Virus record (IMG/VR): IMGVR_UViG_2526164691_000017 | Span: 1-21,753 of that record | Source of the DNA: a virus | Taxonomy: Duplodnaviria > Heunggongvirae > Uroviricota > Caudoviricetes | Direction: 5' to 3' (one strand) | DNA length: 21,753 nt | Shown: in pieces, positions 1 to 21,753 of the stretch | How positions within the stretch are numbered: the stretch's first letter is position 1 | Layout: every line of letters starts with the position of its first letter | Position numbers and translations under genes: made by a program | Notes under the pieces: model-generated | What the model was told of the DNA's origin: nothing | Databases searched by the model: none | What the model saw: the letters and a program-made list of their open reading frames with translations, nothing else

Positions 1-116
1 CGGGTGACGGCACCATAACCAGTCCTGCAGGATCAGGTAGCCATCAGTGGATTCAACCAGCTCCTGACGCTGGGCGCTGTAAGTGCCGTTATAGTTGCGC
101 GCTGTACTGGAAAAAC

Positions 117-1142
117 TCAGACGACTGCCCGCCGCCACGGCACGTCAACTGACCAATTACGAAAAGTTTCAAGGTTAGGATTGGGGCGATCCGACTTCAC
201 CATTCCGATTTCTTCGCCGGGTTTCAGATCGTCGTAAATAATGCCCGGCTGAATGGTAAGCTCACGTTCATTCTCCTTTCTGCCATTACCATCCGGTTCA
301 TAGCTCTGCCCGTCGCCTTTCCGGATGTACATCCCCAGAGCAGCGGCGATCCTTGCTGCAGTCAGCTCAGAATCTTCATATTCTTTCAGGGCACTGAGGC
401 GGATCAGCACACCGGACAATAAAGACGTCCCGCGCATCTGGTGCAGACGGCGAACAAATTTAAGATGCAGCATTCGCTCTGCATCCACTTCTTTGGTTTC
501 CATCTGCCGTCCGGATACGGGACGACTTTTATACACCAGATATTTTTCGGGACGCCCCCAGTCATCAACAAACACGCCCTGATTCAGCCTGTTGCTCTCA
601 TCACTGGTCATGGGAATAAAGTCCGGCTCGAGCGCCTCCAGCCAGAAATGAACACCGGCAGAAGGCGCCAGGCTGTTTATGCGCCCGGAAACCATCTGGG
701 CAAACACCTCACCATCGCGCAGCCAGGTACGCAGCATCAGACGTTCCAGCATCGGACGGGTAAACTGCCCGGTGACCTCCGGACTGACAGACCATTCACT
801 CCATCGGGTACGTATCTCCGCTGCCAGGTCACGGGCAATGGCCCCATTGCGTAATACCGGATGTGGCTCGACAATAATCCCGTTTTTCCCCACCACCCGT
901 TCTTCCAGCTTGTCAAATACACCAATGACCAGATCGTGGTTGTTATCAAGGTAACGGGCCTGCTCACGTAACGACACGGCCCCGTACTGGCTTAACTGGT
1001 CGGCAGTTCGGTTCTCCCGTCGGGCTTTGTGTGTCCGCGTCGTTTTTACGGCCTCATAAGCCTGGATCACCGCACGGGAACGCAGCCTTGCCGCTTTCCA
1101 TCCTGGTGAAAAAACGCCAATCACATCATCAAGAATTGCCAT
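117..1142 (-). CDS. Phage portal protein, apparently truncated at 341 aa (possible frameshift near 117-144)
   Basis: ORF 117..1214; likely start is the ATG at 1140-1142, overlapping the stop of the upstream gpW-like gene (TGATG). Position after large terminase and gpW matches lambda A-W-B order. 341 aa is short for a portal, and another frame stays open from about 144 to the window's left edge. Confidence 0.55.
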   Translation of the reverse strand: MAILDDVIGVFSPGWKAARLRSRAVIQAYEAVKTTRTHKARRENRTADQLSQYGAVSLREQARYLDNNHDLVIGVFDKLEERVVGKNGIIVEPHPVLRNGAIARDLAAEIRTRWSEWSVSPEVTGQFTRPMLERLMLRTWLRDGEVFAQMVSGRINSLAPSAGVHFWLEALEPDFIPMTSDESNRLNQGVFVDDWGRPEKYLVYKSRPVSGRQMETKEVDAERMLHLKFVRRLHQMRGTSLLSGVLIRLSALKEYEDSELTAARIAAALGMYIRKGDGQSYEPDGNGRKENERELTIQPGIIYDDLKPGEEIGMVKSDRPNPNLETFRNWSVDVPWRRAVV

Positions 1143-1360
1143 CAGAACCTCGCCAGCCGGTACCCGGGATGCCCCCGTCGTCGTGTAATCAGAGCCGCAA
1201 GGCGGCGCTCCCACTCCTGCCGTCCCTGCCGGATCTCAGATAAGTTTTCCATGGTCATCTGCTGACCATTAAAGGTGACGGATTTTCCGTCCAGCACCGC
1301 CATTTCAGCTTCCGTATAACGCTGAATCATGGCTTCAATATCATTCTGGTTCATAACCAT
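1142..1360 (-). CDS. gpW-like head-tail joining protein (72 aa)
   Basis: Small ORF between large terminase and portal; C-terminal RRRGxPG tail resembles lambda gpW as remembered; stop overlaps the portal start. Confidence 0.55.
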   Translation of the reverse strand: MVMNQNDIEAMIQRYTEAEMAVLDGKSVTFNGQQMTMENLSEIRQGRQEWERRLAALITRRRGHPGYRLARF

Positions 1361-1644
1361 CCTCCGGAAGTCAGCCAGGGGTTAACATCGTCAGTTACTG
1401 TTTTCTTCCGTTTTTGTTTTTTAACTAGGCGTGGATACCGGTTCCGGTGAGGATGACGGTTCGGTACTGTCCTGGACACACTCCAGCCAGGTCTCCGGCT
1501 CGCCCACTCCGGTGCATCCGGCCAGCGGATCTTTTCGTATCCATGCAGAATGACCAGAGCCTCGGCATACACCATCAGGTCGAAAAGCTTCGTTGGCACC
1601 GCGACCCGGCTTACTCCATTTCCCGTCACTGCTCCGCTCTTCAT
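1351..1644 (-). CDS. Hypothetical 97-aa basic protein between large terminase and gpW
   Basis: ORF start overlaps the terminase stop (TAATG) and its end overlaps the gpW start by 10 nt; Lys/Arg-rich centre. No homolog recognised. Confidence 0.3.
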   Translation of the reverse strand: MKSGAVTGNGVSRVAVPTKLFDLMVYAEALVILHGYEKIRWPDAPEWASRRPGWSVSRTVPNRHPHRNRYPRLVKKQKRKKTVTDDVNPWLTSGGWL

Positions 1645-3452
1645 TACGTCAGTTCGTCGTAAAACCAGCTCCCCAGCCAGTCAGGGAAATGCACATAGCC
1701 GGGACCTGGCGAGTCACGCCATAACGCGTTATTCACCCGGTCTTTCAGGGCATCCGTCTGAAGAAGCCAGAGCGGCACATCACCTGCGGCCTGCGCCCGT
1801 CGGCCCGTTCGTCCGGTGTTATCAGGGAATGTACGGGTGATCAGTTTTGCGCGCCGGATGCTGTCGCCCTTAAACAGGTAAATACGTTTACCAAGGCCAT
1901 CACGACGGCAACGACGCCAGAATTTATAGGCATTATCAGTGACCCCGTCTTCACCGCCGGAGTCCACCGCCATTGCCATCAGTCGCATTTGTTGAGAAGG
2001 GTCGGAGGCCAGCGGCCAGCTTTTATGAAAAACATCCGTCAGCAGGACATCCCAGTCTTCCGGATAGCTGGCTGGATCAATTCGCTGGCTCTCCCCGTCG
2101 CTGTCACCGCGCAATGACTGCGTGATGTTGTAACGATCAATAATCCAGCGTTCGCCACGGCTGCCATAGCCCGTTACCTGAACCACAAAACGGCGATGAC
2201 GTCCCGCCTGCACATCCACTGTCGCCACAAGGAAATTAACGCCATCCGGCACACTGCGGGAAGGAACTGGCTCTGCCCGCTGCTCAAGCAATTCACTTTT
2301 TCGTTGCTCCATGCTGGCACGAGGAAGATAAGGCAATCCCCAGTCGGTGTTGATAACCGCCCTGAGTGTTTCTTCGCTTCCTGTCGCTTCATACTCCTGT
2401 TCTGCAGTCAGTAATTTGTAAACCAGTTGCGCCCAGGTCTGATACGCAGCAGCTGGCCCTTCCATCCAGAAACTGGCGATACGGGAGCGGCGCGGTTCAC
2501 CGGAAACGTTGCCGTTACGATCAATGACCTGACCTTCACGCAACCAGACTCCTGCACTATTGAGCTCACGCTTTTTCTCCGCAGTGATAATGCCGCTGCA
2601 GTGCGGGCAAAGTAGATACGCCGCCTCACTGGCTTTAAAGGGATCCGGTTCATTACGGTAGCCGGTCATGGCATCCATGGCTGGCTGAAAATATTCACCG
2701 CAGTGCGGACATGACCAGTACCAGCGGCGGCGGTCACCACGATTGTAAAGGGAAAGAATACCAGTCGTCGGTGGCGCTTCATGAGGCGACTTACGTCGCC
2801 ATTTGCTGTCGCAGATGTCACGTCCCGGCGAGCTCTCCACCAGAGTCATCCCGGCGGACATAAATGTGGTGGTACGTTTTGAGGCCAGGGAGAAACCATC
2901 ACCCTCGCTGTCGATATTCTCCGGAAAACGGTCGTAATCGGTTAAGGCGACAAACCGGTAATCCGACGACGACATAATGTTGACCGAGGGCCAACCAATT
3001 TTAAGGAACGAGCCATCCCTGAACGTCTTATCATGGACATTATTGTCGTTACGACGTGGACTCATTCTTTTCTTTACCGCCGCACTGCTTCTGAACGTTC
3101 TGTCGAGGCGCTTTTTAGAATGCTCGCGGGCCTTATCTTCGGTCATCTGCACAACGAGCATGTCCGAAGGATCGCAAACGATGGTATAGACAATCCATCC
3201 ATCGATCAGACCAATGGTCTTCCCTGTTCGCGCAGGACCAACAAAAATCACCGCATCGTATTCACGCGATGCCAGGCAGTTCATGGGCTCAATGATGTAG
3301 GGTGTCAGTTCAGGATCCCATGGCACCGAGTTACCAGCCCCCTTGTGAACACGCATGAATTTTTTAACAGCCTCCGAAATCGGCATGCGACGTGGTGGGG
3401 AAAATCCTGCCGATATGTCCCTTCCCAAATTTCGGGCTGATGAAAAACCCAT
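1644..3452 (-). CDS. Terminase large subunit, lambda GpA family (602 aa)
   Basis: Architecture matches lambda gpA as remembered, including CPHCGE zinc-binding motif and C-terminal GYVHFP; GGAGG RBS 5-9 nt upstream of ATG at 3452; directly downstream of the Nu1-like gene. Confidence 0.85.
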   Translation of the reverse strand: MGFSSARNLGRDISAGFSPPRRMPISEAVKKFMRVHKGAGNSVPWDPELTPYIIEPMNCLASREYDAVIFVGPARTGKTIGLIDGWIVYTIVCDPSDMLVVQMTEDKAREHSKKRLDRTFRSSAAVKKRMSPRRNDNNVHDKTFRDGSFLKIGWPSVNIMSSSDYRFVALTDYDRFPENIDSEGDGFSLASKRTTTFMSAGMTLVESSPGRDICDSKWRRKSPHEAPPTTGILSLYNRGDRRRWYWSCPHCGEYFQPAMDAMTGYRNEPDPFKASEAAYLLCPHCSGIITAEKKRELNSAGVWLREGQVIDRNGNVSGEPRRSRIASFWMEGPAAAYQTWAQLVYKLLTAEQEYEATGSEETLRAVINTDWGLPYLPRASMEQRKSELLEQRAEPVPSRSVPDGVNFLVATVDVQAGRHRRFVVQVTGYGSRGERWIIDRYNITQSLRGDSDGESQRIDPASYPEDWDVLLTDVFHKSWPLASDPSQQMRLMAMAVDSGGEDGVTDNAYKFWRRCRRDGLGKRIYLFKGDSIRRAKLITRTFPDNTGRTGRRAQAAGDVPLWLLQTDALKDRVNNALWRDSPGPGYVHFPDWLGSWFYDELT

Positions 3453-3460
3453 TATTCCTC

Positions 3461-3987
3461 CTAGAGACTCTCTCCTTCCTCATCAGGAATTAATTCAGCA
3501 GCACAAGCCTCGTAGGATTTTTCCTGAAGAGTGTATCGCAGGTCATCAATGGCCTGCTGTACAACGCCGACGGCCTGAGGAGTCAGGGCGCAATCGCGTT
3601 CAAGAACATCCGGAATTGTCTCCAGAACCTGGACGACAGCCTTTCTCATGGACGAATAGACGATGACTACTTCATCAACGGGGATGAGTTTTCGCTGCTC
3701 CTTTTCCAGCTTGATCCTTTCATTTTCAGACTGGTACCAGTCCTTTCTCTCTTTCGGCTCCATACGGGATGGATCATGAACAGAGTCTGCTGCCTCATGC
3801 TTCACACTAAACAGGGCTGGCCCGACATGCTGCAGGGCGTAAACGGGGTTCCCCCTGACAGTCGCAGCCACAGGAGTGTTAGCCGCGAGGAGCCGTTTTT
3901 TACTGTGTCCCGGTGAAGCCCAAAGGCCTCAGCGATTTTAAAAACACTCCAGTAATAAGCATCACCGATCCCGCTCACATTTGACAT
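3461..3987 (-). pseudogene. Terminase small subunit (Nu1-like), frame-disrupted at a homopolymer near 3896-3901
   Basis: N-terminal part (MSNVSGIGDAYYWSVFKIAEAFGLHRDTVKN, in ORF 3802..4017) and C-terminal part (ORF 3461..3871) are in different frames. Adding one base to the T6 run (A6 on the coding strand) gives a continuous ~175-aa Nu1-like protein. GGAG RBS upstream of ATG at 3987. Confidence 0.55.
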
Positions 3988-4149
3988 AAGCAACTCCATC
4001 TGGCAGGTGAAAATCATGTTTATTTATATATTTCAATTAATTGCAAACTGGTCTAATGACAGGGAGAAAGAAATATTGTACAGGTGAAAAGAGAAATAAC
4101 TTTTAATTATCAATAAATTACCAAACATGCTGCCGCCGCCATGGAAATG

Positions 4150-4240
4150 CAAAAACTAGCCTTTTTCCGCGACGCTCCCGCCCCGTGGCAGGGGCCCCCA
4201 CCGGGAGGACCCGACAGCCTGACAGCCTGACAGCCGTGAT
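4150..4240 (-). other. cos-like site (cosN/cosB) upstream of the Nu1-like gene
   Basis: Minus strand reads GGGGCGGGAGCGTCGCGGAAAAAGGCTAGTTTTTGCATTTCC, which parallels the lambda left end GGGCGGCGACCTCGCGGGTTTTCGCTATTTATG as remembered; lies ~200 bp upstream of the Nu1 start as in lambda; adjacent 2.9-copy GACAGCCT tandem repeat at 4213..4235. Confidence 0.4.
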
Positions 4241-4371
4241 GAGCATCTGATACAGCGCTTTACATAATGGCATAGGAATAATTCAGAAGGACATCACAGC
4301 ATGCCCACACAAATTAGTGTGAGTGTCCTGTTTCTTCCTACGCACAGGACTGACGAGCATGAGGGGAAAAT

Positions 4372-4539
4372 ATGCGAACCATAAATGCCTCATCTTCAGC
4401 AATGCAACCGGCATCCGAACAGGACGATATTGTAAATTCACCTAATTACGAGGACATTGCAGTAGTTGAATTGCAGCTCTGTATTAGCCTGACAGTGACA
4501 GAATGCGATATTGACTCTGTCACAGGTGAAATAGTTTGA
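4372..4539 (+). CDS. Hypothetical small protein (55 aa)
   Basis: ATG at 4372 with GAGGGG RBS 6 nt upstream; acidic product; not in the ORF track (below 60 aa). Convergent with ORF 4560..4766. Confidence 0.2.
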   Translation: MRTINASSSAMQPASEQDDIVNSPNYEDIAVVELQLCISLTVTECDIDSVTGEIV

Positions 4540-4559
4540 ATGATTAGCAGTTATGGTGC

Positions 4560-4766
4560 TCAGTCAACCACCAGGGAATAATCCTTCGAATTCTTATCGT
4601 GCTTCACCAACGCTGCCTCAATTGCCCTGAATGCTTCCAGAGACACCTGATGTTCTATACATGCAATTACAACATCCGGGTAACTCATAGAAATGGTGCT
4701 ATTAAGCATATTTTTTACACGAATCAGATCCAACGAGACTTCATCAGCAGATTGTTCTTTATTCAT
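4560..4766 (-). CDS. Hypothetical protein (68 aa)
   Basis: ORF track; AT-rich; sits in the moron island between cos and ydfO. Not recognised. Confidence 0.3.
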
Positions 4767-5066
4767 TTTGTCGCTCCATGCGTTTGCTCGTCATCTAGCG
4801 GTTAAAATATTACTTCAAATCTTACTGCATAAAAGAGGAAAAGTATGAAAGTTTGAGTACATCGACCTTACATACATCTGTCGGTTGCATATCCCTCCTG
4901 GATGCCAGCAAGGCTCAATTTTGTTACGCAATCAACACTATTCATTAAAAACAGGCTTAATATTTGACATAAATCATCAACAAAACACAAAGAGGTCAGA
5001 CCAGATTGAAACAATAAACACGATAATGCTAACTACGCGCCATCGTATCACATGGAAGGTTTACCA

Positions 5067-5477
5067 ATGGCTCAGGCTGCCATTTTTAAAGAAATATTCG
5101 ATCAAGTGCGTAAAGATTTAAACTGTGAATTATTTTATTCTGAGCTAAAACGTCACAATGTCTCACTTTATATTTACTATTTAGCCACAGATAATATTCA
5201 CATTGTGTTAGAAAACGACAACATAGTGTTAGTAAAAGGACTCAAAAAGGTTGTAAATGTTAAATTCTCCAGAAACAAACATCTTATAGAGACCTCCTAT
5301 AATAAGTTGAAATCAAAAGAAATCACATTTCAACAATACAGGGAAAATCTTGCTAAAGCAGGAGTTTTCCGATGGGTTACAAATATCCAGGAACACCAAA
5401 GATATTACTATGCCTTTGATAACTCATTACTATTTACTGAAAGCATCCAGAAAACTACACAGATCTTACCACGCTAA
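5067..5477 (+). CDS. ydfO: YdfO/YbcV-like prophage protein (136 aa from the internal Met)
   Basis: ORF 5052..5477; starting at [11 protein letters not shown] gives 136 aa, the K-12 YdfO length; position next to gnsB matches Qin order; AT-rich. Confidence 0.55.
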
Positions 5478-5628
5478 ACCATAACGTCCGGCTTCTCTCA
5501 CTCCTGAGCCGGACTGCATTGGTTTAATAAAAACCATCAACAATTGTGATTTAGATATTCGGAACCATTCAAATATAACAAAACCCCGTAAAAACGAGGT
5601 TTATGGATAAATTTTATTATTGAATACA

Positions 5629-5802
5629 TCAGATTAAATTAATCTTGACATCATAGCTTTCAAGACCCGTCATTTTTTCCCGTGCGGTAAACTGAATACT
5701 GGTAACTTCTTTCCCGGTCTTTTTCTTAAGTTCAATAATTTTTTTTGTTATATATTCAGAAATATCTGCTTCTGCTTTTGTTTTTAAGTTTTCAATATTC
5801 AT
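5629..5802 (-). CDS. gnsB: GnsB-family protein (57 aa)
   Basis: Manual minus-strand translation gives MNIENLKTKAEADISEYITKKIIELKKKTGKEVTSIQFTAREKMTGLESYDVKINLI, closely matching K-12 GnsB as remembered (FTAREKMTGLESYDVKI); GAGG RBS; not in the ORF track (below 60 aa). Confidence 0.7.
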   Translation of the reverse strand: MNIENLKTKAEADISEYITKKIIELKKKTGKEVTSIQFTAREKMTGLESYDVKINLI

Positions 5803-5973
5803 CATTTCCTCTTTTAGTCTGTTATGACTTTCCAGTTACACAGTAAGTCGATTATATGGTGCAAACGTGTAAAAGATAAGATGAAACATCGCAATAATCA
5901 ACATACGATAGTCTAAATTTTACACAAACAGACAAAGAAAATTTTCCTGAATTATCAATACAATAGCATCAAA

Positions 5974-6129
5974 TCAACTCAAGAGCCTTATTGCTGCTTC
6001 CAGAATTTCTTCTGAAGTAACATGTCGATCCGCGGCTACATAAATGACTTTATGATCTCCGGTCAGAGATGGAAACCCTGCGGCCATTACAGTAAGGTGT
6101 GTTTTTTCGCCATTTGGATATTCACGCAT
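5974..6129 (-). CDS. ynfN: YnfN-like small protein (51 aa from internal Met)
   Basis: ORF 5974..6165; starting at MREYPNGEKTHL gives exactly 51 aa; location between gnsB and cspI matches K-12 Qin order. Confidence 0.5.
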   Translation of the reverse strand: MREYPNGEKTHLTVMAAGFPSLTGDHKVIYVAADRHVTSEEILEAAIRLLS

Positions 6130-6247
6130 GATGGTGTTAACTCCAGTCATCGCTGGCACTACCACTGCTGGTTCAGAGTTAAAAAAACTATGATTTTTTT
6201 CATGATGTTACCGTAGTATGTGAGTATCCATCGAATAGATACCAAGC

Positions 6248-6267
6248 AAAAAAGCTCCCGAAGGAGC
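6248..6267 (-). terminator. Putative rho-independent terminator downstream of cspI
   Basis: GCTCC-CGAA-GGAGC hairpin followed on the minus strand by a T6 tract (A6 at 6248-6253 on plus). Confidence 0.4.
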
Positions 6268-6474
6268 CTTCATTTTCACTTTTTTAAATCCAACGACAGA
6301 CGGCTGGCATTTAAGTATTGTGAAATATTATCAAATGTAATCATCATTGATTTACAAAAGATACATTTTGCCCCGAAAGGATTCATGTCAGAAACATCAA
6401 AAGATGATGTTCTATACTGGGAACCATGACAACACGGGCATCTAAAGTGAATATGGTTTGTAATATTGTCTACC

Positions 6475-6687
6475 TCAAAGCGCCACTACATGAACAGCGG
6501 CAGGACCTTTAGGTCCGTTCTCAATACCAAATTCAACTTCCTGATTCTCAGTTAATGTTTTGAAATCGTTGCTCTGAATTGCTGAGAAATGGACAAACAC
6601 ATCTTTGCTGCCATCTTTCGGCGTGATGAAACCAAAACCTTTTTCAGGGTTAAACCATTTCACTAAACCAGTCATTTTGTTAGACAT
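6475..6687 (-). CDS. cspI: Cold-shock protein, CspA family (70 aa)
   Basis: [38 protein letters not shown] has the RNP1/RNP2 cold-shock-domain motifs; matches K-12 CspI as remembered; ~360-nt AT-rich upstream region typical of csp leaders. Confidence 0.85.
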
Positions 6688-7049
6688 AATTATTACCTTT
6701 TGAAGAAATTAGCCCTTGGGCAGAATGGTCCGAAAAAAAATATCAGAGAGAAAAACCAACAAGGAAATCTCAAGAGGTACAAATAATAAAATTATAACAA
6801 TGACTGCTTCAGATAAATTTGTAACAAACCAGAACACCATTAACGCATGATTAACCACCCATAGCAAGGATTACTTTTGTAAAGAAAAACACAGCAATGA
6901 AAGAATAGCTTTATTTATTAATAAAACGTGTCATTCTGATTAAGACCTTTTATCTTACCCTTAAGATTTCAGGAATTTTGGCTCATGGAAGAGTCCTTTT
7001 TATTTAAATTTTACATTCCGCGATGTAAATGTTCCGATTTAATATTACC

Positions 7050-8073
<1,024 letters not shown>

Positions 8074-8077
<4 letters not shown>

Positions 8078-8385
8078 ATATATTTATGATGAGGACGCTC
8101 GTGCTTATTGGCAGGATTTTCAATCTTAAAGGAGTACTGATGCTGCAGATAAGACTCAACTTTTTCTGACAATTTTTCTGCTACTTCCAGGAAGACTTGC
8201 CGGACGCTCCTTCTGGCTGCTGCCTCATAAAACTCCAGCGCAGCTCCTTCAACACGGTCCATGGCGACATCCAGGTCAAAAATTTCACCGTCAAAGCGTT
8301 CCTTGTCCTGTAAGGCTACAGTTACCGTAACTTTATTCTCAAAATTACGGACTCCTTTCACAACCAGTTCATAGTCTTGAGTCAT
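8074..8385 (-). CDS. ydfR: YdfR-like protein (103 aa) between holin and endolysin
   Basis: Length and position (essQ-ydfR-rrrQ) match K-12 Qin; overlaps the endolysin start by 4 nt. Confidence 0.6.
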
Positions 8386-8389
8386 TGGA

Positions 8390-8605
8390 TTACTCTCCTC
8401 TCGCAGCCTTACGCCTGTCTTCTTTAATCTTGAAATAAAGATTTGTCAGATACGTCAGCAGGCCAAAAACCAGGCTACCCAGCACACCGATTGCAGCCCA
8501 CTGTGACGGAGTTACTTTATCGAGTAACTGTAATGCCCAGAAACCAGCATTACCCGCCGATGTGCCATAGGCAACACCTGTTGTTAACTTATCCATTGAT
8601 TTCAT
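8390..8605 (-). CDS. essQ: Class II holin, S21-type pinholin (71 aa)
   Basis: From the internal Met, [71 protein letters not shown] is 71 aa with two TM segments and a charged tail, matching phage 21 S21 and K-12 EssQ as remembered. Confidence 0.8.
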
Positions 8606-8824
8606 ATCCTCACCCCGATGTACACGGATGGTGCAATATGTTTGAAAAAGATCGGAGTCTACGGGGTAGTTTTGACAGCACACGTTGTTCTCAACGGCGC
8701 TAAAGAAACATACACATTAAAAATGTGAGTAATTATTTTGAAAGAAAGTCATATATAAAATAATAATACGAGAAATGTTTTCATATTTAGTGTACTGTAT
8801 ACGGCCATTATACAGGAAAAGCCT

Positions 8825-8995
8825 ATGTCAGAACGTAAAGACTCAAAATCACGCCGTAATTATCTCGTTAAATGTTCCTGCCCAAACTGCACCCAAGAGT
8901 CAGAACACAGTTTTTCAAGAGTACAAAAAGGTGCCCTTTTGATCTGCCCTCATTGCAACAAAGTATTCCAGACAAATCTTAAAGCTGTAGCCTGA
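8825..8995 (+). CDS. Hypothetical small zinc-ribbon protein (56 aa; CxxC...CxxC)
   Basis: ATG at 8825 with AGGAAAA RBS; product has CPNC and CPHC pairs; followed by a strong hairpin at about 9055-9078. Confidence 0.35.
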   Translation: MSERKDSKSRRNYLVKCSCPNCTQESEHSFSRVQKGALLICPHCNKVFQTNLKAVA

Positions 8996-9054
8996 TTGAT
9001 TTTATTAGTAACAAGTATTTTTTATATTTTAATAATATATTTAAAGCAGATAAT

Positions 9055-9078
9055 AAAAAACCCGCCTGAGCGGGTTTG
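9055..9078. terminator. Rho-independent terminator hairpin (AACCCGC-CTGA-GCGGGTT), possibly bidirectional
   Basis: GC stem with tetraloop; T-rich run on the minus strand (TTTTTTATTAT) and TTTGAG on plus; downstream of cspB (minus) and the small Zn-ribbon ORF (plus). Confidence 0.55.
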
Positions 9079-9358
9079 AGATTGTGGTGCTTTTTGTGGG
9101 AGTCATCCACTTACGCACTTTGTTTTGCGATGCCAGCAGTTAGCTTCTGCTGTGAAACTATTCATGCAGCAAACCTGCACTTCACCACAATGGTTAGCAT
9201 ACTTTTCCTGATTAAGATTTTGCCAAATATGCTAGCCATTGTTTCATGTATTGGACCTCCTTACTTTTTATTAAAGAGATCCAATATTCACTACTCTGTC
9301 CGTATCTCTACTCAGGCATCAGCCTTCTTCGTTATCGTATACAGACGAGCGATGAATT

Positions 9359-9574
9359 TTAATCAGTAATGATGACATTTGCTGCTGCAGGACCTTTAGC
9401 ACCTCTCTCTATAGAGAAGGTAACCTTTTGACCTTCAAATAAGGTTCGATAATTATCATTCTGAATCGCAGAAAAATGCACAAACACATCTTTACTACCA
9501 TCAACAGGAGAAATAAAGCCGAAACCTTTATCAGCGTTAAACCATTTTACTAAACCAGTCATTTTATTTGACAT
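9359..9574 (-). CDS. cspB: Cold-shock protein, CspA family (71 aa)
   Basis: [53 protein letters not shown]; cold-shock-domain motifs; matches K-12 CspB as remembered. Confidence 0.85.
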
Positions 9575-9884
9575 TCTACATTCCTTAACTTGAGCCTTTC
9601 GGCATAAATGGTTTGCATAACAGAAACGACTTCGTACTTAATTGGAGAGACTCAAAGAAGGAATAAGTGAATAACACCTGAAATGAGAACTGCTTTAGTA
9701 AACTACTTCGTATATCGTCTGTTCTTCAAACCGACGCAGTCATTAACTCATAGTTGAACATATGAAGCAATGTTTATTTTAGACATCCAGCCACCTTCAA
9801 TCCTATCAAAAAAGTAGTTTTCTCCAGGAACGTGTGTATGGTGCACCAGGTTATCAGTATTAAGGAGTTTTTCTGTCCCCTAAA

Positions 9885-10081
9885 ATGACAGGAATTGTCA
9901 AAAACTTTGACTACAAAAGCAGCAAAGGTCTTATATTCCCATCCGATGGCGTATCGATGCCCAGCTTCACGTTTCAGCTCTCAATCTTCGAGATGCAGAA
10001 GAAATTACCACAGGATTACGCGTGGAATTTTGCTGGATAAATGGTTCGCGTGGACCTTCAACTGCCAATGTTTATCCCGGG
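9885..10081 (+). pseudogene. cspF: cspF-like cold-shock gene, frame-disrupted near 9950 and lacking its normal stop
   Basis: From ATG 9885 the frame gives [22 protein letters not shown] (CspF/CspH-like N-terminus) then stops after 55 codons; a second frame gives [42 protein letters not shown] (CspF-like C-terminus) and then runs on as ORF 10022..10411. A missing C at GGC(C)GT would explain the shift. Confidence 0.5.
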
Positions 10082-10117
10082 ATGAGATTCAATATCTCTA
10101 TTGCCCCATTTAAAGCA

Positions 10118-10150
10118 CAAAAACCCGCTTATAAGCGGGTTTTCTACTTT
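10118..10150. terminator. Rho-independent terminator hairpin; candidate tR'-like late terminator downstream of quuQ
   Basis: AAACCCGC-TTATAA-GCGGGTTT hairpin flanked by T-runs on both strands; lies between the Q-like gene and the lysis genes, where lambda has PR'/qut/tR'. Confidence 0.5.
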
Positions 10151-10249
10151 TTTCTAAACGTCGGATACACAAAGCCCATCGTTGAGAAAATCTTATCCAT
10201 ATTTTTTGAAAAATGCAAACATCATGTCGCCATCTTCAGCAAAAATCAT

Positions 10250-11002
10250 TTATCTCGTCACCTTCCTCAATTGCGCTTCCGCGTATGCTTCTTCCTGCCA
10301 GCACTTTGTTACCAGTTTACCAATGACGTCCGCATACCCCTTATACCACTGATAATCGGTCAGGTCTGGTACCAGCTTCTGGACATGACGTCGTGCCAGC
10401 GTGGTCGGTAAACGACTAAACCGGTTTCCATTACAACGCCCACAAATCTTATATACCGGTACGCCATGAAACCGGGTTCTTTTTTCATCCAGAACAATCC
10501 CTTTACCCTTACACCCTCTGCACGCTGTGCTGACTTCGCCCTTACCATGGCAATGCTGACATAGTTCCTTCACCCATTCTTCCTTGATTACAGATTCCCC
10601 GCGTCTGTAGTGTTTCACCACTTCGCGCAATACATTATAAAATCCCGTACCTGAACAATGCTCACAGCGAGCCTTACTTGCCGCAGACCTGGAGTAATCA
10701 GCAAAGGCAAAATTCACGAGGTAAGGAATAATCTGTAACCGGATTTCTTCACTCAATTTGTTCAATGTCGGGTTATCCAGTGCCATCGCGTAATTTAGCA
10801 GGCCTTCAATCGCAAACTGAGCGTCCTGAACACCAACTTTTGCCAGAAATAAGGCCAACCCAAGTGGTGCTTTCGACTGCACCATCCCCTGCGCTGCCAT
10901 TACATCCGTAATTGTTAAACAACCGGTGCCTGTCGCTGGAGCGTCATCGCTCAATTTTGGAGATTTTGGGGAGTAATATTTTGGTAAGGCTTCAAGGTTC
11001 AT
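10250..11002 (-). CDS. quuQ: Late-gene antiterminator Q-like protein (250 aa from internal Met)
   Basis: ORF 10250..11032; starting at [10 protein letters not shown] gives 250 aa, the K-12 QuuQ length; several CxxC zinc-binding pairs; position upstream of the lysis cassette. Confidence 0.75.
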
Positions 11003-11015
11003 GCTCGTTCTCCAC

Positions 11016-12065
11016 TTACGCCAGTACGCCAATTGCCAGCGCGCGATCGATAAAACGAAATATCAGCTCCAGTTGGGAGCCATACTTCTCTTCAAATGCC
11101 ACTGTATCCGTATGCAGCTCGTTGTGATGCTTTCTGCACAAAGGCAACACAAAGAGATCATGTGCTTTTGTTCCCATTCCGCCCTGCCCGTGACCAATCA
11201 GATGATGCGGATCGTCGGCTGGCATACCGCAGCAAGCACACGGCTGTGTCTTAACCCAACGTGTGTATTTCTCCTTAACCCAGCGGCGACGTTTAGGCAG
11301 CTTCATGAAAGATTCCGGAGACTCTGGATCAACGGTGATGCTTACCACCGCCTTTTCCTGTGGTGTTTTTTGTTGCTGGTGGGCGTAAGGCAACGGTGCA
11401 AGATTTTTTGTGCGTTGTTTCAATATGCTGGTGGCGGTCTGCTCTCCCGGTACGATGTCGCTTTCGCGGTACACCGAGCAGATTTTTTCCGCTGGTAATC
11501 CCAGCGAACGACGCGATACAGCCTCAGGTAGTGCATCCACCACCTGATTGCAGACCGCCCACCAGGATAATTCAGCCAAAGATAATTCCCGCTCCTGCGT
11601 ACCGCTTATTGCGTGACGGATGACGTCAATCACCCATGCTGTCAGATTTTGTTGAGCAAGCAGCTCCAGTGATTCCGATGTCTGGTCACGCAGTTGGTTG
11701 TCGCAGTGCCAACACAACACCATTGCGCCGGTACCATAACGGTGAATGACTGTTTCAGAGTGATGGTAATCGCCATTAGGCCACTGGCAGGATGTAACAT
11801 GACGTAATAGCCAGTCAGACAATGCGCCAACACCGCCAGCAGCACGAATCACCCGTTCGTTACTAAAAAACGGCAGCAATGTTTTGTCTTCCGCCAGCGA
11901 CTGGCGAACGGCAGGAACGACTCCGGATGGCAGATTACGCATGCTTTTTGGTTCCGGTTCCACCAGCACTCGAGGATTATGAAATATCTGTATGGATTCA
12001 CGGCCCGGCTTAAGGACCACCAGCCCAAGCTCAGGCACCAGAACAGGTCTAAGTAATACCCGCAC
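11016..12065 (-). CDS. ydfU: YdfU-like protein (DUF968-type, Cys/His-rich C-terminus), 349 aa from a GTG start
   Basis: ORF 11016..12104; GGAGG-TAAC-GTG at 12065 gives 349 aa, the K-12 YdfU length; C-terminal CACCGMPADDPHHLIGHG...CRKHHNELH motif. Confidence 0.7.
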   Translation of the reverse strand: MRVLLRPVLVPELGLVVLKPGRESIQIFHNPRVLVEPEPKSMRNLPSGVVPAVRQSLAEDKTLLPFFSNERVIRAAGGVGALSDWLLRHVTSCQWPNGDYHHSETVIHRYGTGAMVLCWHCDNQLRDQTSESLELLAQQNLTAWVIDVIRHAISGTQERELSLAELSWWAVCNQVVDALPEAVSRRSLGLPAEKICSVYRESDIVPGEQTATSILKQRTKNLAPLPYAHQQQKTPQEKAVVSITVDPESPESFMKLPKRRRWVKEKYTRWVKTQPCACCGMPADDPHHLIGHGQGGMGTKAHDLFVLPLCRKHHNELHTDTVAFEEKYGSQLELIFRFIDRALAIGVLA

Positions 12066-12066
12066 G

Positions 12067-12345
12067 TTACCTCCAGATCCGTTGCTGGAAAGTGCGGGAC
12101 GCACGTGGTGGGCGTTCGGAGTAAGGCAATCTGACTGAGATTATCCAGTGACGGTAGTCGAGGCTAAGGGCTTTCTTAACCTCGTATCCGCGCCTGCGGT
12201 AACACTGAATTATCCATTCAGCCTGCTCTTCAGTGCATGGAGGGTGTTGGAACCATTCAGACTTGAATGCGTGAGAATACCGCTCGTGCGTGCAGACAAG
12301 AACGGGCGAATTATCAGAATTGTAATATTTTACGTTGCGTGCCAT
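12067..12345 (-). CDS. Hypothetical 92-aa protein, translationally coupled to ydfU
   Basis: ORF track; its stop codon overlaps the ydfU RBS; Cys/His-containing. Either this ORF or 12412..12663 may correspond to K-12 rem; I cannot say which. Confidence 0.45.
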   Translation of the reverse strand: MARNVKYYNSDNSPVLVCTHERYSHAFKSEWFQHPPCTEEQAEWIIQCYRRRGYEVKKALSLDYRHWIISVRLPYSERPPRASRTFQQRIWR

Positions 12346-12411
12346 CGGTTTTCTCCGGTGGCACGGTGTTACTCAGCGGGAGTTCAGCCCCGCGCAAGAT
12401 TGTAGATGAGT

Positions 12412-12663
12412 TTATTCTTCTGCAAAAGCTGAAAAGCCTGCTTTTATTCCGATCTCTTTCAGTGCCTGTAATGAAGTGACAAACTCACCTTCGCGCAAGA
12501 TAAATCCGTCTGTCACTCGACCATCCACAAAATTAATTAACGCAGCCCCATTCTTTCGCAAACACATAATGCGGTAATGACTAACAAAATTTCCATTTTC
12601 AACGCACACAGCATAGAGGCCATCTTCACAAAAAATTTTACGCAGTTCTTCGATGTTCATCAT
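12412..12663 (-). CDS. Hypothetical 83-aa protein (possibly the rem equivalent)
   Basis: ORF track; 83 aa equals the annotated length of K-12 Rem and it sits between ydfU and hokD, but I do not remember the Rem sequence. Confidence 0.45.
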   Translation of the reverse strand: MMNIEELRKIFCEDGLYAVCVENGNFVSHYRIMCLRKNGAALINFVDGRVTDGFILREGEFVTSLQALKEIGIKAGFSAFAEE

Positions 12664-12780
12664 CAGAATCCTTCCGGATAATTAGCTCTCCCCTTTAAGG
12701 GACCATCCCTCTTATCCCTGCGCGCTACTTAAGTATTTTTGATTCTATTCCGGCACCGTCCAGAACTTCAAACGCGTTGA

Positions 12781-12811
12781 AAATAAAAACAAAAACCCGC
12801 CGAAGCGGGTT
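12781..12811 (-). terminator. Rho-independent terminator downstream of hokD
   Basis: AACCCGC-CGAA-GCGGGTT hairpin followed on the minus strand by TTTTTGTTTTTATTT. Confidence 0.65.
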
Positions 12812-12879
12812 AAGTGCGGGTGCGTTGAGGATGCCTGCCACATCAGAGGTGGCGAGGGATTTCTCCCTCGCCGGGTTTC

Positions 12880-13035
12880 TTACTCCTCAGGTTCGTAAGC
12901 TGTGAAGACAGCGACCTCCGTCTGGCCGGTTCGGATTCGTACCTCGCAGAGGTCTTTCCTCGTTACCAGTGCCGTCACTATGACGGTTAAACAGATGACG
13001 ATCAGGGCGATTAACATCGCCTTTTGCTGCTTCAT
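12880..13035 (-). CDS. hokD: Hok-family type I toxin (51 aa)
   Basis: From the internal Met of ORF 12880..13092: MKQQKAMLIALIVICLTVIVTALVTRKDLCEVRIRTGQTEVAVFTAYEPEE, a single-TM Hok/Gef peptide matching K-12 HokD as remembered; AAGGAG RBS upstream. Confidence 0.8.
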   Translation of the reverse strand: MKQQKAMLIALIVICLTVIVTALVTRKDLCEVRIRTGQTEVAVFTAYEPEE

Positions 13036-13758
13036 AGCCTGCTTCTCCTTGCCTTTCGGCACGTAAGAGGCTAACCTACATATGTCTAGCATGAAATTGG
13101 CCTCAGATTAATGTTAAGCGTCTTGCAGGACGCGTAATGTTAACTGGGGCTTTTCTCTATCTGCCGTTGGTGTTCATGCCCGAGGCAGATAGCCTCAAGC
13201 ACCCGCAGCCATTCTACTTAACTACCGTTACCTCGCCAATGTGAAATCAGTCAGAAAGGCGATCCATAAGAACAATAGCAAGACAATAAATCGCCATTAC
13301 AGCCGTAATAGCCAGCGCACATTTGAGAACCAGCACCACAACCTCCTGTATTGGACGTAGACCAGTCCTGATGAATATGAGGCTGTCTCGTCAGTGATTC
13401 AATACAACTATTGGGTATAGTTTCTCTGATTTTTTCTGTGGAAATGGGGCACAACCACTAGTCACCACCAGCACTTCTTTTAATACGCAAAGTCCGACAC
13501 AAGCTAACCTTCTAGTCCGCTTTGAGCGAAAAACAGCCATAATTTAGTGCCACGTATATAATGATAGAGCTATTCAAGCTAGCAATTCACATGTAAAAAT
13601 TCAGAGGGTAGATGCACATAGTTATAAATGTTGGCTCCATCGACAAATTGCGGTCTCAAGTACATTTTAGACTGGCCCCCTGAATCTCCAGACAACCAGT
13701 ATCACTTAAATAAGTGATAGTCTTAATACTAGTTTTTAGACTAGTCATTGGAGAACAG

Positions 13759-14124
13759 ATGATTGATGTCTTAGGGCCGGAGAAACGCAGACGGCGTACC
13801 ACACAGGAAAAGATCGCAATTGTTCAGCAGAGCTTTGAACCGGGGATGACGGTCTCCCTCGTTGCCCGGCAACATGGTGTAGCAGCCAGCCAGTTATTTC
13901 TCTGGCGTAAGCAATACCAGGAAGGAAGTCTTACCGCTGTCGCCGCCGGAGAACAGGTTGTTCCTGCCTCTGAACTTGCTGCCGCCATGAAGCAGATTAA
14001 AGAACTCCAGCGCCTGCTCGGCAAGAAAACGATGGAAAATGAACTCCTCAAAGAAGCCGTTGAATATGGACGGGCAAAAAAGTGGATAGCGCACGCGCCC
14101 TTATTGCCCGGGGATGGGGAGTAA
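13759..14124 (+). CDS. insC: IS2 transposase OrfA (InsC), 121 aa
   Basis: [56 protein letters not shown]: HTH plus leucine-zipper OrfA; A6G slippery heptamer (GGGCAAAAAAGTGG near 14068-14081) for the -1 frameshift into insD. Confidence 0.9.
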
Positions 14125-14987
14125 GCTTAGTCAGCCGTTGTCTCCGGGTGTCGCGTGCGCAGTTGCACGTCATTCTCAGACGAACCGATGACTGGATGGA
14201 TAGCCGCCGCAGTCGTCACACTGATGATACGGATGTGCTTCTCCGTATACACCATGTTATCGGAGAGCTGCCCACGTATGGTTATCGTCGGGTATGGGCG
14301 CTGCTTCGCAGACAGGCAGAACTTGATGGTATGCCTGCGATCAATGCCAAACGTGTTTACCGGATCATGCGCCAGAATGCGCTGTTGCTTGAGCGAAAAC
14401 CTGCTGTACCGCCATCGAAACGGGCACATACAGGCAGAGTGGCCGTGAAAGAAAGCAATCAGCGATGGTGCTCTGACGGGTTCGAGTTCTGCTGTGATAA
14501 CGGAGAGAGACTGCGTGTCACGTTCGCGCTGGACTGCTGTGATCGTGAGGCACTGCACTGGGCGGTGACTACCGGCGGTTTCAACAGTGAAACAGTACAG
14601 GACGTCATGCTGGGAGCGGTGGAACGCCGCTTCGGCAACGATCTTCCGTCGTCTCCAGTGGAGTGGCTGACGGATAATGGTTCATGCTACCGGGCTAATG
14701 AAACACGCCAGTTCGCCCGGATGTTGGGACTTGAACCGAAGAACACGGCGGTGCGGAGTCCGGAGAGTAACGGAATAGCAGAGAGCTTCGTGAAAACGAT
14801 AAAGCGTGACTACATCAGTATCATGCCCAAACCAGACGGGTTAACGGCAGCAAAGAACCTTGCAGAGGCGTTCGAGCATTATAACGAATGGCATCCGCAT
14901 AGTGCGCTGGGTTATCGCTCGCCACGGGAATATCTGCGGCAGCGGGCTTGTAATGGGTTAAGTGATAACAGATGTCTGGAAATATAG
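14082..14987 (+). CDS. insD: IS2 transposase OrfB (InsD), DDE catalytic domain, 301 aa
   Basis: ORF track; overlaps insC in the -1 frame; IS3-family integrase-core protein with the DDE triad (the final Glu in the [10 protein letters not shown] segment). Confidence 0.9.
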
Positions 14988-15045
14988 GGGCAAATCCACA
15001 TTTATTAATGTTGCCCCCGCATTAACAAATCATCAAGGTGACGAC

Positions 15046-16833
15046 ATGGACGATATTAATATCAGCCTCGACGAACTTAACACTATTGATTTATCCCCCT
15101 TAATCCAGAGTAAGCTGCCAGTTACCTGCTTTGATATCACAAAGTATCTTTCTAGCCTAGGTGATGGAAGAGCGGAGATAAGACTGCTAACCCATATTTG
15201 CGGTTTTCACTTTCGTCCCGAAAATCCACAGGTACCATTTGGTCCGTGCTTTCAAAGCAGCCAAGGTAGATCTGCAATTCCGGATGACATTAACGGGTTG
15301 TCGCTGGAGGTACTTTCTCAATTTTGCCCGACGATAGAGCTACCCGAACTTCAAGCTCGTATTGCTGATACACTTTGGGTTCGTAAAATTGGTGGAATCC
15401 GTTTTCCTTTGCTGGCAGTCCGTGCTTATTATGCGTCCAGTATAGCTATTATGACATCGCAAGGGACGTGGGTTAGTGCTTTAGAACGCCTAGAGCGTGC
15501 GCTTAGGCTGTGTTGTTTTTTTCGAAAGCATACTGATTTCAGGGATGAATTTGATCAGCTTTCGGCACATCTACTAGCAGAGTATGAACGTACCAGAGAA
15601 CAAGGCGATTCACCTTATCCGCTGCGACTCCTGCAACTCGATATCGACTGTAAAGTGAGTGAGCCATCTTTTATTGCCCAGGAACTCCTGTTTCTGACAA
15701 AAAACTATCTGGCTCAAAAATTATTTTCATTTGCCGTCGATGCCTGTAAAACCGCAATCCCGATTGCGAATAGGTGCTGTGACAGAGATACACAGTTTGA
15801 ATTCTGGCGGCTTCTTGCCGATACACATCTGGAAGAGTCAAAATTCCAAGATGGCGGTATGATTTCGGCAGCCTGCATGCAGAATGCTATTGAAGCACTG
15901 GCTAATATTCCAGGAACCCGAATAGAACGTCTTGCGCTGTATGAAGAAATGCGTGATTACCAAATCGAATCCCGTCACCAGATGTCTATCCTTCAGTCTC
16001 CCCCTCAAGATATTAGTGAGATTGTCCATCAAGCCAAGAGTCGGGTAGTCGGAAGAGATTTGTTTGATATGGTTTTCAGACTTGCGATGCTGGTCTGTCG
16101 GCCAACCAGCATTGAGAGACTTAAGGCTCAAGCAATAGAACAAAAGGCCAACAGCATAGCTTGGATGTTTGGATCAACACATATTGATCATGAGGGAATG
16201 ACACTTGCTCGCATACCCGCAGGATTGGGGATTGATGATGCAAATGGGGCAGTTATTTGGCCCATAATGATGACGAGAATGCGTATCGACCATGAGTTGG
16301 CAGTAGCTGGGCAAATTATTCCTGCTACAGATGAGATCACAATGAAATATCCAATCTCGGAGGCGTTTTTTCGCGATATGTTCATCAATCATCCCTTCAT
16401 CCCGTTTGGGCATGAAGAGTTTTTCATCAAGGGTATGGTTTGCGGTTTCAATGGAGATTTTATGACGGCATGCCACGTGTTGATTCCCCAGATCGAAAAT
16501 AGTCTGAGATATGTGGCTAAAATTAAAGGTGAGGAACCATCGCAGCTTCACGGGGACGGTTCGCAAGAGCGAAATGGACTCAAGGGATTACTAGATAATC
16601 CACTGATTATTGAAGCTTTCGGCGTAGACATAATTGGCAATCTTCAGGCCTTACTGGTAGATAAAATCTATGGTGATTTACGAAATCAACTAGCTCACGG
16701 ATATGTGCCTGCCGGTTACTACAATCAACCTCCCTGCATTTTTGCATGGTGGCTTGTATTGCACATTCTAATGAACCCTACGGCGAGATACTGGCAAGCC
16801 ACTTATGGCCAAGAGAGTGAGGCTCAGACTTAA
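15046..16833 (+). CDS. Large uncharacterised cargo protein (595 aa) with C-terminal HEPN-like R-x4-H motif; candidate defence/abortive-infection effector
   Basis: ATG at 15046 preceded by AAGGTGA RBS (the ORF-track start at 14962 lies inside IS2 and is an artefact). RNQLAHG encoded at 16681-16701. Plus-strand gene convergent with the minus-strand early operon; GC content appears below the flanking genes by eye. No K-12 Qin counterpart recalled here. Confidence 0.7.
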   Translation: MDDINISLDELNTIDLSPLIQSKLPVTCFDITKYLSSLGDGRAEIRLLTHICGFHFRPENPQVPFGPCFQSSQGRSAIPDDINGLSLEVLSQFCPTIELPELQARIADTLWVRKIGGIRFPLLAVRAYYASSIAIMTSQGTWVSALERLERALRLCCFFRKHTDFRDEFDQLSAHLLAEYERTREQGDSPYPLRLLQLDIDCKVSEPSFIAQELLFLTKNYLAQKLFSFAVDACKTAIPIANRCCDRDTQFEFWRLLADTHLEESKFQDGGMISAACMQNAIEALANIPGTRIERLALYEEMRDYQIESRHQMSILQSPPQDISEIVHQAKSRVVGRDLFDMVFRLAMLVCRPTSIERLKAQAIEQKANSIAWMFGSTHIDHEGMTLARIPAGLGIDDANGAVIWPIMMTRMRIDHELAVAGQIIPATDEITMKYPISEAFFRDMFINHPFIPFGHEEFFIKGMVCGFNGDFMTACHVLIPQIENSLRYVAKIKGEEPSQLHGDGSQERNGLKGLLDNPLIIEAFGVDIIGNLQALLVDKIYGDLRNQLAHGYVPAGYYNQPPCIFAWWLVLHILMNPTARYWQATYGQESEAQT

Positions 16834-17051
16834 AGTGAATAAGTTTACGAAGTTGGCACTTCCGGATGCATGTCCATATGAGTTGAGGCGATTTGGTTAA
16901 TAAGGTTGAGTGCTGCTGAAATTATTCGATGTCCGCTTTTGGCACAAAGCGGACAACCACGCCAGATCTACCCTGTGCCATGAAAAATGAGAATGTCAAT
17001 TCACTCCTGAACTAATGCTTTTTAATCTAGTAACGTCTAAAATACCTAACA

Positions 17052-17453
17052 TTATCCCTGATAAAATGCCAGTATGCGCTGCATAACTTCACTCATCCGG
17101 CACTCGCGACAGATTATGTTTAGGCGACTGTCGTAGCGACGTATTTCTCCATCAGGTAACGACCAGATAAGGTCCGGATCAACCACAGCTGTTTTCTTCA
17201 CCTTTGCCCTCGAGAGTTTTTTGCGGGCGTTTTGCCAGTCCTTACGCGCCTGTTCAGACGGGAATAACCCGTAGCCGGAGTTGTATACATCGCCACTGGC
17301 TACCAGCTCTCTGGCAAGAACGCTCATCAGATATCTAGTCGCACCTGTTTTAGCTTCCAGTTGCCGTAACGTCTCACGACCGCTCTGGCGCACGAGTTCC
17401 ACCACCTGCCCTTTAATTTTTTCCCGCTCTTCTTGTGTAAAAACTTTTGCCAC
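17052..17453 (-). CDS. Hypothetical 133-aa protein, last gene of the leftward early operon
   Basis: ORF track; possible HTH-like segment (TLRQLEAKTGATRYLMSVLAREL); basic C-terminal half. Not recognised. Confidence 0.45.
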   Translation of the reverse strand: MAKVFTQEEREKIKGQVVELVRQSGRETLRQLEAKTGATRYLMSVLARELVASGDVYNSGYGLFPSEQARKDWQNARKKLSRAKVKKTAVVDPDLIWSLPDGEIRRYDSRLNIICRECRMSEVMQRILAFYQG

Positions 17454-17493
17454 AAGTCCCCCTTAAAATTACCTCATGACCTGAAATCAAAAC

Positions 17494-18513
17494 TTATCCT
17501 CTGAAACCAGGCGGAATTTCTGTATTCGGTTCAGAAATATGATTAACACAACGCTGTACAGGTGAACGCCCCAGGCGGATGACCAGTTCGTCCCATTTTT
17601 CGCGGAGCTTTGACGGGCTCATGATGTTTTTTACCCAGAATGGATCCCGCTGTACCCGACCAAACATTTCACAAATTTGTCTGTGGCTTCTGCCATCCAG
17701 CATCCGCATTGTGCGCACATCATTGGCCCAGACAGTCCAGTTAGGCTCTTTTGGTCGCATGATCTCGCCATCATCACTGGCGGCCTGTTCGTAGAGACCC
17801 ACGATCCGCCCCCATATCCACTGCGCACACGCCAGATCCTCCTGGCTACCCCACTGGCGTTTTTTCGCACTAAACACAACTGCGCCAGGGTGCCGGATTA
17901 AAAAATCCTGTTCAGCCGTCTGCGGGTCCGGTTGCGAAGCTTCCGGACGAAAAGTGTTTTTATTCTCTGTAGTAATCTCTGTTGTATTCTCTGTAGGATC
18001 ATCGGGCCATTTTGACCCGATGACATTGGGTCGTTTTGAACCAATGGAGCGTTTCATTTTGACCTCTTCCATCGTGTCATTTTGACCTGATGGAGCGGCG
18101 CATTTTGAACCGATGGATTCGCTCAATTTGCCATCATCTAAAAGCTCGCTCCCATAGTTAATCGTGTAGAAATTGGTCATATCGCGCTTTGATTTATTGA
18201 GCTTTTCACAACGCAAAAGCCCCAGCGTTTTCAGACTTGCAAACGCGCGCTTTAACGTTGACTCTGACCAGAATGGGAACTGTTCCAGCCATTGTTCCGT
18301 TGTGTTGTAAATCCAGCGAACACCATCACATTCCATGCCGGAATTGGTATCTCTCAACCAGTAATGCAACTGCTGCAACACAATGGCTTCATTTAAGCCA
18401 ATCTTCATCGCAAGCTGTGTGTTTATAACCAGTGGGCGTTCAGCAAAAAGAAGGCTCATAATTCCATCCAGCTTTTTGTTGGTATTGCTGTCGATACGCA
18501 AGTTTGAAAGCAA
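17494..18513 (-). CDS. Putative phage replication protein (339 aa; start codon uncertain)
   Basis: Large early-operon gene downstream of the Cro-like and YdaT-like genes; N-terminal region resembles the winged-helix domain of O/DnaD-type initiators (WSESTLKRAFASLKTLGLL); the ORF start overlaps the upstream gene by 74 nt, so an internal start is possible. Confidence 0.5.
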   Translation of the reverse strand: MLSNLRIDSNTNKKLDGIMSLLFAERPLVINTQLAMKIGLNEAIVLQQLHYWLRDTNSGMECDGVRWIYNTTEQWLEQFPFWSESTLKRAFASLKTLGLLRCEKLNKSKRDMTNFYTINYGSELLDDGKLSESIGSKCAAPSGQNDTMEEVKMKRSIGSKRPNVIGSKWPDDPTENTTEITTENKNTFRPEASQPDPQTAEQDFLIRHPGAVVFSAKKRQWGSQEDLACAQWIWGRIVGLYEQAASDDGEIMRPKEPNWTVWANDVRTMRMLDGRSHRQICEMFGRVQRDPFWVKNIMSPSKLREKWDELVIRLGRSPVQRCVNHISEPNTEIPPGFRG

Positions 18514-18961
18514 TTGCTTTTTCTATAAGTTCGTCAGTTTCACGATCCACTACGGCAGGATCAGCAAAAAGCAGTCCGGACTCCACCACATCGCCATATT
18601 CTTTGTTTAACCCGGCGATCATGTACGTGATGCTTTTTCCGTCACTAATTTCACGATACAACCTGAAATCATTAATCCGGATAGCCTCCATAATTGCAGG
18701 CACTAGCGCCGTGAACTTTTCACGCTTATCCCTGGTGTCGATAGCCTTCCAGCGTTCGAATATCTTCACTCGATTAACGCCAAGCGCTCGCTGATCAACC
18801 GCGCCACCTTCATCTGTGACACGCTGAACATCGATGTTCGGGCGCTCTTTCAAAGCCCAGAATGCTTCAGTGATTAATATCGTCGCCTGCTCCTGTGTCA
18901 TTCCTGGTCGACATATCCAGGCATCCAGAGCCTCACGAGCCTGTTCAGGAGTGATTTTCAT
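18440..18961 (-). CDS. YdaT-like protein (173 aa), possible CII-type regulator analogue
   Basis: Sits immediately downstream of the Cro-like dicC, as ydaT follows ydaS in Rac-type prophages; similar size. Sequence similarity is only a weak impression. Confidence 0.4.
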   Translation of the reverse strand: MKITPEQAREALDAWICRPGMTQEQATILITEAFWALKERPNIDVQRVTDEGGAVDQRALGVNRVKIFERWKAIDTRDKREKFTALVPAIMEAIRINDFRLYREISDGKSITYMIAGLNKEYGDVVESGLLFADPAVVDRETDELIEKAIAFKLAYRQQYQQKAGWNYEPSFC

Positions 18962-19175
18962 TGTTCAACCGCCCCGCCCGCTTCGTCTTACGATATTCGT
19001 CATAAACCTTGGGATCATACAGAAGCTCCCCGCCAGATGCCTCCTGTAGACGCATCGCGCGACCTTCAGGAACCAGTATCCCCCAAGCAGCAACACTTGC
19101 CAGTCTCACTCCTGCGGCATTGGCAAGCTTTGTTTTGCTGCCAAAAAAAGTAATTGCGTCAACTTTAAGCATCAA
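18945..19175 (-). CDS. dicC: Cro-like transcriptional regulator DicC (76 aa)
   Basis: FGSKTKLANAAGVRLASV...VPEGRAMRLQEASGGELLYDPKVYDEYRKTKRAGRLNNENHS matches K-12 DicC as remembered (76 aa); divergent from dicA across an operator-containing intergenic region. Confidence 0.8.
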   Translation of the reverse strand: MMLKVDAITFFGSKTKLANAAGVRLASVAAWGILVPEGRAMRLQEASGGELLYDPKVYDEYRKTKRAGRLNNENHS

Positions 19176-19185
19176 AGCCCCCTCT

Positions 19186-19203
19186 TGTTAGACTTTTCTA
19201 ACA
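19186..19203. promoter_or_regulatory. Putative DicA operator: palindrome TGTTAGA-CTTT-TCTAACA in the dicC-dicA divergent promoter region
   Basis: Perfect 7-bp inverted repeat with 4-bp spacer in the 77-bp intergenic region; the same half-sites recur downstream of dicA. Confidence 0.6.
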
Positions 19204-19252
19204 TTATTGTGCGCGGGATATCTAAGTCAAGAAAAATTAGAATTACCTAACT

Positions 19253-19660
19253 ATGGATACAAGAACCCTAGGCCAGCGAGTTCTGGCGCGACGAAAAGAA
19301 TTACGCTTAACACAACGAGAAGCTGCGCGCCTCGCTGGAGTTGCTCACGTCACAATTTCACAATGGGAAAGAGACGAAACCCAGCCAGTCGGAAAACGAT
19401 TGTTTGCTTTAGCGGATGCTCTGAAGTGCTCACCTACATGGCTAATGTTTGGTGACGAAGACAAGGCACCAGTGCCTGCACAAGAACTTCATGTGGAAAC
19501 AGAGCTAACTCCCAACCACAAAGAATTGATCGAATTATTCGATGCTCTTCCATCTTCCGAGCAGGAAGCCTTGCTGTCTGAAATGCGCGCAAGAGTAGAA
19601 AACTTCAACAAACTCTTCGAAGAAATGCTTAAAGCGCGTAAAAATAAATCAATAAAATAA
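19253..19660 (+). CDS. dicA: HTH-XRE repressor DicA (135 aa)
   Basis: N-terminal HTH (LTQREAARLAGVAHVTISQWERDE); FALADALKCSPTWLMFGDEDK and MRARVENFNKLFEEMLKAR resemble K-12 DicA as remembered; 135 aa. Confidence 0.8.
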   Translation: MDTRTLGQRVLARRKELRLTQREAARLAGVAHVTISQWERDETQPVGKRLFALADALKCSPTWLMFGDEDKAPVPAQELHVETELTPNHKELIELFDALPSSEQEALLSEMRARVENFNKLFEEMLKARKNKSIK

Positions 19661-19692
19661 CATTCTTTTCAAGTGATTAGTTGCGCCCACTC

Positions 19693-19718
19693 TTTTTGTT
19701 AGACCAATCTAACAAAAA
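19693..19718. promoter_or_regulatory. Putative DicA operator: palindrome TTTTTGTTAGA-CCAA-TCTAACAAAAA upstream of ydfA (dicB-operon promoter region)
   Basis: 11-bp perfect inverted repeat with 4-bp spacer sharing the TGTTAGA/TCTAACA core of the 19186 site; sits between the dicA stop and ydfA. Confidence 0.6.
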
Positions 19719-19828
19719 ACACTTGCCTATCATGTTAGGTTATTCTAAATTACTTTCCATCAAGACACCGCACGGTGTTCTCAGCAAACAGTTCCGCTAC
19801 CCCGGCGTTAAGGGGAAATGAGGTCAGC

Positions 19829-19984
19829 ATGGATACTATCGATCTTGGCAACAGCGAATCTCTGGTATGTGGCGTGTTCCCCAACCAGGACGGCACGTTC
19901 ACCGCGATGACGTATACCAAAAGCAAAACGTTTAAAACCGAAAATGGTGCCCGTCGCTGGCTGGAAAGAAACTCAGGTGAGTGA
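19829..19984 (+). CDS. ydfA: YdfA (51 aa)
   Basis: From the internal Met of ORF 19775..19984: MDTIDLGNSESLVCGVFPNQDGTFTAMTYTKSKTFKTENGARRWLERNSGE, matching K-12 YdfA as remembered. Confidence 0.7.
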   Translation: MDTIDLGNSESLVCGVFPNQDGTFTAMTYTKSKTFKTENGARRWLERNSGE

Positions 19985-19985
19985 T

Positions 19986-20561
19986 ATGGATTTCGACACA
20001 ATCATGGAAAAGGCTTACGAAGAATACTTCGAAGGCCTTGCCGAAGGCGAAGAAGCTCTCAGCTTCAGTGAGTTTAAACAGGCACTCAGAATAAGAATGT
20101 GCTCTCACAATGACGCGGAGCACAAATATGAGAAGCAAAATCAGACCGCAGAAAATTTTGTTCTGGAACCCGGAGAAACGCTTTTCAAAATTCCCGTTAC
20201 GTGCCCCATTTGCGGTTTTACATCAGAAGAACTTGACGACTCCTGTAACAATCAGGAAACAACCAAGTATGTCGAAGATGATACCGAGTGCGCACGAAGA
20301 ACGATTATATCCACGAGTCCAAACTCCAGGGCCAATAAATCTCACTTTGAGAGGGTGATTAATCCACTCCCCCAAACCAATAAAAAAGATGCCGGAGGAC
20401 AAAAAACCCAATGGAACAACGGGATATCTGTCAAAAAAAGACGTTCCATTAAAGACAAACAACGCAGCGCCAACAACTGTAAGCGCTTTATACCAGTAAT
20501 CAATTTTCATGTTCTTAAGCGGATTTATTGGTGGTTGCGACATTGCTTAATGAATCCTTAA
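19986..20561 (+). CDS. YdfB/YdfC-region protein as one continuous 191-aa ORF
   Basis: ORF 19944..20561; ATG at 19986 immediately after the ydfA stop; N-terminus MDFDTIMEKAYEEYFEGLAEGEEALSFSEFKQAL matches K-12 YdfB as remembered; contains CPICGF (CxxC) and a basic C-terminal tail. Confidence 0.45.
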   Translation: MDFDTIMEKAYEEYFEGLAEGEEALSFSEFKQALRIRMCSHNDAEHKYEKQNQTAENFVLEPGETLFKIPVTCPICGFTSEELDDSCNNQETTKYVEDDTECARRTIISTSPNSRANKSHFERVINPLPQTNKKDAGGQKTQWNNGISVKKRRSIKDKQRSANNCKRFIPVINFHVLKRIYWWLRHCLMNP

Positions 20562-20820
20562 AACTGTGGTGATTTTAAGGATACCACCTCGCCTGACGTG
20601 GTTAAAAGCAGGCACACAACACGAAAGCGCACGGCGAAGTTCGTCTCACTGTACGGTGTCGTTAAATTTAATTCGACCGTGCGCTTCCGGTTGTGGCAAC
20701 CCGCAAAATGGCGCGGCGGTAAGTATGGCGGGGTTATTCCTTCCCCGTTGAGGACACCGGGTTGTCAGGTTGACCATACGCTTAAGTGACAACCCCGCTG
20801 CAACGCCCTCTGTTATCAAT

Positions 20821-20873
20821 TTTCTGGTGACGTTTGGCGGTATCAGTTTTACTCCGTGACTGCTCTGCCGCCG
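20821..20873 (+). ncRNA. dicF: DicF small RNA (antisense inhibitor of ftsZ translation)
   Basis: TTTCTGGTGACGTTTGGCGGTATCAGTTTTACTCCGTGACTGCTCTGCCGCC followed by GTTTTT matches the 53-nt DicF sequence as remembered; located between ydfBC and dicB as in K-12. Confidence 0.75.
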
Positions 20874-21047
20874 TTTTTAAAGTGAATTTTGTTATGCGGT
20901 GAATGCGGCTAAGCGCACGCGGAACAGTTAAAACCAAAAACAGTGTTATGGGTGGATTCTCTGTATCCGACGTTAATTGTTAACTGGTTAACGTCACCTG
21001 GAGGCACCAGGCACTGCATCACAAAATTTATTGTTGAGGACGCGATA

Positions 21048-21236
21048 ATGAAAACGTTATTACCAAACGTTAATACGTCTGAAGGTTGTTTTGAAATTGG
21101 TGTCACTATCAGTAACCCTGTATTTACTGAAGATGCCATTAACAAGAGAAAACAAGAACGGGAGCTATTAAATAAAATATGCATTGTTTCAATGCTGGCT
21201 CGTTTACGTCTGATGCCAAAAGGATGTGCACAATGA
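21048..21236 (+). CDS. dicB: Cell-division inhibitor DicB (62 aa)
   Basis: From the internal Met of ORF 20943..21236: MKTLLPNVNTSEGCFEIGVTISNPVFTEDAINKRKQERELLNKICIVSMLARLRLMPKGCAQ, matching K-12 DicB as remembered. Confidence 0.85.
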   Translation: MKTLLPNVNTSEGCFEIGVTISNPVFTEDAINKRKQERELLNKICIVSMLARLRLMPKGCAQ

Positions 21237-21424
21237 ATTCAGCATTTGCGCTTGTTCTGACAGTTTTTCTTGTTTCCGGAGTGCCAGTTGATATTGCAGT
21301 CAGTGTTCACAGGACAATGCAGGAGTGTATGACTGCAGCAACCGAACAGAAAATTCCCGGTAACTGTTACCCGGTCGATAAAGTTATTAACCAGGATAAT
21401 ATCGAAATCCCGGCAGGTCTTTAA
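21233..21424 (+). CDS. ydfD: YdfD (63 aa)
   Basis: From the internal Met of ORF 21179..21424: MNSAFALVLTVFLVSGVPVDIAVSVHRTMQECMTAATEQKIPGNCYPVDKVINQDNIEIPAGL; start overlaps the dicB stop (ATGA). Confidence 0.75.
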   Translation: MNSAFALVLTVFLVSGVPVDIAVSVHRTMQECMTAATEQKIPGNCYPVDKVINQDNIEIPAGL

Positions 21425-21517
21425 AACAGTTCCGTAATAAATATCCGGTTTCATTCTTATATGCCAGCAATGGCAGGGATTTGTTCATCCTTAAATCTGT
21501 CATGAGGTTAAAACAAA

Positions 21518-21753
21518 ATGAGTAAAGTCTTTATTTGCGCCGCTATTCCTGACGAACTGGCAACAAGGGAAGAAGGCGCTGTGGCTGTAGCCACAGCCAT
21601 TGAAGCTGGCGACGAACGCCGTGCTCGAGCAAAATTTCACTGGCAATTCCTGGAACATTATCCGGCTGCTCAGGACTGCGCTTATAAATTTATTGTCTGC
21701 GAGGATAAACCTGGCATACCCCGCCTTGCCCTCGATTCATGGGATGCTGAATA
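21518..21753 (+). CDS. ydfE: YdfE-like protein, N-terminal part (runs off the window's right edge)
   Basis: ATG at 21518; MSKVFICAAIPDELATREEGAVAVATAIEAGDERRARAKFHWQFLEHYPAAQDCAYKFIVCEDKPGIPRLALDSWDAE with no stop before the window ends; follows ydfD as in K-12 Qin. Confidence 0.6.
   Translation, partial: MSKVFICAAIPDELATREEGAVAVATAIEAGDERRARAKFHWQFLEHYPAAQDCAYKFIVCEDKPGIPRLALDSWDAE

Follow-up and report, generated by a model that had tools for sequence, protein, structure and literature searches.

A split small terminase gene in a lambdoid prophage of Escherichia coli: one gene, one missing adenine

The window analyzed here, a stretch of 21,753 nucleotides from IMG/VR record IMGVR_UViG_2526164691_000017, carries the small terminase gene (TerS) of a lambdoid prophage. 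The prophage occupies the Qin locus, and its E. coli host is a close relative of strain DEC9B. The gene is split between two reading frames by the contraction of an adenine tract by one nucleotide. The protein family is known and the lesion is an ordinary homopolymer break. As the sequence is written, and with conventional translation, no functional TerS is encoded. The absence of one A more probably reflects a fault of the record than a true mutation of the strain. The preliminary description of this DNA had placed the choice between decay of the prophage and sequence error, with reads needed to decide, and this choice stands.

The split gene and its repair

Two overlapping ORFs on the minus strand, in different frames, occupy the place of the gene. 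The longest N-terminal ORF, counted from the ATG at 4017, has 71 aa (3802-4017). In public annotations, its start is taken at MSNVSG (ATG at 3987), which gives a product of 61 aa instead of 71 (3802-3987), in which the first 30 residues are native and the other 31 are out of frame. The C-terminal ORF (3461-3871) begins with a GTG and has 136 aa. It corresponds to native residues 40-175, without helices 2 and 3 of the HTH; its start sits inside the HTH wing and no Shine-Dalgarno sequence is seen before it. With the public start, the whole gene spans positions 3461-3987 of the minus strand, the stop codon being at 3461-3463.

At the junction, the coding strand reads GT-AAAAAA-CGG. This run of six A (A6), read as T6 on the plus strand at 3896-3901, is the frameshift site and covers codons V29-K30-N31. 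Frame is lost at codon 31, where the native T28 V29 K30 K31 R32 gives way in the window to V29 K30 N31 G32. The window has no single continuous ORF of about 165-190 aa. Such an ORF appears only after addition of one A to the run, and it then encodes 175 aa from MSNVSG or 185 aa from the upstream ATG. The repaired 175-aa protein is exactly WP_001389340.1, a 'DUF1441 family protein' annotated as a product in DEC9B, and its verbatim sequence occurs in at least 1000 contigs of public data. The gene is the same as in DEC9B and in F2_407_2_2 except for the A run, and the tract has seven A (A7) in every close relative examined.

Family assignment and relationship with lambda gpNu1

Repaired TerS matches the Pfam family DUF1441 (PF07278) with 151.8 bits (1.6e-44) over profile positions 3-144, the gathering cut-off being 35.1, and PHROG 141, 'terminase small subunit', at 7.9e-65 over residues 7-174. 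Taken alone, the C-terminal ORF still scores 127.5 bits (5.2e-37) against DUF1441, over profile positions 28-144. In the AlphaFold model of TerS (pLDDT 82), the N-domain has a helix-helix-beta-hairpin organization. The N-terminus is thereby predicted to be a winged HTH of the MerR-like type, a feature shared with the lambda gpNu1 family, and the break at codon 31 lies within the recognition helix of this domain. The main claims of the preliminary description are borne out by these data: a single small terminase gene is split at the run at 3896-3901 with its two ORFs in different frames, the HTH is in the N-terminal part, and a protein of about 175 aa is recovered once a single base is added; this protein turns out to be identical to a known one.

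The same description had called the protein Nu1-like. This probably holds at the level of remote homology and fails at the level of the Pfam family. Repaired TerS has no match to Pfam Phage_Nu1 (PF07471) at E<=10, in the same scan where lambda Nu1 is recovered at 2.5e-100. The lambda Nu1 query sequence was verified as Phage_Nu1 by this very score. On the other hand, TerS matches PHROG 57, the family of Nu1, at 1e-9, and Nu1 matches PHROG 141 at 5.6e-8, both across most of the length; for comparison, lambda Nu1 scores 1.3e-76 against its own PHROG 57. Because these profile matches are reciprocal, TerS, a member of DUF1441/PHROG 141 that stands outside Pfam Phage_Nu1, may be considered as remotely homologous to Nu1. 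Alignment of the TerS family to Nu1 with hhalign involved the HTH alone (E = 0.046). Further likenesses to lambda gpNu1 are a similar size (175 aa for TerS and 181 aa for gpNu1), the N-terminal MerR-type winged HTH of both proteins, and the position of the gene, which begins some 190-200 nt after the cohesive end and directly precedes a gpA-type large terminase. Searches of TerS against solved structures, with the single sequence or with profiles, returned nothing significant, and TerS had no match in NCBIfam. In the literature on DUF1441, incidental mentions only were found.

One interrupted gene rather than two

The occurrence of two ORFs in different frames may be read in another way, with two genuine and separately translated genes, one encoding a small HTH protein and the other a protein made of the DUF1441 C-domain. 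Gene callers do output both pieces as separate products in carriers of A6. The homologues tell a different story. The alignment comprised 40 diverse full-length homologues of 165-192 aa, with 44-92% identity to its reference sequence, and all of them are continuous; it took in sequences from Klebsiella, Salmonella, Serratia, Providencia, Vibrio and Marinobacter. Conservation runs through the junction, with an invariant Arg four residues ahead of it and the motif R-x-T-V-K/R-K/R-R, and the Pfam domain bridges the two pieces. Moreover, the 61-residue first product ends with 31 out-of-frame residues, and this tail has relatives solely among carriers of the same lesion. As for the second ORF, its start within the HTH wing and its lack of a Shine-Dalgarno sequence also argue against an independent gene. 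Because the homologues are continuous across the junction and the out-of-frame tail is unique to carriers of the lesion, the two-frame layout is the disruption of one gene, a lesion and not a design, as had been proposed. The reading with two genes is effectively refuted by the homologue alignment, and its probability is negligible.

The packaging module and the probable cos end

The environment of the gene is that of a packaging module. From the stop codon of TerS, the ATG of the large terminase gene (TerL) at 3452 is found 8 nt downstream. TerL is of the gpA type and matches GpA_ATPase (3.3e-80) and GpA_nuclease (6.4e-73). The gene order is: cos end, TerS, gpA-type TerL, W-like adaptor, portal. 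Phages cdtI and Tritos, both with an annotated small-terminase gene at this place, have 98.6-98.7% DNA identity with the window over 1-4100. In phage cdtI, which was aligned, the tract is A7 and TerS is intact, with 179 aa (orf1, BAF63334.1). The order of the module is the same in cdtI, in Tritos, around WP_001389340.1 and in the window. The A6 of the window, by which the ORF is split, is opposed to A7 both in phage cdtI and in the close E. coli relatives examined.

The cos end probably lies at 4172-4183 on the minus strand, as read from the start point of a phage record alone: base 1 of the phage cdtI record (GGGCGGGAGCGT...) aligns at 4183. This segment is 196 nt upstream of the TerS ATG. 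GGGCGGGAGCGT and the lambda cohesive end, GGGCGGCGACCT, have their first six bases in common, and the lambda cosN 12-mer itself was not found within the window. Lambda Nu1 begins at nucleotide 191 of the lambda genome; therefore the geometry of cos and TerS is the same in the window.

In the lambda gpNu1 family, the protein is characterized by binding to repeated cosB sites beside cosN and by stimulation of gpA. By analogy with lambda gpNu1, a role may be imagined for each part of intact TerS. The N-terminal winged HTH would bind the cos region, about 200 nt upstream of the gene. The helical middle part would be responsible for oligomerization. Finally, TerS would recruit the gpA-type TerL encoded 8 nt downstream.

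Differences from the DEC9B chromosome

The closest sequence to the window is the finished chromosome of E. coli DEC9B, which covers it end to end, including the same IS2 insertion. Over 1651-21753, the two sequences differ at only 4 positions. DEC9B has A7 at the TerS tract and has intact TerS (175 aa), TerL (699 aa) and portal (502 aa). They were compared base by base, and a complex site at 15-17 was re-read as AA->A and AAA->AA. At the left end of the window, eight single-base indels are found, at 15, 17, 145, 155, 1426, 1494/5, 1582 and 1644, several of them outside any homopolymer. They break the portal gene and the 3' end of TerL.

The TerL gene (1351-3452, minus strand) encodes 699 aa in relatives. 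Here, a 602-aa ORF (1644-3452) is followed by scrambled frames, as a result of four private indels: an added T at 1644, an added G at 1582, a lost C at 1494/1495 and an added T at 1426. They fall within 220 bp, with no substitution among them. None of these four indels occurs in any of 1905 complete genomes, the best identity over 1400-1670 being 98.5%. The breakage of TerL at 1426-1644 was absent from the preliminary description. The portal gene (1-1142, minus strand; 502 aa in relatives) is cut by the edge of the window. It has gained an A at 155 and a T at 145, and has twice lost a single A at 15-17. The sum of these four indels is zero; the frame is shifted and a stop codon occurs at 117. 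They are found in neither of the genomes aligned (DEC9B and H9Ecoli), and over window positions 1-1700 no genome matches above 98.9%.

The substitutions in the same region are of another nature. Eleven of them, at 420-1337 in the portal and W-like genes, are all synonymous third-position changes; ten of these, at 420-927, are in the portal gene. In 226 genomes, a patch of the portal gene at 700-960 is matched at 99.6% by portal alleles of other prophages. An interpretation of the portal substitutions as sequencing noise was dropped in view of their synonymous character and of this match. They represent a real allele or a mosaic, recombinant sequence.

Eleven differences from DEC9B were counted as private to the window, namely the eight left-end indels, the A6 of TerS, and two substitutions, at 3346 and 21726. 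The former substitution, G to T on the plus strand, produces P36H in TerL and is 550 nt away from the TerS indel. This substitution and the A6 run are the only two mismatches of window 3300-4200 with its top complete-genome matches. The difference at 21726 is a single T/C change inside an exonuclease gene. The private set thus contains 9 indels and 2 substitutions, and 10 of its 11 members fall within the leftmost 3.9 kb. In E. coli mutation-accumulation data, 10-20% of spontaneous mutations are indels. With this assumption, the probability of at least 9 indels among 11 mutations is 5e-8 to 2e-5. For the spatial clustering, the probability is 3e-7.

At the TerS site, the exact 70-mer of the window is absent from all 768 complete E. 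coli genomes carrying the segment. The listed close relatives have 71 nt where the window has 70, and therefore A7. The exact-match test was validated at position 6181, where it readily recovered the natural A7 allele, with 417 exact matches. No exact 48-mer at the A6 site was found in genome, viral or metagenome contig collections. Of the exact products of the window ORFs, neither the 602-aa TerL, nor the 365-aa portal, nor a 97-aa ORF, nor the 71/65-aa products of TerS are on public record.

DEC9B has two places matching the TerS region, and the packaging/head module is present more than once in these genomes. A chimera with the second module copy of DEC9B was envisaged as the source of A6 and dropped, the best match of the 70-mer in DEC9B being 98.6%, with no exact A6 copy. 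DEC9B has ten runs of at least 7 bases, of which only the TerS tract and the run at 6181 differ from the window. The latter (6181-6187, upstream of or within ynfN) is A7 in the window and A8 in DEC9B. A second homopolymer error was considered for it and dropped, since A7 is the K-12 allele, found exactly in 417 of 1478 complete genomes, and thus a common natural polymorphism.

Error in the record or mutation in the cell

Clustered and indel-dominated private differences are the signature of a low-quality sequence stretch. Because the TerS A6 is of the same class and in the same region as the other private indels, it is grouped with the probable errors. In this explanation, the A7 tract encoding V29-K30-K31 would have been written as A6 in the record, giving a 61-aa stub and an unexpressed C-terminal remnant, and the TerS indel would belong to the private set of the left 3.9 kb, within the packaging/head module. 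The finished DEC9B chromosome, with the same IS2 insertion, A7 and intact TerS, TerL and portal, also argues for an error, for which the balance of the evidence speaks to a reasonable degree. An earlier proposal of homopolymer errors does not account for the remaining indels, most of which are outside long homopolymers and rather resemble a region of poor sequence quality at the left edge of the window.

Several observations nevertheless weigh against an error. The dense indel cluster is 2.25 kb away from the TerS site, and the closest other private difference is 550 nt away. The record looks clean outside the left 1.65 kb, and the nine other runs of at least 7 bases match DEC9B, except that at 6181. 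The synonymous portal substitutions correspond to a real allele and not to noise. Finally, the same A6 allele is genuine elsewhere, and several of its carriers have intact TerL and portal genes.

A real slipped-strand deletion, from A7 to A6, in the strain itself, within a decaying and packaging-defective prophage, is the other explanation to be weighed. A6 is indeed documented as a natural allele in other lineages and samples. The prophage already bears real lesions in common with DEC9B, the IS2 insertion and the cspF frameshift. Besides, the natural differences from DEC9B (the portal patch and 6181) indicate a different strain or a recombinant, in which new mutations are possible. Against such a deletion, the private differences are dominated by indels and clustered, unlike the mutational spectrum, with four private TerL indels in 220 bp and no substitution. 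The eleven substitutions in the portal and W-like genes are all synonymous, which points to purifying selection until very recently, and the nearest relative is intact. A real deletion is the less probable explanation, though still a plausible one.

A6 alleles in other samples

The exact 61-aa product is found in one public contig, FBVG01000106.1 (GCA_900016125.1), from a different lineage, and it is A6 at the DNA level. In a second allele background, A6 is found on 13 contigs. Ten places from independent samples were examined there, 3 in NCBI assemblies and 7 in assemblies made from separate public read runs, and A6 was confirmed in the DNA of all ten. Besides the window, at least 11 samples carry A6, for instance GCA_020556645.1, GCA_019368265.1, and Logan SRR10286133 and ERR4563319. 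The carrier contig JACWBW010000004.1 belongs to the first of these assemblies. Altogether, the frameshift product is known in nine protein variants, which belong to at least seven different sequence backgrounds. Because of these recurrent variants and of A6 in other samples, the A7 tract is considered a natural slippage hot spot.

The other A6 alleles resemble that of the window in that the same contraction, at the same A7 tract, produces the same pair of products, of 61 aa and 114/136 aa. They differ from it by their backgrounds, 1-4 substitutions apart in the gene, and by the neighboring genes: several A6 carriers keep TerL (699 aa) and portal (502 aa) intact, and the window does not. In one A6 carrier (L010), TerL has only 471 aa and its C-terminus matches tail-fibre domains (Collar, Phage_fiber). 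There, a tail-fibre assembly gene and a resolvase (invertase) gene come next after TerL; this prophage is more deeply deleted.

Recoding at the A6 run

The A6 allele forms the heptamer A_AAA_AAC in phase, the codons being GTA AAA AAC (V-K-N in the zero frame). A -1 slip on this heptamer leads into the native frame and to a 175-aa TerS with the replacement K31N. It may be asked whether recoding would keep A6 partly functional, either through a -1 ribosomal slip, giving full-length TerS with K31N, or through RNA polymerase stuttering, giving a wild-type message. The heptamer is in the correct phase and the shift enters the native frame. Moreover, the TerL and portal genes are retained intact in several A6 carriers. 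A_AAA_AAC is also a proven -1 frameshift motif, belonging to an IS cluster without an established stimulator; motifs tested without stimulator gave 2.1-10 times a background of 0.055% (PMC4066793). The yield to be expected is well below 1%, and the substituted residue, K31N, would sit in the recognition helix. In addition, the two-frame layout is not conserved, the relatives having A7 and a continuous ORF. K and R vary at the tract codons in distant homologues, which indicates that the tract itself is not maintained. No stimulatory RNA fold was found downstream, an 81-nt segment folding no better than shuffled sequences (z = -0.78). Because the layout is not conserved, the tract is not maintained and no downstream fold is seen, a designed frameshift is very unlikely. 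A partly functional A6 sustained by recoding is likewise very unlikely.

A comparison may be made with the insA-insB' site of IS1. This A6C site has the same heptamer, A_AAA_AAC, in the same phase as in the A6 allele (PMC4066793). In IS1, the two-frame layout is a conserved design, whereas the A6 of TerS is a rare allele of a normally continuous gene. In several E. coli lineages, the A7->A6 contraction recurs and happens to make an in-phase heptamer of the IS1 type. Some low-level leakiness may occur in true A6 carriers. A more ambitious idea would be that the A7 tract, in the codons of the recognition helix, repeatedly gives 'off' alleles within packaging modules that are otherwise intact, and that these alleles are not null, a trickle of full-length TerS being supplied by -1 frameshifting at the heptamer or by transcriptional stuttering. 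Such a trickle would make A6 an accidental and reversible dimmer on prophage packaging; this idea is very improbable.

Consequences for the prophage

If A6 is real, TerS is lost, and with genuine TerL and portal indels the loss extends to the whole packaging module. The prophage may then excise, replicate and lyse its host on induction, without cos cutting or head filling. It would be one more prophage losing its terminase. Should A6 be an error, the prophage has an intact set of packaging genes, like DEC9B and phage cdtI. The site is then no argument against inducibility, and the prophage should not be called defective on present evidence. The inducibility of the prophage is not readable from the TerS site, the importance of which is little beyond annotation.

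Other lesions of the prophage

The cspF gene (9873-10075, plus strand) carries a frameshift that is identical in finished DEC9B, where PGAP flags the gene as frameshifted and incomplete. Since the lesion is also in this finished chromosome, cspF is a real, inherited pseudogene. The short portal, cspF and TerS had been proposed as joint support for a common interpretation. This grouping does not stand, the lesions being different in kind: that of cspF is inherited and those of the portal gene are private indels. In fact, similar-looking frameshifts of three origins coexist in the window, with inheritance for cspF, natural polymorphism for 6181, and private indels of doubtful quality for the portal gene, TerL and probably TerS. 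Taking them together as a sign of decay is not justified.

Finally, an IS2 insertion is found at about 13700-15030 (transposase CDS at 13759-14987), with hokD on one side and a DUF4209 gene on the other. DEC9B has the insertion at the same place, and many related prophages lack it.

Follow-up and report, generated by a model that had tools for sequence, protein, structure and literature searches.

Genes and features at the locus

The window analyzed here (the whole stretch of DNA, 21,753 nucleotides long) is a Qin/mEp460-like lambdoid prophage that shares 99.9% identity with the chromosome of Escherichia coli DEC9B and about 99.6% with O26:H11 str. 11368. A site resembling the cos of phage lambda lies inside a 570-bp stretch without annotated genes in RefSeq. 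The genes around it are on the minus strand and comprise, on one side, the prophage ‘moron’ genes cspI, ynfN and gnsB, a DUF1398 gene and a 68-aa ORF and, on the other, those for the small terminase, the large terminase, a head-tail adaptor and the portal. Small ORFs running across the site, such as 4118-4273 or the ‘hypothetical proteins’ of HannyBb, were considered as genes and rejected, since RefSeq annotates none there. The coordinates of the individual elements are collected in Table 1.

Table 1 Predicted elements of the cos locus and the adjoining terminase genes in the window
Feature	Position	Strand	Remarks
Tandem repeat GGCTGTCA x2.9 (GACAGCCT on the plus strand)	4213-4235	-	Directly abuts cosQ
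cosQ heptamer GGGTCCT	4206-4212	-	Same letters as lambda cosQ
Spacer, 19 nt, from cosQ to the ACG before the nick	4187-4205	-	Houses palindrome GGGGCCCC (4191-4198)
cosN	4170-4185	-	12-nt cohesive end GGGCGGGAGCGT (4183-4172); CG flanks at 4185-4184 and 4171-4170
I2-like conserved segment CGCGGAAAAAGGCTAGTTTTTG	4150-4171	-	Directly right of the cohesive end; position as lambda I2
IHF consensus TATCAATAAATTA (WATCAANNNNTTR), candidate I1	4108-4120	+	bp 64-76 from the left end
TTTTCACCTG copy 1, candidate small-terminase binding site	4081-4090	-	bp 94-103; putative
TTTTCACCTG copy 2, candidate small-terminase binding site	4004-4013	-	bp 171-180, closely upstream of the small terminase start; putative
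Small terminase gene, Pfam DUF1441	3461-3999	-	Broken in the window by a 1-nt deletion (A7 to A6) at 3902
Large terminase gene, gpA family	1351-3452	-	ATPase and endonuclease domains; indels at 1645, 1582, 1497 and 1426

Read on the minus strand from 4235 to 4167, the sequence runs GGCTGTCA GGCTGTCA GGCTGTC, GGGTCCT, CCCGGTGGGGGCCCCTGCC, ACG, GGGCGGGAGCGT and CGCGG. From 4212 onward, this gives GGGTCCT, 19 nt and ACG/GGGCGGGAGCGT/CGCGG (slashes mark the predicted nicks), corresponding to a cosQ, spacer and cosN of lambda type. The cos region contained no terminator-like sites. A role of its palindrome and repeat portion as terminator or promoter was likewise considered and rejected, the sole promoter-like site being located elsewhere.

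Several features lie at a distance from this locus. An IS2 element (~13759-14987) between the hokD/rem region and a DUF4209 gene (~15046-16833) is also present in DEC9B and is missing from several otherwise similar prophages. Tandem repeats occur near the start of the DUF1398 gene (5200-5241, minus strand; 21 bp x2.0, 85% matches) and within a 339-aa ORF (17494-18513, minus strand; 12 bp x2.8 at 17964-17996 and 23 bp x3.7 at 18034-18117). In DEC9B, this ORF is annotated as encoding a hypothetical protein and lies downstream of cro-like and ydaT genes; its repeats resemble iterons of a lambdoid replication origin.

Resemblance to the lambda cos

For comparison with lambda, the right and left ends of its genome were joined and aligned to the window. 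Over the stretch from cosQ to the right flank inclusive, lambda and the window agree in 31 of 47 aligned columns, with GGGTCCT, CCGGTG, ACG/GGGCGG and T/CGCGG among the retained bases. These comprise all known critical elements. When the bases common to both sites were turned into a search pattern, GGGTCCT-N19-ACGGGGCGG-N6-CGCGG, the window gave a single match (4167-4212, minus strand, 0 mismatches), and none of 100 dinucleotide-preserving shuffles matched even with two mismatches permitted. These data bear out an earlier note on this DNA, which had quoted the minus-strand string GGGGCGGGAGCGTCGCGGAAAAAGG and compared it to the lambda cosN and left end; the letters from 4184 to 4160 read exactly so.

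By analogy with lambda, the minus-strand nick is predicted between 4184 and 4183 and the plus-strand nick between 4172 and 4171, 12 bp apart. Of the features by which a lambda-like cos is recognized, three were found together, namely a cohesive end with CG flanks, cosQ in its expected position and a location next to gpA-type terminase genes. A literature search for the 12-mer GGGCGGGAGCGT and its reverse complement returned just unrelated eukaryotic papers.

Phage genomes that begin at the predicted nick

Of 50,697 phage records searched by blastn with the cos region, 25 match. Among them, Escherichia phage Tritos (OV696610) and phage cdtI (AB285204/NC_009514) have record starts that coincide with window position 4183, which is the initial G of GGGCGGGAGCGT. 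When the last 120 bases of Tritos are placed before its first 220, the window locus is recreated with five single-base differences in 340 bp. None of these falls between the repeat and bp 110, and the few that separate the two cos sites lie in cosB. The joined ends also carry the three-copy repeat and the palindrome GGGGCCCC.

Tritos is prophage 3 of the adherent-invasive E. coli strain LF82, and is spontaneously induced; it was obtained from a plaque on MG1655 hsdR-, and imaging showed a siphovirus (PMC9928086). Since Tritos forms plaques, essentially this cos exists in at least one viable phage. The publication contains no whole-word mention of cos, cohesive or termini (PMC9928086), and the starts of the Tritos and cdtI records may have been set by analogy with lambda instead of being measured. 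We regard them as strong circumstantial evidence for genome ends at 4183. Among the IMG/VR contigs listed, nearly all of which are prophages in isolate genomes, none ends at the cos site.

In a further record, that of phage mEp460_4F5 (LR595868), the first base lies 5 nt upstream of the position predicted for the left nick, with CCACG/GGGCGG... (locus L133, 1-30), and 3 nt are missing at the predicted right nick, where GGGCGGGAGCG is followed by a three-base gap and CGG (end of L132). Assembly of virion DNA that truly ends at the nick positions could cause such a defect.

That the likeness to the lambda cos arose by chance, or that the block has some other function, for example in late transcription, is exceedingly improbable. 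The lambda-derived pattern was absent from every shuffled sequence, two phage records begin at the predicted nick, the location directly upstream of terminase genes is kept in more than 100 contigs, and no promoter-like or terminator-like signal is present at the site. A lambda-type cos accounts for the locus, as the earlier note had proposed, with two phage records starting at the nick and the gene for a gpA homologue adjoining.

Terminase proteins and candidate cosB elements

The start codon of the small terminase gene lies at bp 185 from the nick (ATG 3999, cdtI annotation) or at bp 197 (ATG 3987, RefSeq and Tritos), compared to bp 191 for lambda nu1, in agreement with the earlier note, which had placed the site at the lambda distance from the Nu1 start. 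The designation of the gene as Nu1-like in that note applies to the position and, probably, to the architecture of the protein, and fails at the level of family. The intact orthologue matches PF07278 (DUF1441; 1.6e-44) and gave no profile match to Phage_Nu1 (PF07471), and BLASTP against lambda Nu1 was not significant (E = 4.6). In cdtI and Tritos, the DUF1441 gene is annotated as the small terminase. Structure prediction suggests an N-terminal MerR/Xis-type winged helix-turn-helix followed by long helices, that is, a model with the Nu1-like arrangement of an N-terminal winged helix-turn-helix and a helical core; Foldseek matches of the predicted winged domain were weak (E ≥ 0.05).

The large terminase contains GpA_ATPase (4.2e-80) and GpA_nuclease (1.8e-86) domains and aligns with lambda gpA over nearly its whole length (24% identity, 627 alignment columns, E = 3e-22). 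Neither terminase subunit had a significant match in sequence searches of the PDB.

Between the I2-like segment and the small terminase gene, the IHF consensus at bp 64-76 is the sole exact match in the 21.7-kb window. Since 1.15 matches are expected by chance, just its position argues for function: it has the orientation of the I1-like matches of lambda (bp 74-91) and a similar distance to the nick. The two copies of TTTTCACCTG form an exact 10-mer direct repeat with 77-bp spacing, and a second, weaker pair, AATTTATTGA and AATTAATTGA, is spaced identically. The number of such repeat pairs in cosB does not exceed that in shuffled sequences (fraction reaching the observed count, 0.12). In nine IMG/VR contigs among the matches listed, the first TTTTCACCTG copy is replaced by TTTTCAGCTG; variation among 40 copies of this cosB type (type A) is too low for footprinting. 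A search of the window cosB for lambda-style R sites found just the direct TTTTCACCTG pair, unlike the inverted R3/R2 layout. Of the two kinds of motif that the earlier note had suggested looking for, an exact IHF consensus match was recovered and R sites of the lambda style were not.

Conservation and modularity across IMG/VR

An exact-match scan of IMG/VR with the first 24 nt of the left end retrieved at least 120 contigs. This query forced identity up to ...AAAGG; conservation of the next letters, CTAGTTTTTG, was not forced. At least eight unrelated upstream flank types occur among these contigs, all converging exactly at GGGTCCT, and three contigs among the matches listed have the cosQ variant GGCTCCT. 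The spacer is mostly variable in sequence, with GGGGTGGCC, GGGGGTCCC, GGGGGGCCC, CAGTGTGTCC and others found in relatives, and 19 nt long in 114 of the 119 contigs listed; sites of the lambda type have 20 nt here.

On the other side of the cohesive end, CGCGGAAAAAGGCTAGTTTTTG is common to three cosB types; beyond about bp 34, their sequences are unrelated. One is represented by the window, cdtI and Tritos, another by mEp460 and ev081 and the third by PhiR40_1. All three contain an ATTGAT core at ~70 bp from the nick, and each type is followed by a different variant of the DUF1441 small terminase. Phage mEp460_ev081 (LR597641; L010, 1062-1257) has a perfect 98-bp tandem duplication, possibly real and possibly an assembly artefact, which begins 22 nt inside the left end. 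The duplicated unit covers the I2-like segment together with the greater part of cosB, ATTGAT core included.

To sample other cohesive ends, a second, degenerate scan was conducted with GGGTCCT-N18-24-ACGGGGCGG. It yielded the lambda end GGGCGGCGACCT, GGGCGGGAGCGT and about twenty rarer right halves, a diversity that fits the published rule by which cosQ, bp 1-6 and the CG flanks are selected and bp 7-12 vary. In the IMG/VR sample, the gene after GGGCGGGAGCGT belongs to the DUF1441 family in 101 of 109 cases and to the Nu1 family in none, and Nu1 genes follow the lambda-type ends and those differing at bp 8, 9 and 11 (8/9/11-type). Across loci L012-L241, one cosQ-cosN block precedes these two small terminase families, which are without detectable sequence similarity; DUF1441 goes with GGGCGGCGCGCT and other ends in addition to GGGCGGGAGCGT.

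A variable repeat beside the conserved site and a palindrome in its spacer

The earlier note had also reported an 8-bp tandem repeat in 2.9 copies beside the site. Tandem Repeats Finder returned the same array (4213-4235, period 8, 2.9 copies, 100% matches, unit GACAGCCT). By our estimate, a perfect 23-nt period-8 array arises by chance with a probability of about 4^-15 per position and period and is unexpected in 21.7 kb. The repeat-bearing flank on the cosQ side is present in 441 of 5,426 complete E. coli genomes. With a 91-nt query, 165 genomes matched at ≥99% identity, the matches listed spanning 91 nt, equivalent to three copies; 122 matched at 95-99%, again with 91 nt spanned in the matches listed; and 140 matched at 90-95%, where those listed span 83 nt (two copies) and, in one case, 99 nt (four copies). 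A two-copy allele (L243) and a four-copy allele (L242, strain ETEC1747) were read directly, and their cos is otherwise identical to that of the three-copy window. Two imperfect copies are present in mEp460, ev081 and PhiR40_1, and none in cdtI-type and several other flanks.

The existence of two-, three- and four-copy alleles indicates that the repeat arises by slippage, and this variation, together with its absence from cdtI, places it outside the conserved cos. It is very unlikely that the AGGCTGTC array is a functional part of cos, extending cosQ or binding a protein and in this way making packaging termination depend on copy number. Its direct contact with cosQ, with no spacer in between, would suit such a role, as would the retention of at least two imperfect copies in the mEp460, ev081 and PhiR40_1 lineages despite their differing cosB. 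However, cdtI and at least six other flank types share cosQ-cosN and have no repeat, and cdtI lacks it even though it keeps the same cosB and terminase. The range of copy numbers at otherwise identical sites is, moreover, the behavior of neutral slippage, and lambda has nothing similar upstream of cosQ. Slightly less probable still is a modulating effect of the array on cosQ recognition by the translocating terminase, through a bound protein or DNA geometry, in which case the two-, three- and four-copy alleles would differ in phage yield or in read-through into neighboring DNA. From the alleles and flanks compared, the repeat is best described as a slippage-prone, copy-number-variable sequence inherited with one particular flank and lying outside cos.

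The palindrome GGGGCCCC, also pointed out previously, is present at 4191-4198, in the non-conserved spacer. As 8-bp palindromes are expected ~85 times in a window of this size (estimate), it is unremarkable in itself and is an incidental feature of this variable segment.

The apparent terminase frameshift

In the window sequence, the small terminase gene is truly frameshifted, an A7 run reading A6 at 3902; adding one A restores a 179-aa ORF. An 86-nt segment around this position was queried against all complete E. coli genomes and gave 769 matches. None of these 769 genomes has the A6 allele and no match reaches ≥99% identity; the best matches listed differ from the window by that single base. 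Relative to DEC9B, a finished genome and the closest strain, the window has ten single-base indels and 12 substitutions in 16-6188 and no indels and one substitution in 6189-21753. The indels are located at 17, 16, 145, 155, 1426, 1497, 1582, 1645, 3902 and 6188. The affected part is the packaging and head-gene third of the window, with a cluster of four indels spread over 220 bp in the large terminase gene and another four over 140 bp in the portal gene (16-155). Several are single-base insertions outside homopolymer runs, in a region that is repeated among prophages. In DEC9B and O26:H11 11368, the corresponding 175-aa, 699-aa and 502-aa genes are intact, and the large terminase is likewise intact at 699 aa in cdtI.

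Because the A6 allele is private to the window and is one of ten indels confined to 16-6188, an assembly error is likely, and the frameshift is probably a draft-assembly consensus error and not gene decay. The prophage could instead be a relic with an intact cos and truly inactivated packaging genes, packaged only by a co-resident prophage terminase of the same specificity. The lesions in three packaging and head genes would agree with such a history, and help in trans is conceivable as the terminase region occurs in up to seven places per E. coli genome. We nevertheless consider a relic unlikely, given that A6 is absent from all 769 genomes, that a nearly identical strain differs by indels in one part of the window alone and has intact genes, and that clustered non-homopolymer insertions in a prophage-repeated region look like consensus errors, not decay. 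A consensus error would also alter the reading of the earlier note, which had contrasted a complete cos with a frameshifted terminase: both are found in the sequence, and the contrast between them is probably an artefact of sequence quality.

Proposed function and relation to known cos sites

Taken together, the minus-strand region from 4212 to about 4000 is very probably the cos of a lambdoid prophage of the mEp460/cdtI/Tritos type in an O26-like E. coli. We infer its mechanism by homology with lambda, from the nick positions to IHF binding and the small-terminase sites. During late growth, the DUF1441 small terminase would bind cosB (about bp 35-185) by its N-terminal winged helix-turn-helix, and bending of the DNA by IHF at bp 64-76 would help to position the gpA-family large terminase on cosN. 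Nicking of the strands 12 bp apart would then generate 5' overhangs of GGGCGGGAGCGT, with window position 4183 as the left chromosome end. Packaging would proceed leftward in the window, taking in the terminase, portal and head genes, and terminate at the next cos, where cosQ (4212-4206), cosN and the I2-like segment would be needed. In lambda, cosQ is the signal for packaging termination, with its role and conservation covered in PMC4669245, and I2 is needed for termination (PMC4669245).

This assignment predicts the start of the packaged genome, at 4183, and the direction of packaging. It identifies an intact cos of the same type as those of two deposited phages, one of them the plaque-forming Tritos, and serves as a warning that the apparent terminase frameshift is not to be taken as prophage decay. 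The feature itself is already known: a lambda-type cos of this kind is represented in deposited phages and fits published natural variation, and we do not regard it as novel. On a broader level, phages with Nu1-type and phages with DUF1441-type small terminases use one cosQ-cosN block, which is combined with three or more cosB variants, and this shared block may help to predict cross-packaging or termination between prophages in multi-lysogenic pathogenic E. coli.

The closest known systems are Tritos and cdtI, which agree with the window in the 12 nt GGGCGGGAGCGT, in cosB and in the DUF1441/gpA terminase pair. Their terminase genes are intact, whereas the window copies contain single-base indels. 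cdtI further differs by an unrelated, repeat-free sequence upstream of cosQ and by a spacer with GGGGTGGCC where the window has GGGGGCCCC.

With lambda, the locus shares a candidate IHF-type site, identically oriented and ~65-90 bp away from the nick, a terminase start at ~bp 190 and a gpA-family large terminase. The differences are an unrelated cosB sequence in which no R3/R2 inverted pair of the lambda style was recognized, a small terminase of DUF1441 instead of Phage_Nu1 and a large terminase just 24% identical to gpA. cosQ and the nick are 22 nt apart here, compared to 23 nt in lambda, and the cosQ-cosN spacer of 19 nt is likewise one base longer in lambda (20 nt). The cohesive end GGGCGGGAGCGT is identical to lambda GGGCGGCGACCT at 8 of 12 positions, with the same bp 1-6 and differences at bp 7, 8, 9 and 11.

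Natural cosN variants have reportedly been surveyed by Vahanian et al. 2017 (Feiss and co-workers). The window fits the pattern of variation seen in N15, phiD326 and Gifsy-1. Lambda-like phages have an invariant cosQ, bp 1-6 of the cohesive end and CG flanks, with variation confined to bp 7-12 of that end, the N15 end differing from that of lambda at bp 9 and 12 and the Gifsy-1 end at bp 8, 9 and 11 (PMC4669245); the Gifsy-1 record begins at attP, not at cos. A modular layout has been described for lambda and phage 21 (PMC4669245), which share cosQ-cosN and have their specificity in cosB and the small terminase. Here, three cosB types follow the shared block. The lambda and phage 21 pairs use Nu1 homologues, whereas the modules at the present locus use DUF1441 proteins with putative packaging specificities. 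The underlying pattern, a conserved cosQ and left half of cosN combined with a variable right half and cosB, is that described by Feiss and co-workers (PMC4669245).

What the first reader, a model, noticed from the sequence alone, without database searches (positions are those of the whole stretch)
4300..6700. AT-rich moron island of stress-related small genes between cos and the lysis cassette
This stretch carries ydfO, gnsB, ynfN and cspI plus two unrecognised small ORFs (4372..4539 and 4560..4766), all in visibly AT-rich sequence with long non-coding spacers. A further pair (cspB, cspF) interrupts the Q-to-holin late region, and the cspB leader shows a repeated TACGAAGT motif. The clustering of cold-shock-type genes in a prophage late region is striking, and the two unrecognised ORFs have no assigned function.
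Basis: partly seen in the sequence, partly recalled or inferred. Interest (0 to 1): 0.4.

Follow-up and report, generated by a model that had tools for sequence, protein, structure and literature searches.

The report
Known Qin-type prophage cold-shock cassette
This stretch is the well-known accessory ("moron") region of a Qin/lambda-type E. coli prophage, carrying cold-shock genes copied from the host; of the two "unrecognised" small ORFs, one is the already described lambda gene p79/YbcW and the other is most likely not a gene.

Summary
The window is a Qin-like lambdoid prophage (100% identity to E. coli DEC9B over 4000-7100; collinear with K-12 Qin from 4989 to 13049), with late genes on the minus strand. 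The interval between Rz (7051) and cos (nick at 4183/4184) is AT-rich: GC 0.30-0.39 against 0.51-0.57 in the terminase genes. It holds cspI-ynfQ-ynfR-ynfN-gnsB, ydfO, and a 68-aa ORF.

Much of another spacer is the cspI thermoregulator leader (Rfam RF01766).

The cspI..gnsB block is a syntenic paralog of the chromosomal cspG-ymcF-ymcE-gnsA locus. It sits where lambda and DLP12 carry bor, and isolated phages (Tritos, mEp460, 2H10, HannyBb) carry it too.

The 68-aa ORF is YbcW/lambda p79 (91% identical). It is a real, non-essential small protein recently reported as the trigger of the Vulcan defence system; its own function is unknown.

The 55-aa ORF loses its start codon and is frameshifted in the 80%-diverged relatives that keep YbcW intact, so it is probably spurious. 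cspF is a frameshifted pseudogene here. The TACGAAGT repeat is real but cspB-specific and unexplained. Interest is low.

The parts
4160..4240 (-). cos region of the prophage, with the nick at 4183/4184. The lambda-like cosN sequence GGGCGGGAGCGT reads leftward from 4183. A tandem CTGTCAGG(C) repeat lies at 4216-4233.
   Evidence: The right end of the linear phage Tritos genome (...gggcccctgccacg) and its left end (gggcgggagcgtcgcgg...) abut at this point in the window. The resemblance to lambda cosN rests on my own knowledge of the lambda left end plus the lambda right end shown.
4372..4539 (+). 55-aa ORF (phrog_4035), most likely a non-coding chance ORF in the conserved segment between ybcW and cos.
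   Evidence: It has only 41 protein clusters, of variable length and with many truncated. Homology to lambda/DLP12 stops at 4414, inside the ORF, and there are two 1-nt indels. In E. ruysiae and strain SCPM-O-B-8794 the start codon is ACG and two 1-nt deletions split the frame. RefSeq does not annotate it. It has no Pfam, NCBIfam or PADLOC hit.
4560..4766 (-). ybcW / lambda p79 homolog: a 68-aa helical protein and the last late-strand gene before cos.
   Evidence: It is 91% identical to lambda 47738-47941 (lambdap79) and is annotated YbcW in phage Tritos. It matches phrog_657 over its full length. The ORF has no indels in relatives at 79-81% identity, with pN/pS about 0.45. True diverged homologs at 42-54% identity keep the YPDVV.ACI...VS.E.F.AIEA.L core. 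Protein-level activity is reported in 10.64898/2026.09.04.749371.
5067..5477 (+). ydfO (DUF1398), the homolog of lambda p78 and DLP12 ybcV, divergent from ybcW.
   Evidence: PF07166 at E=1.5e-43. PDB 2hh8 'hypothetical protein ydfO' at E=8e-67. Annotated. Lambda and DLP12 show the same arrangement.
5581..5602 (-). Predicted intrinsic terminator downstream of gnsB, marking the end of the minus-strand cold-shock unit.
   Evidence: A 9-bp stem followed by a T-rich tail. This is a consensus scan only.
5629..5802 (-). gnsB
   Evidence: PF08178 GnsAB at E=3e-35. It is 67% identical to chromosomal GnsA.
5974..6203 (-). ynfN. K-12 annotates a 51-aa form; the ORF is 63 aa from GTG 6165. The 76-aa form starting at ATG 6203 is out of frame here because the homopolymer run is T7 rather than T8.
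   Evidence: phrog_3425 and phrog_4911. The window and K-12 have T7; DEC9B and L006 have T8. There is no similarity to YmcE.
6208..6273 (-). ynfR, a 21-aa small protein.
   Evidence: RefSeq annotation. YnfR-SPA increases strongly after cold shock (PMC6001520).
6276..6464 (-). ynfQ, a YmcF-like CxxC small protein.
   Evidence: PF23641 at E=7e-32. It is 66% identical to YmcF.
6475..6687 (-). cspI, a CspA-family cold-shock protein.
   Evidence: PF00313 at E=1.6e-31. It is 79% identical to CspG.
6688..6833 (-). cspI 5' leader (cspA-type thermoregulator). The cspI promoter should lie just upstream of 6833.
   Evidence: Rfam RF01766 hit at 6448..6833 (-), 112.8 bits against a gathering score of 78.
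9343..9735 (-). cspB with its cspA-type thermoregulator leader, which contains the TACGAAGTnGTTT direct repeat at 9624-9636 and 9700-9712.
   Evidence: Rfam RF01766 at 161.6 bits.
9873..10075 (+). cspF pseudogene, frameshifted. A 258-bp stretch present in K-12, including ynfS, is missing after 10074.
   Evidence: RefSeq note 'frameshifted; incomplete'. Alignment to K-12. Three-frame translation.

Best explanation
Window 4184-7050 is the right-end accessory region of a Qin/lambda-type temperate phage, read on the reverse strand. It has two layers.

(1) An ancestral lambdoid pair sits next to cos: ydfO (the lambda p78/ybcV family, DUF1398) and ybcW (lambda p79). ybcW is the last gene on the late strand before cos. 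It is read as part of the late transcript, or by read-through (inferred). It makes a small helical protein that is dispensable for phage growth.

(2) A moron cassette, cspI-ynfQ-ynfR-ynfN-gnsB, is inserted between Rz and ydfO, in the slot that holds bor in lambda and DLP12. The cassette is a diverged copy of the host cspG-ymcF-(ymcE)-gnsA locus. It carries its own promoter and a cspA-type thermosensing 5' leader, and it ends at an intrinsic terminator after gnsB. It is therefore expressed from the repressed prophage when temperature drops: the leader refolds, the mRNA is stabilised and translated, and Rho termination is relieved (mechanism taken from the literature). This gives the lysogen extra RNA-chaperone capacity and membrane-lipid modulation. 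A second csp unit, cspB with a decayed cspF, sits between Q and the holin.

The 55-aa ORF is a chance reading frame in the non-coding segment between ybcW and cos.
For: Identity and annotation:
- 100% identity to DEC9B, with RefSeq features.
- Collinear with K-12 Qin over 4989-13049.

Composition:
- GC drops to 0.30-0.39.

Autonomous regulation:
- RF01766 hits lie upstream of cspI and cspB.
- A terminator is predicted after gnsB.

Host origin:
- CspI/CspG 79%, YnfQ/YmcF 66% and GnsB/GnsA 67% identity, in the same gene order.

Slot variability:
- Lambda and DLP12 carry bor between Rz and p78/ybcV.

Carried by viable phages:
- Tritos, PhiR42_1, PhiR63_1, 2H10, HannyBb and mEp460.

Expression (literature):
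- YnfR is cold-induced.
- cspI, ynfQ and ynfN are co-induced about 6-fold, with the same SspA dependence.
- Temperature-dependent Rho control of csp leaders.

ybcW is a real gene:
-.

The 55-aa ORF is not conserved:
-.
Against: - No expression data exist for this strain.
- The cspI promoter was not found by the crude sigma-70 scan.
- The operon structure, including whether gnsB is co-transcribed, is inferred from co-regulation in K-12 and from gene spacing.
- A fitness benefit of the prophage csp copies in the cold has not been shown here, and E. coli csp genes are highly redundant.
- The pN/pS of 0.45 for ybcW rests on few substitutions.
- PHROGs does hold a 55-aa family (phrog_4035) for the other ORF, although this probably reflects repeated automatic calls on near-identical DNA.
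Confidence: 0.9

Rival explanations
1. The 55-aa ORF (4372..4539, +) is a genuine small gene. It would fill the same slot and orientation (convergent with ybcW, just upstream of cos) that DUF3950 genes occupy in other lambdoids: ylcI in DLP12 and lambda, ynfO in K-12 Qin.
For: It has the same position and strand as ylcI/ynfO. It matches phrog_4035 over its full length. The ORF is intact in many O26-type genomes.
Against: It has no similarity to DUF3950 or any other Pfam family. The start codon is lost and there are two frameshifts in relatives that keep ybcW and the cos sequence intact. Its C-terminal 42 codons overlap a DNA segment that is conserved in lambda/DLP12, where no such ORF exists and where 1-nt indels occur. 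RefSeq does not call it.
Confidence: 0.07
2. The csp cassette mainly serves the phage rather than the lysogen. Csp RNA chaperones, or antitermination by Csp proteins, would support late-gene expression and lysis at low temperature, so the genes are lytic-cycle accessories rather than lysogenic-conversion morons.
For: Both csp units are on the late strand inside the Q-dependent late region. Fully viable phages retain them. Csp proteins can act as antiterminators (statement in PMC11228462).
Against: They carry their own cold-shock leaders. In K-12, where Qin is defective and cannot run a lytic cycle, they are still cold- and stress-induced. The two roles are not mutually exclusive.
Confidence: 0.15
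3. The AT-rich interval is decaying, H-NS-silenced prophage junk, and the small genes have no current function.
For: Sequence this AT-rich is the type silenced by H-NS (general knowledge). cspF is a pseudogene here. The ynfN 5' end varies through a homopolymer run. Terminase and portal reading frames in the window carry indels relative to DEC9B.
Against: cspI, ynfQ, gnsB, ydfO and ybcW are intact. They have strong family matches and are conserved in thousands of genomes and in viable phages. Published induction and protein detection exist.
Confidence: 0.05

Closest known systems
Cryptic prophage Qin of E. coli K-12 (ydfO-gnsB-ynfN-ynfR-ynfQ-cspI-rzpQ ... essQ-ynfU-cspB-cspF-quuQ)
   Same: Same genes in the same order and orientation, at 97-98% DNA identity from window 4989 to 13049.
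   Different: K-12 has ynfO (DUF3950) plus nohA to the left of ydfO. The window instead has ybcW, a different cos, and a DUF1441-type small terminase with complete head genes. In the window cspF is frameshifted, and ynfS and relBE are absent.
Right end of phage lambda (Rz-bor-p78-p79-cos) and DLP12 (rzpD-borD-ybcV-ybcW-ylcI-nohD)
   Same: The ydfO/p78 and ybcW/p79 pair is in the same relative orientation immediately before cos. About 150 nt downstream of ybcW is also conserved.
   Different: Lambda and DLP12 carry bor where the window carries cspI-ynfQ-ynfR-ynfN-gnsB. They also have a DUF3950 ORF (ylcI) between ybcW and cos, which the window lacks.
Chromosomal cold-shock locus cspH / cspG-ymcF-ymcE-gnsA of E. 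coli
   Same: Same gene order for csp, a YmcF-like gene and a Gns gene, with 79%, 66% and 67% protein identity. A cspA-type leader is present.
   Different: ynfN and ynfR replace ymcE, with no detectable similarity. In the prophage the divergent csp partner (cspF) belongs to the separate cspB unit.
Escherichia phage Tritos (OV696610) and relatives mEp460, 2H10, HannyBb, PhiR42_1 and PhiR63_1
   Same: They carry the whole module cspB-S-ydfR-R-Rz-cspI-ynfQ-ynfN-gnsB-ybcV-ybcW-cos, at 94-99.9% identity.
   Different: These are isolated phage genomes, whereas the window is a prophage whose terminase and portal frames differ by indels from its closest match.

Membership tests
Lambdoid-phage moron (autonomously expressed accessory cassette) | Inserted between conserved phage modules and absent from the same slot in related phages | tested here: met
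   It lies between Rz and the p78/ydfO-p79/ybcW pair. Lambda and DLP12 have bor there.
Lambdoid-phage moron (autonomously expressed accessory cassette) | Base composition different from the neighbouring phage genes | tested here: met
   GC 0.30-0.39 against 0.45-0.57 in the flanks.
Lambdoid-phage moron (autonomously expressed accessory cassette) | Own promoter and terminator, expressed from the repressed prophage | tested here: inconclusive
   The cspA-type leader implies a transcription start near 6833, and a terminator is predicted at 5602-5581. The sigma-70 scan found no promoter. Expression in K-12 lysogens is documented in the literature.
CspA-family cold-shock gene with thermoregulator leader (Rfam RF01766) | CSD protein preceded by a long 5' UTR matching the cspA thermoregulator model above the gathering score | tested here: met
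   cspI scores 112.8 bits and cspB 161.6 bits against a gathering score of 78. PF00313 at E=1.6e-31.
CspA-family cold-shock gene with thermoregulator leader (Rfam RF01766) | Induction on temperature downshift | not testable with these tools
   Literature only: neighbouring YnfR is cold-induced, and csp leaders are under temperature-dependent Rho control.
YbcW / lambda p79 family (phrog_657) | Full-length sequence similarity to lambda p79 / DLP12 YbcW | tested here: met
   91% identity over residues 1-68 to lambda 47738-47941. phrog_657 at E=7e-47 covering 1-68 of 68.
YbcW / lambda p79 family (phrog_657) | Position as the last late-strand ORF upstream of cos, next to a divergent DUF1398 gene | tested here: met
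   Seen in the window, lambda, DLP12 and Tritos. A Salmonella homolog lies about 70 bp upstream of a lambda-like cos and Nu1, without a DUF1398 gene.
Protein-coding gene (the 55-aa ORF 4372..4539) | Reading frame and start codon preserved in diverged relatives | tested here: not met
   The start is ATG->ACG, and two 1-nt deletions split the frame in E. ruysiae and SCPM-O-B-8794. Homology to lambda/DLP12 ends inside the ORF.
GnsA/GnsB family (PF08178) | Full-length Pfam match above the gathering score | tested here: met
   120.3 bits against a cut-off of 27.
YmcF-like small zinc-ribbon proteins (PF23641) | Full-length Pfam match, CxxC...CxxC motif | tested here: met
   109.9 bits against a cut-off of 27. 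CPCC and CIFC are conserved with YmcF.
DUF1398 (YdfO/YbcV/lambda p78) | Pfam PF07166 match and identity to the solved YdfO structure | tested here: met
   148 bits. PDB 2hh8 at E=8e-67.

The most novel reading that the evidence does not exclude
YbcW/lambda p79 may not be a random accessory gene but a cos-linked factor. It is the last ORF before cos in lambda, DLP12, Qin-like prophages and Tritos. A 42%-identical homolog sits about 70 bp upstream of a lambda-like cos and Nu1 gene in a Salmonella PICI-like satellite, which encodes a DUF927 primase, PerC, a capsid E homolog and a decoration D homolog. That linkage across such deep divergence could mean the protein modulates DNA packaging or terminase specificity. 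It would also explain why a defence system (Vulcan) has evolved to sense it.
Probability: 0.12. Interest if true: 0.45.

Novelty: already known. Interest (0 to 1): 0.12.

Why it matters
It matters little as a discovery. The arrangement is the textbook Qin prophage accessory region, and cold induction of its genes is published.

The useful outcomes are corrective:
- The 68-aa ORF should be labelled YbcW/lambdap79, a real phage protein that is now known as a defence-system trigger but still lacks a function of its own.
- The 55-aa ORF should not be carried forward as a gene.
- cspF is a pseudogene here.

The only open biological question worth a follow-up is what YbcW does and why it stays glued to cos.

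Tried and rejected
- Pfam, NCBIfam and PADLOC gave nothing for either small ORF. Only PHROG families of unknown function matched.
- A PDB sequence search with YbcW found no hit at E<=10.
- AlphaFold2 on YbcW gave pLDDT 66 for the single sequence and 75.7 with a 4-sequence alignment, in both cases a helical model. Foldseek against PDB and BFVD gave no match better than E=3.6, so there is no fold-based function.
- The exhaustive representative search, the word-index searches and the genome scan were swamped by lambda DNA contaminants, seen as about 3.5-kb contigs in unrelated taxa. Only two clearly diverged true homologs (P0200, P0305) emerged.
- Folding the conserved 166-nt segment downstream of ybcW gave z=-0.45, and folding the cspB leader gave z=-0.13. 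Neither supports an RNA structure beyond the known one.
- The TACGAAGTnGTTT repeat occurs only in cspB leaders, whose sequences are near-identical, and not in the cspI or cspG leaders. I could assign it no function.
- The sigma-70 scan found fewer promoter-like sites than shuffled sequence, and none at cspI.
- A literature search for phage Tritos found nothing.
Full report
**What the window is.** Window 4000-7100 is 100% identical to the chromosome of E. coli DEC9B. It matches 3413 of 5426 complete E. coli genomes, and 440 of them cover at least 80% of the stretch. RefSeq annotation of that genome shows a lambdoid prophage whose late genes run on the window's minus strand. In order these are: Q homolog ydfT, a cspF remnant, cspB, ynfU, holin, ydfR, endolysin, rzpQ, cspI, ynfQ, ynfR, ynfN, gnsB, ydfO (opposite strand), a 68-aa hypothetical protein, a DUF1441 small terminase, the large terminase, portal and head genes. 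The window is collinear with cryptic prophage Qin of K-12 from 4989 to 13049 at 97-98% identity. The sequence to the left of 4989 differs: K-12 has ynfO and nohA there.

**Checking the observation.**
- All four named genes and both ORFs are at the stated places.
- GC falls to 0.30-0.39 between about 4600 and 7000, against 0.51-0.57 in the terminase genes.
- The cos site is real and can be located. The deposited linear genome of phage Tritos ends in ...GGGCCCCTGCCACG and begins GGGCGGGAGCGTCGCGG. These two ends abut at window 4184/4183 on the minus strand. 'Between cos and the lysis cassette' is therefore correct.
- The 'long non-coding spacers' are only partly non-coding. The ynfN-cspI gap holds ynfR (6208..6273) and ynfQ (6276..6464, PF23641, E=7e-32).
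- 146 nt upstream of cspI belong to a cspA-type thermoregulator leader (Rfam RF01766, 112.8 bits, 6448..6833). cspB has the same element at 161.6 bits.
- cspF is frameshifted here, and the 258 bp that follow it in K-12, including ynfS, are missing.
- TACGAAGT does occur twice in the cspB leader, as a 12-of-13-nt repeat TACGAAGTnGTTT. It is conserved in the near-identical cspB leaders of K-12, DEC9B and Tritos but absent from the cspI and cspG leaders. I could assign it no function.

**The cold-shock block.**
- CspI is 79% identical to CspG, YnfQ 66% to YmcF, and GnsB 67% to GnsA. The order csp, ymcF-like, X, gns is the same as in the chromosomal cspG-ymcF-ymcE-gnsA locus. YnfN is unrelated to YmcE. 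The block is therefore a diverged copy of a host cold-shock locus.
- It sits where lambda and DLP12 carry bor, between Rz and the p78/ybcV gene.
- A terminator-like hairpin follows gnsB at 5602-5581.
- The same block is carried by isolated lambdoid phages: Tritos, PhiR42_1, PhiR63_1, 2H10, HannyBb and mEp460. It is a circulating moron, not just debris in a dead prophage.
- Published work already covers its expression. YnfR-SPA rises strongly after cold shock (PMC6001520).
- cspI, ynfQ and ynfN are co-induced about 6-fold by AZT with the same strong SspA dependence, which fits one operon (PMC11228462).
- csp leaders are controlled by temperature-dependent Rho termination, with cspI listed (PMC12360218).
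- The Qin csp genes have been described as horizontally acquired (PMC6379469).

**The 68-aa ORF (4560..4766, minus strand).**
- It is 91% identical over its full length to lambda 47738-47941 (lambdap79) and to DLP12 YbcW, and 98.5% identical to the gene annotated YbcW in Tritos. It matches phrog_657 end to end.
- The frame has no indels in relatives at 79-81% protein identity, with pN/pS about 0.45.
- Two genuinely diverged homologs (54% and 41% identity in alignment A5) keep a YPDVV.ACI...VS.E.F.AIEA.L core.
- A September 2026 preprint reports that lambda escapers of the Vulcan NADase defence system all delete lambdap79, by recombination with K-12 Qin, which lacks it. It also reports that co-expressing lambdap79 with Vulcan is toxic (10.64898/2026.09.04.749371). 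The protein is therefore made and is dispensable.
- A CRISPRi screen scored lambdap79 'essential' while citing earlier literature in which it is non-essential (PMC10695390). I read the CRISPRi result as a polar effect on the late transcript continuing through cos; this is my inference.
- AlphaFold2 gives a small helical model (pLDDT 75.7) with no Foldseek match in PDB or BFVD. There is no Pfam, NCBIfam, PADLOC or PDB sequence hit. Its own function remains unknown.

**The 55-aa ORF (4372..4539, plus strand).**
- It lies in the 376 bp between the ybcW stop and cos.
- Only 41 protein clusters match it, many truncated or extended.
- DNA homology with lambda and DLP12 runs about 150 nt past ybcW and stops at window 4414, inside the ORF. 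It includes two 1-nt indels there.
- In E. ruysiae and strain SCPM-O-B-8794, which share this cos type and keep ybcW intact, the start codon is ACG and two 1-nt deletions break the frame into fragments.
- RefSeq does not call it.
- I conclude it is not a conserved gene. The phrog_4035 match most likely reflects repeated automatic calls on near-identical DNA.
- The one point in its favour is that DUF3950 genes (ylcI, ynfO) occupy the same slot and strand in other lambdoids. It shows no similarity to them.

**A lead beyond the finding.** The Salmonella homolog of YbcW (P0305) lies in a PICI-like element that encodes DUF4222, a DUF927 primase, PerC, a capsid E homolog and a decoration D homolog. 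There it sits about 70 bp upstream of a lambda-like cos and a Nu1 gene. Together with lambda, DLP12, Tritos and this window, YbcW is repeatedly the last ORF before cos. This could be hitch-hiking with the cos module or a packaging-related role. The other diverged homolog (P0200) has no Nu1 within 3 kb downstream, so the linkage is not universal.

**Verdict.** The feature is real and correctly located, and 'moron island' is a fair description. It is already known as the Qin-type accessory region, so novelty is nil and interest is low. The corrections are:
- the 68-aa ORF is YbcW/lambdap79;
- the 55-aa ORF is probably spurious;
- ynfQ, ynfR and the cspI leader were missed;
- cspF is a pseudogene in this window.

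Noticed in passing
window 145-155, 1426, 1495, 1582, 1644, 3896: Relative to the otherwise near-identical DEC9B prophage, the window has single-base indels in the portal, large terminase and DUF1441 small terminase genes. These break the reading frames: terL reads 602 aa here against a 2100-bp gene in DEC9B, and terS is split at a T-run at 3896. This is either prophage decay or assembly errors.
   Followed up: partly
window 6181-6187 (minus-strand T-run upstream of ynfN): There is a homopolymer length polymorphism. The window and K-12 have T7, giving the short YnfN. DEC9B and a Veillonella-labelled MAG contig (L006) have T8, giving a 76-aa N-terminally extended YnfN that matches phrog_3425.
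   Followed up: partly
L004 4110..4304 (-) = NC_001416 about 48109-48303: Phage lambda carries an unannotated 64-aa ORF (MSTKNRTRRTTTRNIRFPNQMIEQINIALEQKG...) between p79 and cos. It sits at the position of DLP12 ylcI (DUF3950), where DLP12 and lambda are near-identical in DNA.
   Followed up: no
loci L007-L034, L037-L042; proteins P0027-P0120: Most 'homologs' of YbcW in public data are lambda DNA itself. They appear as about 3.5-kb contigs and as contigs assigned to Pseudomonas, Streptomyces, Bacillus-group, Flavobacterium and even a plant. This is consistent with lambda control or spike-in DNA contaminating assemblies, many with frameshift errors. It inflates the apparent family size of 2205 clusters.
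   Followed up: partly
L045 1-5860 (Salmonella enterica serovar Glostrup contig): A PICI-like satellite encodes DUF4222, a DUF927 primase, PerC, a capsid E homolog, a decoration protein D homolog, a YbcW homolog, a lambda-like cos and Nu1.
   Followed up: partly
window 13030-13204 (-), 20822-20873 (+), about 13760-15000: There is a sok antisense RNA of the hokD locus and a DicF sRNA (Rfam). An IS2 element follows hokD where K-12 Qin has relBE.
   Followed up: no
window 4216-4233 and 4486-4495: The 10-mer AGCCTGACAG occurs twice in tandem about 35 bp from the cos nick. It occurs once more inside a conserved hairpin (GTGACAGAG...TCTGTCAC) just downstream of ybcW. These are possible terminase or cosQ-type recognition elements.
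   Followed up: no

Follow-up and report, generated by a model that had tools for sequence, protein, structure and literature searches.

A complete IS2 element has recently inserted, by simple transposition, into a Qin-type prophage of Escherichia coli DEC9B, and the insertion is private to this strain. The element lies just upstream of a cargo gene that encodes a candidate defence protein of the HEPN type. We propose that the likeliest outcome is reduced or deregulated expression of the cargo gene, which would have been uncoupled from its own control region, and we hold this to be a fairly probable reading. A hybrid promoter of the ampC type, formed between the right end of IS2 and the flanking DNA, is not supported.

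The window, by which we mean the whole stretch of 21,753 nucleotides that was analysed, is identical to the matching part of the DEC9B chromosome (NZ_CP074760.1), with window position 12900 corresponding to position 2718550 of that record on the + strand. The prophage is a Qin-type lambdoid element that adjoins rspB. Its - strand carries, in order, cro, ydaT, two genes of the replication region, hokD, rem, ydfU and the antiterminator gene Q, and then the lysis genes, terminase and portal. The cargo gene is on the + strand, opposed to the phage early-right operon. Homology to the Qin prophage of K-12 ends at window position 13049; where K-12 Qin has relBE, DEC9B has a complete hok/sok leader and then the cargo module. 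The leader is an Rfam match on the - strand (13030-13204; sok RF01794, 113 bits) upstream of the annotated hokD coding sequence (12880-13035, - strand), and makes up the neighbouring module across the intergenic region. Thousands of genomes have this hok flank, as do several phages (mEp460, Tritos), but the shared stretch ends at about 13530-13540; on the far side of the cargo gene, homology picks up again at about 16922. Judged from these break points, the cargo gene is a typical moron, i.e. an added gene that forms a unit of its own, with a length of about 3.4 kb and putative limits near 13535 and 16922. The module has about 170 bp of upstream DNA of its own, with a GC content of 36%, and IS2 falls inside this stretch.

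The IS2 element, a member of the IS3 family, occupies 13668-14998 on the + strand (1331 bp). It is 100% identical, at 100% coverage, to copies annotated as ‘IS3-like element IS2 family transposase’, and such identical annotated copies number in the thousands. A second IS2 in the DEC9B chromosome is also 100% identical to the window copy, and the DEC9B record has 14 IS2 places. The left terminus at 13668 reads TAGACTGG... and the right terminus at 14998 reads ...AAATCCA; with the target DNA included, the junction sequence runs from CATTT into TAGACTGGCCCC... and from ...GGGGCAAATCCA into CATTT. When the ends are compared, both inverted repeats are intact. The left repeat (IRL, 13668-13709) has 42 bp and starts with TA, the right repeat (IRR, 14958-14998) has 41 bp and ends with CA, and they are imperfect repeats of each other (TAGACTGGCCCC... 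against the reverse complement TGGATTTGCCCC...), in agreement with the literature (PMC3299598).

The internal features, all on the + strand, are those of an intact element. The weak extended -10 promoter PIRL is at 13715-13723 (TGaTAGTCT, in which TGAT is bp 48-51 of IS2; position after PMC3299598). The orfA frame (13759-14124, 121 aa) matches HTH_Tnp_1, the orfB frame (14082-14987, with its stop TAG at 14985-14987) matches HTH_21, rve and rve_3, and the A6G heptamer of the -1 frameshift is at 14076-14082 (PMC3299598). In the RefSeq annotation, 13759-14987 is a single transposase made by a programmed frameshift. The earlier note on this DNA had described a full-length IS2 with both transposase frames and the A6G heptamer, and each of these points is borne out by the boundaries, the identity to annotated copies, the domains and the RefSeq record. 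The element is IS2 by its identity, by its inverted repeats, by orfA and orfB with the A6G -1 frameshift, and by a 5-bp duplication relative to the empty site.

The duplication consists of a left CATTT (13663-13667) and a right CATTT (14999-15003), which directly abut the element; the empty sites have just one CATTT. In ATCC 25922, the sequence at window positions 13638-13667 runs straight into that starting at 15004; IS2 is absent and CATTT occurs once. This Qin-type locus is in the same state in about 150 other E. coli genomes. Of 5426 complete E. coli genomes, DEC9B alone fully covered a 4.1-kb query across the element. Many others gave two-piece matches spanning 2765 bp (4101 - 1331 - 5), namely ATCC 25922 and its relatives and isolates of bovine, porcine and human origin. 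The flanks of ATCC 25922 run colinear with those of DEC9B and differ from them by one SNP over 2765 bp. It is this piecewise matching that confirms the empty site; an exact-string reconstruction of 600 bp found no match because of the one SNP. The perfect repeat that the earlier note had seen at the ends of IS2 is thus a true target duplication by the empty-site comparison, and IS2 is not ancestral here. The suggestion of a recent simple insertion likewise stands, because the single-CATTT site is found in about 150 genomes and the insertion in DEC9B alone. An active IS2 would have been copied and pasted into what is probably the 5′ control region of the DEC9B prophage moron.

The gene downstream of the element (15046-16833, + strand) encodes a protein of 595 aa (WP_000340969.1). 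It matches the Pfam families DUF7380 (3e-34) and, at aa 484-573, DUF4209 (3e-8); the latter match includes RNQLAH at aa 546-551, an Rx4H form of the catalytic HEPN motif Rx4-6H. DUF4209 has been classed as a HEPN RNase-type domain, in the DUF4209 / C6orf70 family (Anantharaman et al. 2013, PMC3710099). The protein also matches the PADLOC candidate system PDC-S39 over nearly its full length (E = 2e-102). A search of NCBIfam gave no match, the PHROG matches are to families of unknown function, and a sequence search of the PDB gave one weak, non-significant and uninformative match. In the literature searched, PDC-S39, DUF7380 and DUF4209 appear as family-level predictions, and we found no report of RNase activity or of an anti-phage phenotype.

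The coding sequence of this gene is unchanged, and the protein accession in DEC9B is that of the empty-site strains. The annotated start, ATG at 15046, is conserved in homologues and is preceded by a Shine–Dalgarno sequence, AAGGTGA (15035-15041, + strand), that is invariant in homologous loci. The right end of IS2 is 47 bp upstream of this ATG and in the same orientation as the gene, as had been claimed; both are on the + strand, and the orfB stop is 58 nt from the cargo ATG. An open reading frame that extends from IS2 into the gene had also been put down to the junction. It is indeed an artefact of the junction, of 28 codons and not the 85 that were given, as there is an in-frame stop at 14959 and a GTG at 14962.

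We aligned the upstream DNA with that of homologous loci from Brenneria (84% aa identity) and from viral contigs (82-97% aa). Upstream homology starts at window position 13588, which in the empty allele lies 122 nt from the ATG. A conserved block (13588-13656, + strand) is kept in homologous loci down to 82-84% aa, and in DEC9B the element sits between this block and the gene. The most conserved element of all is a core, GGGTAGAAGCACATAG, at 13606-13621. Conservation is poor near the IS2 target; an invariant TTATT at the point of insertion is the exception, and it stays beside the gene through the target duplication. The same is true of an 11-nt inverted repeat (ATTTATTAATG / CATTAACAAAT, with a 9-nt loop; 15000-15030, + strand), which is located just upstream of the Shine–Dalgarno sequence.

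A repeat search identified a further feature that straddles the insertion. This is a 17-nt direct repeat on the + strand, with a first copy TTATAAATGTTGGCTCC at 13622-13638 and a second copy TTATTAATGTTGCCCCC at 15002-15018. In the empty allele 44 bp lie between the two copies; in DEC9B the distance is 1380 bp. Exactly these 44 bp are missing from the alleles L021-L023; the stretch includes the IS2 target and is therefore dispensable. Neither the 17-nt repeat nor the 11-nt palindrome recurs elsewhere in the prophage, e.g. as operators.

Candidates for the native promoter were ranked with a sigma-70 weight matrix (PWM). Four of these are on the + strand, CAGCCA-17-TATAAT (13534, with the -10 at 13557), TTCACA-17-TAGAAG (13586, -10 at 13609), TTCAGA-17-TATAAA (13600, -10 at 13623) and TCGACA-15-TACATT (13640, -10 at 13661). 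In this ranking, in which none is decisive, all candidates that are wholly upstream of the ATG lie 5′ of the insertion or span it. The sole matrix candidate downstream of the insertion is TTGCCC-17-CAAGGT (6.98). It overlaps the Shine–Dalgarno sequence and cannot serve the cargo gene, because it would start transcription at or after the ATG. A strict consensus scan of the empty and the filled alleles gave no + strand promoter, and a search for one promoter conserved across the homologous loci found that the -10-like strings TGTAAAAAT, TATAAA and TATTAA are kept only partly. The comparison with related prophages that had been proposed to reconstruct the empty site and the native promoter has thus succeeded for the site and assigned no single promoter.

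What these features mean for transcription we infer from their arrangement. IS2 would part the gene, its Shine–Dalgarno sequence and the small inverted repeat from the conserved block and from the plausible native promoters, at a distance of 1.4 kb in the filled allele. Uncoupling appears to be the better supported effect, because the conserved block and every native promoter candidate are upstream of the insertion or across it. Some residual transcription of the cargo gene is plausible, because IS2 is co-oriented with it. Such expression would come from read-through, with the upstream native promoters firing into the IRL and a contribution from PIRL, which is weak and repressed by OrfA (PMC3299598, PMC3219604). 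The read-through transcripts would leave the right end of IS2 into the cargo gene. Our scan predicted no + strand terminator between orfB and the cargo gene. Furthermore, the fold of 14940-15075 has no extra stability relative to shuffled sequence (z = -0.07), with no sign of a terminator or riboregulator in this segment.

Read-through, or an outward promoter that has gone unrecognised, could even give normal or raised cargo expression. In the first case the insertion would be nearly neutral, with the native upstream promoter or promoters and PIRL reading through the co-oriented element and the level and phenotype of the cargo gene roughly unchanged. We think this unlikely, although it deserves some weight. 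Besides the shared orientation and the lack of a predicted intrinsic + strand terminator in or after the right end of IS2, the 58 nt between the orfB stop and the ATG leave scant room for the loading of Rho, and the Shine–Dalgarno sequence, ATG and coding sequence are all as they were. However, an extra 1.3 kb with a poorly translated, frameshift-dependent orfB would favour Rho-dependent polarity, and OrfA represses PIRL, itself a weak promoter (PMC3299598). The copies of the 17-nt repeat have also been separated and the conserved block shifted 1.4 kb from the gene, and we continue to favour reduced or deregulated expression.

The second case, an outward promoter, is the one for which IS2 is known. 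When the ends of IS2 are joined in a minicircle, the TAGACT at the terminus of the IRL serves as the -10 of the junction promoter Pjunc, together with an outward -35 in the IRR (PMC3299598, PMC3219604). Pjunc is functional only with a spacer of 17 bp, made up of IRR sequence and one junction base (PMC3299598, PMC3219604); with a spacer of more than 17 bp it is reported to be completely non-functional (PMC3299598). IS2 in such an orientation has been reported to activate ampC, acrEF and neoR (PMC9330008), and IS2 fusion promoters are documented (PMC3219604). By analogy, the -35 in the IRR could combine with ATTTAT, TTTATT or TATTAA in the flank (15000-15008) and switch the HEPN gene on or up. 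The orientation is right for this, and the AT-rich flank directly after IS2 holds several -10-like strings. The outward -35 hexamer would be TGGAAA (14977-14982, + strand), a position that we derived from the geometry of Pjunc in two papers by the same group (PMC3299598, PMC3219604), in which 16 nt of IRR and 1 bp give the 17-bp spacer.

The flanking DNA does not complete such a promoter. The hexamer 17 bp from TGGAAA is ATTTAT, which matches at 3 of 6 positions and has no A at position 2 of the -10, and the hexamer at 18 bp, TTTATT, also lacks this A. On a simple home-made sigma-70 weight matrix, which is crude, they total 0.46 and 3.3, respectively, where Pjunc scores 8.77 and lac P1 8.7; about 3% of all window positions score at least 4. 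Two strings that look more like a -10, TATTAA and ATTAAT, come 20-21 bp after TGGAAA, and Pjunc is reported to be inactive when its spacer exceeds 17 bp (PMC3299598). A consensus scan of the junction between IS2 and the gene also gave no + strand promoter. An outward -35 in the IRR does face the gene, but it finds no usable -10 at the required spacing of 17 bp, and for this reason activation of the ampC type seems very unlikely. The earlier note had left two possibilities, that the insertion switches the gene on or that it uncouples it. Switching on through a hybrid promoter fares badly on these scores (0.46 and 3.3 against 8.77), and uncoupling is, as far as the arrangement of the locus suggests, the better supported branch.

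The element may also be considered from the side of the phage. It is opposite in orientation to the early-right operon, as judged from gene order and strands. IS2 is classically polar in one orientation. As an antisense insertion in the early-right path (from cro, ydaT and the replication genes through to hokD, rem, ydfU and Q, on the - strand), it might act as a polar block that lowers the expression of Q and with it prophage induction. We rate this as a slim prospect. In the empty allele, a - strand transcript already has to pass a terminator-like hairpin (13312-13293) and about 2.5 kb of cargo DNA, which is antisense and untranslated, so a further 1.3 kb would alter little. Moreover, hokD has a leader and promoter region of its own, and a promoter-like - strand sequence at the junction, TTAATA-16-TATATT (PWM 7.5), could feed leftward transcription. 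A polar effect on the early-right transcript is possible and probably minor, and it is compatible with the uncoupling of the cargo gene as the main explanation.

The single SNP in the flanks is an A>T substitution at 13613, inside the conserved core. It is found in one of 153 genomes, DEC9B, and each of the nine other distinct upstream alleles has an A here. The substitution and the IS2 insertion are 55 bp apart and both are private to DEC9B. By a post hoc estimate, one random substitution would fall within the 122-nt upstream region with a probability of about 4%.

Other carriers of the locus have changes of their own. Two pig isolates have a 19-bp tandem duplication that spans the same CATTT. 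OkiPb01717 has an IS2 of independent origin, inserted in the opposite orientation at 13330-13334 and flanked by a CCAGC duplication, and IS1, ISEc23 and another IS3-family element are found in or beside the gene in other carriers.

These observations raise the possibility that the private SNP and the IS events reflect recurrent selection on the expression of the HEPN (PDC-S39) gene, e.g. for relief of toxicity, or that GGGTAGAAGCACATAG and the 17-nt repeats form an undescribed cis-regulatory element for this candidate defence family. We put this forward as a tentative idea and a rather improbable one. The same events may instead be plain decay of a prophage accessory locus, which the data cannot separate from selection.

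In itself the insertion is an event of a classical and ordinary kind. IS2 is among the best-known insertion sequences of E. coli, the public DEC9B record already has an annotation for this copy, and it is routine for IS elements to insert beside prophage accessory genes. The locus could be of use as a natural allele series, with an empty site, an SNP, an IS2 at -47, a 19-bp duplication, a 44-bp deletion and IS-disrupted genes. Such a series could probe the regulation and the host cost of an uncharacterised HEPN gene that is a candidate for defence (PDC-S39).

It remains to compare the locus with known systems. The element agrees with IS2 of E. coli K-12 (ISfinder/RefSeq) in its 1331 bp, 42- and 41-bp inverted repeats, TA...CA ends, A6G heptamer, rve (DDE) domain and 5-bp duplication; there is no difference in the element itself, and the insertion site alone is specific to the strain. 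The cargo protein shares DUF4209 with its Rx4H motif with the HEPN proteins of the DUF4209/C6orf70 family, and it matches the profile of PDC-S39, which is itself a prediction, so that a defence role is that of a candidate. The hybrid promoter that IS2 made at ampC (Jaurin and Normark 1983, via PMC9330008) is alike in that the right end of the element faces the gene and provides an outward -35 in the IRR. At ampC, however, this -35 is 17 bp from a functional resident -10, whereas here the corresponding string is ATTTAT, which lacks the A at position 2, and a promoter so formed is predicted to be much weaker than Pjunc. The likeness to ampC thus breaks down at the decisive sequence test, and for the present insertion no resistance-type selection is known. 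The insertion would also resemble the general class of IS insertions that disconnect prophage accessory genes from their promoters or are polar on them, in which, as in DEC9B, the coding sequence is left intact and the element separates the gene from the control region upstream of it.

Insertion sequences have struck the cargo locus in other strains as well. One case is the OkiPb01717 locus, where an independent IS2 (3436-4766 of L003) lies in the same intergenic region as the DEC9B copy, at the window-equivalent position 13330-13334. This element has the opposite orientation to the DEC9B copy, from which it differs by two nucleotides, and is flanked by a CCAGC target duplication. The cargo gene itself is split by an IS3-family element in FHI_NMBU_11 and contains ISEc23 in three MEI strains. 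It is truncated by IS1 in HCP8S3_I1, with a deletion that reaches through to dicB, and is flanked by IS1 copies in PigCaeca_1.

Upstream of the gene, these last two strains, both pig isolates, carry a 19-bp tandem duplication, TCTCAAGTACATTTATTAA. It is equivalent to window positions 13654-13667 plus 15004-15008, and therefore includes the CATTT that IS2 targeted in DEC9B. The alleles found on three viral contigs (L021-L023, 97% amino acid identity) lack exactly 44 bp between the 17-nt direct repeats (window-equivalent 13622-13665), thus the upstream region occurs in both one-repeat and two-repeat forms. An additional 7-bp repeat, TTCAAGC, is found farther upstream in the same three contigs.

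When DEC9B is compared with ATCC 25922 across the 2765 bp of IS2 flank, the sole substitution is an A>T change at window position 13613. This change is private to DEC9B (one of the 153 carriers of the locus). The position falls within the conserved core GGGTAGAAGCACATAG, and all nine other distinct upstream alleles share the same base there.

The insertion junction also forms an inward-facing promoter-like site on the minus strand (15008-14981), directed antisense into the element, in which 16 bp separate TTAATA, contributed by the flank, from TATATT, contributed by the right inverted repeat of IS2. The site scores 9/12, with a PWM score of 7.5, and promoter-like matches of this kind are no more numerous in the region than chance would predict.

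On the other side of the intergenic region lies hokD (12880-13035, minus strand), with a full hok/sok-type leader at 13030-13204 on the same strand (Rfam sok, 113 bits). Upstream of the hok promoter region, empty and filled alleles alike have a hairpin that resembles a terminator and leads into a run of Ts (13293-13312, minus strand). This hairpin would act on minus-strand transcripts arriving from the phage early-right operon.

The cargo protein is also encoded, at 99% identity, by a contig labelled 'MAG: Bacillota bacterium' (L008). This contig is probably E. coli prophage DNA that has been mis-binned into a Bacillota MAG.

The Qin prophage of K-12 itself hosts a truncated IS2 (IS2E, 10844-11551 of L004), which adjoins intQ and matches the right-hand 708 bp of the window IS2 (14293-15000) at 99.7% identity. 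Since K-12 Qin also carries an IS2, Qin-type prophages have been hit by this element repeatedly. Homology between K-12 Qin and the window at the hokD leader stops at 13049, and K-12 has relBE where the window has the cargo module.

Follow-up and report, generated by a model that had tools for sequence, protein, structure and literature searches.

In Escherichia coli K-12, the hokD gene (relF) is the third gene of the relBEF operon in the Qin prophage. In the viral sequence analysed here (IMGVR_UViG_2526164691_000017:1-21753; 21,753 nt, hereafter the window), hokD stands alone. This locus raises two questions: whether the solitary gene belongs to a complete toxin-antitoxin unit, and which of the two layouts, with or without relBE, is the original one. 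A preliminary description of the window, made from its sequence, had likened the locus to canonical hok/sok systems rather than to the K-12 operon. Its claims are taken up below together with the results that bear on them, and the coordinates of all features are collected in Table 1.

Table 1. Features of the hokD locus and its upstream region, listed in the direction of hok transcription (window coordinates).
Feature	Position	Strand	Details
IS2, 1331 bp	13668..14998	+	CATTT 5-bp duplication, 13663-13667 and 14999-15003; outside the hok unit
Variable intergenic part	13531..13667	.	Of the neighbouring cargo gene (DUF4209 / PDC-S39), parted from its start region by IS2
Rest of ~320-bp block	13337..13530	-	Indels frequent upstream of ~13410
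29-codon ORF, candidate small membrane protein	13247..13336	-	MLVLKCALAITAVMAIYCLAIVLMDRLSD; GTG start; AGGAGG 13347..13342, 5-nt spacing; unannotated
Predicted hok promoter	13211..13239	-	-35 TTGGCG (13239..13234), 17-nt spacer, -10 TAGAAT (13216..13211); promoter scan
tac (translational activator)	13193..13207	-	UGCGGGUGCUUGAGG; 5′ end of hok mRNA; kept in hokB, hokC, hokE; complementary to fbi
Inverted repeat of the preliminary description	13157..13192	-	Inner hairpin of 5′ tac stem-loop; first hairpin of RF01794 model
Predicted Sok RNA, ~77 nt	13084..13160	+	Transfer of annotated K-12 sokC, sokB, sokE coordinates
ucb / anti-SD box	13146..13154	-	AAAAGCCCC; Rfam structure, full-length MFE fold, fold of 13207..13140
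mok ORF, 70 codons	12880..13092	-	In-frame 19-codon extension of hok
Predicted Sok promoter	13049..13077	+	-35 TTGCCT (13049-13054), 17-nt spacer, -10 TAACCT (13072-13077); by eye and alignment
Unoccupied 15-bp target	13034..13048	-	GGAGAAGCAGGCTAT in hok sense; 1 copy in window
hok ORF (HokD, 51 aa)	12880..13035	-	Pfam HOK_GEF PF01848, 81.6 bits (cut-off 22)
3′ stem-loop, perfect 9 bp	12851..12872	-	After hok stop; fold -19.7 kcal/mol, z = -4.5
fbi (fold-back inhibitory element)	12815..12830	-	CCUCAACGCACCCGCA; pairs with tac; 9-nt perfect core
Intrinsic terminator of hok mRNA	12786..12811	-	Stem 12811..12794, then U-run; terminator scan and terminal hairpin in full-length fold

The hok and mok reading frames

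Consistent with the preliminary description, the Hok reading frame of the window is intact and preceded by its own AAGGAG ribosome-binding site (13050..13045). The encoded protein has 100% of its residues in common with K-12 HokD. The best public match to the window, E. coli DEC9B, is 100% identical to it, IS2 junction included. On its 5′ side the hok frame is extended by mok, whose AUG (13092) lies 8 nt 3′ of a GAGG ribosome-binding site (13104..13101) and whose frame is uninterrupted in six of six diverged copies. The mokC and hokC genes of K-12 share a common stop coordinate, the same arrangement as in mok and hok of the window.

The interval between hok and IS2 (13036-13667) had been described as a non-coding region of about 630 bp. 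Its length is indeed 632 bp, but it is not devoid of coding sequence, as it contains 19 mok codons, the predicted Sok gene, two predicted promoters and a conserved 29-codon ORF. As had been noted, no RelE- or RelB-like ORF lies upstream of hok: a tblastn search with K-12 RelE and RelB over the whole window gives a best E value of 2.7, and a blastn comparison of the window with the 3301-bp element that carries relBE in other genomes (see below) yields no match. The relBEF arrangement, with relB and relE directly upstream of hokD and co-oriented with it, is therefore absent from the window. In K-12 itself, hokD was confirmed as the gene that follows relB and relE.

Leader, end pairing and 3′ end of the hok mRNA

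An Rfam scan of positions 12300-14000 returns a single strong match, RF01794 (‘sok'), aligned over its full length (positions 1-157 of 157) to minus-strand 13204..13030 with 112.7 bits (gathering score 59, E = 2e-26). Since this match is in the sense of hok and reaches its end at the AUG of that gene, it represents the hok mRNA leader, with Sok within its complement. The predicted hok promoter places +1 at ~13204-13207, which is also the start of the Rfam model; its -10 box aligns with those of hokC, hokB and hokE, and the promoter is nearly invariant in an alignment of diverged copies. Weak matches to isrK, rsmX and ceN48 (25.7, 22.2 and 23.3 bits), located either on the leader or on the 3′ hairpin and terminator, are far under their gathering scores and were rejected as chance hairpin resemblance.

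Both perfect inverted repeats singled out in the preliminary description are found in the sequence: CTATCTGCC / GGCAGATAG, with arms at 13157-13165 and 13184-13192 and 18 nt between them, and GGCGAGGGA-TTTC-TCCCTCGCC, with arms at 12851-12859 and 12864-12872 and a 4-nt loop. By a rough estimate, chance alone would produce about 0.1 perfect short-loop inverted repeats of 9 bp per kb. Both repeats are conserved elements of the hok family and so are not attributable to chance. The second of them is probably, by analogy with the R1 model in PMC9841398, the protective 3′-terminal hairpin of the processed (truncated) hok mRNA.

The predicted fold of the full-length transcript (418-nt RNA; -175.8 kcal/mol, z = -7.9) brings the 5′ and 3′ ends together and masks the mok ribosome-binding site by the AAAAGCCCC box. 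In the full-length fold this box, ucb, pairs with the region of the mok ribosome-binding site; in the open structure given by Rfam its partner is tac. Pairing of the ends is mediated by a tac/fbi duplex of 15 bp with one bulge, for which RNAduplex gives -27.7 kcal/mol, compared with a mean of -18.4 and a best value of -26.1 kcal/mol for tac against 300 shuffled 3′ UTRs. The position of fbi relative to the stop codon is similar in related loci (49 nt after it in the window, 48 nt in K-12 hokB and 45 nt in a reconstructed IncI pndA), and comparison of the same three loci reveals compensatory changes in the duplex, GGGUGC/GCACCC versus GGGCGC/GCGCCC. A further hok leader, located beside a 6093-bp variant of the relBE element (L143), was left out of this comparison as its 5′ part is missing.

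The predicted Sok antisense RNA

When the hokC, hokB and hokE loci of K-12 are aligned to the window, the annotated sokC, sokB and sokE genes all land (3/3) on the plus strand at 13084..13159/13160. In the RNA predicted in this way, the unpaired 5′ end is the complement of the start codon and ribosome-binding site of mok, and behind it come a long terminator hairpin and a CUUUUCUCU U-run. The fold of this RNA (-30.5 kcal/mol, z = -5.5) has the shape of the K-12 Sok RNAs, except that 18 nt are inserted at the tip of the hairpin. The putative Sok promoter aligns with the region upstream of K-12 sokB (TTGCCG-17-TAAGAT); in a promoter scan requiring 9/12 consensus positions it stays below threshold and was not picked up.

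The likeness to a canonical hok/sok layout proposed in the preliminary description is thus borne out at the sequence level, where the RF01794 leader, mok, tac and fbi, a predicted Sok gene with a promoter called by homology, the 3′ stem-loop and the terminator are all present. Judged from these elements, the minus-strand interval 12786-13239 is very probably a complete hokD-type hok/mok/sok type I toxin-antitoxin locus of a Qin-like lambdoid prophage, and its relBE-free state the original, unoccupied site. Systems of the hok/sok kind are already known, and the layout of the window is their commonest configuration.

Proposed mode of action

Transposed from the R1 model summarised in PMC9841398, the mode of action of the locus would be as follows. 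The hok mRNA, ~415 nt long and starting near 13204, would be inert at full length, the tac/fbi pairing of its ends locking a fold in which the mok ribosome-binding site is hidden by ucb. Slow 3′ trimming to the 12872-12851 hairpin would remove fbi and free tac, and the freed tac would capture ucb and open mok, hok being translated by coupling to mok. The ~77-nt Sok RNA, abundant but unstable, would bind the opened mRNA around the start of mok and direct it to cleavage and decay. Hok would accordingly be made, and the cell killed, only once synthesis of the short-lived Sok stops.

A locus of this composition could also be a silent relic, in which every element is present although it no longer kills or is never activated. 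In favour of this possibility, a Hok survey preprint reports, citing earlier work, that the chromosomal hokA, hokB and hokC loci brought about neither post-segregational killing nor activation by rifampicin. By analogy, the locus of the window could be intact in sequence yet silent. Moreover, the 18-nt insertion lies in the ucb/ribosome-binding-site hairpin and makes the closed form stabler than in the K-12 loci. Against this, the promoter, tac, ucb, the mok frame and fbi are nearly invariant in copies with 6-11% divergence elsewhere, overexpression of the HokD coding sequence is toxic (Hok survey preprint), and hokW-sokW, a different hok/sok locus of prophage origin, is an active type I system (PMC8621323). 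Silence of the locus is therefore possible but, in our view, rather unlikely. The Hok survey preprint also describes A-to-I editing of mRNA that recodes a cysteine position (Cys46) in hokC, hokD and hokE, and reports that full toxicity of HokB needs editing at codon 29.

Distribution of stand-alone and relBE-linked hokD

The stand-alone layout is less unusual than the preliminary description implied. The uninterrupted site, scored as the contiguous 136-nt segment 12975-13110 spanning the hok start, is present in 4008 of 5426 complete E. coli genomes and is thus the majority state of the species, the K-12 junction (hokD 5′ end to relE 3′ end) being found in 1167 of the same 5426. The same locus occurs in free phages, among them mEp460, Evi, Tritos and HannyBb, where it is named MokW or HokD. 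In ATCC 25922, a relative without IS2, the gene divergent from hokD encodes a DUF4209 protein; other prophages carry differing genes at this position, and the homology of the hokD locus stops at ~13530. The prevalence of this layout together with its variable neighbours indicates that stand-alone hokD is the usual state. In Qin-like prophages the gene adjoins a slot with variable cargo that has the replication genes on one side and rem-ydfU-Q on the other.

A probable transposon between hokD and its leader in K-12-type genomes

Homology between the window and K-12 breaks off at 13049, 14 nt upstream of the hok AUG. In other genomes with relBE, the leader is found displaced by 3.3 kb, as a segment corresponding to window positions 13034-13224 in E. 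coli W and 13034-13529 in 2018-06-4CC, and in RM6927 ~29 bp of it (13034-13062) are left on the far side. The genes between hokD and the displaced leader are relE, relB, ydfV, flxA, ydfW and a transposase gene of the ISEsa1 family. They form a block of 3301 bp with inverted ends, TGTTAACACCAAGCTGTAATGTCCCC (TGTTAACACC...) and, reverse-complemented, TGTCAACGCAAAGCAGAAGTGTCACC (TGTCAACGCA...), which agree at 19 positions out of 26; their tips are TGT...ACA. On either side of the block, W, 2018-06-4CC and RM6927 have the same 15 bp in direct orientation, GGAGAAGCAGGCTAT, a sequence that begins at the ribosome-binding site of hok and ends with the AU of its start codon. The window is continuous with both sides of the insertion, through 12000-13049 on one side and 13034-13224 (W) or 13034-13529 (2018-06-4CC) on the other. 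A reading of the displaced leader in 2018-06-4CC as a separate chromosomal hok locus was rejected in view of the 15-bp repeat and inverted ends in W and RM6927, which lie within an otherwise normal Qin-like prophage.

The element is not confined to hokD. A complete 3301-bp copy with a full-length transposase of 446 aa (NCBIfam ISNCY_2, 464.7 bits, cut-off 250) resides on the Salmonella IncI plasmid pSA20064858.1, where it splits pndA, a Hok-family gene, at the same relative position and is flanked by another 15-bp repeat, TGGAGGGGCTATGAT. A 6093-bp variant in Enterobacter and Superficieibacter is inserted at a third hok gene, with GGAGAAGAAGGCCAT as its flanks, so that 15-bp duplications are seen at three independent sites. 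Plasmid and E. coli chromosomal copies are 99.8% identical, and the transposase of the latter is annotated as incomplete. K-12 keeps element positions 1231-3301 only (the right-hand 2071 bp), and its YdfW protein corresponds exactly to the last 49 residues of the transposase. The relE-proximal end of the element is present in 892 plasmids. Among 27 real element ends, taken from one genome per species, ~17-19 abut the start of a Hok-family gene, with at least 7 different Hok proteins represented and a single, constant orientation, and about one-third of the ends in other species do not lie beside a hok gene. Copies of the element in at least 7 hok-family genes other than hokD are 99% identical and alike in position. 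Near-identical elements beside strongly diverged hok genes argue for recent and independent insertions.

The TGT...ACA inverted ends match end features described for the IS1202 family (PMC10132070). For ISEsa1 itself, the same paper gives no detectable target duplication and lists no target, whereas the relBE element shows a duplication of 15 bp. The course of events would then have been that a 3301-bp IS1202-family (ISEsa1-like) transposon, carrying its transposase gene along with flxA, ydfV, relB and relE, inserted into a 15-bp stretch covering the ribosome-binding site and start codon of hokD. Because the 15 bp were duplicated on insertion, hokD would have retained a ribosome-binding site and become the third gene behind relBE, while its promoter, mok start and sok would have been pushed 3.3 kb away and, in K-12, later deleted. 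We infer that the element recognizes its target; the conserved GCCGNAAGGCAA hairpin, adjacent to the duplication on its 5′ side, could plausibly determine this recognition.

Inverted ends, target duplication and an element-free window with one copy of the 15-mer together indicate that the relBE-linked state is derived and that the window represents the unoccupied target. The opposite polarity would make the region a deletion scar, in which an ancestor with relB-relE-hokD as in K-12 lost relBE and kept non-coding debris. The gene order as such would allow it, since relE lies directly upstream of an identical HokD in K-12, W and the 1167 genomes with the K-12 junction, and the two 15-bp repeats could in principle recombine to leave one copy. 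However, the sequence upstream of hok is a full-length, high-scoring hok leader joined seamlessly to the gene, with zero element sequence remaining in the window. It is the occupied state that bears the marks of insertion, and the uninterrupted one is the majority, present in free phages and in copies that have diverged by 5-12%. The preliminary description had held that relatives with relBE immediately upstream would identify the region as such a scar; K-12 and W do have relBE there, but inside a transposon with a 15-bp target duplication. Loss of relBE from the window is thus very improbable. Next to no weight can be given to the idea that the 13157-13192 repeat is a protein operator or the terminator of an upstream gene instead of part of an RNA leader, for although its arms form a perfect 9-bp palindrome between genes, the Rfam model of the hok leader has its first hairpin here, the predicted +1 lies upstream of it, and a U-run follows it on neither strand.

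A conserved block with a small ORF upstream of the hok promoter

A block of ~320 bp (13210-13530) travels with hokD-type loci, at 88-95% identity and in ~3000 genomes, in which it is unannotated. It contains the 29-codon ORF, which is intact in every complete copy among 128. Changes at its codon positions 1, 2 and 3 number 6, 5 and 15, and 14 of the 26 are synonymous, compared with 26% expected (p = 0.003, on a small sample of related sequences). In the 75 nt upstream, read in the same frame, the corresponding numbers are 18, 16 and 14, with no periodicity and with in-frame stops. The product looks like one transmembrane helix; it has no family match in Pfam, NCBIfam, PHROGs or PADLOC, and a few GenBank records label it as a hypothetical or membrane protein. 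Longer versions of the ORF in some databases (68 aa and 97 aa) were rejected, as the frame is closed by stops 17-18 codons upstream in nearly all copies and codon periodicity is absent from this part. The conservation pattern is suggestive of a small gene, which the ORF probably is. The remainder of the block (13337..13530) presumably contains its promoter and 5′ UTR.

Implications

We favour, with moderate confidence, a view of the relBEF ‘operon' as the fusion of a transposon with its target: an IS1202-family element with relBE as cargo would insert in a specific orientation at the starts of hok-family genes, namely hokD, pndA and six or more further ones, severing the toxin from its own promoter, mok and Sok and setting it behind relBE. 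A separate point is the 29-aa membrane peptide, conserved and unannotated, that would be encoded upstream of the hok promoter. This transposon origin of the relBE-hokD arrangement, exposed by comparison of the two states of the site, is the main interest of the locus. It would explain why type II relBE genes lie beside a type I toxin gene and why hokD of K-12 has no Sok, and it would also account for ydfW of K-12 as the last 49 codons of the transposase and for flxA and ydfV as transposon cargo. The absence of upstream regulatory elements from K-12 hokD was reportedly noted by Pedersen and Gerdes in 1999, in their work on chromosomal hok loci. A transposon origin of relBEF is not described in the IS1202-family paper (PMC10132070), the 2025-26 survey of Hok loci or the full-text literature searched, and it may be recorded elsewhere.

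For annotation, hokD of the window belongs with mok, a Sok RNA gene and a leader, and the K-12 layout, a minority and rearranged state, is a poor reference for what is ‘normal'. The empty and occupied sites together define a target, an orientation and a 15-bp duplication for a transposon of the IS1202 family; PMC10132070 gives neither a target nor a duplication for ISEsa1. The small ORF adds a candidate membrane protein that annotation pipelines have overlooked.

Comparison with known systems

The closest paradigm is the hok/mok/sok (parB) type I system of plasmid R1 (model in PMC9841398), whose parts recur in the window without change of order: promoter, tac, ucb, mok and its own ribosome-binding site, a predicted antisense Sok that overlaps mok and would be transcribed from a promoter within it, then hok, the 3′ hairpin, fbi and the terminator. 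The R1 system is plasmid-borne, whereas the window locus lies in a prophage and its Hok is far closer to K-12 HokC than to R1-like plasmid Hok. The window also differs from R1 in that the ucb/ribosome-binding-site hairpin, and with it the Sok terminator, is longer by 18 nt at its tip. The leaders of the K-12 loci hokB/sokB, hokC/sokC and hokE/sokE align with that of the window and keep the 5′ GCGGGUGC box, but the hairpins of SokB, SokC and SokE are 18-20 nt shorter than that of the predicted Sok. In K-12, hokC and hokE are cut downstream by IS186 and hokA upstream by IS150, whereas the window locus is uninterrupted. K-12 hokD, the third gene of relBEF, resembles the window most closely in one direction only: its hok ORF, 3′ UTR and downstream rem and ydfU are 97-98% identical up to 13049, beyond which the mok start, sok, ucb, tac and promoter are missing and their place is taken by the relBE transposon (its right-hand 2071 bp).

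The hokW-sokW locus of the Stx2 prophage Sp5 (PMC8621323) is a different member of the family, situated in the phage late region and with a Hok ~37% identical to that of the window. An equation of the two loci by way of ‘MokW' labels was rejected on these grounds of protein identity and location in the phage and because VT2-Sakai has no DNA match to the window locus. ‘MokW' is used in PHROG and other annotation as a generic name.

The relBE element, finally, shares with the IS1202 family or transporter ISs, and with their ISEsa1 group (PMC10132070), a large ISNCY-type transposase and imperfect TGT...ACA ends of ~26 bp, as well as the subterminal repeats of the inner inverted end and a strict orientation at a specific target that are described for the family. 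It differs in the passenger genes that it carries (flxA, ydfV and relBE), in its 15-bp duplication and in landing on the starts of hok-family genes.

The relBE transposon and its insertion at hok-family genes

The relBEF genes of K-12 are a truncated copy of a 3,301-bp IS1202-family transposon, which encodes the transposase together with flxA, ydfV, relB and relE. The element is bounded by inverted ends (TGT...ACA, 19 of 26 positions matching) and flanked by 15-bp target duplications. Its insertion point lies in the ribosome-binding-site/start region of hokD, of pndA and of at least six further Hok-family genes, where it is found in a single, fixed orientation. The 49-residue YdfW of K-12 is identical in sequence to the last 49 residues of the ISEsa1-like transposase, and homology to the element stops within ydfX, about 13 bp from its 3′ end; ydfW is therefore a C-terminal transposase fragment and not a separate gene.

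Coordinates of features in the window and in comparison loci (L-numbers, each from another genome or plasmid and in its own numbering)
Feature	Location	Strand	Context
IS1202-family element copy	L018:1762-5062		Salmonella IncI plasmid
IS1202-family element copy	L014:3965-7237		E. coli W
IS1202-family element copy, truncated	L010:16289-18359		K-12
ydfW	L010:18175-18324		K-12
Displaced hok leader	L014:7238-7428		E. coli W
Displaced hok leader	L008:3824-4320		2018-06-4CC
18-nt insertion, Sok/ucb hairpin tip	window 13119-13136		Present in hokD-type loci
Unannotated conserved ORF, 29 codons	window 13247-13336	-	Directly upstream of hok promoter
IS2, 1,331 bp, CATTT duplication	window 13668-14998
DUF7380 + DUF4209 gene	window 15046-16833	+	Divergent from hokD; matches PADLOC candidate defence system PDC-S39
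IS421	L009:2366-3478		Strain LR-45, 3′ UTR of hokD-like locus

Nested or tandem arrangements of the element occur in two Leclercia genomes (L169 and L165) and in Citrobacter portucalensis (L153). One of them has a second, related inverted end directly beside the first element at a hok site; another places an element end within the transposase gene of a different copy; and in a third, an inverted hok leader adjoins the element end.

The displaced leader and the upstream ORF

Genomes with relBE at this site keep the displaced leader of hok, including sok and the start of mok, as an orphan 3.3 kb from hokD, and this orphan could still produce Sok with no linked target. In 2018-06-4CC it is accompanied by the hok promoter region and the 29-codon ORF; both are mostly lost in E. 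coli W, where homology stops at window position 13224. This ORF is preceded by a strong ribosome-binding site, and its substitutions show a codon-position pattern that is consistent with translation and fits a product that is a candidate small membrane protein; a search for a family match to this product found none.

The region beyond the hok promoter

The annotated start of the PDC-S39-like gene (PADLOC match, E = 2e-102) lies 43 bp downstream of the IS2 insertion, which may alter the expression of this gene. Among the top matches listed, strain DEC9B alone spans the IS2 junction. In other Qin-like prophages unrelated genes occupy the position of the PDC-S39-like gene, which suggests a variable slot for cargo or defence genes.

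Comparison with other hok loci

The 18-nt insertion of hokD-type loci forms an extra small GC-rich stem (GCGUC...GACGC) at the tip of a hairpin common to the hok leader and the Sok terminator, whereas hokB, hokC and hokE of K-12 lack it. In the hokD-like locus of LR-45, IS421 separates the 3′ hairpin from fbi, an interruption of a hok locus by an insertion sequence like those by IS186/IS150 in hokC, hokE and hokA of K-12.

Follow-up and report, generated by a model that had tools for sequence, protein, structure and literature searches.

A prophage cargo gene for a DUF7380-TPR-HEPN protein, a candidate single-gene anti-phage effector of the PDC-S39 family

HEPN nucleases coupled to a regulatory or sensor domain are found in RnlA/LsoA, AbiJ, ApeA, PD-T7-4, DS-11 (CBS-HEPN) and BxaP (DUF4145). 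Closest to the gene described here is PDC-S39, a candidate defence system in PADLOC that combines DUF4209 (PF13910, now 'EMARD_N') with DUF7380. The DUF4209/C6orf70 family has been classed as catalytically active HEPN, fused to TPRs (Anantharaman et al. 2013; PMC3710099), and the eukaryotic C6orf70 lineage was inferred in that 2013 analysis to have been acquired from bacterial versions. A protein of the same PDC-S39 architecture, the 'Putative HEPN' pFR103 from the P2 hotspot of E. coli S88, was cloned and challenged with eight phages, and stands among the additional tested, not validated, systems (Rousset et al. 2022). Our literature search on DUF4209, DUF7380 and PDC-S39 found no published defence, toxicity or other experimental phenotype; it returned the 2013 classification, strain inventories that list PDC-S39, the supplementary tables of Rousset et al. 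and the prediction tables of DefensePredictor.

We analysed a window of 21,753 nucleotides from a Caudoviricetes record (IMGVR_UViG_2526164691_000017), in which a reading of the sequence alone had singled out one large plus-strand gene as prophage cargo. The gene and its parts are as follows.

15046..16833, plus strand: gene for the 595-aa DUF7380-TPR-HEPN protein, from the ORF listing; product identical to RefSeq WP_000340969.1
15055..15543, plus strand: DUF7380 N-terminal region, aa 4-166 (Pfam PF24098, E 3.4e-34)
15343..15981, plus strand: TPR-like alpha-solenoid, ~aa 100-312, boundaries approximate
16363..16830, plus strand: C-terminal HEPN domain, modelled aa 440-595
16486..16509, plus strand: P-Q-I-E-N-S-L-R motif, aa 481-488, in the first long HEPN helix (alignment A1)
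16495-16764, plus strand: DUF4209/EMARD_N Pfam match, aa 484-573, inside the C-terminal HEPN domain
16681..16701, plus strand: R-N-Q-L-A-H-G, R546-G552, predicted HEPN R-x4-H catalytic motif

The gene was recovered as an ORF that starts with ATG, and RefSeq annotates identical loci in strains DEC9B and ATCC 25922. We set aside a longer form with a GTG start at 14962, which lies inside an IS2 element, in favour of the ATG form; the GTG start is unsupported because the alignment to the DUF7380 profile begins at residue 4 of the ATG form. The DUF7380 match scores 118.6 bits, above the gathering threshold of 27, and AF2 secondary structure shows this region as a small alpha/beta head, after which the first helices begin. 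DUF4209, offered as a guess by the sequence-only reading, proved correct: PF13910 scores 33.9 bits against a gathering cut-off of 22.3, with positions 2-88 of the 89 in the profile covered. AF2 modelled both the full-length protein (pLDDT 90.8) and the C-terminal domain (pLDDT 91.5) with confidence, and the predicted structure of the latter has the four-helix up-and-down HEPN fold. Sequence searches of the PDB returned nothing significant, the best matches being TPR-like or unrelated proteins at E 0.15 with the protein and 0.11 with the family profile. NCBIfam had no model for the protein, and PHROGs returned only families without an assigned function.

The same reading had rested its HEPN proposal on the R-x4-H signature. 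A match to this pattern is no evidence in itself, because shuffling the residues of the protein yields R-x4-H in 64% of shuffles and R-x4-6-H in 94%. We therefore place weight on conservation, for which we aligned 61 homologues with identities down to 25% (alignment A1). R546, H551 and G552 are unchanged in 61/61 homologues and N547 is retained in 53; together with the Pfam and AF2 assignment of the domain, this upholds the proposal. The protein contains four R-x4-6-H matches, of which R546/H551 is the only conserved one. We considered the others, RMRIDH (411-416), RLLADTH (255-261) and RDMFINH (443-449), as a second internal HEPN motif; all are unconserved, and we therefore conclude that there is one HEPN domain. 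Within P-Q-I-E-N-S-L-R, residues Q482, E484, S486 and R488 are invariant and N485 is found in 60/61 homologues; this motif served as bait for retrieving 157 relatives from genomes. Across the 61 homologues, conservation is highest at the HEPN end, and the N-terminal and TPR parts vary more.

The protein is a member of PDC-S39, with no structural difference from it: two PADLOC HMMs match residues 43-581 (E 2.1e-102 and 7.3e-102) and one gene makes up the system. TPR fusion, the conserved R-x4-H and single-gene organisation are all traits that it shares with the PDC-S39/C6orf70 family. DefensePredictor predicts a role in defence for a DUF4209 protein of 595 aa from E. coli (log-odds 4.3), and its HHblits searches link E. 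coli DUF4209 proteins weakly to AbiJ (62-73% probability); its table of units picked for screening contains no DUF4209 accession. The HEPN assignment has been known since 2013 and defence-candidate status is already recorded in PADLOC and DefensePredictor; on these points we add nothing beyond what the Pfam, PADLOC and DefensePredictor tables already flag. The family is large (5774 clusters at 50% identity, E<=1e-10) and its architecture is fixed: each of the 150 best matches is full-length, at ~600 aa. Its members come from proteobacteria, cyanobacteria, Verrucomicrobia, Bacillota and other groups; PAO1 and O157:H7 strains are among them.

The P2-hotspot relatives, pFR103 and its family members, a phage vB_EcoM-569R9 gp and P2-EC46 ORF612, show the PDC-S39 architecture at E 1e-67 to 1e-85. 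pFR103 and the 595-aa protein share the PQxE..R and RxxLAHG motifs and carriage in a prophage defence hotspot, which for pFR103 lies between gpA and gpQ; they differ in that identity is 22-24%, the TPR middle cannot be aligned, and phage type and hotspot are not the same. The P4-borne "HEPN-TPR" protein pFR83 (Rousset 2022), compared by eye from a partial sequence in a table, is apparently a different protein. Among RnlA/LsoA, AbiJ, ApeA, PD-T7-4, DS-11 and BxaP, mobile-element carriage and abortive-infection logic resemble what we propose here, whereas the sensor domain differs. Assignment to RnlA/LsoA (RNase LS) failed, since neither RnlA-type N-terminal domains nor an adjacent RnlB/LsoB antitoxin was found, and BxaP, a DUF4145 protein, was ruled out as a family member.

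The gene is convergent with the minus-strand DUF977, replication, ydaT and cro genes on one side, and hokD lies on the other. Its surroundings comprise the following features.

12880-13092, minus strand: hokD
13515..13530, plus strand: left boundary motif of the cargo slot, GTCCGCTTTGAGCGAA, which coincides with homology breakpoints
13515..13667, plus strand: distal part of the cassette's 195-bp upstream region, now split from the gene by IS2
13668..14998, plus strand: complete IS2 (insC/insD), 1331 bp, in the gene's orientation (ORFs, ends read from the sequence, RefSeq)
14999..15045, plus strand: remaining native leader attached to the gene, 47 nt
16931..16954, no strand: right boundary hairpin GTCCGCTTT-TGGCAC-AAAGCGGAC, between convergent genes, where backbone homology resumes

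The sequence-only reading had placed the gene between hokD and the replication genes in convergent orientation; the position is right, but hokD is not adjacent, since the complete IS2 intervenes. Its impression of low GC also held, modestly, with 44.9% in the gene against 48.6-49.7% in the flanking phage genes (46.4% over the whole window). The slot is bounded by a pair of motifs, GTCCGCTTTGAGCGAA and GTCCGCTTTTGGCAC...GGAC; the left one is repeated directly at the right boundary, and the same motif flanks other cargo. An Enterobacter prophage carries a 97%-identical copy of the gene, and the stretch shared with it spans 6116-8219 of locus L002, while backbone homology to prophages with other cargo stops at 6109-6135 of the same locus. 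By these sequence comparisons, the gene moves as a self-contained 2.08-kb cassette between prophage cargo hotspots. Short motifs of the GTCCGCTTT type surround this cargo and other defence cargos in several lambdoid backbones and may reflect dedicated cassette exchange in place of ordinary recombination.

No credible small ORF that could encode a partner or antitoxin was found in the cassette, and all-against-all clustering of neighbours from 80 genomic loci revealed no conserved neighbour gene. The sole synteny in this sample was Nostoc-specific and involved leuC/leuD-like genes; the association with restriction-modification reported in 2013 was not seen in it. These results bear on a rival view, in which the gene encodes an orphan toxin or addiction module, a HEPN RNase that mainly stabilises the prophage or cassette by post-segregational killing or a selfish-element effect and has no part in defence against other phages. 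Such a toxin would be restrained by an unrecognised antitoxin, which could be an RNA or a domain of the protein itself. Among solved structures, the nearest folds are indeed those of HEPN toxins from HEPN-MNT pairs (for example PDB 7ae2, 5yep, 8xdj), and the slot adjoins hokD/sok and holds relBE in K-12, both toxin-antitoxin modules. However, HEPN-MNT toxins and minimal HEPN proteins (AF0298, 2hsb) are ~120-140 aa in length and align at identities of 6-13%, whereas the protein studied here has a 440-aa N-terminal extension, and its large TPR/DUF7380 part suits a sensor more than a minimal toxin. HEPN-MNT toxins are neutralised by an adjacent MNT nucleotidyltransferase antitoxin, for which we found no gene either among the ORFs of the cassette or at the 80 loci, so the type II HEPN-MNT assignment does not apply. 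Rfam identified no RNA within the cassette, sok being a neighbour only, and a near-identical gene is stably present in 152 genomes. Some E. coli copies are interrupted by IS66, IS3 or IS21 or are annotated as DUF7380 only, the latter suggesting truncation. Toxicity could account for the interrupted copies, and the interrupted and truncated copies together would fit a fitness cost and neutral decay equally well. On balance, we regard an orphan toxin as very unlikely.

In K-12 Qin, relE-relB-ydfV-flxA-ydfW-ydfX occupy the same slot, in line with the sequence-only reading, and different cargo is present in sister prophages; the slot is a swappable cargo site, as had been suspected. At this position in other Qin-like prophages, PADLOC identified PD-T7-1 (E 7e-157), a KwaB-like protein and an AIPR protein that also matches AbiU. 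In strain E14 the slot holds a 310-aa protein that RefSeq names "HEPN domain-containing protein"; it is unrelated in sequence to the HEPN domain of the 595-aa protein and has no Pfam or PADLOC match. The Enterobacter copy adjoins a ThsB-like TIR gene, another prophage has a 39%-identical copy between its Q and holin genes, and the P2 tin/old defence hotspot harbours relatives with 22-24% identity. Thus, the gene resides in variable hotspots with known defence genes, although this pattern is not universal: many homologues are solo genes amid housekeeping genes with no recognisable island, such as a V. cholerae copy between tauE/lysR and carB and another after metH. In addition, elsewhere the slot takes non-defence cargo, including cold-shock-type neighbours, an acetyltransferase with LysR and a transporter.

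Solo homologues and non-defence cargo are what might be expected of a moron whose HEPN domain acts as an RNase or binds RNA, handling host or prophage RNAs for the lysogen or the phage cycle without phage exclusion. This explanation draws further on analogy with the RNA-decay role, predicted to lie outside immunity, that has been proposed for eukaryotic ERMARD/C6orf70, and on the absence of the sole tested relative from the validated defence systems. We consider it distinctly improbable nonetheless. The gene is patchy and strain-variable, being present in 2.8% of complete E. coli genomes; it is found in three different hotspots for prophage cargo or defence, it adjoins or alternates with bona fide defence genes, and two independent defence predictors flag it. 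Housekeeping RNases are normally less mobile than this. Together, PADLOC, DefensePredictor and the hotspot context support the reading of the protein as an anti-phage or abortive-infection effector, still as a candidate. We conclude that the gene is genuine prophage cargo and a sound lead, short of a discovery.

We think it somewhat probable that the protein is a stand-alone, single-polypeptide sensor-effector, in which a DUF7380 head, a TPR-like solenoid and a C-terminal HEPN ribonuclease together provide phage-triggered abortive infection. This proposal starts from a chain in which DUF7380, TPR and HEPN parts follow one another, the HEPN fold is in place and the predicted catalytic residues do not vary, and from a gene that has no partner, lies in a cassette of its own and sits in a defence-rich hotspot. 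To complete it, the protein would have to be an RNase that holds itself inactive, is triggered by a phage and aborts the infection. In the uninfected lysogen, the protein would be expressed from its own promoter, antisense to all lytic transcription, and the resting HEPN site would be off, with the protein monomeric or the site occluded. The TPR-like solenoid is proposed as the sensor or regulatory domain: the TPR/DUF7380 part would bind a cue from the phage, for which a protein or peptide is the likeliest form, and binding would shift conformation or oligomeric state. Two R-x4-H motifs could then form a composite HEPN active site, and the enzyme would cut cellular and/or phage RNA (tRNA, rRNA or mRNA), halting translation and aborting the infection. 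A functional analogy is provided by the Avs/STAND NTPases, in which a TPR-like solenoid is likewise joined to a nuclease effector; the protein studied here has no NTPase domain and no sequence or profile similarity to them. The TPR region of Avs binds conserved phage proteins. A bolder version of our proposal, which we hold to be tentative and rather unlikely, is that the protein is a single-chain pattern-recognition immune RNase, in which binding of a conserved phage protein by the TPR/DUF7380 part leads to a specific RNA cut, and that it represents the ancestral type of ERMARD. Compared by description, human ERMARD (C6orf70) has the DUF4209/EMARD_N HEPN domain in common with the bacterial protein but differs in its transmembrane anchor and domain order. 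If the ancestral relationship is true, the trigger and substrate would give a biochemical function to an uncharacterised conserved eukaryotic protein. Confirmation of defence would give a large and widespread family, now a candidate, the standing of a validated single-gene immune system of sensor-nuclease layout, and would make the HEPN domain of human ERMARD accessible through a tractable bacterial model.

Expression of the copy in DEC9B is a separate question. Relative to the uninterrupted ATCC 25922 allele, IS2 is flanked by a 5-bp target duplication, CATTT, at 13663-13667 and 14999-15003, and its 3' end lies 47 nt before the ATG, within the 195-bp upstream region of the cassette. The native promoter is presumed to lie in the distal part of that region (13515-13667); expression in DEC9B may therefore be lost or rewired. 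Consensus scans for promoters and terminators found no more matches than in shuffled sequences, and none upstream of the gene was convincing; the intergenic RNA fold is ordinary (z = -1.1). The IS2 junction occurs in 1/5426 genomes, that of DEC9B only. It is quite possible, if a little short of probable, that IS2 has cut off the promoter and left a silenced or decaying passenger, unexpressed whatever the function of the family, and the insertions and DUF7380-only copies of other strains are in keeping with this. Against it, the reading frame is undamaged and shows 100% identity with that of ATCC 25922, and IS2 is co-oriented with the gene, such that, by general IS biology, transcription could read through from it or start at an outward or hybrid promoter, driving or even raising expression. 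The slot itself has clear limits as a prophage cargo hotspot and could be mined for more systems, and the practical value of the locus is high, since the identical gene is available in ATCC 25922 uninterrupted and with its native upstream region.

The 595-aa gene placed here by a sequence-only reading is present, within a complete-looking, Qin-like lambdoid prophage inserted beside rspB/ynfA; the chromosome of E. coli DEC9B (NZ_CP074760.1) matches the window at 100%. The DUF977, replication, ydaT and cro-like genes lie on the minus strand, and the gene runs convergently towards them. Its product is RefSeq WP_000340969.1, "DUF4209 domain-containing protein". That reading had also named hokD as the neighbour; the gene does lie in the hokD-to-replication interval, but a complete IS2, absent from the reading, intervenes. 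An in-frame GTG within IS2 (14962) would extend the ORF to 623 aa, and we found no support for it as a start codon. The features in the window are as follows (RNAs from Rfam, above gathering score):

6448-6833 and 9343-9735, minus strand: two thermoregulator leaders of the cspA type, preceding cspI and cspB, the cold-shock genes of the prophage
13030-13204, minus strand: sok antitoxin RNA of hokD
13515-13530: left boundary motif GTCCGCTTTGAGCGAA, at the homology breakpoint
13663-13667 and 14999-15003: CATTT, 5-bp target duplications of IS2
13668-14998, plus strand: complete IS2 (1331 bp, insC/insD), between hokD/sok and the DUF4209 gene
15046-16833, plus strand: DUF4209 gene, ATG start, 595 aa
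16681-16701, plus strand: RNQLAHG, residues 546-552 of the DUF4209 protein
16931-16954: right boundary hairpin GTCCGCTTT-TGGCAC-AAAGCGGAC, at the homology breakpoint
20822-20873, plus strand: DicF sRNA

The gene had been judged by eye to be lower in GC than its phage neighbours, and it is, but modestly so (44.9% versus 48.6-49.7%). The compositional anomaly is much stronger in two AT-rich prophage stretches (window ~4500-7000 and 8500-10000; GC 31-39%), which contain gnsB, ynfN, small ynfR/ynfQ, cspI, cspB and a cspF pseudogene.

The guess that the protein belongs to DUF4209 was correct: above curated cut-offs, Pfam assigns DUF4209/EMARD_N to aa 484-573 (E 3e-8) and DUF7380 to aa 4-166 (E 3e-34). 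Both PADLOC models for PDC-S39, a candidate single-gene system, match residues 43-581 (E about 1e-102). NCBIfam gave no match to the protein, and PHROGs matched it only to families of unknown function. An AlphaFold2 model built from the family alignment is confident (pLDDT 90.8) and nearly all helix, confirming, at the level of predicted fold, the HEPN assignment of the C-terminal part. The assignment agrees with a 2013 classification that put the C6orf70/DUF4209 family among the catalytically active HEPN families, described it as "fused to TPR", and took its bacterial members as the likely source of eukaryotic ERMARD (PMC3710099).

RNQLAHG had been proposed as a HEPN motif on the basis of the R-x4-6-H signature. 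By itself, the signature is not more than chance, with R-x4-H present in 64% and R-x4-6-H in 94% of shuffles of the protein, which holds four R-x4-6-H matches. Rather, R546 and H551 are meaningful because of conservation and structure: across 61 aligned homologues, with identity down to 25%, there is no variation at R546, H551 or G552, nor at Q482, E484, S486 and R488 of a P-Q-I-E-N-S-L-R motif, and the remaining three R..H matches show no conservation in this alignment. Conservation per 20-aa block is highest at the HEPN end (0.55-0.68, versus 0.31-0.57 in the N-terminal/TPR parts), the pattern that would be expected of a conserved effector with a diversifying sensor.

The best-supported explanation, which we consider somewhat better than an even bet, is that the protein is an auto-inhibited single-chain sensor-effector that aborts infection by phage-triggered HEPN RNA cleavage. 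The DUF7380/TPR part would sense a phage cue, the HEPN domains of two protomers would then build a composite R-x4-H site, and RNA cleavage would halt translation, leading to abortive infection. Architecture, fold, conservation of the catalytic residues, solo status and hotspot setting are direct results of the analysis; RNase activity, trigger, oligomerisation and abortive outcome are proposed by analogy with established HEPN effectors. The defence role originally proposed is thus supported as a candidate.

When 1.84 billion representative proteins were searched with the family profile, 7670 clusters matched at E ≤ 1e-3, 5774 at 1e-10 and 3016 at 1e-30. The best 150 clusters were all about 555-675 aa with end-to-end matches, indicating that the family is large and that its stand-alone architecture is fixed. 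The DUF4209 gene is a solo gene, with no conserved neighbour across 80 genomic loci and no credible small ORF inside its cassette. It is carried by 152 of 5426 complete E. coli genomes, always on the chromosome and at least 99% identical. Enterobacter kobei has a 39%-identical homologue between Q and holin, and relatives at 22-24% identity, also matching PDC-S39, occupy the gpA-gpQ interval of the P2 tin/old hotspot, where two DUF4209 families were counted 193 and 76 times (Rousset et al.). The V. cholerae copy and one further homologue are solo genes amid housekeeping genes, outside such a context; the V. cholerae homologue (45% identical) lies between tauE/lysR and carB, in an islet of two genes that it shares with a 160-aa ORF (locus L085 11958-12440; no Pfam match), and this ORF is not conserved beside other family members. 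That the gene is a non-defence RNA-processing moron, a reading favoured by the housekeeping neighbours and disfavoured by the prophage hotspots, we judge unlikely. Several copies (E. coli genomes H22-H25, H35, H40, H61 and H64; locus L173 1995-5521) either are broken by IS66-family, IS3-family or IS21-like insertions or are named only "DUF7380 domain-containing protein", which suggests truncation. Interrupted or shortened copies could reflect a fitness cost, or else the usual decay of prophages. An orphan toxin or addiction function, which the interrupted copies may favour and the lack of a partner gene disfavours, seems a little less probable still.

Relative to sister prophages, backbone homology ends at window ~13509-13535 and restarts at ~16929-16944. 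These breakpoints are crisp, and exactly the segment between them is shared, at 94% identity, with another prophage, of Enterobacter hormaechei. The unit is therefore a 2.08-kb cassette comprising the DUF4209 gene with 195 bp upstream of it and about 100 bp downstream. In Enterobacter, the copy adjoins a gene for a ThsB-like TIR protein. The position had been described as a swappable cargo site, partly by comparison with K-12 Qin, and both points hold: K-12 Qin has relE-relB-ydfV-flxA-ydfW-ydfX in the same slot, and other Qin-like prophages have PD-T7-1 (PADLOC E 7e-157), an AIPR family protein with an AbiU match, QueH with a KwaB-like protein, or an unrelated 310-aa protein that is HEPN by RefSeq annotation, with no Pfam or PADLOC match (alternative cargo in other E. 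coli strains: L100 1569-2918; L097 3938-5713; L098 1851-2873; L096 4941-5873). Judged by gene content, the hokD/DUF977 slot of Qin-like prophages is a defence hotspot that could be mined for further systems.

IS2 falls within the 195-bp upstream region that travels with the cassette; hence, the native promoter has probably been displaced by 1.3 kb in DEC9B. Silencing of the gene in this strain, which would be compatible with every other reading, is a real possibility that we put at somewhat under even. IS2, which ends 47 nt before the ATG, has the same orientation as the gene, so read-through or a hybrid promoter may drive expression. Consensus promoter scans of the upstream region were uninformative. 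Of the 5426 complete E. coli genomes, DEC9B alone has the IS2 junction; an identical gene without IS2 is present in ATCC 25922 and in many further strains.

Existing catalogues already contain the family, both as HEPN and as a defence candidate, and the 595-aa protein itself was already indexed; therefore, this is not a new kind of system. Among its predicted novel defence genes, DefensePredictor (Science 2026) lists three entries from E. coli DUF4209 lineages: a protein of 595 aa (WP_021514655.1) with log-odds of 4.3, and two others with log-odds of 7.4 and 8.1. None of the three is in the table of transcription units that the study chose to screen. A P2-hotspot member from E. coli S88 (pFR103, "Putative HEPN") was cloned and tested on eight phages, and is placed under "additional tested systems", outside the validated ones (Rousset et al. 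2022). Otherwise, we found PDC-S39 only in strain inventories, and no experimental demonstration for the DUF4209/PDC-S39 family in the literature. The value of the gene is as an easily testable representative, intact in ATCC 25922, of a very large, unvalidated family with a human homologue.

The 9-mer GTCCGCTTT is common to both slot borders. In several prophage backbones, the boundary motif pair also flanks other sets of cargo, at least eight in number and mostly defence-type (L096 4738/5942; L089 8469/11886; IMG/VR loci L109-L214). Of the IMG/VR contigs with the left motif, 22 contain the right one no more than 9 kb away; the spacings are discrete and match different cargos, in at least four upstream backbones. 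These cargos are DUF4209; TIR + DUF4209; the 310-aa HEPN protein; GmrSD_N/PD-T4-2_A-like + HEPN_RiboL-PSP; SIR2 + Ham1 + adenosine deaminase; acetyltransferase + LysR; and DUF2254 + transporter. The motifs may be boundary sequences for cassette exchange or recombination, or something more specific. One three-gene cargo (L127 2653-5023; IMGVR_UViG_2531839583_000011) encodes SIR2_2 (ThsA-like), a Ham1-family ITPase and adenosine deaminase, and adjoins a TetR-like regulator; PADLOC matches its individual domains only, and a nucleotide-targeting defence operon, so far uncharacterised, is a possible reading of it.

Follow-up and report, generated by a model that had tools for sequence, protein, structure and literature searches.

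Two perfect inverted repeats with a common TGTTAGA-N4-TCTAACA core lie on either side of the repressor gene dicA in the stretch of 21,753 nucleotides analysed here, referred to as the window, and the question they raise is whether they are the sites through which a single repressor controls its own gene, the divergent gene dicC and the ydfA-dicF-dicB operon. The operators of the DicA repressor in the prophage Qin of Escherichia coli K-12 are reportedly treated by Bejar et al. in 1986 and 1988, among other sources. We consider it very probable that the palindromes of the window are the operators with high affinity in an immunity switch of the P22 type, carried by a Qin-family prophage. This reading is based on what is directly observed, namely the sequences of the repeats, where they lie with respect to genes and promoter hexamers, how far their number exceeds chance, their identity with a K-12 operator and their pattern of conservation.

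The prophage and its immunity genes

The window is a Qin-family prophage with the layout dicC / dicA / ydfA / dicF / dicB, the same gene order as in K-12 Qin. Over the 1.1 kb around the palindromes, E. coli DEC9B has the identical sequence (100%), and ATCC 25922, like other E. coli chromosomes, agrees at 99.8%. The homologous region of DEC9B is a lambdoid prophage adjoining rspB, rspA and ynfA, in the same chromosomal neighbourhood as K-12 Qin, and its gene content (rem, hokD, ydfT/ydfU, cold-shock genes, dicB and ydfD) makes it a fuller relative of this cryptic prophage. The prophage of the window contains an IS2 insertion, and dicA, dicC, dicF and dicB are all intact. The gene calls of the preliminary description (dicC, dicA and ydfA-dicF-dicB) were right, as judged from the NCBIfam models NF007257 and NF007282, DUF1391, Rfam RF00039 and the DEC9B annotation:

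18945-19172, minus strand: dicC, Cro-like regulator of 75 aa; 84% identical to K-12 DicC; Pfam P22_Cro; NCBIfam NF007282 'DicC', 163.5 bits (cutoff 130)
19253-19660, plus strand: dicA, repressor of 135 aa; 57% identical to K-12 DicA; NCBIfam NF007257 'transcriptional repressor DicA', 224.7 bits (cutoff 101); Pfam HTH_3
19829-19984, plus strand: ydfA (DUF1391), first gene of the repressed operon; RefSeq annotation of the identical DEC9B region and Pfam
20822-20873, plus strand: DicF small RNA; Rfam RF00039, 72.5 bits, E-value 2.8e-15
21048-21236, plus strand: dicB, cell-division inhibitor; open reading frame and RefSeq annotation of the 100% identical DEC9B region

Palindromes, weaker copies and promoters

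Both repeats are present where the preliminary description had placed them. The first, at 19186-19203, reads TGTTAGA-CTTT-TCTAACA (TGTTAGACTTTTCTAACA), and the second, at 19693-19718, reads TTTTTGTTAGA-CCAA-TCTAACAAAAA, its arms (19693-19703 and 19708-19718) being 100% complementary around a 4-nt centre according to the repeat finder. With at most one mismatch allowed, TGTTAG-N6-CTAACA matches twice in the 21,753 nt as opposed to 0.04 matches expected from dinucleotide shuffles, and none of 100 shuffles reached two matches, so that a chance origin of the palindromes is rejected. The motif had been described as a 7-4-7 unit, and as a palindrome this is exact; however, its innermost A...T pair is not conserved, and the unit conserved in relatives is TTGTTAG-N6-CTAACAA.

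The motif had also been thought to occur nowhere else in the window, which holds for the perfect form but not for two degenerate copies adjoining the perfect ones. Reduced to its minimal core, TTAG-N6-CTAA, the motif is present at exactly four places in the window, all of them in the intergenic DNA on either side of dicA; shuffled sequences contain 0.43 on average. A further weak match at 5206-5223, with 2 of 12 core positions mismatched, lies inside a DUF1398 gene and was treated as chance. The four sites, all without strand, are the following:

19185-19204: probable Oc-type (P22 OR1-like) operator TTGTTAG-ACTTTT-CTAACAt; exact palindrome with the half-sites and position of K-12 Oc; half-sites invariant and spacer variable in relatives
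19235-19252: candidate degenerate operator AATTAG-AATTAC-CTAACT (AATTAGAATTACCTAACT), similar to K-12 'Oa' and P22 OR3; abuts the dicA ATG and lies over a -10-like TAGAAT (19238-19243)
19693-19718: P22 OL2-like 11-4-11 palindrome, a probable operator; core TTGTTAG-ACCAAT-CTAACAA at 19696-19715; kept in relatives
19733-19750: candidate imperfect operator TGTTAG-GTTATT-CTAAAT (TGTTAGGTTATTCTAAAT), similar to P22 OL1; in the spacer and over the -10 of the dicB-operon promoter; GTTAG and CTAA invariant in 46 distinct class I regions (classes are defined below)

The two weaker copies are reverse complements of each other at 89%.

The position of these sites relative to the promoters is a further line of evidence. 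Two promoters can be placed in the intergenic regions, the first by a consensus scan and the second as a prediction from the sequence:

19203-19230, minus strand: dicC promoter; -35 TTGACT (19230-19225), 16-nt spacer, -10 AATAAT (19208-19203); 10/12 in the consensus scan
19723-19751, plus strand: predicted dicB-operon promoter (dicBp equivalent); -35 TTGCCT (19723-19728), 17-nt spacer, -10 TAAATT (19746-19751)

The dicC promoter is the sole one called in the region by the scan, and the AGTCAA at 19225-19230 is invariant in a five-way alignment that includes P22. Its start site is predicted near 19196; the start of the homologous K-12 promoter was mapped by 5'RACE (PMC3441716). The first palindrome takes in the final base of the -10 and from there crosses this expected start, and with +1 near 19196, as taken from the K-12 homology, the 20-mer at 19185-19204 covers -8 to +12 of dicCp. 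The dicBp-like promoter matches the consensus at 8 of 12 positions, which is under the threshold of the scan, but it aligns with K-12 TTGACC-17-TAATCT and with P22 PL (TTGACC...TAAATT), and its hexamers are conserved in relatives. A dicB-operon promoter had been expected between dicA and ydfA, and this TTGCCT-17-TAAATT element, aligned to both K-12 and PL, is in the expected place. The perfect palindrome lies upstream of its -35, the core stopping 7 bp short of it, and the imperfect copy takes up the spacer and reaches over the -10. Transcription from this promoter is predicted to start near 19758. In the conserved leader downstream of dicBp, RNAalifold found no convincing consensus structure on a MAFFT alignment. 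On the other side, the dicA ATG follows the -10-like TAGAAT at a distance of 9 nt and is not preceded by a Shine-Dalgarno sequence; the dicA start is predicted near 19250, and the mRNA is therefore probably near-leaderless, in analogy to lambda cI transcribed from PRM.

The second palindrome begins 33 nt past the dicA stop codon, and its predicted RNA fold of -9.9 kcal/mol (z = -5.3 relative to shuffles) raises the alternative that it is an RNA hairpin, acting as a dicA terminator or a transcript-stability element and not as a protein site. We regard this as highly improbable: only two of the eleven base pairs are G-C, the stem is followed by a run of A and not of U on both strands, the terminator scan did not call it, and the same half-site is met again at three further positions that overlap promoters. 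The K-12 counterpart, which ends in CATACA, would break the hairpin, yet it resembles a weakened operator, and the arms are invariant in sequence, not co-varying, across classes I and II. A Rho-independent terminator at 19693-19718 was rejected on the A/U-rich stem, the missing U tract and the silent terminator scan.

Operators of K-12 and P22

In K-12, the DicA operator Oc, TTGTTAGTCATAACTAACAA, reads TTGTTAG-TCATAA-CTAACAA and overlaps the -10 of dicC (Yun et al., 2012; PMC3441716). Placed before a reporter, it conferred DicA-dependent repression in vivo that rose with DicA over-expression, and a single A-to-C exchange in its right half-site (CTAACAA to CTCACAA) abolished this repression (PMC3441716). 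Multicopy plasmids with the region selected point mutations in Oc, and crude extracts gave a DicA-dependent shift of the Oc fragment, although other proteins shifted the fragment too; when bound, K-12 DicA represses dicC and activates dicA (PMC3441716). The K-12 protein was largely insoluble. In the Reg-Seq study, the DicA site at dicC served as a gold standard and was recovered, whereas the one at dicB was graded 'low-evidence' and had no assigned binding location (PMC7567609). A later preprint annotates -8 to +12 of dicCp as the DicA site and reports that intact sites are selected against on plasmids, a toxicity attributed to titration (bioRxiv 10.1101/2025.05.13.653802), with which the number of about 20 DicA molecules per cell is consistent (PMC7567609; bioRxiv 10.1101/2025.05.13.653802). 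For the dicB side, deletion of dicA derepressed a dicBp-lacZ fusion 22-fold (PMC10448788), and expression of dicB is toxic (PMC10448788, PMC3441716). According to Ragunathan et al. (2023; PMC10448788; also PMC3441716), each intergenic region contains three operator sequences, like lambda PR and PL.

The first palindrome has the half-sites and spacing of Oc at the homologous position, so that the comparison with the published DicA site, which the preliminary description had recommended, came out in its favour. The Oc inverted repeat TTGTTAG-N6-CTAACAA is matched at 13 of 14 bases at 19185-19204 and at 14 of 14 at 19696-19715, and the window shares with K-12 Qin the TTGTTAG / CTAACAA half-sites, the 6-bp spacer and the -8 to +12 position at dicCp, as well as TGTTAG-type repeats flanking the dicBp -35 between dicA and ydfA. 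However, the two loci are different alleles, with 57% identity between the DicA proteins, 84% between the DicC proteins and differing spacer sequences. The K-12 site upstream of dicBp is the imperfect TGTTAG-CTATAG-CATACA, where the window has the perfect, extended 11-4-11 form, and nothing in the window clearly corresponds to 'Om' (ATGTTAACAAAAACAT), the middle site of K-12. The K-12 counterpart of 19733-19750 is TGTTAGTCATGGCTAATC, and 19235-19252 aligns with ATTTAGCATTAGCTAACT of K-12 and with the P22 sequence ATTTAAGATGACTTAACT followed by ATG. Om and Oa, the two further K-12 operators predicted from sequence, showed no DicA binding in the same in vivo assay (PMC3441716), and the weaker copies of the window may for this reason not be DicA sites; as Oa did not bind DicA in vivo (PMC3441716), 19235-19252 may be a DicC-preferred or low-affinity site.

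The c2-cro region of phage P22 aligns with the window position for position:

P22 OR1, ATTAAAGAACACTTAAAT: window 19186-19203
P22 PR -35, AGTCAA (invariant): window AGTCAA, 19225-19230
P22 OR3, ATTTAAGATGACTTAACT, followed by ATG: window 19235-19252, followed by the dicA ATG
P22 OL1, inside TTGACC...TAAATT: window 19733-19750
P22 OL2, ATTTAAGTTTTCTTCAAA, just upstream of the -35: window 19697-19714

In both, an operator lies over the PR start and an operator ending in CTTAACT (CCTAACT in the window) directly precedes the repressor ATG, and at PL one operator occupies the TTGACC...TAAATT spacer with a second just upstream. Residues 1-80 of P22 C2 are 45% identical to the N-terminus of DicA, and P22 Cro is 37% identical to DicC. 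The half-sites differ, ATTTAAG in P22 as opposed to TTGTTAG in the window, and P22 has three operators per region where the window has two clear sites; by eye, the middle OR position (about 19209-19228) is degenerate and retains only a CTAAG half-site, and no clear counterpart of OL3 was found in the dicA-ydfA region of the window. The repressors also differ, since that of P22 contains an S24 peptidase with an Ala-Gly autocleavage module, which the 135-aa DicA, with its own short C-terminal domain, does not: Pfam finds only helix-turn-helix (HTH) families and no S24 peptidase (LexA-like autocleavage) domain in it, the tblastn matches between DicA and P22 c2 end at residue 80, and DicA is described as being without an Ala-Gly cleavage site (PMC10448788). 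Without this module, induction would proceed via an antirepressor (Rem) or other signals and not via RecA (PMC10448788).

The layout is that of a lambdoid immunity region, with divergent repressor and cro genes and shared operators over PR-, PRM- and PL-type promoters. Lambda CI and Cro follow the same logic, in which a divergent repressor and Cro use common operators, PR- and PL-like promoters are blocked and the weak promoter of the repressor itself is activated; however, the lambda operators have no sequence similarity to those of the window, and the repressor architecture differs.

Conservation in relatives and the proposed switch

Loci encoding DicA relatives were collected from one-genome-per-species contigs and from viral contigs with four DicA queries, giving 329 loci after refinement of the open reading frames. 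The loci L011-L013, in which dicA is frameshifted, and the Campylobacter matches L014-L025, in which only about 34 residues matched, were dropped. By their helix-turn-helix sequence, the DicA relatives fall into three classes:

Class I: HTH helix 2 LTQREAA(R/K)LAG; 13 distinct proteins; window type together with Citrobacter and Buttiauxella
Class II: HTH helix 2 TQRSLAKALK; 11 distinct proteins; K-12 type
Class III: HTH helix 2 SQAALGKLV(K/Q); 20 distinct proteins; Enterobacter, Pantoea, Erwinia and another E. coli prophage type

For class I, 31 upstream and 46 downstream sequences, all distinct, were compared: the TTGTTAG and CTAAC columns have an entropy of about 0, as opposed to up to 1.2 bits in the spacer columns and up to 1.6 bits in the flanking columns, with 0.8-1.6 as the range reached by spacer and flanks together. 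A permutation test of the half-site columns against the remaining intergenic DNA gave p = 0.0018 upstream and p = 0.00015 downstream; for the class II upstream footprint the same type of test gave p = 0.12, as these sequences vary too little for significance. TGTTAG-N6-CTAACA stands at the Oc position in 30 of 31 class I and in all 25 class II sequences, and upstream of dicBp in 44 of the 46 distinct class I regions, there with a variable spacer; class II has TGTTAG-N6-CA(T/A)ACA at the latter position. The site in the promoter core reads xGTTAG-N6-CTAA(AT/TC) throughout classes I and II.

These data bear on the suggestion that the palindromes are accidental repeats or relics without a present function, left in a prophage that is decaying; the cryptic state of K-12 Qin and the IS2 insertion in the window could be cited for it. 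Besides the two matches found against 0.04 expected, in loci of Escherichia, Citrobacter and Buttiauxella the half-sites stay the same and the bases next to them diverge, and the four dic genes are intact, which together leave this explanation extremely unlikely. Since dicB expression is toxic, repression is expected to be under selection.

In class III, the Oc position reads xCTTAG-N6-CTAAGx, which is the same palindrome with the outer G/C swapped on both arms, and the left half-sites at both dicBp positions are likewise CTTAG. If one dimeric protein used the sites of both regions, a symmetric change of this kind, appearing in the two regions together, would be expected. The pattern of conservation alone is equally compatible with binding by DicA and by DicC.

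Which of the two proteins is meant is therefore to be weighed separately, and the palindromes could in principle be essentially sites of the Cro-like DicC, with DicA acting through other sequences. In a ChIP-seq preprint on K-12, DicC gave its strongest signal at its own promoter region, with one inferred site on each side of dicA and a palindromic motif TT(A/C/T)G...C(G/A/T)AA (PMC11430063). Peaks thus lie on both sides of dicA (PMC11430063), the TTNG...CNAA motif is present in all four sites of the window, and the conservation pattern fits DicC as well as DicA. Against this, repression at K-12 Oc needs dicA, rises with DicA over-expression and is lost by one base change (PMC3441716), and plasmid copies select mutations exactly in Oc, in keeping with titration of the few DicA molecules in the cell (PMC7567609; bioRxiv 10.1101/2025.05.13.653802). 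The outer G/C moreover tracks the class of DicA, while an E. coli class III DicC has hardly changed: counted from the sequences, this protein (locus L211) differs from the DicC of the window at only 7 of 75 residues, as opposed to about 66% identity between the two DicA proteins, which differ throughout helix 2. We therefore consider sites essentially for DicC very improbable and retain the palindromes as DicA operators, a proposal of the preliminary description that is supported by the excess over chance, the match to K-12 Oc, the promoter geometry and the conservation. Its further claim that one repressor acts on both sides of dicA is likewise supported, but needs three qualifications, in that K-12 DicC shares the sites according to ChIP-seq, that each region holds at least one further, weaker site and that the DicA site at dicBp of K-12 is graded 'low-evidence' (PMC7567609).

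The comparison between classes, which is essentially one evolutionary contrast, suggests that the outer base follows DicA and that DicC reads the inner TTAG/CTAA core, a reading that fits the DicC ChIP motif. Taken one step further, and tentatively, as we hold it to be somewhat unlikely, the outer base (G in TGTTAG of classes I and II, C in CCTTAG of class III) might set the immunity specificity of DicA via the N-terminus of helix 2 (TQR as opposed to SQA), with DicC confined to the inner TTAG...CTAA that all classes have in common. If this were true, several hetero-immune DicA repressors of co-resident Qin- or Rac-like prophages could share one nearly invariant, Cro-like DicC, and cross-talk would be possible, the DicC of one prophage flipping the switch of another.

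For the window itself, the following mechanism is proposed. A dimer of this DicA allele would read two TTGTTAG half-sites 6 bp apart. Bound at 19185-19204, it would cover the -10/+1 region of the dicC promoter and block dicC and, in analogy to K-12, would also stimulate the weak, probably near-leaderless dicA promoter. Bound at 19693-19718 as well as at the weaker site of the promoter core (19733-19750), it would shut off the ydfA-dicF-dicB promoter. DicC, as the Cro analogue, would recognise the same sites through the inner TTAG...CTAA core and probably repress dicA from 19235-19252, over the presumed dicA start. With the four sites divided in this way, the sharing between DicA and DicC would result in a bistable switch.

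The operator reading as such is already known, as consensus, positions and logic are those of K-12 Qin and P22, here in a different prophage allele, and because the K-12 counterparts have been described, its value is mostly one of annotation. What is added is the refined consensus TTGTTAG-N6-CTAACAA, the number of four sites instead of two, the promoter geometry, a location at the sequence level for the putative dicBp operators and, from sequence comparison, the apparent half-site switch between classes I/II and III. From the latter comes a modest but testable idea, namely that a single outer base pair may separate DicA immunity classes, DicC being interchangeable between them. As for the biology of the host, the operators would keep dicC and the toxic division-inhibitor operon dicF/dicB repressed, and through this restraint they would decide whether a cell carrying the prophage filaments.

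Reading frames of the early region and the dicB operon

According to the annotation of the identical region of E. coli strain DEC9B, the prophage has, in its replication/early region, an IS2 transposase gene and a gene for a DUF4209-domain protein, with hokD on one side and the DUF977 gene on the other. This segment is probably an insertion that interrupts the early-right operon. Two further reading frames lie downstream of ydfA.

about 13759-16833: IS2 transposase gene and DUF4209-domain gene
19986-20561, + strand: intact reading frame of 191 aa, starting with the YdfB N-terminus MDFDTIMEKAYEEYFEGLAEGEEALSFSEFKQAL...
20223-20543, - strand: reading frame of 106 aa, lying between ydfB' and dicF in antisense orientation to the dicB operon

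The 191-aa frame matched phrog_35040, a family of unknown function, over profile positions 15-205 of 205 (E 1.9e-140), while a Pfam search of it returned no match. In RefSeq, the identical DEC9B region carries ydfB only as a truncated pseudogene, and the 42-aa YdfB of K-12 may be a remnant of a longer protein of the 191-aa type; ydfC is absent from the window. The 106-aa frame, which has a hydrophobic appearance when judged by eye, gave no match in the Pfam and PHROG searches. Since it overlaps the phrog_35040 frame on the opposite strand, this frame is unlikely to be a gene.

Leader of the dicB-operon transcript

The leader (19757-19815, + strand) is conserved and is arranged, in the direction of transcription, as follows.

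CATCAAG
about 19764-19779, + strand: hairpin 1, ACACCG-CA-CGGTGT
CTCAG...GTTCCGC
19800-19815, + strand: hairpin 2, CCCC-GGCGTTAA-GGGG

Both hairpins are kept in the relatives from Citrobacter, Enterobacter and Pantoea with differing stem sequences and a loop of the GGCGATAA type, and RNAalifold yielded no convincing consensus structure on the MAFFT alignment of the leader. The conserved leader hints at a nut/put-like site or a processing site.

Operators of the DicA classes

Class III DicA proteins, encoded at loci L008-L010 and L186-L265, carry SQAALGKLVK as HTH helix 2, a sequence similar to that of the P22 C2 helix. Their equivalent of Oc, the published K-12 operator at the dicC promoter, lies about 70 nt upstream of dicA and reads CCTTAG-N6-CTAAGG in place of TGTTAG-N6-CTAACA. 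The neighbouring DicC of the E. coli members differs from that of the window in only 7 of 75 residues.

Upstream of the -35 element of dicBp, the dicB-operon promoter, the operator of the window type (19696-19715 in the window) is a perfect extended palindrome, whereas the K-12-type sequences examined (locus L002, 1877-1896, for K-12 itself) have an imperfect counterpart with a right arm of CATACA or CAAACA. With such an imperfect palindrome, dicBp repression could be weaker or less cooperative in K-12-type Qin.
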